Source of the DNA: Thermoanaerobaculia bacterium
Lineage (GTDB): Bacteria > Acidobacteriota > Thermoanaerobaculia > Gp7-AA8
Length of the DNA stretch: 30,210 bases
Direction: 5' to 3'
Assembly (NCBI GenBank): GCA_035525015.1
Contig: DATLFC010000038.1
Span: 1-30,210 of the forward strand
Under the pieces are notes generated by a model. The model was not told where the DNA came from and did not search any database. It was given only the letters and a program-made list of their open reading frames with translations. Positions 1 to 30,210 of the stretch are shown piece by piece (within the stretch, counting starts at the first letter, position 1; every line of letters begins with the position of its first letter). The position numbers were made by a program, and so were the translations under genes.

Positions 1-570
1 CGGGTGTTGCAGGTGATGAAGGAGGTCCCGCGGCATGAGTTCGTGCCGGATGCGCAGGTGGGGAACGCCTACCAGGATTCGCCGCTGCCGATCGGGTACG
101 GCCAGACGATCTCGCAGCCGTTCATCGTCGCGTACATGAGCGAGCAGCTCCAGGTCACTCCCGAATCGAAGGTGCTGGAGATCGGGACCGGATCGGGATA
201 TCAGGCCGCCGTCCTCGGGAAGCTGGCGAAGGAGGTCTACACGATCGAGATCGTACCGGAGCTGGCCCGAAGTGCCGCGGAGACACTGGAGCGTCTCGGA
301 TTTGAGAACGTGCACGTGCGCGCGGGCGACGGCTATCGCGGTTGGCCGGAAGAGGCGCCGTTCGATCGGATCATGGTCACCGCGGCACCAGACCACGTCC
401 CACGGCCGCTCATCGATCAACTCGCCGTCGGCGGCCGGATGATCATCCCGGTCGGCAACTACTACCAGCAGATCCGCATCCTGACGAAGACCCCGAAAGG
501 TGTGGTCGAGCAGCGAACGATCGACGTGATCTTCGTCCCGATGACCGGCGAGGCGCAGAAGAAGGAGTAG
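1..570 (+). CDS. pcm: protein-L-isoaspartate O-methyltransferase (5' end lies upstream of the window)
   Basis: ORF 4..570 translation carries the PCMT core (VPRHEFVP, GQTISQP, AdoMet motif LEIGTGSGYQAAVL). About 30 N-terminal residues of a typical PCMT are missing, so the gene starts before position 1. Confidence 0.85.
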   Translation, partial: RVLQVMKEVPRHEFVPDAQVGNAYQDSPLPIGYGQTISQPFIVAYMSEQLQVTPESKVLEIGTGSGYQAAVLGKLAKEVYTIEIVPELARSAAETLERLGFENVHVRAGDGYRGWPEEAPFDRIMVTAAPDHVPRPLIDQLAVGGRMIIPVGNYYQQIRILTKTPKGVVEQRTIDVIFVPMTGEAQKKE

Positions 571-609
571 CCCTCTACCGTCCGTAGCCCGTGCTATAAC
601 CGGCGGCGC

Positions 610-882
610 ATGGCGTCGAAGCGAACCAACGATTTCGAGAAGGCGTTTCAGCAGCTCGAGCAGATCGTGCAGCGGCTCGAGGGAGAGGAGCTGCCGCTCG
701 ATGAATCGCTCCGTCTCTTCGAGGAGGGCATCGGCCTCTCCCGCTTCTGCCACCAGCGCCTCGAGGAAGTGGAGAAGAAGATCGAGCTGATCCTGGCCGA
801 CGCCAAAGGGCAGCCGCGCACCGAGCCGTTCGAGGGCGAAGAGGAAGACGAGGCCGGCGGCGCCGAAGAGATCGAGTCGTGA
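610..882 (+). CDS. xseB: exodeoxyribonuclease VII small subunit
   Basis: 90-aa protein with XseB-like N-terminus (FEKAFQQLEQIVQRLE...LPLDESLRLFEEGIGL). ATG at 610. Its stop overlaps the GTG start of the next gene (GTGA). Confidence 0.85.
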   Translation: MASKRTNDFEKAFQQLEQIVQRLEGEELPLDESLRLFEEGIGLSRFCHQRLEEVEKKIELILADAKGQPRTEPFEGEEEDEAGGAEEIES

Positions 883-1772
883 TCGACGCCTGGCTTCGCG
901 AGCGGCGCACGCTCGTCGAGCAGACTCTCGACCGCCATCTCCCGCCCGCCGATACGCCCCCCGCCGTCATTCACGAAGCGATGCGCTACGCCGTCCTCGG
1001 TGGGGGGAAACGGGTGCGGCCCATCCTCGCCATCGCCGCCGCCGAGGCGGTCGGCGCCGACGCGACGCCGCTGCTGCAGGCCTTCGCGGCGCTCGAGCTG
1101 ATTCACACGTATTCACTCGTGCACGATGACCTGCCGGCTCTCGACGACGACGAGCTGCGCCGCGGAAGGAAAACGACCCACGTGGTGTACGGCGAGGCGA
1201 TGGGGATCCTGGCCGGCGACGCGCTGCTGACCGAGGCCTTCTCCTGGCTGTCGAAACCGATCGAGGGAGTGCCGGCGGAGCGGCAGCTTCGCGCGGTCGC
1301 GCTCGTGGCTCGGGCCGTCGATTCGACGGGGATGATCGGGGGACAGGTGGCCGATCTGGAGGCAACGGGGGCGGGTCAGGAGACCCGCGCGCCGAGAGAG
1401 GCGCTGGAGTTCATTCATCGGAACAAGACGGGGAAGCTGATCACGGCCTCGGTCCTTCTGGGTGGGACGCTCGGCGGAGCTACGGAGAAGCAGCTCGGCG
1501 CGCTCGAGCGCTACGGCGTTGCGCTGGGGCTGGCGTTCCAGATCGTCGACGATCTCCTCGACCAGGAGGAGTCTTCGGCGACACTCGGCAAGACTGCCGG
1601 GAAGGATGCGGCGCAGGGGAAGCTGACCTACCCGGCGGTGATGGGGGTCGAGGCGGCCCGGGCCGAGCTTGCTTCCCTGCTGGAAGGCGCTCTCGGCAAC
1701 GCTGGTATGATCGCCGGCCCCGTGAACTATCTGGGGGACATCGCGCGTTTCATCTGCGATCGCCGTTCTTAG
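879..1772 (+). CDS. ispA: polyprenyl (farnesyl/geranylgeranyl) diphosphate synthase
   Basis: Two aspartate-rich motifs (LVHDDLPALDDDELRRG and FQIVDDLLD) typical of trans-prenyltransferases. It sits between xseB and dxs as in the conserved xseB-ispA-dxs block. Confidence 0.9.
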   Translation: MIDAWLRERRTLVEQTLDRHLPPADTPPAVIHEAMRYAVLGGGKRVRPILAIAAAEAVGADATPLLQAFAALELIHTYSLVHDDLPALDDDELRRGRKTTHVVYGEAMGILAGDALLTEAFSWLSKPIEGVPAERQLRAVALVARAVDSTGMIGGQVADLEATGAGQETRAPREALEFIHRNKTGKLITASVLLGGTLGGATEKQLGALERYGVALGLAFQIVDDLLDQEESSATLGKTAGKDAAQGKLTYPAVMGVEAARAELASLLEGALGNAGMIAGPVNYLGDIARFICDRRS

Positions 1773-1779
1773 GACGCCC

Positions 1780-3705
1780 ATGACCAGAAGACTGCTCGAC
1801 AAGATCAATTCCCCGCTCGACCTGCGGAAACTCGACCGCGAACAGCTCCCGCAGGTGGCGGAGGAGATCCGCGAGCTGATCATCGACGTCGTCTCGCGCG
1901 TCGGCGGCCATTTCGGCGGCAACCTCGGCATCGTCGAGCTGACGCTGGCCCTCCACTACGTCTACCAGACGCCGCGCGACCAGATCGTCTTCGACACCGG
2001 GCATCAGAGCTATCCGCACAAGCTGATCACCGGCCGCCGCGACACGTTTCACACCATCCGTCAGCACAACGGGATCTCCGGCTTCTGCAAACGGGAGGAG
2101 TCGGAGTACGACGTCTTCAACGCGGGGCATGCCTCGACCTCGATCTCGGCCGCTCTCGGTGTCGCGGTGGCACGCGACTTCCGGAAAGAGGACTACAACG
2201 TCGTGGCCGTGATCGGCGACGGGGCGCTCTCAGGCGGGCTGGCGCTGGAAGGTCTGAACCAGGCGGGGCATCTGAAGCGGAAGCTGCTGATCGTCCTCAA
2301 CGACAACGACATGTCGATCTCGACGAACGTCGGCGCCATGTCGGGGTATCTGAACTCGATCATCAAAGGGCAGCGCTACAACCAGGCCAAGGATCTGGCC
2401 AAGGGAGTCATGGACCGCATTCCGCTGATCGGCGGCAAGCTCCACGGCCTGGCCTCCGAGGTGGAGGAGGTCCTGAAGCACATGGTCGTCCCCGGCACGC
2501 TGTTCGAGGAGCTGGGCTTCAAATACCTCGGGCCGTTCGACGGACACGACCTCGATCACCTCATCGATCTGTTCGAGGAGCAGAAGGACTACGACGGTCC
2601 GCTCCTCATTCACGTCATCACGAAGAAGGGAAAGGGCTACGTCCCGGCGGAGGACAAACCGATCTGGTCGCACGGGGTAACGCCGTTCGACATTCCGTCC
2701 GGCGACGTGAAGAAGTCGGACAAGCCGGCGCCGCCGACGTACACCGCCGTCTTCTCGGAGACGCTGATCGGGCTGGCAAAGAAAGATCCGAAGATCGTGG
2801 CCATTACCGCGGCGATGCCGGAGGGCACCGGCCTCGACAAGTTCGCGAAGGCACATCCGGGCCGAATGTTCGACGTCGGCATCGCCGAGGAACATGCGGT
2901 GACGTTTTCCGGCGGAATGGCGACGCAGGGGATGAAACCGATCGCGGCGATCTACTCGACGTTCCTGCAGCGGGCCTTCGATCAGGTGTTTCACGACGTC
3001 ACGATCATGGATCTGCCGGTGGTGTTCGCGCTCGATCGCGGCGGCATCGCCGGCGCGGATGGGCCGACGCACCACGGCATCTATGACATGGCCTACCTGC
3101 GGATCTTTCCGAACATGGTCTGCATGGCGCCGAAGGACGAGAACGAGCTGCGGCACATGCTCAAGACCGCGTTCGAGACGGGACATCCGACGTCGCTGCG
3201 CTATCCGCGCGGCAACGGCGTGGGCGTGCCGCTCGATGCGGAGGTCCGTTCGTTACCGGTCGGGAAGGGTGAAGTGATGCGCGAGGGGTCCGCCGGCGCG
3301 ATCTTCGCCATCGGGAACGAAGTCTGGCCGGCCGTCCACGCCGCGGAGGAGCTGGCGAAGGAAGGGATCAAGGTCGCCGTCATCAACGCGCGGTTCATCA
3401 AACCGCTCGACGACGAGCTGATCCGCCGCTACTGCACGCCGGGCGCGCACGTGATCACGGTCGAGGAAGGATCGCTGGCCGGCGGGTTCGGCTCCGCGGT
3501 GATGGAGCGTGTCGTCGAGCTCGGGATCGAAGGGGTGAAGTTCCACCGGATCGGCATCCCCGACGAGTACGTGCACCACGGCACGCAGGACGTGCTGCGC
3601 GCGCAATACGATCTGCACACCGAGGGGATCGCCCGCCGGGTCCGCGAGTTCCTGGCAGGGGAAGCCGGTAACGAGCGTCCGCGCGCCGTGTCATTCCGAG
3701 CGTAG
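1780..3705 (+). CDS. dxs: 1-deoxy-D-xylulose-5-phosphate synthase
   Basis: 641-aa transketolase-like protein with the Dxs N-terminus (LLDKINSPLDLRKL), a TPP-binding motif (GDGALSGG...NDN) and a C-terminal transketolase fold. ATG at 1780, 8 nt after the ispA stop. Confidence 0.95.
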   Translation: MTRRLLDKINSPLDLRKLDREQLPQVAEEIRELIIDVVSRVGGHFGGNLGIVELTLALHYVYQTPRDQIVFDTGHQSYPHKLITGRRDTFHTIRQHNGISGFCKREESEYDVFNAGHASTSISAALGVAVARDFRKEDYNVVAVIGDGALSGGLALEGLNQAGHLKRKLLIVLNDNDMSISTNVGAMSGYLNSIIKGQRYNQAKDLAKGVMDRIPLIGGKLHGLASEVEEVLKHMVVPGTLFEELGFKYLGPFDGHDLDHLIDLFEEQKDYDGPLLIHVITKKGKGYVPAEDKPIWSHGVTPFDIPSGDVKKSDKPAPPTYTAVFSETLIGLAKKDPKIVAITAAMPEGTGLDKFAKAHPGRMFDVGIAEEHAVTFSGGMATQGMKPIAAIYSTFLQRAFDQVFHDVTIMDLPVVFALDRGGIAGADGPTHHGIYDMAYLRIFPNMVCMAPKDENELRHMLKTAFETGHPTSLRYPRGNGVGVPLDAEVRSLPVGKGEVMREGSAGAIFAIGNEVWPAVHAAEELAKEGIKVAVINARFIKPLDDELIRRYCTPGAHVITVEEGSLAGGFGSAVMERVVELGIEGVKFHRIGIPDEYVHHGTQDVLRAQYDLHTEGIARRVREFLAGEAGNERPRAVSFRA

Positions 3706-3764
3706 CGAGGAACCCCCTGACGCAGAAGATCCTTCACCTGCTTCGCGGCTCAGGATGACACGGA
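3688..3764. repeat. REP-like palindromic element, copy A (embeds dxs stop and tlyA start)
   Basis: Left arm GTGTCATTCCGAGCG (contains the dxs TAG). Right arm CGCGGCTCAGGATGACACGG (contains the tlyA ATG). Confidence 0.6.
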
Positions 3765-4495
3765 AAACACGCCTCGACGTCGCTCTCGTCGAGCGCGGCC
3801 TCGTCGAGACGCGCGCGAAGGCGCAGTCGCTGATCATGGCCCGCCGCATCCTCGTCAACGGCGCGTACGTCGACAAGGCCGGCGCGCCGGTCGCCGCGGA
3901 CGACGAGCTGCGCATCGAGCAGCTCGAGCACCCCTGGGTCGGCCGTGGCGGGATGAAGCTCGACCACGCACTGCGCGAGTTCTCCATCGACGTGCGCGGA
4001 CGGGTCTGCGCCGACATCGGCGCCTCGACGGGCGGCTTCACCGACGTGATGCTGAAGAGCGGAGCGCGGAAGGTGTACGCGATCGACGTCGGCTACGGCC
4101 AGATCGACCAGTCCCTGCGCAACGATCCGCGCGTGGTGAACCGCGAAAAGGTGAACGCGCGGTATCTCACCGCCGCCGACTTCGAGGAACCGCTCGAGTT
4201 CGTCTCCATCGATGTCTCGTTCATCTCCCTGAAGCTGATCCTTCCTGCCGTACGCGAGCTCCTCCGCGGCGAGCTCGTGGCATTGATCAAGCCGCAGTTC
4301 GAGGTCGGCAAGCGCGACGTCGGTAAGGGCGGGATCGTCCGCGACGATGCCAGACGCGCCGCGGCGGTGGAAGCTGTCGCCGCCTTTGCGCGGGAGATCG
4401 GCTTCGAGGTGCGCGGCGTGATCGAGAGTCCGGTCAAAGGGGCCGAGGGGAACGTCGAGTATCTGATGTGGGCCGCTTCAGGCCCGCCTGGCTAA
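3755..4495 (+). CDS. tlyA: TlyA-family rRNA 2'-O-methyltransferase (S4 domain plus FtsJ-like methyltransferase)
   Basis: N-terminal S4 RNA-binding region (RLDVALVERGLVETRAKAQSLI) followed by the AdoMet motif DIGASTGGFTDV. Its start codon lies inside the right arm of REP-like element A. It follows dxs as yqxC does in Bacillus. Confidence 0.85.
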   Translation: MTRKTRLDVALVERGLVETRAKAQSLIMARRILVNGAYVDKAGAPVAADDELRIEQLEHPWVGRGGMKLDHALREFSIDVRGRVCADIGASTGGFTDVMLKSGARKVYAIDVGYGQIDQSLRNDPRVVNREKVNARYLTAADFEEPLEFVSIDVSFISLKLILPAVRELLRGELVALIKPQFEVGKRDVGKGGIVRDDARRAAAVEAVAAFAREIGFEVRGVIESPVKGAEGNVEYLMWAASGPPG

Positions 4496-5326
4496 GTAGT
4501 CCTGCAGCCCCTCCCGCCACGACTCCGGCCGCACGCCGGTCAGCCGCTCGTAGCGCTCGGTCGACAGCACCGAATAGGCGGGCCGTTTCGCCGGCCGCGG
4601 AAACTCCGCCGTCGACACCGGCTTCACCTCGGTGATCGCGCCGCTCTCCTCGACGATGGCCTTCGCGAAGTCGAACCAGCTGCACTCCGGCTCGTCGGCA
4701 TAGTGGACCACGCCGCGAGCCTGCGGGTGGCGGGCCAGCCGGATCACCGCCCTCGCCAGGTGCGGCGTGTACGTCGGCCGTCCCCGCTGATCCTCGACCA
4801 CGCGGAGGGGATCCGTCCCCTTCCGGATCTGATTGCGGATCGCTTCGACGAAGTTCGGCCCGTGGATCCCGAACAGCCACGACGTCCGGACGATCAGGTG
4901 CTGCGTTGCGTGTGCTGCAGCGATCTCGCCGAGGAGCTTCGATTGCCCGTAGGCGGAGATCGGTGACGTCGCATCGTTGATCTCGTACGGCGATCGCTTC
5001 GACCCGTCGAAGACGAAATCGGTCGACATCTGGATGAGCAGCGCGCCGGCCTCATTCGCTGCCTCGGCGAGCAGCTCCACGGCGGAGCCGTTGATTTTGT
5101 TCGCGGCGTGCTCGTTCTGTTCGGCATCATCGACCTTCGTGTACCCCGCGCAGTTGACGATGACGTTCGCCCCCGTCTCCTCTACGGCCGCGGCGACCGT
5201 GCGGCTGTCGGTGATGTCCAGCTCCGCATGGGTGAGGGAACGGAAATCGAGATCCTGCGACAGAAGCTCGTCGCGCAGGTCGACGCCGAACATGCCGCCG
5301 CCGCCGGTGATCAGCCAGCGGCTCAT
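4478..5326 (-). CDS. rfbD: dTDP-4-dehydrorhamnose reductase
   Basis: 282-aa protein with a Rossmann N-terminus (WLITGGGGMFG) and RmlD-like core (NCAGYTKVD...STDFVFDG). Its 3' end overlaps the tlyA 3' end by 18 nt (convergent). Confidence 0.85.
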   Translation of the reverse strand: MSRWLITGGGGMFGVDLRDELLSQDLDFRSLTHAELDITDSRTVAAAVEETGANVIVNCAGYTKVDDAEQNEHAANKINGSAVELLAEAANEAGALLIQMSTDFVFDGSKRSPYEINDATSPISAYGQSKLLGEIAAAHATQHLIVRTSWLFGIHGPNFVEAIRNQIRKGTDPLRVVEDQRGRPTYTPHLARAVIRLARHPQARGVVHYADEPECSWFDFAKAIVEESGAITEVKPVSTAEFPRPAKRPAYSVLSTERYERLTGVRPESWREGLQDYLARRA

Positions 5327-6105
5327 CGGCGCGGCGGACCGCCGCGCGGGTTCACCTGGACACGCACGCCATGGCTCGCCTTCCCAGCGATGAGATTCAT
5401 GACCATGAATGCATAGAGGAGGCGCGCGTTCACTCCGGCCGACAGCGGCGGCGTGTTGACCACATCGGCCAGTGAGCGCCGGCCGTCGACGCGATGGAGC
5501 AGATTCCTCTCATCCTCGTCGAGCACGAGCTCCGGCACCTCGTCATTCGTGCGGCTGATGACCGTGGAGCGCGTTCCGACGCGCGCGAGCAGCTCCTTCG
5601 CGTCGGGCATGTGCCGGACGCCTTCGATGATGGCCTGCGGGATCGGTATGTCGAGCTTGACGAATTCGCGGTGGCGATCGCGTCCCGGAACGAACGAGAC
5701 TTTGCCGCCGTCCCACGAAAACACGGACCAGACGATCTCCTGGATCTGCTCCCGAACCGCTTCCAGCATCCGCTCCGGCTCGAGCACGCGCATCTCGGTC
5801 AGGATCGTCCCCTGCCGTTTGTCCGTCGCCAGGAGACGGCGGACGCTCTCGTCGTACTGCTCCCGGGTGATCAATCCCTCGTTGAGCAGCCGGTCGCCGA
5901 GGGAGTCGCGGACCTGGTTCGAGGTGCCGAAGACGATGTGGCCGCGGTCGAGGAAGATCTCCTTCCGCTCGTTGCCGCGGTGGCAGTCGATCGTCCCTGG
6001 AGCCTTGTGCCGGTAGATGGTGACCAGGATCTCCGGAAGCGAAGTCTGGGTGAGATCGGTTTCGTAGACGGGACGTGGGGCGGCCGGGTCGCTCGGCGGG
6101 GTCAT
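5323..6105 (-). CDS. DUF4388-domain protein (N-terminal DUF4388-like segment; C-terminal half unassigned)
   Basis: The N-terminal segment (DLTQTSLPEILVTIYRHKAPGTIDC...IFLDRGHIVF) matches my recollection of the DUF4388 fold. The ATG at 6103-6105 is preferred over the in-frame TTG at 6111. There is a 4-nt ATGA overlap with rfbD and the gene starts 9 nt after the tatA stop. Confidence 0.55.
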   Translation of the reverse strand: MTPPSDPAAPRPVYETDLTQTSLPEILVTIYRHKAPGTIDCHRGNERKEIFLDRGHIVFGTSNQVRDSLGDRLLNEGLITREQYDESVRRLLATDKRQGTILTEMRVLEPERMLEAVREQIQEIVWSVFSWDGGKVSFVPGRDRHREFVKLDIPIPQAIIEGVRHMPDAKELLARVGTRSTVISRTNDEVPELVLDEDERNLLHRVDGRRSLADVVNTPPLSAGVNARLLYAFMVMNLIAGKASHGVRVQVNPRGGPPRR

Positions 6106-6113
6106 CCGCAAAC

Positions 6114-6326
6114 TCAGGCGTCGAGGCCTTGCGTCTTCTTCTCGTCGACGGCCTTGTCACCTTTGTTGGCCTTGGTGAGCCCGTCACGGAAGTTCGAGAT
6201 GCCCTCGCCGAGGCCCTTGCCGAGCTGCGGCAGACGGGAGGCGCCGAAGATCACCACGACGATGACCAGAATGACGAGAAGCTCAGCCATTCCGAGCCCC
6301 CCTATGAAAAGCATGTGTCCAGACAT
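6114..6326 (-). CDS. tatA: twin-arginine translocase subunit TatA/E
   Basis: 70-aa protein with one N-terminal TM helix (GGLGMAELLVILVIVVVIFG), then an amphipathic helix (LPQLGKGLGEGISNFRDGL) and a charged tail. A GGGAGG Shine-Dalgarno sits 4 nt upstream of the ATG. Confidence 0.8.
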   Translation of the reverse strand: MSGHMLFIGGLGMAELLVILVIVVVIFGASRLPQLGKGLGEGISNFRDGLTKANKGDKAVDEKKTQGLDA

Positions 6327-6353
6327 GAAGCCTCCCGTGGGTAGAACAGACTA

Positions 6354-6420
6354 TCTTGAATGTCATTCCGAGCGCCACCTCCCGCCCAGATTCCTCGCTG
6401 CGCTCGGAATGACTAAGATT
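6354..6420. repeat. REP-like palindromic element, copy B (divergent tatA/uvrD intergenic)
   Basis: Perfect 14-bp inverted repeat GTCATTCCGAGCGC / GCGCTCGGAATGAC with flanking extension, separated by about 24 nt. Confidence 0.65.
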
Positions 6421-6431
6421 CGGCCCCTGAC

Positions 6432-8705
6432 ATGATCGACCTCACAGGATTGAATAACCAGCAGAGAAAGGCTGTGACGCATGGCACCGGTCCCCTGCTC
6501 GTTCTGGCGGGCGCCGGGTCTGGGAAGACCCGGGTCATCACCTACCGGATCGCCTGGCTGATCGGGGAGGGGGGGGTCGCGCCGGCGCGAATTCTGGCCG
6601 TGACCTTCACGAACAAGGCCGCCAGCGAGATGCTGAGCCGGGTGGAGCACCTGGTTCCGCACATCGGGGCCCGTCCCTGGATCGGGACGTTCCACGCGAC
6701 GTCGCTTCGGATGCTGCGGCGCTACGCCGACCGTCTGGGGTACACGAAGTCGTTCGTGGTCTACGACACGGCCGATCAGCTGACGCTGATCCGGCGCTGC
6801 ATGCGCGAGCTGAACGTGAACGACGAGGCGTACCCTCCGCGGGCCGTGCTGACGCGCATCTCGCATGCGAAGAACGAGCTCATCGGGCCGGAGGAGTACG
6901 AGCGGACGAATCTCGACTTCTTCGGCGCGCGCGTGGCGGAGATCTACCGGATGTACCAGAAGCGGCTGCGCGAGTTCGACGCCATGGACTTCGATGACCT
7001 GATCGGCAGGTACGTCGAGCTGCTGGAAAAGAACGAGGACATCCGCGGCGAGTTGCACGAGCGTTTTCAGCACCTGCTCATCGACGAATACCAGGACACG
7101 AATCGCGCGCAGTACGTGCTGATCAAGCTTCTGGCGGGGCCGGAGGGGAATGTGATGGCGGTCGGTGACGAGGACCAGTCCATCTACAGGTTCCGCGGCG
7201 CCGACATCAACAACATCCTGAACTTCGAGAAGGATTTTCCGGGCGCCGAGATCATCAAGCTCGAGCAGAACTATCGCTCGACGGGCAACATCCTCGACGC
7301 CGCCACGGGAGTCGTCGCCAACAACATCGCCCGGAAAGGCAAACGGCTCTACACGGAGTCGGGAAGCGGCGACCCGGTGCGCATCGTGACCTGCAGCAAC
7401 GAGCGGGAAGAGGCGCAGTTCGTCATCGAGAAGATCACCGCGCAGCGTTCACGGATGAAGCTCTCCGACTTCGCGGTGCTCTTCCGGACCAACGCGCAGT
7501 CGCGGCCCTTCGAAGAAGAGCTTCTCCGCGCCAACATCCCCTACACGGTCGTCGGCGGCGTGAAGTTCTACGAGCGGGCCGAGATCAAGGACGTTCTCTC
7601 CTATCTGCGGCTGGCCATCCGGCCGCACGACACGCCGTCGATCGAGCGCGTCATCAACGCCCCCTCGCGTGGCATCGGTGACACGACCGTCAGCGCGCTC
7701 AGCGACGCGGCGACCCAGCAGAACGTGTCGCTCTGGACGGTGATCGAAGGGGATCTGGCTTTTCTGCCGACGCGGGCCTCCAAAGCGGTGCGCGAGTTTC
7801 GCGAGATCGTGCACGATCTGCAGCGCGCCGCCGCCAATCCGCTGCCGGAGCTCCTCGATTACCTGCTCCTCCGCACCGGCTATCGCCGCATGCTGAGTGA
7901 ATCGCGCGACATCCAGGATGAATCGAGGCTGGAGAACATCGACGAGCTCCTCAACTCCGCGCGGGAGTTCGCCGAGCAGAACACCTCCGCGAGCGTGTCC
8001 GACTACCTCGACTCCCTGACGCTCATGTCGGACCTCGACCGCTACGAGTCGCAGAAGGGCGTCACGCTGATGACGCTCCACTCGGCCAAGGGACTGGAGT
8101 TCAAGGTCGTGTTTCTGGCCGGCATGGATGAGGGCATCCTCCCGCACTCGAGCTCGCTCGAGCACCAGGAGGATCTCGAGGAGGAGCGGCGCCTCTGTTA
8201 CGTGGGGATGACGCGGGCTCGGGAGCAGCTCTACTGCATCCATTCGCGCGAGCGGCGGCTGCACGGGAGGTTCCGGGAGCAGTCGCCGTCGCCGTTCCTC
8301 AGCGAGATTCCGGAGGAGGTGAAGGAGGAGGTGGGGATGCGGCGCGCCTCGTGGGCTCCTTCGCGGCCGGCGCGCCCCTCACCCGGCGCGAAGCCCGCCC
8401 TGAGCGGAGCCGAAGGGCGCCACCCTCTCCCCGCTGCGCGGGGCGAGGGGACGGCGGCGGCGGTGGCTTCGTTTTTCGAGGGGTCGGCGGTGCAGTTCGA
8501 TCCCTCGGCGATCCGGCCGGCGGCGAAGAGCGACACGTCGCGGCCCGATCTGAAGCGGGGGCAGCGCGTCCGGCACGAGATGTTCGGCGACGGCACGATT
8601 CTGACAATGGAGGGATCGGGGCCCGACGCGAAGCTGACCGTCTATTTCGAGCGCGCCGGGTCGAAGAAGTTCATCGCCAAATACGCCAAGCTGACCAGGA
8701 TCTGA
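6432..8705 (+). CDS. uvrD: ATP-dependent DNA helicase PcrA/UvrD with an Ala/Pro-rich linker and a C-terminal Tudor-like domain
   Basis: Walker A (LVLAGAGSGKTRVIT) and SF1 helicase motifs (DEYQDTN, LEQNYRST, VTLMTLHSAKGLEF). The low-complexity linker and KRGQRVRHEMFGDGTIL... tail are typical of the PcrA C-terminal domain. Confidence 0.9.
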   Translation: MIDLTGLNNQQRKAVTHGTGPLLVLAGAGSGKTRVITYRIAWLIGEGGVAPARILAVTFTNKAASEMLSRVEHLVPHIGARPWIGTFHATSLRMLRRYADRLGYTKSFVVYDTADQLTLIRRCMRELNVNDEAYPPRAVLTRISHAKNELIGPEEYERTNLDFFGARVAEIYRMYQKRLREFDAMDFDDLIGRYVELLEKNEDIRGELHERFQHLLIDEYQDTNRAQYVLIKLLAGPEGNVMAVGDEDQSIYRFRGADINNILNFEKDFPGAEIIKLEQNYRSTGNILDAATGVVANNIARKGKRLYTESGSGDPVRIVTCSNEREEAQFVIEKITAQRSRMKLSDFAVLFRTNAQSRPFEEELLRANIPYTVVGGVKFYERAEIKDVLSYLRLAIRPHDTPSIERVINAPSRGIGDTTVSALSDAATQQNVSLWTVIEGDLAFLPTRASKAVREFREIVHDLQRAAANPLPELLDYLLLRTGYRRMLSESRDIQDESRLENIDELLNSAREFAEQNTSASVSDYLDSLTLMSDLDRYESQKGVTLMTLHSAKGLEFKVVFLAGMDEGILPHSSSLEHQEDLEEERRLCYVGMTRAREQLYCIHSRERRLHGRFREQSPSPFLSEIPEEVKEEVGMRRASWAPSRPARPSPGAKPALSGAEGRHPLPAARGEGTAAAVASFFEGSAVQFDPSAIRPAAKSDTSRPDLKRGQRVRHEMFGDGTILTMEGSGPDAKLTVYFERAGSKKFIAKYAKLTRI

Positions 8706-8846
8706 GAGATGGTGAAAAAGAGGATCGTCGATAACCGGAACCGCCCCGCCCAGCCCGAGCCGGGGCAGGATCCGGCCGTGAAGAAAGTGCCGGTGCGCAA
8801 ACAGGGGACCAGGCCCACGCCGAAGCGGAAGATGACGAGGGAAAAA

Positions 8847-8930
8847 GTGTCATCCTGAGCGCCGCAGAGCGCGAAGGATCTCCCACCCGCAGGGGGTCCT
8901 TCGCCGTCTTCGCGGCTCAGGATGACACGG
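8847..8930. repeat. REP-like palindromic element, copy C (between convergent uvrD-side and TPR gene ends)
   Basis: Arms GTGTCATCCTGAGCGCCGCAGAGCGCGAAGGA ... TCCTTCGCCGTCTTCGCGGCTCAGGATGACACGG form a long imperfect hairpin. Confidence 0.6.
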
Positions 8931-8934
8931 TGGG

Positions 8935-10794
8935 TCACTTGCCGCTGGTGGCGGCGCGGCGGCGCTTGGCGTGCAGCCGGTCGATGAGCTTCGTCGCGGA
9001 GCGGACCTGTTCGAGGATCTTCTCTTCCAGACCGGCGCCCTTGATCTTGAAGCTCTTGGCGCGGCGGAAGACGGCGCGGGCGCGGTCCTTCTCGCCGCTC
9101 TCCAGCAGGGCCATGCCGAGGTGCATCAGGTTCGTGGCCGTGGGACCGATGTCGGCGGACTTCGACAGGAAGTCGACGGCGGCCTGGAAGTCACGGCGCT
9201 TGAAGTAAACCCAACCCAGCGCCGCCAGGGGGAACTGCTTCAGCTCCTTCGGTGAGTAGCGCAGCGCGAGCTGCGCGCTCTCCAGCGCCTCGTCTAGGCT
9301 CTCTTCCATCTCGGCGAGGTTGTACGCCTTCTCGTAGTAGGCGATCGACTTCGCGTAGTTCGATGTGTACTCGCGCAGCATCTCTTCCAGCGCGCGATTC
9401 GCGTCCTTGAAGTTCCCCTCGGCGCGCAGCGCCTCGACCAGCGTCGTGTACGCCGCCGCCGCGACGACCTCCGTCGGCCTCTCACGCAGGATCTGCCTCG
9501 ATACGGCGATGGCCTCGCTGTTCAGATCGAGGTGCGAGCAGAGCAGCGCGTACGGCATCAGGATGTTGACGTTGTCGGGGTATTCGTGCGAGGCCCGGCG
9601 GTAGTGATCGAGGGCCTCGCTGTAATTGCCCTGATTGACCAGCGTCTCCGCCTCGCTCAGCTCTGTCGCCGCCGGTCCCTCGATCGGGACGTGGCCGGAG
9701 ATTCCCTCGTAGATCTTGACGGCCTGCTGGTACTCCATCTTGTTCGGATTCAGCTCCAGTGCTTCCTGGAAGCACTCGATGGCCTTCCGGTTCCAGTTGC
9801 GGTCGAGATAGCAGAGGCCGAGGTGATAGATCGCCTCCTCGTAGTCGGGATCGAGTTTCAGCGCGCTCTGGAACGAACGGATGGAGCGCTCGAGCTGCCC
9901 CTTCTCGTAGAAGATCGTGCCGAGAAGGAAGAAGGCCTGCGGGATGGCCTCGAGCTGGATGGCCTTCTCGAGGAACTTCTGCGCGCGAAGGAGCTTGCCT
10001 TTCCGGGCGTAGATCGCACCGAGAGAGAAGTAGGGGAGGAACGACTCCTGCGAGATCTGGATGGCGCGCCGCAGCCAGCGCTCGGCCCCCTTCAGATCCT
10101 GCCGCTCGTGCAGGAGGACGCCGTAGAAAACGGCGGCGTCGAAGTGATCGGGCTGCACCTCCAGCGTCCGCTCGAGGTAGTACTTGGCGCGATCGAGATT
10201 GCCGTCGTTGAAGAACGTCTCGCCCAGGAAGAAGGAGAGCTCGTAGTTGTCGCGGTCGAGGCGGAACGCTTCTTCGAGAGCCTTCAGGCCGCGGTCGGGA
10301 TCGAAGGCGTCGATGGCCGCTTCCGCTTCCACGACCAGGCCCACGAAGCGGTCGCGCTTGTCGCCTCGGAAGAGCGACATGATGCGGTCGCGCCGTTCGG
10401 TGAAGCGCTGCTTCTTCTCCAGCGCGAGCATCTGCTCGCCCATCTTCGCTTCCCACAGCTCCACCACTTCCTCGCCGGAGAGGAGGTTCTTTTTCTCCAG
10501 GAGCTCCTTCACGGAGAGCAGGCCTGTCTGGTTGATGAAGATGGCCCGCTCGTGCTTCTGCACGGCGTCGACGACGGAGCGGAGCGTTTCGGCGGAGCGC
10601 TTGACGATCTCCTCGAGCGCGGAGACGCGCTCGAGCAGGTGCTCGTCGAGCGAAAGGTCGCCTTCCTCTTCGTACTCTTCGACCTCGTCCTCTTCGAACG
10701 AGGTCAGTCCCGACAGAACGAGAAGCTTGTTCTGACAGCGGAAGCAGTACTCCTTATCGTCTTCGTTGAACGCGCTACAGGTCTGGCAGAGCAT
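8935..10794 (-). CDS. TPR-repeat protein with N-terminal zinc-ribbon (CxxC-x10-CxxC) and acidic coiled-coil segment
   Basis: Preferred start is the ATG at 10792-10794 (MLCQTCSAFNEDDKEYCFRCQN). The 61-codon upstream extension in the ORF track is non-globular and overlaps hbd. More than 10 TPR-like repeats follow (AFFLLGTIFYEKGQLERSIRSFQSALKLDPDY and similar). Confidence 0.7.
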   Translation of the reverse strand: MLCQTCSAFNEDDKEYCFRCQNKLLVLSGLTSFEEDEVEEYEEEGDLSLDEHLLERVSALEEIVKRSAETLRSVVDAVQKHERAIFINQTGLLSVKELLEKKNLLSGEEVVELWEAKMGEQMLALEKKQRFTERRDRIMSLFRGDKRDRFVGLVVEAEAAIDAFDPDRGLKALEEAFRLDRDNYELSFFLGETFFNDGNLDRAKYYLERTLEVQPDHFDAAVFYGVLLHERQDLKGAERWLRRAIQISQESFLPYFSLGAIYARKGKLLRAQKFLEKAIQLEAIPQAFFLLGTIFYEKGQLERSIRSFQSALKLDPDYEEAIYHLGLCYLDRNWNRKAIECFQEALELNPNKMEYQQAVKIYEGISGHVPIEGPAATELSEAETLVNQGNYSEALDHYRRASHEYPDNVNILMPYALLCSHLDLNSEAIAVSRQILRERPTEVVAAAAYTTLVEALRAEGNFKDANRALEEMLREYTSNYAKSIAYYEKAYNLAEMEESLDEALESAQLALRYSPKELKQFPLAALGWVYFKRRDFQAAVDFLSKSADIGPTATNLMHLGMALLESGEKDRARAVFRRAKSFKIKGAGLEEKILEQVRSATKLIDRLHAKRRRAATSGK

Positions 10795-10844
10795 GGTTTG
10801 GTGCGGATTAGAACATGGGTTGGCGACGACTTCATCCCTCGATG

Positions 10845-11687
10845 TCAGTAACGGTAAAACCCGCGTCCACTCTTCCGGCCCAGCCACCCCGCATCGACCA
10901 TCTTCACCAGCAGCGGACACGGCCGGTACTTCGGGTCGCCGAACCCTTCCTCGAGCACGCGGAGTATGGCCAGGCATACATCGAGGCCGATGAAGTCGGC
11001 GAGCGTGAGCGGACCCATCGGGTGGTTCATGCCGAGTTTCATCACGCCGTCGATCGCTTCCGGCGTCGCCACCCCTTCGTAGAGCGTGAAGATCGCCTCG
11101 TTGATCATCGGCATCAGGACGCGGTTGGAGATGAAGCCGGGATAGTCGTTCACTTCGATCGGCGTCTTCCCCATCTTCTTCGACAGGTCCTCGACGCGCA
11201 TCCAGGTCTCATCCGTGGTGGCGATGCCGCGGATCACCTCGACGAGCGCCATCACCGGCACCGGATTCATGAAGTGCATGCCGATGACCTTGTCGGGACG
11301 CTTCGTCGCGGCGGCGATCTTCGTGATCGAGATCGATGACGTGTTCGAGGCCAGGATGCACTCGGGGCGGGTGATCGTGTCGAGCGTGCCGAACAGCTCC
11401 GTCTTGGCGGCGAGGTTCTCGATGATCGCTTCGATCACGATGTCGGCGCCGGCGGCGGCCTGCAGGTCGGTGGCCGTCCGGATGCGGCCGAGGACCGCTT
11501 CCTTTTCCGCCGCCTGCATCTTTCCCTTGTCGACGCCGCGCTGGAGGTTGGACGAGATCGTCTTCATGGCCCGGTCGAGGATGTCGCGCGAGATGTCGAT
11601 GAGCATCACCTCGAAACCGCTCCCGGCGGCCGTGTGGGCGATGCCGTTGCCCATCGTCCCGCCGCCGATAACAACGATGTTTTTCAT
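10845..11687 (-). CDS. hbd: 3-hydroxybutyryl-CoA / 3-hydroxyacyl-CoA dehydrogenase
   Basis: NAD-binding N-terminus (IVVIGGGTMGNGIAHT) and HCDH family core (TNTSSISIT...GFISNRVLMPMINEA). An AGGAGA Shine-Dalgarno sits 8 nt upstream of the ATG. Confidence 0.9.
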   Translation of the reverse strand: MKNIVVIGGGTMGNGIAHTAAGSGFEVMLIDISRDILDRAMKTISSNLQRGVDKGKMQAAEKEAVLGRIRTATDLQAAAGADIVIEAIIENLAAKTELFGTLDTITRPECILASNTSSISITKIAAATKRPDKVIGMHFMNPVPVMALVEVIRGIATTDETWMRVEDLSKKMGKTPIEVNDYPGFISNRVLMPMINEAIFTLYEGVATPEAIDGVMKLGMNHPMGPLTLADFIGLDVCLAILRVLEEGFGDPKYRPCPLLVKMVDAGWLGRKSGRGFYRY

Positions 11688-11763
11688 CCGTTTGCGTCTC
11701 CTGCTTTTTCGCGGCCGTGACTCTATCGCACAAGCGGCGTAACATCGGCGATCCGGATTGGAG

Positions 11764-12912
11764 ATGGCTGCTACGTGCTTGCTGTGCGGGCGGGAAACTG
11801 GTGCCGGCGCGATCGTCTGCGACGCGTGCGAGAAGCGGAACAGGCGGGGAGCGAGCAGGCCGGCCCAGACGATTCCGCAGACAAACGAGGCGCTTGCGCT
11901 CGACGCGTTCCCGCCGGCGCCGGTCGTGCCGTTCCCGCTTCAGGCGGCGTCGCCCGCGATCACCAGCGTCGTCAACCTGCTGGTGGCGGCCGGCGTTCCG
12001 GCGGTGTTCCTGGCCGCCGACCGCACGGTGAAGTTCGTTTCCGACGCGGCGCTGAAGCTGCTCGACGCCAGGCCGCAGGAGCTGGCCACGGCGGCCGACG
12101 TCGAGGCCAGAAGCGGCTTTCGACTCGGTGACCTCGCCGTTCCGTCGACGGCCGGCACGCGCATCGGCAACCGCAACGTCGTCTGCTCGCTCGTGCCGAT
12201 GTCGGGCGGGGCCAGCGGCGCGGTGCTCGTTTTTCGCGAGACCGATCCGATGAACGAGGCGCACGCCTCCTTCGTCGCCTTCGTCCGGGAGACGGCGCTC
12301 GAGCCGCTGCGGCTGCTGCGCGACGCGCTGAGCTCCGTCCAGCGGCACGAGATCAGCCAGGCGCTGCTCGCCGACGCGGCCGGAACGCTCGACCAGATCC
12401 TCGCCTCGCTCGAGCTCGCGCCGGGAATCGCCGCCGCCCCCGCCGCGAAACCGATTCCGCGCGCCGTCGATGTCGTCCGCCGCGTCGCCGAACGTTTCAG
12501 CGCCGCCGCGGCGCTGAAGGGAGTCCAGCTTCAGATCGACGTGCAGGAGCTCGACGAGCGGTTCGCCCATCACCAGCAGCTCGCCGATGCGCTGGCCATC
12601 CTCGTGGAGAACGCCCTGCACTACGTCCCCGCCGCCGGGATGGTGGTCATCGGCGTCCGCTGGATGGAGCACAAGAACAAGCCGATCCTCCTCTTCTTCG
12701 TCATGGATAATGGACCGCTGGTTCCGGAGAGCATGCGTCAGGCGATCTTCGAGCCGTCGTTCGACTGGAAGCCCGCGGGGGAGCGGACGGGGCGCGCCCT
12801 CTTCCGCTGCCGCGAATTCGCCGCCACGCACGGCGGTTCCGTCTGGGTGGAATCCAGGACCGGAAAGGCCTGCACATTTTTCCTCCGTGTGCGGCCGGAT
12901 GCTGAACGATGA
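11764..12912 (+). CDS. sensor-kinase-like protein: N-terminal zinc ribbon, PAS-like domain, degenerate DHp region, C-terminal HATPase_c
   Basis: CLLCGRETGAGAIVCDACEKRN zinc ribbon. The PAS-like stretch is AVFLAADRTVKFVSDAALKLL. The C-terminus (VMDNGPLVP...GRALFRCREFAATHGGSVWVESRTGKACTFFL) is a GHKL ATPase fold. The start is ambiguous (ATG 11764 or TTG 11758). No H-box histidine is obvious. Confidence 0.65.
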   Translation: MAATCLLCGRETGAGAIVCDACEKRNRRGASRPAQTIPQTNEALALDAFPPAPVVPFPLQAASPAITSVVNLLVAAGVPAVFLAADRTVKFVSDAALKLLDARPQELATAADVEARSGFRLGDLAVPSTAGTRIGNRNVVCSLVPMSGGASGAVLVFRETDPMNEAHASFVAFVRETALEPLRLLRDALSSVQRHEISQALLADAAGTLDQILASLELAPGIAAAPAAKPIPRAVDVVRRVAERFSAAAALKGVQLQIDVQELDERFAHHQQLADALAILVENALHYVPAAGMVVIGVRWMEHKNKPILLFFVMDNGPLVPESMRQAIFEPSFDWKPAGERTGRALFRCREFAATHGGSVWVESRTGKACTFFLRVRPDAER

Positions 12913-13376
12913 AGCTGAACCATCTTGTGATCGTTCTTCTCCTGGCCCCTGGGGCCGGCGCCGCGGAGATCACGCGCGAATCCGTCGTCGCGGAGATGAA
13001 CGTCCATCGCCAGGCGGCAGGGCTTGCGCCGCTGCGGGAGGACGAGCGGCTGACGCGCGCGGCCGGCCTGCGCATGCGCGACATGGAAGAGCTGGCGTAC
13101 TGGGCCCACGTCGCACCGGACGGCCGCTCCCCCTTCGAGCTGCTCCGGCCCACCGGCTACCTCTATCAATCGGCCGGGGAAAATCTCGCCGCCGGCTTCG
13201 AGACGGCGGGCCTGCTCGTGCAGTCGTGGATGGAGTCGAAAGGGCACCGGCAGAACATCCTCTCGCCGCTCTATCAGGATTGCGGCGTGGCCGTGCTGGA
13301 GGGATCGACGACCGGCCGGGCCATGGGGCGGTCGGTGGTCGTATTGTTCGCGCGGCCGCTTCCCGCGACGCCGTAG
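12909..13376 (+). CDS. secreted CAP/SCP/YkwD-domain protein
   Basis: Signal peptide (MKLNHLVIVLLLAPGAGAA) then CAP-domain motifs (GENLAAGF...GHRQNIL). There is an ATGA overlap with the upstream kinase-like gene. Confidence 0.7.
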   Translation: MKLNHLVIVLLLAPGAGAAEITRESVVAEMNVHRQAAGLAPLREDERLTRAAGLRMRDMEELAYWAHVAPDGRSPFELLRPTGYLYQSAGENLAAGFETAGLLVQSWMESKGHRQNILSPLYQDCGVAVLEGSTTGRAMGRSVVVLFARPLPATP

Positions 13377-13381
13377 GTCCG

Positions 13382-14500
13382 CTACCGCACCTGCATGGCC
13401 GGATCGACGTCGCGCTTCCACGCCGTCATCCCGCCGACCAGGTTCTTCACCCGCGTGTAGCCGCGCGAGAGGAGGTACTGCTGGGCGTTCGCGCTCCGCG
13501 CGCCCGAGCGGCAGACCATGATCACTTCCGCGTCGCGCGGAATCTCCTCGATCCGTGACGGGACCTGCTGCAGAGGGATGTGACGCGCCTCTTCCAGGTG
13601 GCCGGCTGCCCATTCGTACGGCTCGCGCACATCGACGATGACCACCTTCGAACCGTCGGAGGCCATGCGCTCGGCCAGCTCGGCGGCGGTGATGTTCGTC
13701 TCGCTCACAGGATTGCAGAACTCCTCGTAGTCGATCAGCTCGCGAATCTCGCGATCCGCACCGCAGATGCGGCATTGCGGATTCTTCTCCAACTTCAGGG
13801 TGCGGAACGCCATCGAGAGCGCGTCGATCATCAGAAGCCGCCCGATCAGCGGATCTCCCGCGCCGGTGATGAGCTTGATCGCCTCCGTGGCCTGGATCGT
13901 CCCGACGATTCCGGGCAGCACGCCGAGGACGCCTCCCTCCGCGCAGGAAGGCACGAGGTGCGGTGGCGGCGGGTCGGGATAGAGACAGCGGTAGCAGGGA
14001 CCGAGTCTGGCGTCGAAGACGGCGGCCTGGCCGTCGAACCGGAAGACGGAGCCGTAGACGTTCGGCTTGCCGGTCAGCACGCAGGCGTCGTTCACCAGGT
14101 AGCGCGTCGGGAAGTTGTCCGTGCCGTCGAGCACGACGTCGTACGGCTCGAACAGCGCCAGCGCGTTGCGCGATGAGAGGCGGTCATTGAACGTCTCAAC
14201 GCGGACGTTGCGGTTGAGATCGTGAAGACGCTGCCAGGCCGCGTCGAGCTTCCGCTGCCCGACGACCGACTCCCCATAGAGAATCTGCCGCTGCAGGTTC
14301 GAAGCGTCGACGGTGTCGAAGTCGACGAGACCGATCCGCCCGACGCCGGCCGCCGCCAGGTACATGGCCGCCGGACTCCCCAGCCCCCCCGCCCCGATGA
14401 TGAGGACCGAGGCGCGTTTCAGCTTGTGCTGCCCTTCCTCGCCGATTTCCGGAAGAGAGAGATGCCGTGCGTAACGTTCGGTTTCTTCGGCCGTGAGCAT
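13382..14500 (-). CDS. moeB: molybdopterin-synthase/ThiS adenylyltransferase (MoeB/ThiF) with C-terminal rhodanese domain (MoeZ-type)
   Basis: ThiF/MoeB motif (VLIIGAGGLGSPAAMYLAAAGVG), CxxC pairs, and a C-terminal rhodanese region (VIVDVREPYEW...CRSGARS). Confidence 0.85.
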   Translation of the reverse strand: MLTAEETERYARHLSLPEIGEEGQHKLKRASVLIIGAGGLGSPAAMYLAAAGVGRIGLVDFDTVDASNLQRQILYGESVVGQRKLDAAWQRLHDLNRNVRVETFNDRLSSRNALALFEPYDVVLDGTDNFPTRYLVNDACVLTGKPNVYGSVFRFDGQAAVFDARLGPCYRCLYPDPPPPHLVPSCAEGGVLGVLPGIVGTIQATEAIKLITGAGDPLIGRLLMIDALSMAFRTLKLEKNPQCRICGADREIRELIDYEEFCNPVSETNITAAELAERMASDGSKVVIVDVREPYEWAAGHLEEARHIPLQQVPSRIEEIPRDAEVIMVCRSGARSANAQQYLLSRGYTRVKNLVGGMTAWKRDVDPAMQVR

Positions 14501-14559
14501 TTTCGGAGTGCGGCGGCTTGCCGCCGCTTTCGGATTGCGGCAGCCGCCGCACTCCGAAA
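14501..14559 (-). promoter_or_regulatory. perfect 17-bp nested stem-loop between the yqeY stop and the moeB start
   Basis: TTTCGGAGTGCGGCGGC ... GCCGCCGCACTCCGAAA with an inner 6-bp stem in the loop. It abuts the yqeY TAA and ends immediately before the moeB ATG, leaving no free RBS. Confidence 0.55.
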
Positions 14560-15006
14560 TTATGGCAGCAGTCTCGCCACGATCTCCTGAATTTTCCTCC
14601 CCTCGGCGCGACCCTTGTAGCGCGCGGTCGCCTCCTTCATCACCTTGCCGAGATCCTTCTTCGATTGCGCGCCGGTGGAAGCGATGATCTCGCGCAGTCC
14701 CGTCTCCAGCTCCTCGTCCGACAGCTCCGGCGGGAGGTAGGTCCGGAGCATCTCCAGCTCGGCCTGTTCTCTGGCCGCCAGCTCGGGGCGGTTGGCCTTC
14801 GTGTACTGCTCGATCGAATCCTGCCGCTGCTTGACCGCCTTGCGGATCACGGCCATCGCTTCTTCGTCGGAGAGCTCGTGACCGACGTGGATCTGTTCGT
14901 TCTTCAGCGCCGACTGCAGCATGCGCAGCGTCGACGTCTTCTCGGCAGTGCGCGCCTTCATCGACTCGGTGAGCTCGGCGCGGATCTGCTCGGTCAGCTT
15001 GCCCAT
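14560..15006 (-). CDS. GatB/YqeY-domain protein
   Basis: YqeY-like sequence (LTEQIRAELTESMKA...LKNEQIH...LREIIASTGAQSKKDLGKVMKEATARYKGRAEG). Starts at either ATG 15004-15006 or the upstream ATG at 15027. Confidence 0.75.
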   Translation of the reverse strand: MGKLTEQIRAELTESMKARTAEKTSTLRMLQSALKNEQIHVGHELSDEEAMAVIRKAVKQRQDSIEQYTKANRPELAAREQAELEMLRTYLPPELSDEELETGLREIIASTGAQSKKDLGKVMKEATARYKGRAEGRKIQEIVARLLP

Positions 15007-15044
15007 TTGCCTTGTCTCCGCGGTCATTCTATTCTCGCGGCGCC

Positions 15045-15626
15045 ATGTCGCTCGACGTCCTGGCGCTCCTCAACAAGACCGGAGCGCTCCTGCAGGGTCA
15101 CTTCCGCCTGTCGTCCGGACTGCACAGTCCGAACTACGTGCAATGCGCTCTCCTTCTGCAGAATCCCCGCAATGCGAAGGCCATCGGCGAGGAGCTGGGA
15201 CGCCGCGTCCGCTCCATGAAGCCGCAGAAGATCGCCGCCCCGGCACTGGGCGGGGTCATCATCGGATACACGGTGGCCGAGGCGCTCGATCTGCCTTTCG
15301 TCTTCACGGAGCGGAAGGAAGGCCAGATGACGCTGCGCCGCGGTTTCCGGTTCACGCAGGGGGAGCGCGTGGTGATCGTCGAAGACGTCGTCACCACCGG
15401 CAAGTCGAGTCTGGAAGCGGCGGACGTCGTGGCGGGGCACGGCGGCCTGGTGTTCGGCTTTGCGTCGATCCTGAACCGGAGCCTCGGCGACGACCCCTTC
15501 AACAAGCCGTACGAATGTCTCCTGTCGCTGTCGCTCGAGACGTGGGAAGAGCGATCGTGTCCTCTCTGCGCGCGCGGCATGCCGGTCGACGCGCCGGGCA
15601 GCCGTCACGCCATGTCGAAGCGATGA
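15045..15626 (+). CDS. pyrE: orotate phosphoribosyltransferase
   Basis: PRTase motif (VVIVEDVVTTGKSSLEAADVV) and OPRT N-terminus (GALLQGHFRLSSGLHSPNYV). The ATG at 15045 is preferred over the ORF-track 15012. Confidence 0.85.
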   Translation: MSLDVLALLNKTGALLQGHFRLSSGLHSPNYVQCALLLQNPRNAKAIGEELGRRVRSMKPQKIAAPALGGVIIGYTVAEALDLPFVFTERKEGQMTLRRGFRFTQGERVVIVEDVVTTGKSSLEAADVVAGHGGLVFGFASILNRSLGDDPFNKPYECLLSLSLETWEERSCPLCARGMPVDAPGSRHAMSKR

Positions 15627-16108
15627 GCGAGAAGATCGTTACGATCGGCGGCCGTCAGGCCGAGATCACGGTCGAGAAGGAGGGGAACCGCTACCGGGCA
15701 GCGGGCGGCGAGATCGAGCTGGTGGCGCTGCGCGATGACGAGGCGGAGATTCGCACAGGCGATCGAACGTTCGTGGTTCCGTACGCGATCGACGGGACGC
15801 GGGTCAGCTTCGCTTTCGACGGCGAGATCTATTCCGCCGATGTGGTGGAAAAAGGAGTGCGGTCCCGTGTCCGGCACCGCGACCACTCCATGGCCGCCCC
15901 GATGCCCGGGCTGGTGCTGAAAATTCTTGTGAGGGCTGGCGACGTTGTCACGAAGGGGACTCCACTCGTCGTCCTCGAGGCGATGAAGATGGAGCACCAG
16001 GTGCTGGCCACGCACGATGGAAGCGTGAGGGCCGTAAATTGTGTAGAAGGGGAGCAGGTGCAGCCTGGCCTGGATCTCGTTGAGCTTCAGCCGACGGTTA
16101 ACGGTTAA
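15623..16108 (+). CDS. stand-alone biotin/lipoyl attachment (BCCP-like) domain protein
   Basis: C-terminal biotinyl domain with an EAMKM biotinylation motif (PLVVLEAMKMEHQVLATHDGSV). The ATG at 15623 overlaps the pyrE stop (ATGA). The 395-aa ORF 14921..16108 is not one gene. Confidence 0.7.
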   Translation: MSEKIVTIGGRQAEITVEKEGNRYRAAGGEIELVALRDDEAEIRTGDRTFVVPYAIDGTRVSFAFDGEIYSADVVEKGVRSRVRHRDHSMAAPMPGLVLKILVRAGDVVTKGTPLVVLEAMKMEHQVLATHDGSVRAVNCVEGEQVQPGLDLVELQPTVNG

Positions 16109-16126
16109 CGGTTAACGGCTAACCGT
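16094..16126. repeat. heptanucleotide tandem array (ACGGTTA)x3 plus a degenerate copy, forming a near-perfect 33-nt palindrome with three GTTAAC sites
   Basis: ACGGTTAACGGTTAACGGTTAACGGCTAACCGT spans the BCCP-like stop (TAA 16106-16108) and ends 4 nt before the HMG-CoA lyase ATG. It is AT-rich against a GC-rich background. Confidence 0.7.
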
Positions 16127-16130
16127 GGGC

Positions 16131-17069
16131 ATGAAGATCCAAATCGATACCGTCAAAATCGTGGAAGTCGGCCCGCGGGACGGCCTTCAGAACGAGAAGG
16201 TCACGGTTCCGACGCAGGCGAAGATCGAATACATCACCGCGCTCGGCGACGCCGGGCTGCGCGTGATCGAAGCCGGCGCCTTCGTCCATCCGAAGTGGGT
16301 CCCGCAGATGGCCGACACGGCCGAGGTCTACCGGAACATCCCGAAGGACCCGGGGGTCGACTATCCGGTGCTCGTCCCGAACATGAAGGGTCTGGATCGG
16401 GCGATGGAGTGCGGCGTCACCTCGATCGCCATCTTCACGGCGGCGTCGGAATCGTTCAACAAGCGGAACATCAACATGTCGATCGACGAGTCGTTCGACA
16501 ACTATGCACCCGTAGCCGCACGCGCCGCGAGCGAAGGGATGCGTGTCCGCGGCTACGTCTCGACCGCGTTCGGGTGTCCCTACGAGGGAGACGTGCCGCC
16601 GGAGAAGGTGCTCGAGGTGACGGCGCGGCTTCTCGACCTCGGCTGCTACGAGGTCTCGATCGGCGACACGATCGGCGTCGGGACTCCACTGCAGGTGCAG
16701 GGCGTCATCGGGATGCTGCTGCAGGTGATCCCGGCCTCGAAGCTGGCCATGCACTTCCACGACACGCGGGGCACGGCGCTGGCGAACACGCTGGCGGCGC
16801 TGGAGATGGGGATGGCCACGTTCGACGCGTCGTCGGGTGGACTGGGGGGATGCCCGTATGCGCCGGGGGCGTCGGGAAACATGGCCACCGAGGATCTGGT
16901 CTATCTGCTCGACGGGATGGCGATCGAGACGGGCGTCGATCTGAAGAAGCTCGTTGCCGCCTCCGGTGTGATCGCTCCCTACCTCGATCACCCGCTGCCG
17001 GGCCGCTATCTCCAGGCCTGTACGCGCGCGGCGGCGCCGGTCAGCCCGCAGTCGCCGGCTGTACAATGA
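16131..17069 (+). CDS. hydroxymethylglutaryl-CoA lyase
   Basis: HMGL signatures (EVGPRDGLQNE, HFHDTRG, SSGGLGGCPYAPGASGN). Confidence 0.9.
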   Translation: MKIQIDTVKIVEVGPRDGLQNEKVTVPTQAKIEYITALGDAGLRVIEAGAFVHPKWVPQMADTAEVYRNIPKDPGVDYPVLVPNMKGLDRAMECGVTSIAIFTAASESFNKRNINMSIDESFDNYAPVAARAASEGMRVRGYVSTAFGCPYEGDVPPEKVLEVTARLLDLGCYEVSIGDTIGVGTPLQVQGVIGMLLQVIPASKLAMHFHDTRGTALANTLAALEMGMATFDASSGGLGGCPYAPGASGNMATEDLVYLLDGMAIETGVDLKKLVAASGVIAPYLDHPLPGRYLQACTRAAAPVSPQSPAVQ

Positions 17070-17082
17070 CCTCATCGCGACC

Positions 17083-17532
17083 ATGAGGGAGCCGGTTCGC
17101 GGCGTAGCGGGGTGGAGAGATGGCTGGTACGTCGTGCCATATCAGGTGGTCTTCCGCGACGTGGATGCGTTCGCGCACGCGAACAACGCCGTCTACTTCA
17201 CCTGGTTCGAGACCGCGCGCACGCTTCTCTGGCAGGAGCTCACCGGTATGAGCGGTCCGCGCGACATCAACTTCATCGTAGCGCGCGCCGAGTGTGACTT
17301 TCGTCACCAGGTCGGGATGGAGCCGATCGACATCTGCGTTCGCATTGGTGAGATGCGGACGACCTCACTCGACTTCCTTTACGAGATCCGCAAAGAGCGT
17401 GGCGGGGAAGTTGCTGCCAGGGGAAAGGTCGTTGTCGTGTTGTTCGACTGGGAGAAGCAGACCAGGGTTTCGATCGGCGAGGACTTCCGACGGAAGGTCG
17501 CGGCGCTCGGAACCGGTTCGCAGGAGGATTGA
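17083..17532 (+). CDS. hotdog-fold acyl-CoA thioesterase (YbgC / 4HBT-like)
   Basis: YVVPYQVVFRDVDAFAHANNAVYFTWFETAR matches the 4HBT/YbgC catalytic region. The gene is tightly spaced with its neighbours. Confidence 0.75.
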   Translation: MREPVRGVAGWRDGWYVVPYQVVFRDVDAFAHANNAVYFTWFETARTLLWQELTGMSGPRDINFIVARAECDFRHQVGMEPIDICVRIGEMRTTSLDFLYEIRKERGGEVAARGKVVVVLFDWEKQTRVSIGEDFRRKVAALGTGSQED

Positions 17533-17538
17533 ACGCGC

Positions 17539-18393
17539 ATGCAATCGGGTCGTATTCTGATGCATCCGGCTGTGGCCAGGCAGCGCTTTCGTGAGATTGC
17601 GGAGCGTCCGGAGCCGCTCCTCGATCTCGTGGAGGCTTCCCTGATCATCGCCCTCGAAGACAGGCCGGGGCTGGAGATCGGCCGCTATCTCGAGCAGGTC
17701 GGCGGCTGGAGCAGCGACGTCCGGAGCCGGCTCGAGGGATCGCGCGACGTCGAGCGCATCGTGGGAATGATCAACCGCGTGCTCTTCGAGGAAGAAGGTT
17801 TCCACGGTGAGAACGACGACTACTACGATCCGCGCAGCGCGCTGCTCAACGAAGCGCTCGACCGGCACGCCGGCCTGCCGATGACGCTCTCGATTCTCTA
17901 CCTCGAGATCTCGCGCCGCGTCGGTGTGGAGGCGACGGGTGTCTCGCTGCCGGGGCGCTTCCTGGTGAAGTTCAGCGGCGAGTTCGGGCAGATCGTTGTC
18001 GATCCGTTCGATGGCGGCCGCGTTCTGACCACGGTCGAGCTGCAGAAACTTCTCGACGCGATGTATGGCGGCGGCGTGCAGCTGCGCGAGCATCACCTCC
18101 GCTCCTTCTCGCGCCGCGAGATCCTGGCCCGGGAGCTGGCGCAGCTCAAGGCGGCGTACCTGGCGCAACACGACCTGCTGCGCGCCGCGGCGTCGATCGA
18201 CCGGCTGCTGATCCTCGACGACCGCGATTCGTACGAGGTCCGCGACCGCGCCATGGTGGCCATGCAGATGCACGCCTACACGCAGGCCATCGAGTTCTTC
18301 GAGCGCTACCTCGAGCTGGCGCCGCACGCCGATGACGTCGCGCGCGTGCGCGATCAGATTGCCTACCTCCGTGCCTGGATGGATCAGAACTGA
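17539..18393 (+). CDS. SirB1/YchA-family transglutaminase-like protein with TPR-like C-terminus (UPF0162)
   Basis: Colinear similarity to E. coli YchA (GFHGENDDYYDPRSALLNEALDRHAGLPMTLSILYLE...LPGRFLVKF...VVDPFDGGRVLT). Confidence 0.7.
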   Translation: MQSGRILMHPAVARQRFREIAERPEPLLDLVEASLIIALEDRPGLEIGRYLEQVGGWSSDVRSRLEGSRDVERIVGMINRVLFEEEGFHGENDDYYDPRSALLNEALDRHAGLPMTLSILYLEISRRVGVEATGVSLPGRFLVKFSGEFGQIVVDPFDGGRVLTTVELQKLLDAMYGGGVQLREHHLRSFSRREILARELAQLKAAYLAQHDLLRAAASIDRLLILDDRDSYEVRDRAMVAMQMHAYTQAIEFFERYLELAPHADDVARVRDQIAYLRAWMDQN

Positions 18394-18436
18394 TACACTT
18401 CCGTGTCTTAAGTCACTGTCCGCGGAGAGTTTGCCC

Positions 18437-19153
18437 GTGATCACCGGGTTCAACACCGACATCAGACACAACGACAAGGTCTACCACATCCAGACCGAAG
18501 ATAAGGGATTGGCCAATCCCTACATCGAGTCACTCGTGTATGTCGGTGGGGAGATCCTGGCCTCGAAAAAGACCTCGTACGCCGAGCAGGCAAGGACCGG
18601 AATCGACGAGAAGTGGGTCGGCGGTCTGATGGAGCAGCAGCACCGCACCATGATCGCCGCCATTAAGAGAGGGCGGTTCGACGGGCCGGCCGACGCCACG
18701 AAATCGACTCCCCGCCCCGGCGCCCCCACCATTCTCGTCCCGACACCCGAGCCGTTCTCCGCGTCGTCCGCCGCGGCCGCCACCATCCCCGATGAGAAGA
18801 CGCTCGATCAGGTGATCATCGATTACCTGGCCTCGGAAGCGGAGAGCGAGCACCTCGAGCTCTCGCTTCTATCACAGACCGATTTCTTCGCCGGGAGCCC
18901 GGTCGAGCTGCGCGTGGCCACGAAGAAGAGCCTTTCGCAGAATCCGATCGCCGCCGCGTCGATCGAGGTGAGAGTCATCTCGACCGTGGAGCCGCCTCGC
19001 GTCATCTATCGCGGCAAGACCGCCGCCGACGGCACCGCTACCGTCCGCTGCACGATCCCCGCGTTCCGCGACGGCACCGCCGCCGTGATCATCGCCGCGC
19101 AGAGCCCCATCGGAAACGACGAGGTCAAGCAGCTGGTGAAGCGGAAGAAGTGA
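18437..19153 (+). CDS. hypothetical protein
   Basis: Coding-like codon usage. A GGAGAG Shine-Dalgarno sits 7 nt upstream of the GTG at 18437 (the ORF-track start 18332 would overlap the upstream gene). I recognise no domain. Confidence 0.5.
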   Translation: MITGFNTDIRHNDKVYHIQTEDKGLANPYIESLVYVGGEILASKKTSYAEQARTGIDEKWVGGLMEQQHRTMIAAIKRGRFDGPADATKSTPRPGAPTILVPTPEPFSASSAAAATIPDEKTLDQVIIDYLASEAESEHLELSLLSQTDFFAGSPVELRVATKKSLSQNPIAAASIEVRVISTVEPPRVIYRGKTAADGTATVRCTIPAFRDGTAAVIIAAQSPIGNDEVKQLVKRKK

Positions 19154-19191
19154 CCGCACCGCAGGCCCAACCTCTGCAATAGACCACGGAC

Positions 19192-21594
19192 GTGCCCCGT
19201 TTCCGTCTGCTTCGCGCCCTCCTGATCCTCGCCTGCATGGGCGGGGTGATCTACCTGCTCGCCAGCCTCTACCTGCCGTCGCCGCGGCGGCTGATCTTCG
19301 GCGTCGACAAGAGGACGGGAGAGGTCCGGGTCGTCCGCAGCAACGTGACCTTTCTCCCGCCGCACCGCTTCTACCGCCTCTCGTTCGAGCAGAAGGACGG
19401 CCAGGTGCAGCGCGACGGTCTGGTGCAGATCATGTCGGCGGAAGGTGTGCCGGTGACGCTGACCTACCGGCTGCGGTTCGGCGTGGCGACCGAACAGCTG
19501 TCCGATACGAGCCGGCTGGTCAGCGAGGGGTGGAGCGCCTGGATCCGCGCGCGCGTGGCGGAAGCGATGGCCGCGGTGACGCGGCAGGTTCCGATCGACG
19601 AGCTCCTGTCGCCGACCTCGCAGTTCAATGCGCAGCGCGAGCCGCTGCGGCGGCTGGTGGCCGCGCACCTGGCCCGGAGCGGGCTGAACGTGACGGCGTT
19701 CCACATCGCGCGCATCGAGCCGGACCGCGATGCGCTACTCCGCTACAAGCGCGCGCAGCTCCGCCGCGCCGCGCGCGGCGCTTCCGGCCGCGTGGCGGTG
19801 ATCGGGCTCGACGGGGCCGACTGGGATCTGCTCAGCGAGCTGTCCATCGACGGCCGCATCCCGAACCTCCGAGCGCTGATCCGCGGCGGGACCACGGCGA
19901 CGCTCCAGACGATTCAGCCGACTGTCGCACCGCTCGCATGGACGACCGCGGCCACGGGCCTCCCGGCCGACCGGCACGGGATCTACGACTTCTTCGCCAG
20001 CGGCTCGCCGATCGACGCCTACGCGCGCCGCGCCCCGGCCGTTTGGGAGATCGCCGAAGCCTTCGGGCGCAACTCGCTGGTCGTGAACTGGTGGGCAGCA
20101 TGGCCACCGAGCACGGAAACGATCACCGTGTACGACACGCCGGCGCAGCATCTGCCGGGCGCGATTCACCCCCCGGAGCTCGGACCGCGCGTCGCCAGTG
20201 TGAGCGTGCCCATGGAGACGGTCGGGTACGACCAGGTCCGGCGGTTTCTCAACATCTCGGCCGCGGAATACCAGCAGGCCGTTCAGTCGCGGAACGCGGC
20301 CGATCCGGCCATGGTCATGCGCGAAGTCCTCGCCAAGACCTGGACGGATCACCGCGTCGCGCTCGATCTGTACCAGCAGAAGACGCCGGTCCTCACGATG
20401 ATCCACTACGAGGGAACGGATGTTGTCAATCATCTCGGCGCGCCGTTCCATCCGCCGCAGCGCAGCGGGATCTCCGCATCGGATTATCGGAAGTACTGGC
20501 CGCTCGTGGCGAACTACTACTCGGAGATCGATCGCCTGATCGGCGAGTGGATTCAGGTGCTGTCCGATGACACGACCGTCATCGTCATGTCGGGTTACGG
20601 GTTCCAGTGGGGAAGCGGCAGACCGCGCTCGGCCCCGCAGTCGGGCCAGGCGCTTTCCGATCATCGCAACCCGGGAGTGTTCATCACTTACGGCAATCAT
20701 GTTGCGGCCTCGGGGGCCCGGCGCTCGGTGTCCATCTACGACATCACGCCGGCCATTCTGGCCATCCTCGGTCTGCCGCCGGCCACGGAGATGACCGGCA
20801 GTTTCCCGGAAGGACTCTTCACCGGAATCACCCCCGTCTCCTCGGTGTCGGTAGCCAGCTACAACGAGTACTTCACCGGCCGCCCCATGGCGACGACGCT
20901 GCGGCCCAATCCACAGAAATACCGGCAGACGCTGCAGGTCCTCGGTCACGTGCTCGACACTTCGCCGCAGACGGTCCGTGTGGCCGGAGAGGGCTCGGCG
21001 CCGACGCCCGCGATTCCACCCGAGCGGCGGGGGGCTTACGCCTGGTGGAACAACCGCGGCATCGAGCTGCGCCGCGAGGGAAAGCTGGCCGAGGCGGTCG
21101 ACGCGTTTCAGAAAGCGATCGATCTCAATCCCGATGATCCGACGCCCTATCTGAACATGGCCATGACGCTGTTCGACCGGCAGCATTACACCGCGGCGGA
21201 CAATGTCTTCCTGATGGCGATTCAGAAAGGTCTGCCGAATCCCGAACAGTGGTTCGTCGATTTCGCGGCGCTCTATCGCGAGAGCGACATGGTCACGCGC
21301 GCCATCGCCCTTCTGAACAAAGGGGGAGAACTTCTGCCGCAGTCCTATCTGATCGCGGCCAATCTCGGATCGGCGCTCGCGCAGGCCGACCGGCTGACCG
21401 AAGCGCTGCCGGAGCTGGAGCGAGCCCTCGGCCTCCGTCCCACCTCTTCGATGGCGCTGAACAACCTCGGGCTCTACTACGCGAAGCGCGAGGACTACGC
21501 GCGCGCTCTCGATTACTGGAACCGCTCGCTGAGCATCGATCCGCGCCAGCCGCAGATCAGGGTGGCGGCGGAGGCGGCGCAGTCGCGACTTTGA
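19192..21594 (+). CDS. multidomain membrane protein: N-terminal TM anchor, band-7/SPFH-like domain, alkaline-phosphatase/ENPP-like domain, C-terminal TPR repeats
   Basis: TM helix (LLRALLILACMGGVIYLLASL). The AlkP/type-I phosphodiesterase motif is VIGLDGADWDLL...QPTVAPLAWTTAATGLPADRHGIYDF. The C-terminal TPR repeats include WWNNRGIELRREGKLAEAVDAFQKAIDLNPDDPTPYLNMAM. Confidence 0.65.
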   Translation: MPRFRLLRALLILACMGGVIYLLASLYLPSPRRLIFGVDKRTGEVRVVRSNVTFLPPHRFYRLSFEQKDGQVQRDGLVQIMSAEGVPVTLTYRLRFGVATEQLSDTSRLVSEGWSAWIRARVAEAMAAVTRQVPIDELLSPTSQFNAQREPLRRLVAAHLARSGLNVTAFHIARIEPDRDALLRYKRAQLRRAARGASGRVAVIGLDGADWDLLSELSIDGRIPNLRALIRGGTTATLQTIQPTVAPLAWTTAATGLPADRHGIYDFFASGSPIDAYARRAPAVWEIAEAFGRNSLVVNWWAAWPPSTETITVYDTPAQHLPGAIHPPELGPRVASVSVPMETVGYDQVRRFLNISAAEYQQAVQSRNAADPAMVMREVLAKTWTDHRVALDLYQQKTPVLTMIHYEGTDVVNHLGAPFHPPQRSGISASDYRKYWPLVANYYSEIDRLIGEWIQVLSDDTTVIVMSGYGFQWGSGRPRSAPQSGQALSDHRNPGVFITYGNHVAASGARRSVSIYDITPAILAILGLPPATEMTGSFPEGLFTGITPVSSVSVASYNEYFTGRPMATTLRPNPQKYRQTLQVLGHVLDTSPQTVRVAGEGSAPTPAIPPERRGAYAWWNNRGIELRREGKLAEAVDAFQKAIDLNPDDPTPYLNMAMTLFDRQHYTAADNVFLMAIQKGLPNPEQWFVDFAALYRESDMVTRAIALLNKGGELLPQSYLIAANLGSALAQADRLTEALPELERALGLRPTSSMALNNLGLYYAKREDYARALDYWNRSLSIDPRQPQIRVAAEAAQSRL

Positions 21595-21599
21595 GATAA

Positions 21600-22997
21600 T
21601 CACGAAAGTCTTCGAGTCAGCGCGTCGAGCCTCCGCAGAGCGCGATCCTTTCCTAGAGCCGTCAGGACATCGAAGATCGGGGGGGAGGAAGTTTTGCCGG
21701 TGAGCGCGACGCGCAGCGGATGAATGTACTTCCCGGCCGAGACGCCGCTGGCGTCGGCGAGCGCGCGCAGTGCCTGTTCGGTGGTGTTGATGTCGAACGG
21801 ATCGACCGAGGAGAGCGCTGCGCGAAGATCGCGCATCCGAGCGGCCACATCGTCGCCCTTCAGATGTTTCTTCACCGCTTCGGATTCGTACTCGATGGCG
21901 TCGTCGGCCGCGAGGAACGGATGGAGATGCGCGGCGAGCTCCTTCAGTGTCCGCGCCCGCGGCCGTCCCAGCTCGATCGCCGCCCGCAGCTCGTCCAGCC
22001 GCGGAGCATCAGGAGGAAGAAGCGGCCGCAGGTGCCAGTCGATGGTCTCCAGCGGCAGCTTCATCATGTACTGATGATTCATCCACAGCAGCTTCTCGGT
22101 GTCGAAGACGGCCGGCGCCTTGTTGACGTCTTTCAGGTCGAAGAGCGTCGCCGCTTCGTCGCGCGAGAGGATCTCCCGGTCGCCGCCCGGCGCCCATCCG
22201 AGGAGCAGAAGAAAGTTGAAGAGCGCTTCGGGGAAGATGCCGTCGTCGCGATACTCCTCGGCTGATGTCGCGCCGGTCCGCTTGCTGAGGCGCTTCCGGT
22301 CGCTGCCGAGAATCAGCGGAACGTGGGCGAAGAGCGGAACGGAGCCGCCGAGGGCGCGAAAGAGGAGCGCGTGCTTGGGCGTGTTCGAGAGATGGTCGTC
22401 GCCGCGGGCCACGTGCGTGATGGCCATGTCGATGTCGTCGACGACCACCGACAGGTGATAGGTGGGGTTGCCGTCGGAGCGGAGCAGGACGAAGTCGTCG
22501 ATGAGCTGCCCCTCGAACTGCATATCGCCGCGGATGAGATCGTGGAACCCGATCGAAACGGGATCGACCTTGAAGCGGATCACGTACGGCGCGTTGGAGA
22601 CCGGACCGCCTGATTCCGACACGGCGCGGCAGCGGCCGGAATAGCGATACGTCGCGCCGGCGGTCTCGGCGGCCGATCGCTCCGCCTCGAGCTCCTCGAT
22701 CGTGCAGTAGCAGCGATACGCCTTGCCGGCGGCGACCAGCTCGTCGGCGCGCTGGCGATAGCGCGCCAGACGGTCGCTCTGGTAGACCGGCCCCTCATCC
22801 CATTCGACGCCGAGCCACTGCAGCGCGCTGATGATCTGCTCCGCGTGGTGCTGCTTCGACCGCTCCACGTCCGTGTCCTCGATGCGGAGGAGCATCGTGC
22901 CGCCGTAGCGCCGCGCGTGCAGCAGGTTGAAGATCGCCGTCCGGGCCCCCCCGACGTGGAGGAAACCGGTCGGCGATGGAGCGAAGCGGAGCTTCAT
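21600..22997 (-). CDS. gltX: glutamate--tRNA ligase
   Basis: Class I aaRS HIGH motif (RFAPSPTGFLHVGGARTA), KMSKS-like (RLSKR) and a full-length anticodon-binding domain. The ATG at 22995-22997 is preferred over the GTG one codon upstream. Confidence 0.9.
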   Translation of the reverse strand: MKLRFAPSPTGFLHVGGARTAIFNLLHARRYGGTMLLRIEDTDVERSKQHHAEQIISALQWLGVEWDEGPVYQSDRLARYRQRADELVAAGKAYRCYCTIEELEAERSAAETAGATYRYSGRCRAVSESGGPVSNAPYVIRFKVDPVSIGFHDLIRGDMQFEGQLIDDFVLLRSDGNPTYHLSVVVDDIDMAITHVARGDDHLSNTPKHALLFRALGGSVPLFAHVPLILGSDRKRLSKRTGATSAEEYRDDGIFPEALFNFLLLLGWAPGGDREILSRDEAATLFDLKDVNKAPAVFDTEKLLWMNHQYMMKLPLETIDWHLRPLLPPDAPRLDELRAAIELGRPRARTLKELAAHLHPFLAADDAIEYESEAVKKHLKGDDVAARMRDLRAALSSVDPFDINTTEQALRALADASGVSAGKYIHPLRVALTGKTSSPPIFDVLTALGKDRALRRLDALTRRLS

Positions 22998-23010
22998 CAC
23001 AGGCGCGGGA

Positions 23011-23039
23011 GTCTAACATCGCTACAATCGATCGATCTG
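23011..23039 (+). promoter_or_regulatory. candidate -10 element (TACAAT at 23023-23028) for leaderless transcription of the pseudopilin operon
   Basis: A rare AT-rich hexamer 12 nt upstream of the ATG at 23040. No Shine-Dalgarno precedes that ATG. Confidence 0.3.
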
Positions 23040-23426
23040 ATGCACGTCCAGCGCGGGTTCTCGCTCATCGAGCTGCTCATGGCGCTCATGATTCTCACCG
23101 TCATCACCACGACGTCGCTGGCCGTGTTCGTCGAGCGTTCGGTCCGGCAGCAGCAGGCCTCCGAGCTCATCCTCGCCTACCAGGCCCTCGCCAATGAGAC
23201 CGAGATCGTGCGGCGCGTCGACTACGACTCGCTCGATTCGCTGACCGACATCTTATCGAGCGACATGGCCATCATCCAGCCGCTCAGCCCCTACTCGACC
23301 GAGGTCGACGTTGCGCTCGTTCGACCCGGAGTGAAAAGCGTGAAGATCACGATCCGCTGGCGCGCGCACCGCGAGGCCAGCGTGACCGTGCTGCGCACCG
23401 ACACCGGAGGGTCGAACCTGTGGTGA
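23040..23426 (+). CDS. prepilin-type N-terminal cleavage/methylation domain protein (minor pseudopilin, GspH/I-like)
   Basis: Short leader then G|FSLIELLMALMIL with Glu at +5. 128 aa. ATG at 23040 with no Shine-Dalgarno. Confidence 0.7.
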   Translation: MHVQRGFSLIELLMALMILTVITTTSLAVFVERSVRQQQASELILAYQALANETEIVRRVDYDSLDSLTDILSSDMAIIQPLSPYSTEVDVALVRPGVKSVKITIRWRAHREASVTVLRTDTGGSNLW

Positions 23427-23935
23427 CGCGCCGGGCGGAGCGCGGGTTCTCGCTGATCGAGGCCGTGATCACGCTGGTCGTGTTCGGCGTCGTCGTCTCG
23501 ATTCTGCTTGCGCTCACCGCGGAGATGCGCGGGTACGACAAGCGCTATCCGATCAACCTCATGAAGCACCCGCAGGTGAACGCCGTGCTCGCACGAATGC
23601 GAAAGGACGTGCTCGACGCTTTCGGGCCCGATCCCTATCCGGCCTCGTACATGATGCACTCTCAGAGCTCGTCGAAATTGATTGTCTACTCCGTGCAGGA
23701 GACCGGATTCGCTCAAACCGTTGTGTGGGATTTCACTACGCCCGGGATCGTACGCCGCCAGGCCTACAGCGTCGGCGGAGTCGTCACCGACTGGACCGCC
23801 CGCGGCGTCCCCGGATCGTTCGAGGTCACCACGTTCGAGATTCCGAATCGTCCTTACGCCGTCCGGCTCAAGGCCACCGATCAGACAGGAAGGCTAGCCA
23901 TTGACCAGATTCTCCAGCCGCGCGCGCACAACTGA
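23420..23935 (+). CDS. prepilin-type N-terminal cleavage/methylation domain protein (minor pseudopilin, GspJ-like size)
   Basis: Leader MVTRRAERG|FSLIEAVITLVVFGVV. A GGAGGG Shine-Dalgarno sits 8 nt upstream of the GTG. Overlaps the upstream gene by 7 nt. Confidence 0.7.
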   Translation: MVTRRAERGFSLIEAVITLVVFGVVVSILLALTAEMRGYDKRYPINLMKHPQVNAVLARMRKDVLDAFGPDPYPASYMMHSQSSSKLIVYSVQETGFAQTVVWDFTTPGIVRRQAYSVGGVVTDWTARGVPGSFEVTTFEIPNRPYAVRLKATDQTGRLAIDQILQPRAHN

Positions 23936-24314
23936 GCGCGGCTTCGCGCTGATCGCCGTCCTGACGCTGGCGGTCCTCTACTTCGCTCTGATGGAGCTGC
24001 TCCTGATCGACTCCTCGCGCGAGCTGGCCGAAGCACGGAACTTCCGCGCCCGAGTCGTGGCCGCCGTCCTCGCCGAAAATGCCGCCGAGCTCGCGGCGAT
24101 GCACATGGTGGCCGGCGCCAGCCGCAAGATCCAGGAGCAGAGCGACCACGGCACGATGACCGGCACGATCGTGCGCACCGGCGCCGACGGCTTCGAGATC
24201 ACCGCGGAAGCGGTTACGTCCGGAGTGCTGCGACAGACCGCAACGGTGTTCGTCCAGGGACGCGTCGAATCAAACGGTGTGGTGAAGATCGATTACACGA
24301 TGCACGGACAGTGA
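23901..24314 (+). CDS. PilX_N / GspK-like minor pseudopilin (no Glu at +5)
   Basis: 14-aa leader then ERG|FALIAVLTLAVLYF lacking the +5 Glu, as in GspK/PilX-type tip pseudopilins. An AGGAAGG Shine-Dalgarno sits 7 nt before the TTG start. Overlaps the upstream gene by 35 nt. Confidence 0.6.
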   Translation: MTRFSSRARTTERGFALIAVLTLAVLYFALMELLLIDSSRELAEARNFRARVVAAVLAENAAELAAMHMVAGASRKIQEQSDHGTMTGTIVRTGADGFEITAEAVTSGVLRQTATVFVQGRVESNGVVKIDYTMHGQ

Positions 24315-24340
24315 GCCCCGAGCCCCGAGCCCCGAGTCCC
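24313..24340. repeat. heptanucleotide tandem array (GAGCCCC)x3 plus GAGTCCC
   Basis: It exactly fills the gap between the convergent stop codons of the PilX-like gene (TGA 24312-24314) and the DUF883 gene (24340-24342). Confidence 0.7.
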
Positions 24341-24603
24341 TACCGTCTCCGCATCATCCCGAGACCGATGGCTATTGCGGCGATGCCGCCGAGGACCGCG
24401 GCCGGGTTTCGCCGGGCGTACCCGCGAACTTTTTCGAGCGGATGACGGAGGTTGGTGTTGCGAATCGACTCGAGACGGCTGGTGTCGATGCCGACCTTGC
24501 GGAGAACATTGTCGAGCCCGCTCCGGCGCACCTCGGACTGCGGCACGGCGTCGGTGGGCACATACGGGTGGAACTGATTGGTCGGATTGAAGTTATCAAC
24601 CAT
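24340..24603 (-). CDS. DUF883 (ElaB/YqjD-like) C-terminally anchored protein
   Basis: 87 aa with a hydrophilic N-region and a C-terminal TM helix ending in RRR (NPAAVLGGIAAIAIGLGMMRRR). An AAGGAGA Shine-Dalgarno sits 8 nt upstream. An AT-rich putative promoter (TATAAATA) is further upstream. Confidence 0.6.
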   Translation of the reverse strand: MVDNFNPTNQFHPYVPTDAVPQSEVRRSGLDNVLRKVGIDTSRLESIRNTNLRHPLEKVRGYARRNPAAVLGGIAAIAIGLGMMRRR

Positions 24604-24674
24604 ACGCTTTCTCCTTCAGACAGTTATTTATATTGCGAACGGGGTGCCATCTCCGGGGATATGATGGGCTCTCT

Positions 24675-24863
24675 ATGGCCGGCAATCCGAGAGAGCACGT
24701 GAAGGGCAAAGGCTTCTGGGACGGCGGCGCGCCGGGGCATGGAACCAACAAAGAGTCGAGCGGCCGGCCGAGCGGTTTTCCCGGAACGCGCAAGCCGCGG
24801 CGGGTGGGGATCAACACCGATCTCGAGTTTCCGCCGGAGGATCCGGCGTTTCCGCGCGACTAG
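24675..24863 (+). CDS. small hypothetical protein (Gly/Pro-rich, about 62 aa)
   Basis: GC3-biased codon usage. Its stop abuts the fabI stop (TAGCTA). No recognised domain. The start is uncertain (ATG 24675 or TTG 24633). Confidence 0.3.
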   Translation: MAGNPREHVKGKGFWDGGAPGHGTNKESSGRPSGFPGTRKPRRVGINTDLEFPPEDPAFPRD

Positions 24864-25637
24864 CTACAGCCCGACGATGTTGTAGCCGCAATCGACGAAC
24901 ATCACCTCACCGGTGATGCCGGACGACATCGGAGAGATCAGAAAAAGCCCGGCGTTTCCAATCTCTTCGAGCTCCACGTTGCGCCGCATCGGCGCGCGCT
25001 CGGCGTGATGCTTCAGCATGCCGGTGAAACCCCTGATGCCGCGGGCGGCCAGCGTGTTGACCGGGCCGGCGGAGATGGCGTTGACGCGGATGCTGCGCGG
25101 CCCGAGGTTCGCGGCGAGGTAGCGGACCGACGCTTCCAGCGAAGCCTTGGCGACGCCCATCAGGTTGTAGCCTTCCACCGCCTTCTCCGCGCCGTAGTAG
25201 GTGAGGGCGAGGACCGAGCCGCCGCCCGACTTTTCGAGGAGCGGCATCGCCGCTCTGGTGATGGCTACGAGCGAATAGGCGGAGATGTCGTGCGCCGTCT
25301 TGAAGCCTTCGCGGGAAGTGTTGACGAAGTCGTTCTCGAGGTCTTCCCGCGGAGCGAAAGCGACGGAGTGGACGATGCCGTCCAGCTTCCCGAACTCACC
25401 TTCCACGCTGCGGAAGACCGAGTCGATCTCGGCGTCGCTGGTGACGTCGCACGGCAGAATCAGCGAGCCGGGAAGCGTGGTGGCCAGCGCTTCGACGCTC
25501 TCTTTGAGCCGCTCACCCTGGTAGGTGAACGCGAGCCGCATCCCCTCGCGAGACAGCGTCTGTGCGATCGCCCAGGCGATCGAGCGCTTGTTCGCGACTC
25601 CGAAGATGATTCCCGTTCTGCCTTCCAGAAGTGGCAT
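24864..25637 (-). CDS. fabI: enoyl-[acyl-carrier-protein] reductase (NADH)
   Basis: GIIFGVANKRSIAWAIAQ aligns with the FabI N-terminus and the catalytic region is SDR-type (VHSVAFAPRE...YYGAEKAVEGYNLMGVAKASLEA). ATG at 25635-25637. Confidence 0.9.
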   Translation of the reverse strand: MPLLEGRTGIIFGVANKRSIAWAIAQTLSREGMRLAFTYQGERLKESVEALATTLPGSLILPCDVTSDAEIDSVFRSVEGEFGKLDGIVHSVAFAPREDLENDFVNTSREGFKTAHDISAYSLVAITRAAMPLLEKSGGGSVLALTYYGAEKAVEGYNLMGVAKASLEASVRYLAANLGPRSIRVNAISAGPVNTLAARGIRGFTGMLKHHAERAPMRRNVELEEIGNAGLFLISPMSSGITGEVMFVDCGYNIVGL

Positions 25638-25651
25638 CTGTCTCACTCAGA

Positions 25652-26002
25652 TCAGGATGACACCGGAGCGGTCGGCGAGACAACCGTCGAGCCATGCTTG
25701 GCGACCTCTTCCTCCATTCGCCCGGCCATCATCAGAAACAGCATCCGGTAGTCGGCGGCCAGGGAGTAGAAGGGGTGCCCGAACGTGGCCGGCTTGTTGT
25801 GCTCGACGAAGAAGTGCGCGTACCAGGCGAAGCTGTACCCGACCAGCGGCGCGGCCACGAGGAACCAGAGATTCACCGCGAACGCCAGCCCGATCATGAT
25901 CACCGCCAGCACCGAGCCGACCGCGTGCAGCATCCGCGTCCGCGGCCGGGAATGCTGGCGGACGTAGTGCGGCCAGAAGTCTCTGAACGTACGGATCTCC
26001 AT
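25652..26002 (-). CDS. DUF962 (Mpo1-like) membrane protein
   Basis: RTFRDFWPHYVRQH...FAWYAHFFVEHNKPATFGHPFYSLAADYRM matches the DUF962/Mpo1-like family. The ATG at 26000-26002 is preferred over the TTG at 26047. Confidence 0.65.
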   Translation of the reverse strand: MEIRTFRDFWPHYVRQHSRPRTRMLHAVGSVLAVIMIGLAFAVNLWFLVAAPLVGYSFAWYAHFFVEHNKPATFGHPFYSLAADYRMLFLMMAGRMEEEVAKHGSTVVSPTAPVSS

Positions 26003-26067
26003 GGACTGGACGGTCGCGATTCTCCCATACAGGCCGTGGCACTTCAATTGCTGCCGCTGGAGACGGT

Positions 26068-26310
26068 ATGGCGCAGGATTTCGAACAGCTTCTGAAGGAT
26101 ATTTTCGGCGAGCCGCTCGCGCGGCTGAACCAGTTCCAGTCCGACAAGATGCATCAGCTCCAGGCGAAGCTCAGGGAAATCGCACACGAGGCCGTCAAAG
26201 ACGAGCTGAACCGCCTGCATTCCGAAATTGGTGAGCTCCGGACCCGCCTGACTCGGCTGGAAGAGGAGCGGGCCCAGGCCGCGGCGGACAGCGTGGAAAC
26301 GTCGTTCTAG
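26068..26310 (+). CDS. small coiled-coil protein (80 aa), hypothetical
   Basis: A GGAG Shine-Dalgarno sits 5 nt upstream of the ATG. The sequence is heptad-rich (LQAKLREIAHEAVKDELNRLHSEIGELRTRLTRLEEE). GC content is lower than the surroundings. Its stop lies inside a 9-bp hairpin. Confidence 0.55.
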   Translation: MAQDFEQLLKDIFGEPLARLNQFQSDKMHQLQAKLREIAHEAVKDELNRLHSEIGELRTRLTRLEEERAQAAADSVETSF

Positions 26311-26330
26311 GAGTCCCCGAGTCCTAGAAC
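26304..26330. terminator. bidirectional hairpin with both convergent stop codons inside the stems
   Basis: GTTCTAGGA-gtccccgag-TCCTAGAAC has a 9-bp perfect stem. The plus-strand TAG (26308-26310) and minus-strand TAG (26324-26326) lie in the arms. Confidence 0.5.
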
Positions 26331-29300
26331 GCGTGCCCCAGCGTGATCGAGTAGTTGAAGGAGCGGTCGTAGACGCGGCGCTCCAGCGGCCAGCCGATGT
26401 CGATCCGCAGCGGGCCGACCGGTGAGAGATAGCGAATCCCGGCGCCGACGCCGACCCGCAGGTTGTCGAAGTCGATCGCGGTTCCGCTGAAGACGTTGCC
26501 GACGTCGGTGAACACCGCGCCCCCCAGTCTGCTGAAGATCGGGAAGCGGTATTCCGCGTTGAAGATGAACATGCTGTTGCCGCCCAGCGGAGCCAGGGTG
26601 AACTCGCCCGGGTTCTCGTTGATGTCGACGAGCGTCGGTTCGCAGGGCTTGTCGTCGAACGGCACCTGGAAACCGCCGTCGTTGTCGGCGCAGAGCGTTC
26701 CCAGCAGATCGAGCGGATAAGCGCGGTGTGAGGTGTCGCCGCCCGCGGTGAACCGCTCGGCCACGGGGATGAATCGCGATTCGTCGAGGGGGGTGCCGAG
26801 ATTGTCGGCCCGAAGCGGCTGAATGAATCCGAACCTCGCCGAAAGCGCCACGACGCTGCGCGCGGTCACCGGCAGATACCACGCCCCCTGCAGGTACTGC
26901 TTGGCGAAGTGCGCCTCGGCCGAGAAGAGGGGGAACGCGTACTCGACCGACGCGCTGGTGAAGAACCCGCGCTGGGGATCGATGATGTCGTCGCGCTTGT
27001 CCCAGAAGAACGTCGGCGTGATGCTGGAGATCTCGATATCGAGCAGCGAACGGTCGAGTCCGGGAATCACGGCCCCGAACTCCTCGGCATCGCGGCAGAG
27101 TGCGCCGCCGAGGCATTCGGAGATCTTGTACTGATACTGCGCCGACCAGCGTGTGCGCAGGCCGGCCACCTTCGAGGCTTCGATGGAGGTACCGAGCTGG
27201 CGTACGCGCCGGTCGCGCACCGTTCCATCATCCGTCTGAAAGACATTGATCTGGACCGGCACATCGTACGGGCCGATGAACGGCTCGCGATACGTGAGAA
27301 ACGCTTCGCGCTCATCCTGGCTCCAGACGGCTTCCAGTCCGAGGAAGCGCCCGGTGCCGAAGAGATTGCGATGCGCCACCGCTCCGGCCAGTCGCGGCGC
27401 GACGGTGTCGCGGTCCTCGTCATCGTCCAGGCGGTCGTACCGCACACCGACCGATCCGCTGATCGTGAGGTTGCGGCCATCCTCCACCGAAATGACCACG
27501 TCGCGCTCGCTCGGTGAGGTCCCGGCCACGACCGGCTGCACGTCGACCCGCTGGAAAATGCCGAGGCGATAGAGATTCCGCTGTGCCTGGAGGATCGAGG
27601 AGTAGTTGAACGGGTTGTCCCGCTGGAGATTCGACTGGCGGAGGATCACCTCCGAGCTGGTATAGGTGTTTCCCCGGACGATCACCTCATGGACATTGAT
27701 GCGAGGTCCTTCGGCGATCACGTAGCTGACGGTGGCGGAGTTCCTGTCGTCGCTGACGACCACACGCGGTGTAACCTGGACCTCGGCGTTGCCGCGCTCG
27801 GCGTAGAACGTCTGCAGTGCGATGACGTCCTCGCGCACGAGCTGCGGGTTGAGCGGACGGCCGGCCCTGATGCGCAGCGCAGGCAGTTGCTCGGGGGTGA
27901 CCTGCTCCAACCCCTCCACGCCGGCACCGCTCACGATCGTCTGCGGTCCCTCGGTGATCTGGAACTCGATCTTCATCGTGCCGTCAGCGCGTGTGGTGAC
28001 GGCGGGGGACGCCACCGTCGCTTCCGAAAAGCCCTGCAGCCGGTAATACGACTCGAGCGCGTCGCGATCCTCCGACAGCTGTTCGCGCGTGACGCCTGTC
28101 GGCCGGCGAAAAATGCTCGCGATCAGCCGCCGGAATCCGCCGCTCGGCGCGCTGGCCACGACGTCCTCGAGCGCGTTGGCGGAGACCTGACGGTTGCCGC
28201 TGAACGTAACGTCGGTGAGGCGATACCGCTCACCCGGATCGACATGGAACGTGACCGTCCAGACGCCGTCCTTGCGGCGGCTCTCGGTGTCGACGGTGGC
28301 GTTGAAGTAGCCGCGCTGCTGATACGACTCGACCATGTCGTCCGCCGCCCGCGCGATCGCGTCCTCGCTGTATTCCTCGTCGCGCGACCGGAATGGCAGC
28401 TGCCCCCGTACGGCGCTGCGCGGAACGCCCTCGACTTCCACGCGCACCACGGGACCGGCATCGACGCGATACTGAAGTGCGACCGTTCGCGATGCCTCGT
28501 CGTAAAGGTGGGTGACCAGCTCGACCTCGCCGCGGCGGTGGTCGCGTTCGAACAGCAATCTCCTGATCCGGTCGACGTCCTCCCGCGCGGATGGAAGCTG
28601 GAACTGTACTCCTGGTTTCTGGCGCATCCGGCTGATGAGCTCTTCCTCGGTGAACGGCGCCAGGTTTCCTTCCAGACCGACGCTGCCGACCCGCGCCTCC
28701 GGTCCGGCGTTGACATGGAAGATGACTTCGGCGCGGTTCTGCTGGCGGACGAATCGCGTCTCCGGATCGACGGTGGCCTCGAGGTAACCGTAGTTGCGCA
28801 GCTCCTCCTGGATGTCGCGCGCTGTATCGTCGACCGCATTCAGCGACAGCACCTGACCGACACGCACGCCGATCCGCCTCTCGGCACGCCGCTGGTTCCC
28901 CCCGGTGACGCCCGCGACGTCGATGTCGCCGATGCGGTAGTGAACGGAGAGTACGAACGTCAGGCTGACGCCGTCCGTGACGGGCTCCGCCTCGACGCGG
29001 ATGTCGCGGAAGTGACCGGTGGCGAACAACGCCTTGATGGATTGCTGGATGGCGCGTCTGGTGGCCGCATGGCCGGGCTCAATGGTGACGTACTGGTCGA
29101 TTGCCGATATATCGAACGCGCCATCGGCGTGGATGTTCACCTGCTGCACGACGCTGCCCGGGTCGAGGGGAGTCACGCGCGTTGGCGGCGGCGGCGGCGC
29201 GATGGCCACTTCGCCCGACACGAGCTCCTCGGCCGATCCCAGCGGAAAGATTTCGGCGCCACGGCCGCGGCGACCCCAGGTCCAGTGTCCTCGGTAACGC

Positions 29301-30210
29301 CGCCGGAACCGCCCCTCGGTACGCCACTCACGCTCGCTCTCGTCGCGCGTGATCTGCAGCGTCCAGTCGCGCGTGACCTGCCACTCGATGACCTCACGGC
29401 TCTTGTGGCTGTCGAGGTTGTAGACGACCAGGAGCCGGATTTCGTCCGACACCCGCTTCTCGAACGTCACCTTCGGCCCCCCGCCGGAGCCGGTATCGAG
29501 GAGGCCGGGGTCGTAGGTGAACGAGTCGGCGAACGGCAGGATCCGCTGGCCGAGCGCGGAGAAGAGGCTCTGGTAGAGGAGTGACTGACCGAGGACTCCC
29601 GCGCCCGGGCCGGGCTCGGAGCCCGGTCCGCCCGCAAGCCCGCCGAAGCCGAGGAGCGAGAAGAGCGTGATGTCGCTCGTGGGCGGATCGCTGGTGATGG
29701 AGGGAGTGATGCGATCGAGCGTGCCGGTGATGTTGACGGTCAGATCGACGGGACCGCTCTCCATTTCCGAGATCACGCCGGACACGCGCCCTTCGAGCGT
29801 CACGTCGAAGTAAGGATCGATGCGGAACGGATTCTGGAAGTTGATCGTGCCGCGGACGACGCTGTATTCGATGTTCTGGAACGTGACCTTGCCGCCTTCG
29901 TCGAGCTCCACGTTGCCGAGAATCACCGGGTTGGCGAGTGTGCCCATCACGTCGAGATCGGCACTGCCGGTCACGTCGGCGATGTTGTTGCGCACGGCCA
30001 GTGTCCCCGGCGCGTTGACGTCGATGCGGAGCATGACGTTGTCCTGCCAGGACGCGGGAACGATGGGGACGATGCCGCGACGGGAGAGCACGAGGTTGAC
30101 GATGGACTGCTGCAGGTCGAAGTCGCGCGAGTAGACGGCCCGGGTCACGTTGACCTCACCCTGCGCCAGCATCCGCTCGATCTCGCCGGTCACCTGCAGG
30201 CTGAAGTTGC
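26324..30210 (-). CDS. giant outer-membrane assembly protein (5' end lies outside the window, gene runs off the 3' edge): TamB (DUF490)-like C-terminal region fused in frame to about 7 POTRA repeats and an Omp85 (BamA/TamA) beta-barrel
   Basis: The ORF is open to the window edge. The first ~300 aa end with a TamB C-terminal-like sequence (TGTLDRITPSITSDPPTSDITLFSLLGFGG...VTFEKRVSDEIRLLVVYNLDSHKSREVIEWQVTRDWTLQITRDE). A basic/poly-Pro linker and serial POTRA-like repeats follow. The C-terminus is an Omp85 barrel ending in beta-signal ...ITLGHAF. Confidence 0.75.
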   Translation of the reverse strand, partial: NFSLQVTGEIERMLAQGEVNVTRAVYSRDFDLQQSIVNLVLSRRGIVPIVPASWQDNVMLRIDVNAPGTLAVRNNIADVTGSADLDVMGTLANPVILGNVELDEGGKVTFQNIEYSVVRGTINFQNPFRIDPYFDVTLEGRVSGVISEMESGPVDLTVNITGTLDRITPSITSDPPTSDITLFSLLGFGGLAGGPGSEPGPGAGVLGQSLLYQSLFSALGQRILPFADSFTYDPGLLDTGSGGGPKVTFEKRVSDEIRLLVVYNLDSHKSREVIEWQVTRDWTLQITRDESEREWRTEGRFRRRYRGHWTWGRRGRGAEIFPLGSAEELVSGEVAIAPPPPPTRVTPLDPGSVVQQVNIHADGAFDISAIDQYVTIEPGHAATRRAIQQSIKALFATGHFRDIRVEAEPVTDGVSLTFVLSVHYRIGDIDVAGVTGGNQRRAERRIGVRVGQVLSLNAVDDTARDIQEELRNYGYLEATVDPETRFVRQQNRAEVIFHVNAGPEARVGSVGLEGNLAPFTEEELISRMRQKPGVQFQLPSAREDVDRIRRLLFERDHRRGEVELVTHLYDEASRTVALQYRVDAGPVVRVEVEGVPRSAVRGQLPFRSRDEEYSEDAIARAADDMVESYQQRGYFNATVDTESRRKDGVWTVTFHVDPGERYRLTDVTFSGNRQVSANALEDVVASAPSGGFRRLIASIFRRPTGVTREQLSEDRDALESYYRLQGFSEATVASPAVTTRADGTMKIEFQITEGPQTIVSGAGVEGLEQVTPEQLPALRIRAGRPLNPQLVREDVIALQTFYAERGNAEVQVTPRVVVSDDRNSATVSYVIAEGPRINVHEVIVRGNTYTSSEVILRQSNLQRDNPFNYSSILQAQRNLYRLGIFQRVDVQPVVAGTSPSERDVVISVEDGRNLTISGSVGVRYDRLDDDEDRDTVAPRLAGAVAHRNLFGTGRFLGLEAVWSQDEREAFLTYREPFIGPYDVPVQINVFQTDDGTVRDRRVRQLGTSIEASKVAGLRTRWSAQYQYKISECLGGALCRDAEEFGAVIPGLDRSLLDIEISSITPTFFWDKRDDIIDPQRGFFTSASVEYAFPLFSAEAHFAKQYLQGAWYLPVTARSVVALSARFGFIQPLRADNLGTPLDESRFIPVAERFTAGGDTSHRAYPLDLLGTLCADNDGGFQVPFDDKPCEPTLVDINENPGEFTLAPLGGNSMFIFNAEYRFPIFSRLGGAVFTDVGNVFSGTAIDFDNLRVGVGAGIRYLSPVGPLRIDIGWPLERRVYDRSFNYSITLGHAF

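Follow-up and report, generated by a model that had tools for sequence, protein, structure and literature searches.

Palindromic repeats at gene boundaries of a Thermoanaerobaculia contig as probable head-to-head dimers of an Ssn-related, TGTC/CGTC-tagged hairpin motif

Introduction

The CGTC-tagged REPs form a superfamily of short palindromic repeats with a terminal CGTC, TGTC or CCTC tag; its four described families are CGTC-1 to CGTC-4, and it includes dRS3 of Neisseria and RPE-4 and RPE-6 of Rickettsia (Di Nocera, De Gregorio & Rocco 2013, PMC3733652). REPs of the CGTC type were found to flank neither RAYT nor IS200 genes (PMC3733652). A gene that is flanked by such hairpins was described by Chenal et al. 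(2025, Nat Commun, PMC11893778): hairpins named Ssn-related motifs (SRM) lie on both sides of ssnA, which encodes SsnA, a single-domain GIY-YIG nuclease of ~95 amino acids that acts on single-stranded DNA. In the general arrangement, written SRM> ssn <SRM, the gene, which encodes a GIY-YIG protein of the cd10448 type, sits between two hairpins whose tags point outward. In vitro, with the Neisseria Transformation Sequence (NTS) and in Wolbachia, the nuclease binds only one strand of the hairpin and only as ssDNA, its cut falls a few nucleotides to the 5' side of the tag, and it binds neither RNA nor dsDNA (PMC11893778). A biological role of Ssn has been demonstrated in Neisseria only, and transposition has not been demonstrated for any Ssn (PMC11893778). 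A third line of work concerns DNA structure itself, as GCGNAGC was characterized by Hirao and colleagues and is presented in a review (PMC13037366) as a compact, extraordinarily stable DNA mini-hairpin.

Here we report on a palindromic repeat in a 30,210-bp contig, analysed in full and referred to as the window, which represents part of a Thermoanaerobaculia MAG. A sequence-only reading of this DNA had proposed a REP- or MITE-like family of palindromes that lies on gene boundaries and donates start and stop codons.

Results

Three palindromic copies, A, B and C, are present in the window (Table 1), as had been claimed. The 13-mer GTCATYCYGAGCG matches at six places with 0-1 mismatch, and these six form three inverted pairs (3690/3747, 6362/6401 and 8849/8914). 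At 2 mismatches the matches are at chance level (10 observed, 7.1 expected), and the signal is in the inverted pairs of 0-1 mismatch; a 13-mer resembling the motif at 6286-6298, inside the tatA coding sequence and with 2 mismatches, was treated as chance. A covariance model, R1, made solely from half-sites of the window family, finds five significant arms in the window with E-values from 1e-9 to 1e-4. The sequence-only reading had also suggested folding each copy, and as RNA the long hairpins of copies A to C reach -35 to -59 kcal/mol, with z-scores of -4.1 to -8.3 against shuffles. None of the three copies has a T-run 3' of its stem. The window gives 0 matches to Rfam at E<=1, and a search of 18 element loci from diverse phyla at gathering thresholds matched nothing but an FMN riboswitch and a tRNA, both off the element. 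Copies B and C are wholly intergenic, and the spacers that hold the copies include uni-directional, divergent and convergent ones.

Table 1. Coordinates of the repeat copies and neighbouring features in the window
Feature	Position	Strand	Score or remark
dxs (DXP synthase ORF)	1780-3705		stop TAG 3703-3705, in copy A left arm
Copy A	3687-3762
Copy A left half-site	3687-3719	+	R1 41.1 bits, E=9e-9
Copy A right half-site	3723-3762	-	R1 25.1 bits, E=1.2e-4
tlyA start ATG	3755-3757		in copy A right half-site, within ...GGCTCAGGATGACACGG
tlyA ORF	3755-4495		S4 + FtsJ domains
Copy B	6362-6416
Copy B left outer-arm fragment GTCATTCCGAGCGC	6362-6375	+	R1 as half-site 9 bits, E=1.6
Copy B complete canonical half-site AGTCATTCCGAGCGCAGCGAGGAATCT	6384-6416	-	R1 44.5 bits, E=1.2e-9; window's best
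Copy C	8846-8929
Copy C left half-site	8846-8885	+	R1 37 bits, E=1e-7
Copy C right half-site	8890-8929	-	R1 29.4 bits, E=9e-6
TPR-gene stop	8935-8937		4 nt beyond copy C end
Possible remnant GGTGTCATCCTGATCT	25645-25664	-	R1 11.4 bits, E=0.39; not significant

Copy A does carry the dxs stop in its left arm and the tlyA start in its right arm. The left arm consists of a TGTC tag and the hairpin ATTCC-GA-GC-GTA-GC-GA-GGAAC, and the TAG that ends dxs is made of the loop N, the following A and the first G of the 3' inner stem. The right half-site has its tag outward and an enlarged, partly degenerate inner hairpin. The ATG within it is the first start codon of the tlyA ORF and its only usable one, and the protein begins MTRKTRLD where relatives have MKK[QKTA]RLD.

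Copy B had been described as a perfect 14-bp palindrome in the divergent tatA/uvrD region. The location between these divergent genes and the outer stem (6362-6375 paired with 6400-6413) hold, but the left arm GTCATTCCGAGCGC is just a 14-nt fragment from which the inner half of a half-site is missing. Copy C ends at 8930, 4 nt from the TPR-gene stop, as claimed; both of its arms have longer inner hairpins, GA-GCGC-CGCAGA-GCGC-GA on the left, which is also the minimum free energy structure in a DNA fold, and GA-GCCG-CGAAGA-CGGC-GA on the right. The half-site proposed at 25652-25663 did not survive scoring: in GGTGTCATCCTGATCT the tag and the stem feet are present and the hairpin interior is absent. 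This possible remnant lies at the 3' end of the ORF at 25647-26147, whose stop (25647-25649) falls outside the 12-mer that was said to contain it, and because the ORF has no Pfam match its label as DUF962 is unverified.

The repeat unit is a half-site of ~26 nt and not the long palindrome. Its consensus is (T/C)GTC-AT-Y-C-Y-GA-GC-GNA-GC-GA-R-G-R-AT-CT, and as ssDNA it is predicted to form a hairpin of 5 Watson-Crick pairs, a tandem G.A/A.G, 2 G-C pairs and a GNA triloop, flanked by the unpaired YGTC tag on the 5' side and a CT tail on the 3' side. In the position matrix of 213 canonical half-sites, position 0 is T or C and GTCAT is invariant, with A(205) T(183) C(207) T(170) further on. This agrees with the SRM plan of an unpaired 5' HGTC tag, a stem that opens with W-Y (A-T) and an R-N-C-Y tail at the 3' side, and all five window arms fit. 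The loop N is free (A59 C94 G28 T32). Longer variants hold the same frame with other inner stems, GCGC/GCGC and GCCG/CGGC, as in copy C. In 223 of 231 half-sites, Watson-Crick covariation links position 6 with 22 and position 8 with 20, and all four combinations occur. A formal covariation analysis gave CG63/UA30/UG3 for pair 9-25 and CG48/UA45 for pair 11-23, with 0-3 unpaired of 96 cells for these two covarying pairs and a score that 0 of 500 shuffles reached; 94.8% of the cells are paired, compared to 12-55% in slid controls. For single arms, the nearest-neighbour DNA fold returns the proposed hairpin as the minimum free energy structure, but the z-scores are not significant.

Full copies, 130 dimers in all, join two half-sites head to head with the GTC tag outward, and 54 of the 130 have arms of differing subtype, with intra-arm pairing retained in 81 of the 87 arms parsed from this set. 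Because the arm subtypes mismatch while the pairing within each arm persists, we rejected the long hairpin between arms as the structure that is conserved; the hairpin within each arm is the functional unit.

The same element, near-identical in sequence, is found in at least 15 phyla, mostly in soil and sediment MAGs, and identical copies lie in unrelated contexts at more than 120 loci. The repeat appears to be dense in some environmental MAG loci, a few of which hold several copies within 8 kb. The element is rare on viral contigs, where just 9 stretches matched, and a BLAST search of a plasmid collection with the consensus dimer gave no match. The palindrome reaches just 1-2 nt past GTC, and no target-site duplication was found: candidates of length 2-6, counted at three offsets, were no more frequent than expected. 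A comparison of orthologous spacers, another check suggested by the sequence-only reading, found the element absent from the tatA/uvrD and uvrD-3' spacers of relatives, where copies B and C would lie. As the nearest relatives have just 82-86% TlyA identity to the window and the spacers do not align, this is not an exact empty-site comparison. All-versus-all clustering of the ORFs around copies gave no recurrent neighbouring protein family, and no ORF with an HUH motif occurs in the 875 kb surrounding ~330 half-sites. The repeat encodes the spurious peptides VILSEAKDL, SFRA and SFRAKRGI; a literature search with 13-16-mers and the encoded peptides returned nothing relevant.

The link to ssn comes from the side of the nuclease genes. 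In a set of 80 metagenomic ssn loci, at least 36 of 76 have a tag-outward hairpin no more than 100 nt upstream of the gene, at least 48 of 75 have one downstream within that distance, and at least 27 of 71 have one on both sides. The TGC subtype flanks most of the sampled ssn genes, and the commonest flank, GTCATTGC-GAGCGAAGCGA-A-GCAATCT, has its core in common with the window. The window's own YCY subtype brackets ssn at loci L177, L181, L191, L206 and L216-L226, which belong to other phyla, mainly Chloroflexota, with L216-L227 forming one syntenic lineage. R1 matches the flanks of these YCY-bracketed loci at E-values from 1e-9 to 3e-4, and their proteins match Pfam GIY-YIG (E=5e-16 and 2e-14). 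In the window itself, tblastn with 120 Ssn proteins over the whole 30-kb contig found no ssn. In 120 element-centred loci, a GIY-YIG motif regex found nothing among the ORFs beside copies, and tblastn found a single pseudogene (L078), where the hairpins are NTS-type and not window-type. The partner in the host genome is therefore unseen. That the association is seen from the ssn side and not from random copies is as expected if ssn is low-copy.

The published SRM pattern, HGTCWYN(0-2)YYVSBRHN(0-5)WNVSBRGN(0-2)RNCYNB, matches 0 of 332 half-sites and none in the window, as the G.A pairs are incompatible with the YYVSB/VSBRG stem that it demands. Drawn from 29 genomes, the pattern is an operational tool for searching and not a biological definition, and the window family is thus a variant outside the published pattern.

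Discussion

We consider it probable, at roughly 70%, that every copy consists of Ssn-related motifs dimerised head to head, in the same class as the TGTC/CGTC-tagged REP superfamily. With SRM and the NTS/dRS3 repeats (PMC11893778) the window family shares the 5' unpaired (C/T)GTC tag, a stem that starts with AT and a 3' tail ending ...ATCY; a directional hairpin that is short, at ~25-30 nt; dispersed copies that number in the hundreds and are mostly intergenic; and inverted pairs that bracket a ~95-aa GIY-YIG gene, in the window's subtype at L177, L181, L191 and L216-L226. It differs from them in that their stem is a continuous ATTCCCGCG...CGCGGGAAT, whereas the window family has tandem G.A pairs and a GC-GNA-GC closure, and in its occurrence in at least 15 phyla, mostly in soil and sediment MAGs. 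The CGTC REPs have in common with it an unpaired tag, CGTC and often TGTC, complementary A-T at stem positions 1-2, a hairpin span of ~21 nt, mostly head-to-head dimers that are often heterodimers, no RAYT or dedicated transposase, and copies that abut or overlap ORF ends, some lying inside ORFs. CGTC-1 to CGTC-4 have a fully paired stem of 8-9 bp, a 4-5 nt loop and a CCA-like tail, compared to 5+2 Watson-Crick pairs with two G.A pairs, a loop of 3 nt and a CT tail in the window family; they are reported from 5 phyla compared to at least 15, and the peptides VILSEAKDL and SFRA are not in the CGTC REP lists (PMC3733652). The window family follows the plan of the superfamily but does not fit any of CGTC-1 to CGTC-4. 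Every canonical arm has GCGNAGC, with a variable N, at its centre; this is the d(GCGNAGC) mini-hairpin, which is a biophysical motif and not a genetic element; in the window family it is known from sequence alone and is not modelled by folding software.

The window copies would be ssn-less, MITE-like derivatives or relics of SRM> ssn <SRM, as their geometry matches this arrangement minus the gene. By analogy with the tested relatives, their half-sites may be bound and cut as ssDNA hairpins by an Ssn, and the copies have probably been spread, or are maintained, by a cognate Ssn whose gene lies elsewhere in the genome. How transposition could follow from single-strand cuts made on opposite strands, one per hairpin, is not obvious. 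The arms bring TGA, ATG and sometimes TAG into the short spacers in which the elements lodge, so that neighbouring ORFs end or begin inside them, as dxs does with its TAG and tlyA with its ATG. The repeated donation of start and stop codons claimed earlier is thus real at copy A and recurs elsewhere, but it is most simply a by-product of arms that carry TGA, ATG and sometimes TAG, a side effect of position and not the purpose of the element.

The proposal of a dispersed, palindromic REP/MITE-like family was right in kind, given the spread over at least 15 phyla, the absence from orthologous spacers of relatives, the REPIN-like dimers and the lack of a target-site duplication, but the partner suggested with it, a RAYT, does not fit. 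If the copies were REPINs moved by a RAYT, a REP-associated Y1/HUH tyrosine transposase of the IS200/IS605 type with a single gene elsewhere in the genome, one would expect dispersed intergenic copies, no target-site duplication, and pairs of short inverted hairpins that carry an unpaired tetranucleotide tag at the 5' side and form a larger hairpin together. REPIN/REP-BIME systems with TnpA-REP in Pseudomonas and Enterobacteria also share non-autonomous copies that rely on a single-copy, ssDNA-acting enzyme whose own gene is repeat-flanked, and REP ends able to supply stop codons. However, the tag here is YGTC and not GT[AG]G (GTAG in those systems), their enzyme has an HUH/Y1 fold and not a GIY-YIG one, the small gene bracketed by these hairpins is ssn, CGTC-type REPs flank no RAYT or IS200 gene (PMC3733652), no HUH-motif ORF lies near ~330 half-sites, and REPIN sequences are lineage-specific and vertically inherited while the window half-site is near-invariant across 15 phyla. 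We therefore hold a RAYT origin to be quite improbable. A classical MITE with terminal inverted repeats moved by a DDE transposase would likewise be short, palindromic, dispersed and polymorphic for presence or absence, but no target-site duplication appeared at any offset or length tried, each arm is a structured hairpin in its own right and shows covariation, and there is no recurrent transposase close to the copies, which makes this reading very improbable.

It is somewhat easier to imagine, though still unlikely, that the element acts primarily as RNA, with the long transcript hairpin serving as an mRNA stabiliser or terminator, and with a ribosome that stops at TAG 3703 melting the stem that hides ATG 3755 and so coupling tlyA to dxs. 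The long hairpins are very stable by the folding energies given above, stop and start lie in opposite arms of copy A, and REPs are mostly downstream of ORFs and often transcribed (PMC3733652). Against this, conservation follows the intra-arm hairpin and not the long stem, as the 54 of 130 mismatching dimers indicate; there is no consistent transcript orientation, because copies sit in uni-directional, divergent and convergent spacers; the stems lack a 3' T-run and belong to no Rfam family; and SsnA binds neither RNA nor dsDNA (PMC11893778). Thus the RNA structure or translational coupling raised by the sequence-only reading may operate locally at copy A as a by-product, but it does not explain the family. 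Chance similarity, or similarity due to conserved coding sequence, would agree with the chance-level matches of the 13-mer at 2 mismatches and with the partial overlap of copy A with ORF ends; it is already refuted by the six close matches in three inverted pairs, by R1 E-values down to 1e-9, by the fully intergenic copies B and C and by the occurrence of an identical element in more than 120 loci of unrelated context.

The Ssn-related dimer is not a new kind of system, as publications of 2013 and 2025 had already described its class and its enzyme. What it adds is that an anonymous repeat, often translated into spurious peptides, is now tied to the Ssn family of ssDNA nucleases, and that the published motif definition misses a variant with a non-Watson-Crick hairpin (tandem G.A, GNA triloop). 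The Ssn field gains concrete substrates and a question, namely whether the covarying YCY/RGR triplet is a specificity code between Ssn and hairpin. Annotators have grounds to be wary of short ORFs and ORF ends located within these elements, and caution is warranted at the present locus, where the ATG borne by the repeat is the sole start codon of tlyA. A far broader reading, which we advance only tentatively and consider doubtful, is that the G.A/GNA-core hairpin, in its YCY and ssn-flanking TGC subtypes, is the dominant pan-bacterial Ssn target, missed by the published pattern; that SRM> ssn <SRM units move, as an IS-like class, through the action of a GIY-YIG ssDNA nuclease; and that ssn-less dimers routinely rewrite gene ends. 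If this were true, copy A would be a case in which such an element provides the stop of the essential dxs as well as the only start of tlyA, and may link the translation of the two.

Repeat copies of the window and the gene boundaries they occupy

Scanning the window, which is the entire 30,210-bp contig of a Thermoanaerobaculia (Acidobacteriota) MAG, for the core GTCATYCYGAGCG gave six matches at 0-1 mismatch, which form three inverted pairs. At 2 mismatches there was no excess over shuffled sequence (10 observed vs 7.1 expected), so the signal is one of near-exact inverted pairs. A search with R1, a covariance model made from collected half-sites (the single arms of the repeat), returned five significant arms, and the left side of copy B consists of the outer 14 nt only. 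The three palindromic copies of the sequence-only reading are therefore real, and they fold as long hairpins at -25 to -59 kcal/mol (z -4.1 to -8.3; 0 shuffles were as good). Its fourth site, a half-site near 25650, is not significant (R1 E=0.39); the stop that this site was said to contain, attributed to a DUF962 gene, lies just beyond the 12-mer at 25647-25649, and the ORF it ends has no Pfam match. At this position the called GTG start of fabI (25646) abuts the upstream stop. The protein would have the typical N-terminus MPLLEGR... if read from the in-frame ATG at 25636, so the true spacer upstream of fabI is probably 10 nt.

Genes and significant repeat arms around copies A, B and C
Feature	Coordinates	Strand	R1 E-value
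dxs	1780-3705	+	
A left arm	3687-3719	+	9e-9
A right arm	3723-3762	-	1e-4
tlyA	3755-4495	+	
rmlD-like	4478-5326	-	
DUF4388/PatA_N	5323-6111	-	
tatA	6114-6326	-	
B right arm	6384-6416	-	1e-9
uvrD	6432-8705	+	
C left arm	8846-8885	+	1e-7
C right arm	8890-8929	-	9e-6
TPR protein gene	8935-10977	-	

Copy B lies within the 105-nt spacer between the divergent tatA and uvrD, and copy C occupies the convergent uvrD/TPR spacer, ending 4 nt from the TPR stop as had been described. Copy A lies across the dxs-tlyA junction and does hold, as was proposed, the dxs TAG in its left arm and the tlyA ATG in its right arm. The TAG (3703-3705) takes its T from loop N, its A from the following loop base and its G from the start of the 3' inner stem. 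The ATG at 3755, within ...CTCAGGATGACACGG, is the first start codon of the ORF, with no alternative before the S4 domain (from residue 6). TlyA begins MK(K/S)...RLDVAL in 8/8 relatives (78-86% identity) and MTRKTRLDVAL in the window, which indicates that the tlyA codons ATG ACA CGG are element sequence. Such codon supply recurs in loci of relatives, where an arm TGA is the end of a radical-SAM gene (L121) and an arm ATG is the called start of alanine racemase (L125). Among 132 dimers, that is, two half-sites head-to-head, an element-internal stop closes an open frame of at least 150 codons in 32 and an arm ATG opens one in 22; both counts were made without gene calls and are upper bounds because spurious ORFs are abundant in high-GC genomes. 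The arm TGA always occurs in GGATGAC, and also in CCTGAGC if position 8 is T, and ATG is present in the arms too, so gene ends inside elements are expected when these are lodged in tight spacers. Di Nocera et al. (PMC3733652) had earlier remarked that REP ends supply stop codons. Coupling through RNA structure, which the sequence-only reading offered as an alternative, may occur as a local side effect at copy A.

A hairpin within each arm

A paired-arm scan of one genome per species yielded at least 120 loci, from which about 330 half-sites were collected. Their consensus is (T/C)GTC-A-T-Y-C-Y-G-A-G-C-G-N-A-G-C-G-A-R-G-R-A-T-C-T, in which position 14 is free (A59, C94, G28, T32); the flank is random past the final T, and the GTC tags point outward in all dimers. 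The Y and R positions covary within the same arm (CT/AG 88, CC/GG 64, TT/AA 36, TC/GA 35; exceptions 8/231). In an alignment of 96 sequences, two stem pairs read CG63/UA30/UG3 and CG48/UA45, paired cells amount to 94.8% vs 12-55% with the partner slid, and 0/500 shuffles reached the covariation score.

Whether these pairs belong to the arm or to a long stem between the arms is decided by the mixed dimers. Left and right arms differ in subtype in 54/130 dimers, where a long stem would have C.A or G.T mispairs, yet internal pairing is kept in 81/87 parsed arms. This rules out the inter-arm stem as the conserved structure and argues that the conserved structure is the arm hairpin, predicted as ATYCY/RGRAT, then G.A and A.G, then GC/GC with a GNA triloop. 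In nearest-neighbour DNA folding this hairpin has the lowest energy; z-scores of single arms were not significant, so the evidence for it is comparative and not thermodynamic. The centre of the arm, GCGNAGC, has the sequence of a known DNA motif, the 'mini-hairpin' (PMC13037366), and this likeness may bear on the repeat. Variants with a longer centre keep the frame and differ in their inner stems; in copy C the left arm has GCGC...GCGC and the right arm GCCG...CGGC.

The link to Ssn nucleases

In many bacteria ssnA is flanked by NTS (CGTCATTCCCGCGMAVGCGGGAATCYRG, a longer form of dRS3) and related 'SRM' hairpins (Chenal et al. 2025, PMC11893778). Its product, a ~94-aa single-domain GIY-YIG protein (CDD cd10448), binds the motif on one strand, as ssDNA only, and cuts just upstream, and to the same authors NTS-ssnA-NTS resembles an insertion sequence (PMC11893778). 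With a consensus Ssn-like sequence as query, existing GIY-YIG proteins of ~95 aa were recovered (identity up to 84%); 36 of them were aligned, and a search with this alignment gave 80 metagenomic loci. Using a strict finder, which demands that three stem bases be exactly complementary, a tag-outward hairpin was found within 100 nt of ssn upstream in 36/76 loci, downstream in 48/75 and on both sides in 27/71. The commonest flank, GTCATTGC-GAGCGAAGCGA-A-GCAATCT, has the window's core with another stem triplet. The window's own stem subtype, YCY, stands on both sides of ssn in L177, L181, L191 and L206, and also brackets it in a Chloroflexota/Dehalococcoidia clade (L216-L226; L226 with TTGTCATTCTGAGCGAAGCGAAGAATCT). 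R1, though trained on window-family half-sites only, detects the YCY ssn flanks at E 1e-9 to 3e-4, and the bracketed proteins have Pfam GIY-YIG matches.

Three further features of the ssn loci were observed. Across L136-L215 the three stem bases after GTCAT vary (TGC in ~180/220 hairpins; also TCT, TCC, CGC, CCT and CCC) while the GA-GC-GNA-GC-GA core is constant, which suggests that the triplet may determine which Ssn a hairpin is paired with. Contigs of <2 kb encode many of the ssn proteins, an outcome to be expected where assemblies break at repeats. In L216-L227, from the Chloroflexota/Dehalococcoidia lineage, ssn has a single conserved position, with a PHO4 phosphate transporter gene on one side and an ORF with a weak Terminase_6C hit on the other; it resembles a resident copy passed on vertically, beside possible prophage remains.

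The window contains no ssn, nor was one found near the at least 120 sampled copies, bar one pseudogene with NTS-type hairpin flanks; a low-copy enzyme gene with many orphan sites would give this pattern, and any Ssn partner in this genome is putative. The pseudogene (L078:1760-2110), frameshifted and situated between the sucC and sucD genes in a Burkholderiales MAG, has Neisseria-type NTS hairpins (GTCATTCCCGCGCAAGCGGGAATC) as flanks. Window-type dimers lie at a distance of 4 kb within this locus, so two SRM subtypes are present in one genome.

Insertion behaviour and distribution

No target-site duplications were found at the copies, and the palindrome reaches just 1-2 nt past GTC. Synteny is kept in relatives. 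Comparison of the orthologous spacers, as the sequence-only reading had envisaged, placed copies B and C in none of the relatives compared, which are too distant for an exact empty-site comparison; at dxs-tlyA, L121-L124 have a PIN gene and no element. The PIN-domain gene (L121:9603-10004 and its equivalents) overlaps both neighbours by 1-4 nt. It is present in several relatives and missing from this junction in the window and L125; the junction is a gain/loss hotspot. The dxs-tlyA spacer of L125 is 431 nt with degenerate arms at both ends (CTCATTCTGAGCC ... GGCTCAGAGTGAC). Inside it (L125:9560-10000) are copies of a different palindromic repeat, rich in G+C (CCCTCT.CCCGC.GCGGGGAGAGGG-like), so the same junction was colonised by at least two repeat families. 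A different family, a long palindrome of AGTACTGAGTGCTGAGT-type units, occupies the L125 tatA-uvrD spacer (12712-12931), the position orthologous to copy B.

The first matches, at least 120, include Chloroflexota, Planctomycetota, Gemmatimonadota, Bacteroidota, Pseudomonadota (alpha, beta, gamma), Armatimonadota, Bacillota, Cyanobacteriota, Acidobacteriota, Verrucomicrobiota (incl. Kiritimatiellia), Bdellovibrionota, Actinomycetota, Elusimicrobiota, Nitrospinota and Myxococcota; isolates among the matches listed are Luteimonas marina and Sphingobacterium tenebrionis. Three or four copies occur together in some of the 8-kb loci. The element was rare in viral contigs (9 stretches) and was not found in the plasmid collection, and no protein family recurred among the ORFs around sampled copies.

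Beside a dimer in L076 (1-100 and 1914-2003) there are 3-4 tandem repeats of a unit made up of the outermost 12-14 nt of an arm and 5-6 nt of adjoining flank (CGGCAT|GTCATCCCGAGC x3; GCGCTCGGAATGAC + 5 nt x4). The units start about where SsnA-type cleavage would fall, and may have arisen by slippage or through repeated rounds of cutting and repair. The N-terminal extensions of database proteins P0166, P0154 and P0212 and of an L043 ORF are hairpin translations (CHCERSEAIS, RHCEGGTTEAI, LLAMT, SFRAKRGI), so the repeats contaminate protein annotations.

Classification

Exact-string literature searches gave no match to the element, and Rfam has no family for it. Its anatomy fits the superfamily of 'CGTC-tagged REPs' described by Di Nocera et al. 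2013 (PMC3733652), which includes Neisseria dRS3 and, like the window element, has a CGTC or TGTC tag, stems starting A-T, head-to-head and often heterotypic dimers, no RAYT association and copies adjoining ORFs. The families described there differ in that their stems are fully paired over 8-9 bp (PMC3733652), and the degenerate SRM pattern of Chenal et al. 2025 (PMC11893778) matches 0/332 half-sites. The element is best classed with the Ssn-related / TGTC-tagged REP hairpins, as a variant outside the published search pattern, and the window copies are three ssn-less head-to-head dimers. The sequence-only reading was right about the kind, REP/MITE-like, and wrong about the likely enzyme, since it is ssn and not RAYT that such hairpins flank, and about the conserved structure, which is the arm hairpin. 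By analogy with SsnA, the copies may be bound, cut and mobile in this organism. The hairpin class and its enzyme are already published; new are the non-Watson-Crick hairpin of this subfamily, the breadth of the subfamily and the fact that the published search pattern misses it.

Follow-up and report, generated by a model that had tools for sequence, protein, structure and literature searches.

A TamB-Omp85 fusion occurs in a soil Acidobacteria lineage, the class Thermoanaerobaculia, where at least 77 species carry it. The fusion is real and evolutionarily fixed, and it probably yields a TAM (translocation-and-assembly module) in one chain. The window analyzed here is the complete 30,210-nt contig of an NCBI MAG, and the fusion is known from MAG sequences throughout.

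We surveyed 80 GTDB species-representative Thermoanaerobaculia/Acidobacteriota loci. The TamB end and POTRA1 lie in one stop-free frame in 77 of them; in the remaining three the contig stops short of the junction, and in none is the gene split there. Carriers include the closed 6.6-Mb chromosome OY970284.1 and Mb-scale contigs, and the assemblies were produced by different programs. Dozens of fused homologues (44-70% identity) were recovered from NCBI, JGI, ENA and Logan assemblies, and the complete fused ORFs (n = 56) have a median length of about 2,417 aa.

Architecture of the fused open reading frame

The original prediction, made from the window alone, placed a TamB-like region and an Omp85 protein in one ORF, and domain analysis confirmed this: Pfam finds TamB/DUF490, seven POTRA domains and an Omp85 barrel. 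On the minus strand, positions 26324-30210 form a single open frame of 1294 codons, with no stop before 26324-26326 and still open at the window edge. The codon register starts at nt 30208 and yields a 1294-aa translation; the ORF list gives a GTG start at 30193, which is simply the first start-like codon inside the window edge. Some 1,110-1,130 residues of the N-terminus, the expected inner-membrane anchor among them, lie beyond the contig end. The downstream neighbors are a small ORF, an Mpo1-like gene and a FabI-type gene; skp and lpxD are not there. The features of the frame are as follows.

29282..30210, minus strand: TamB (AsmA-like, DUF490), C-terminal 309 residues (Pfam TamB PF04357)
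29294..29524, minus strand: six short amphipathic beta strands of the TamB end, aa 229-305 (AF2 models, sequence pattern)
29150..29281, minus strand: linker of 44 aa, aa 310-353, TWGRRGRGAEIFPLGSAEELVSGEVAIAPPPPPTRVTPLDPGSV (disorder, open frame, no hydrophobic stretch)
27509..29149, minus strand: seven POTRA domains, aa 354 to about 900 (Pfam POTRA, AF2)
26327..27508, minus strand: Omp85 16-stranded outer-membrane barrel, aa about 901-1294 (Pfam Omp85, TIGR03303, Foldseek)
26324..26326, minus strand: stop codon of the fused gene (translation)

The N-terminal 300 aa are TamB/DUF490 by Pfam/HMMER, and the remainder is a seven-POTRA Omp85. PF04357 matches aa 4-291 over profile positions 54-368 of 381 (E 3.6e-29; 102.6 bits, cutoff 22.4), and the TamB hallmark motifs quoted in the original prediction were located at aa 161-190 (TGTLDRITPSITSDPP...DITLFSLLGFGG) and aa 260-290 (VVYNLDSHKSREVIEWQVTRDWTLQITRDE). 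AF2 models of the TamB end contain helices and then six C-terminal strands, the same layout as in E. coli TamAB, where helices accompany six membrane-embedded TamB strands (PMC13119328). The last strand, EWRTEGRFRRRY (aa 294-305, nt 29294-29329), is beta-signal-like, with a charged face opposite an aromatic/hydrophobic face. When the isolated model was searched with Foldseek, the top match was 9xdc_B (TamB, 'TamAB hybrid barrel state'), the only PDB match at probability 1.00, at a weak E of 3.5e-3 and a TM-score of 0.26. The beta-signal has no free C-terminus: 985 further residues follow W309, the position at which the stand-alone TamBs of sister lineages stop (...RFRRRYEGHW).

Because the N-terminus is absent from the window, the anchor of the window protein is deduced from its orthologues. 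A strong N-terminal TM segment, with the conserved sequence RRGPMWGCLK...GGGWWYLG and with mean hydropathy >1.8 over 19 residues, is present in 53 of the 56 complete ORFs. Complete orthologues of 2,400-2,450 aa, which also show N-terminal resemblance to DUF748/YhdP, are in keeping with the earlier expectation of a full protein exceeding 2000 aa. One full-length orthologue (P0138; 2,415 aa) runs from a TM anchor through TamB, which extends to residue 1422, to POTRAs and an Omp85 barrel. It covers PF04357 profile positions 5-379 of 381; its DUF748 (43.6 bits, cutoff 50) and YhdP (40.5 bits, cutoff 46) matches have significant E-values but scores below the curated cutoffs. About 1,420 of its residues precede the fusion point; of the corresponding part of its own protein, the window covers just the last 309 residues.

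The estimate of about seven POTRA-like repeats was likewise borne out, by seven PF07244 stretches (E 3.6e-59) and by seven alpha/beta POTRA-like units in the AF2 models, mostly beta-alpha-alpha-beta-beta with pLDDT mostly 85-94. PF01103 spans aa 948-1294 (E 3.2e-45), the modelled barrel has 16 strands, and the chain ends, with the predicted ...GHAF, in a beta-signal with a terminal aromatic (...ITLGHAF in the window, ...TLGYAF in most orthologues). By HMM score, the Omp85 part is closer to BamA than to TamA. The BamA equivalog TIGR03303 (NCBIfam) scores 383.8 bits, above its cutoff of 297.15, whereas the proteobacterial TamA model NF047950 reaches 95.7 bits, far under its cutoff of 625, and there are seven POTRAs, not three; the TamL model also falls far below its own cutoff. 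In Foldseek the barrel best matches E. coli BamA from BAM complexes (E 1e-44), and a PDB profile search returned BamA at 1e-44 to 1e-35 and TamA at 1e-24 to 1e-15. The fused gene lacks the traits of a canonical housekeeping bamA, namely five POTRAs and a bamA-skp-lpxD neighborhood.

The linker and split relatives

A linker of roughly 45 aa had been placed at about 29140-29290, and we found 44 aa at nt 29150-29281, in frame. It is Ala/Pro/Thr/Gly-rich, with a basic start and a Pro/Ala-rich continuation, and AF2 predicts disorder (pLDDT <50 over aa 312-346) between the TamB helices and strands on one side and the seven POTRAs and 16-strand barrel on the other. Third-position GC is 0.82 in the linker versus 0.86 in the rest of the gene, and stops occur in both alternative frames across it.

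As first proposed, the Omp85 part opens without a stop, a Met or a signal peptide: the window protein has no Met between the two parts, and none of the GTG codons that lie in frame at aa 330, 334, 345, 354 and 357 is followed by a hydrophobic signal sequence. A hydrophobic segment between TamB and POTRA1 is absent from the window protein and from 51 orthologues; the signal peptide of the Omp85 part has been lost. Counted from the RFRRxY motif, the linkers of 51 genomes span 36-68 aa (median 50; 51% A/P/T/G), invariably in frame. Its length and sequence vary among orthologues, and all indels are multiples of three; this uniform preservation of frame argues for selection on the fused state.

In sister lineages, tamB and a seven-POTRA omp85 are separate adjacent genes whose stop and start overlap. 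At one split locus (L001) the overlap reads ATGA and the Omp85 carries a signal peptide, one being present in the split orthologue P0042; L086/L087 show an overlap of 1 nt. Downstream synteny is identical between split and fused loci, and the fusion point falls directly after the Trp that ends the unfused TamB. TamB and Omp85 are covalently coupled 1:1 in the fused protein; the sister lineages have them as adjacent, translationally coupled genes. More than 100 stand-alone relatives of the Omp85 part (900-1000 aa) share 28-40% identity with it.

The domain order had been described as the reverse of the usual one. This stands relative to the proteobacterial tamA-tamB order; it does not hold more widely, as tamB-bamA is already known from spirochaetes (PMC4494059) and is found in the unfused relatives. 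A second, distant Acidobacteriota group is also fused, in the same order, with linkers of 17-24 aa and about five POTRAs. This group is independent.

A proposed single-chain TAM

Drawing on published TamAB and BamA-TamB work for each step, we propose that one polypeptide would span both membranes. The N-terminal helix, uncleaved-looking in orthologues, would remain in the inner membrane while the Sec system exports the other roughly 2,350 residues. The TamB beta-groove would cross the periplasm as a phospholipid conduit, and the C-terminal Omp85 barrel would enter the outer membrane by means of its own ...G[HY]AF beta-signal.

The six amphipathic C-terminal strands of TamB may then dock into the lateral seam of the same chain's barrel, where the last strand (...RFRRRY) would pair with strand 1 of the barrel so that a stable hybrid barrel forms. 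In E. coli, cryo-EM shows strand 1 of TamA paired with the C-terminal beta-signal strand of TamB and six TamB strands embedded in the membrane, and this hybrid barrel is stable and works in vivo (PMC13119328); equivalent strand pairing has been modelled for Borrelia BamA-TamB (PMC13382580). The pLDDT of the TamB strands is high both with and without the barrel, making it uninformative on docking into the chain's own barrel.

The last TamB strand should leave on the periplasmic side, so that the flexible 36-68-residue tether could turn back and reach the POTRA1 N-terminus. The outcome would be a 1:1, permanently coupled inner-to-outer-membrane bridge made from one polypeptide, which fits the recent view that TamB and its Omp85 partner act as a permanently joined unit. 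Its most likely role would be anterograde phospholipid delivery and outer-membrane maintenance, as for TamAB, phospholipid transport being assumed by homology.

Alternative explanations

It is unlikely that the gene instead encodes a polyprotein, exported as one chain and cut in the linker by a periplasmic protease into a conventional TamB, with its C-terminus near ...GHW, and a conventional Omp85. The fusion would then only substitute for the Omp85 signal peptide and ensure 1:1 co-export. Such cleavage would suit a disordered, exposed, Pro/Ala/Thr-rich linker, an Omp85 part without its own signal peptide and a fusion point at the very place where native TamB ends; in many orthologues this point is followed by a stretch of weak conservation, xWGxRGR(N/G). 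However, the family shares no recognizable conserved protease site, the distant fused group has linkers of just 17-24 residues with a different sequence, and Pro-rich linkers are typically protease-resistant tethers.

We consider it quite improbable that the fused Omp85 serves as the sole, housekeeping BamA of the organism, in which case the essential beta-barrel insertase would be covalently tethered to the inner membrane through TamB as a unified BAM-TAM machine. If so, one trans-envelope polypeptide would both insert outer-membrane proteins and deliver phospholipid, a configuration close to the ancestral TamB+BamA one proposed by Heinz et al. (2015) (PMC4494059). The TIGR03303 score above cutoff, with TamA and TamL models far below theirs, the preference of PDB profile matches for BamA over TamA and the NCBI protein name, BamA, all agree with this, and Borrelia pairs its single BamA with TamB. 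Moreover, word-indexed searches returned no canonical BamA labelled as Thermoanaerobaculia, which is weak evidence since such searches are not designed for a 25%-identical paralogue. Yet the fused gene lies outside the bamA-skp-lpxD context, its seven POTRAs recall the TamB-linked second BamA that Acidobacteria carry beside a canonical BamA (PMC4494059), and a TamB-occupied seam is regarded as incompatible with the folding of substrates (PMC13119328).

Docking in trans, in which TamB strands would enter the barrel of a neighboring molecule and build dimers or chains, is highly improbable. Flexible linkers do permit domain swapping, but a tether of 36-68 residues, reaching up to about 120-230 A when extended, has sufficient length for docking in cis, the 17-24-aa linkers of the distant group favor an intramolecular arrangement, and TamA:TamB is 1:1 in E. 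coli (PMC11014939).

An artefact or separate translation (a stop or a frameshift removed by sequencing or assembly error, or else a separate Omp85 made from an internal start) is effectively refuted, even though the window is one MAG contig, frameshifts break the fused gene elsewhere in some long-read MAGs, and one of the in-frame linker GTGs has a GAGGAG, albeit only 3 nt upstream: inspection of independent assemblies showed the junction open in 77 independent species genomes and split in none, which excludes sequencing error, linker indels always come in multiples of three, and an internally initiated product, with no signal peptide behind its start, could not reach the outer membrane.

Comparison with known systems

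The single-chain TAM favored here resembles E. coli TamA-TamB (PDB 9XDC; PMC13119328) in its DUF490 helices, its six amphipathic strands with a beta-signal-like last strand, its 1:1 POTRA-bearing Omp85 partner and presumed phospholipid delivery to the outer membrane. In E. coli, however, there are two polypeptides rather than one, encoded in the order tamA-tamB, whereas the fused protein runs TamB then Omp85. E. coli TamA has three POTRAs and the fused protein seven, with a BamA-like barrel; the fused Omp85 is also without a signal peptide, and the beta-signal of TamB lies inside the chain instead of at its C-terminus.

Borrelia burgdorferi shares the order tamB (BB0794) then bamA (BB0795) and a BamA-type partner. 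In models, its TamB C-terminal strands complete the barrel of BamA (PMC13382580); the BamA POTRAs are bound by the TamB C-terminal domain (PMC11361582). In contrast to the fused protein, these are two separate proteins, and the BamA has five POTRAs and is the cell's only one.

The TamB-linked second BamA of Acidobacteria and Aquificae, with up to seven POTRAs, occurs in the same phylum and is likewise a BamA-like Omp85 linked to tamB (Heinz et al. 2015, PMC4494059). It is a separate gene in a BamA-TamB operon, with no fusion reported (PMC4494059), whereas our fused and split sister loci run tamB then omp85. The fused Omp85 is probably derived from this family.

The elongated MlaD of Veillonella parvula has also been proposed to form a trans-envelope lipid bridge, a single chain whose anchor sits in the inner membrane and whose C-terminal barrel sits in the outer one (PMC10665443). 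Its families are unrelated, however (an MCE domain, a helical stalk and a 10-strand barrel), and it is proposed to act in retrograde lipid transport as a homo-oligomer (PMC10665443). In chloroplasts, TIC236, an inner-envelope TamB homologue, is bound to the outer-membrane Omp85 TOC75 (10.1101/2021.04.25.441383), but these are separate, eukaryotic proteins that serve protein import.

Our literature search found no published description of a TamB-Omp85 fusion, consistent with the original claim of novelty. The fusion is undescribed rather than unseen, as databases already contain many such proteins, some of them double-named (for example, 'BamA/...TamB'). The window protein itself (P0001) is labelled 'BamA, partial [Thermoanaerobaculia bacterium]' at NCBI.

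A single open reading frame encodes TamB, seven POTRAs and an Omp85 barrel

Pfam analysis confirmed the original prediction of an in-frame TamB-Omp85 fusion, placing TamB/DUF490, seven POTRA domains and an Omp85 barrel in one stop-free minus-strand frame. Read in codons from nt 30208, this frame runs from the window edge to a stop codon at 26324-26326 (1294 codons) and is open to the contig end, so the gene is 5′-incomplete in the window. The "GTG start" at 30193 in the ORF list appears there because the ORF tool reports the first start-like codon.

Features of the fusion gene and the genes that follow it (residues numbered from the window-edge frame)
29282-30210, minus: TamB part, boundary at W309; TamB/DUF490 (PF04357) at aa 4-291, E 3.6e-29, profile 54-368 of 381 (Pfam)
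29150-29281, minus: linker, aa 310-353, 44 residues, sequence TWGRRGRGAEIFPLGSAEELVSGEVAIAPPPPPTRVTPLDPGSV
POTRA1 start, minus: V354 or just before, strand VVQQVNIHA
POTRA domains, minus: seven stretches, E 3.6e-59 (Pfam)
Omp85 barrel, minus: aa 948-1294, E 3.2e-45 (Pfam)
25652-26047, minus: Mpo1-like (DUF962-type) membrane ORF, after the fusion gene
24864-25646, minus: FabI-type enoyl-ACP reductase, after the fusion gene

The N-terminal part, read earlier as TamB-like from its motifs, is thus TamB/DUF490 by Pfam; the quoted motifs were all located, with the terminal GHAF seen as ...ITLGHAF. Among NCBIfam models, the BamA equivalog TIGR03303 scores 383.8 bits, above its cutoff of 297, and the TamA and TamL models score far under their own cutoffs. 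NCBI names the window protein (P0001) "BamA, partial". The nearest full-length relatives are 69-70% identical (e.g., P0259, 2,409 aa), and by homology the window protein probably lacks about 1,110-1,130 N-terminal residues. The window spans one entire contig (30,210 nt) of a MAG at NCBI labelled Thermoanaerobaculia, and its remaining genes are those of an ordinary chromosome (DXP synthase, UvrD, GluRS, FabI-type reductase and others).

The junction carries a frame-preserving linker and no export signal

Unfused TamBs of sister lineages terminate exactly at ...ARFRRRYEGHW, and their terminal Trp corresponds to W309, which therefore sets the TamB part at nt 29282-30210. The linker has a GC3 of 0.82 (0.86 for the gene overall), contains stops in both other frames and is predicted to be disordered (AlphaFold pLDDT <50). 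A hydropathy examination of the junction detected no hydrophobic stretch in the linker able to serve as a signal peptide. GTG codons do occur in frame within it, but none of the in-frame starts is followed by a signal peptide, and a GTG-initiated product lacking an export signal could not reach the outer membrane; internal initiation was therefore rejected, and the predicted absence of a signal peptide from the Omp85 part holds.

Measured from the RFRRxY motif, orthologous linkers span 36-68 aa (median 50) and consist of 51% Ala/Pro/Thr/Gly. Their sequence is poorly conserved, and all length changes preserve the frame. This is a signature of selection for joined halves, and the alignments argue that selection is keeping TamB and Omp85 together.

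The fusion is conserved across the clade

A search of 5.8 billion proteins recovered dozens of homologues (44-70% identity) combining TamB, POTRA and Omp85 domains, from assemblies held at NCBI, JGI, ENA and Logan. We then scanned one genome per GTDB species with the closer alignment A2, alignment A1, with its distant fusions, being too diverse for this purpose. The scan yielded 80 loci, all from Thermoanaerobaculia/Acidobacteriota, including "gp7" MAGs, Candidatus Gilichinskyi gelida, several Mb-scale contigs and, among the fused loci, the closed 6.6-Mb chromosome OY970284.1.

Of the 80 loci, 77 have the TamB end and POTRA1 in one stop-free frame; the remaining three lie on contigs that stop short of the junction, and none is split. 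The linker is accordingly open in the relatives as in the window, and an assembly artefact is rejected. The fusion is clade-wide, with some lineages of the same class split. Complete ORFs are present in 56 loci, and their median of 2,417 aa bears out the expected length of over 2000 aa. All but three of these (53) open with a strongly hydrophobic helix in the conserved context RRGPMWGCLK...GGGWWYLG. The complete protein P0138 (2,415 aa) opens with a transmembrane anchor, resembles DUF748/YhdP in its N-terminal region, is TamB as far as residue 1422 and then has POTRAs and the Omp85 barrel.

A few assemblies carry the same gene frameshifted away from the junction: L075 (CAWCBB010000004.1), P0034 compared with P0138, and P0060 plus P0444 on a 528-kb JGI contig; one broken-gene case lies on a Mb-scale MAG contig. 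The breaks resemble homopolymer or indel errors of assembly and produce gene calls ("TamB only", "BamA only") that mislead.

Split relatives and independent origins

In the split locus L001 (JGI contig), a 1,438-aa tamB overlaps a seven-POTRA omp85 (964 aa) by ATGA, and the Omp85 N-terminus is a normal signal peptide. The overlap is a single base in L086 (NCBI Thermoanaerobaculia MAG) and in L087, a Logan contig with the same TamB. Downstream, the split locus L001 shares synteny, in the form of an Mpo1-like membrane protein, with the window and with the orthologous fused locus L002; the full set, seen in L002 and the window, adds a small convergent ORF, a short-chain reductase and GluRS. In the simplest history, the tamB stop would have been lost from a translationally coupled tamB-omp85 pair, a flexible tether replacing the signal-peptide region. 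L088, from another lineage (ENA contig_5212, 3.15 Mb; 1008-8091), has tamB in two called pieces, followed about 830 nt on by a shorter, 696-aa Omp85; outside Proteobacteria, tamB followed by omp85 seems to be a common order.

When 1.84 billion cluster representatives were searched exhaustively with HMMER, fused proteins made up a small minority, and more than 100 stand-alone Omp85s (900-1000 aa, 28-40% identity) matched from POTRA1 onward. A second fused group from Acidobacteriota (e.g., NLT66542.1) shows 22-31% identity, about five POTRAs and a 17-24-residue basic linker. Its members (P0087, P0091, which is the cluster of NLT66542.1, P0097, P0104, P0372, P0398 and P0402) are complete fusions of 2,040-2,250 aa, at least one of them labelled Acidobacteria/Acidobacteriota. 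Those checked have an N-terminal anchor, and P0087 has an 80-residue Pro-rich insert ahead of the barrel.

In a rough NJ tree of the Omp85 parts, many unfused proteins lie between this group and the main clade. By this topology the fusion therefore arose at least twice independently, in identical order each time. The split orthologues P0042, P0040 and the L086 omp85 sit among basal fused branches of this tree, which carries no support values; their placement hints at repeated fusion, fission back to two genes, or noise.

Predicted structure and a proposed single-chain TAM

In the AlphaFold model of aa 100-1294 (mean pLDDT 78.9), two helices and then six short strands (aa 229-233, 246-252, 257-264, 269-277, 282-289 and 294-305) follow the end of the TamB beta-groove. 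After them come the disordered linker, seven alpha/beta units resembling POTRAs and a barrel of 16 strands. Along the final TamB strand, EWRTEGRFRRRY, residues point alternately to a charged face (E,R,E,R,R,R) and an aromatic/hydrophobic face (W,T,G,F,R,Y). In AF2 the six strands reach pLDDT ~80 with the barrel and 95-97 without it, showing no barrel dependence. In a fold search, E. coli BamA gave the best superposition for the Omp85 part. With phmmer, the TamB part matched no PDB sequence; the sole probability-1.00 Foldseek match of the isolated TamB-end model, weak at E 3.5e-3 and TM 0.26, was 9xdc_B, TamB in the "TamAB hybrid barrel state".

In E. coli TamAB, conserved helices precede six TamB strands embedded in the membrane; TamA strand 1 is paired with the C-terminal beta-signal strand, and the resulting hybrid barrel is stable and works in vivo (PMC13119328). 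Borrelia BamA-TamB has been modelled with the same hybrid-barrel arrangement (PMC13382580). The predicted layout of the window TamB end matches the E. coli structure. A strand paired in antiparallel fashion with barrel strand 1 terminates at the periplasmic side, so that a tether of 36-68 residues is able to reach back to POTRA1; in the distant group, a tether of 17-24 residues implies that POTRA1 lies near the barrel base.

By analogy, the fusion protein is most likely a single-chain translocation-and-assembly module (TAM). Its anchor helix would sit in the inner membrane, the TamB lipid groove would cross the periplasm, and the six TamB strands would dock in cis, in the Omp85 barrel of the same polypeptide; like TamAB, the protein may serve to deliver phospholipids and maintain the outer membrane. 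The original interpretation is supported overall, and we infer that the polypeptide would span both membranes, the chain presumably being exported and persisting intact. The main alternative, a polyprotein whose linker is cleaved after export, appears unlikely.

Somewhat less probable still is that the fused protein is the cell's only BamA. Its HMM scores are BamA-like, and no canonical BamA of Thermoanaerobaculia surfaced in the searches made; a barrel-only search gave mostly orthologue fragments, and P0089 and P0500 were uninformative as well. However, the seven POTRAs and the gene neighbourhood are non-canonical for such a role, Acidobacteria reportedly possess, besides a canonical BamA, an additional copy linked to TamB (Heinz et al., PMC4494059), and a seam filled by TamB is argued to be unable to fold substrates (PMC13119328). 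P0100 and P0108, weak Omp85 matches in bamA-skp-lpxD contexts, were dropped as same-class BamAs: the relatives of P0100 are Kiritimatiellia/Lentisphaerae, so the pair says nothing about Thermoanaerobaculia. Docking in trans is a minor alternative to the single-chain cis arrangement, and artefact or internal initiation is effectively refuted by the junction and locus data.

Relation to known systems and significance

The families of the parts (TamB/DUF490, BamA-type Omp85) are known, and the fusion would presumably work like TamAB or Borrelia BamA-TamB. Unlike these, it is one polypeptide with an internal TamB beta-signal, no signal peptide on the Omp85 part and seven POTRAs. The elongated MlaD of Veillonella, a single chain from inner-membrane anchor to outer-membrane barrel, is a conceptual precedent (PMC10665443) but is unrelated in sequence. 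In line with the expectation of novelty, full-text searches of the TamB/BamA/Omp85 literature, covering few subscription journals, turned up no account of a naturally occurring TamB-Omp85 fusion, which is also absent from the TAM evolution paper (Heinz 2015, PMC4494059) and a 2024 review. Databases already hold and auto-annotate the fusion proteins, some of them double-named.

A fusion of two interacting partners will not astonish a specialist; this one bears directly on whether the hybrid barrel of TamB C-terminus and Omp85 seam is a permanent functional state, stable rather than transient. A second debate in the field concerns whether the Omp85 partner is mainly an anchor for the lipid bridge. 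Its presence in at least 77 species, with an independent second fusion, constitutes Rosetta-stone-type evolutionary evidence, which indicates that the two parts function together in a fixed 1:1 pairing. The fusion shows further that the TamB beta-signal strand can do without being a free C-terminus, and indicates that the strand terminus is periplasmic and reachable from POTRA1. The protein offers structural work a ready-made natural single-chain TAM construct, and poses a biogenesis puzzle: a ~260-kDa inner-membrane-anchored protein needs its C-terminal barrel put into the outer membrane. To our knowledge, few single chains spanning both membranes are known.

Neighbouring genes

The Mpo1-like gene lies directly behind the Omp85 gene in both fused L002 and split L001, with the short-chain reductase also in L002; the neighbourhood of the window fusion gene has a lipid-metabolism flavour and contains neither skp nor lpxD. 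An 80-aa coiled-coil-like ORF (26068-26310, plus) is convergent with the fusion gene, finishing 14 nt short of the stop of that gene. At the equivalent position in L002 (6849-7046) lies a 65-aa ORF, and the pair may represent a conserved small gene. Elsewhere in the window, an 800-aa ORF (19192-21591, plus) unites SPFH/Band-7 (aa 39-182), type I phosphodiesterase/nucleotide pyrophosphatase (aa 201-472) and C-terminal TPR repeats, an unusual domain combination.
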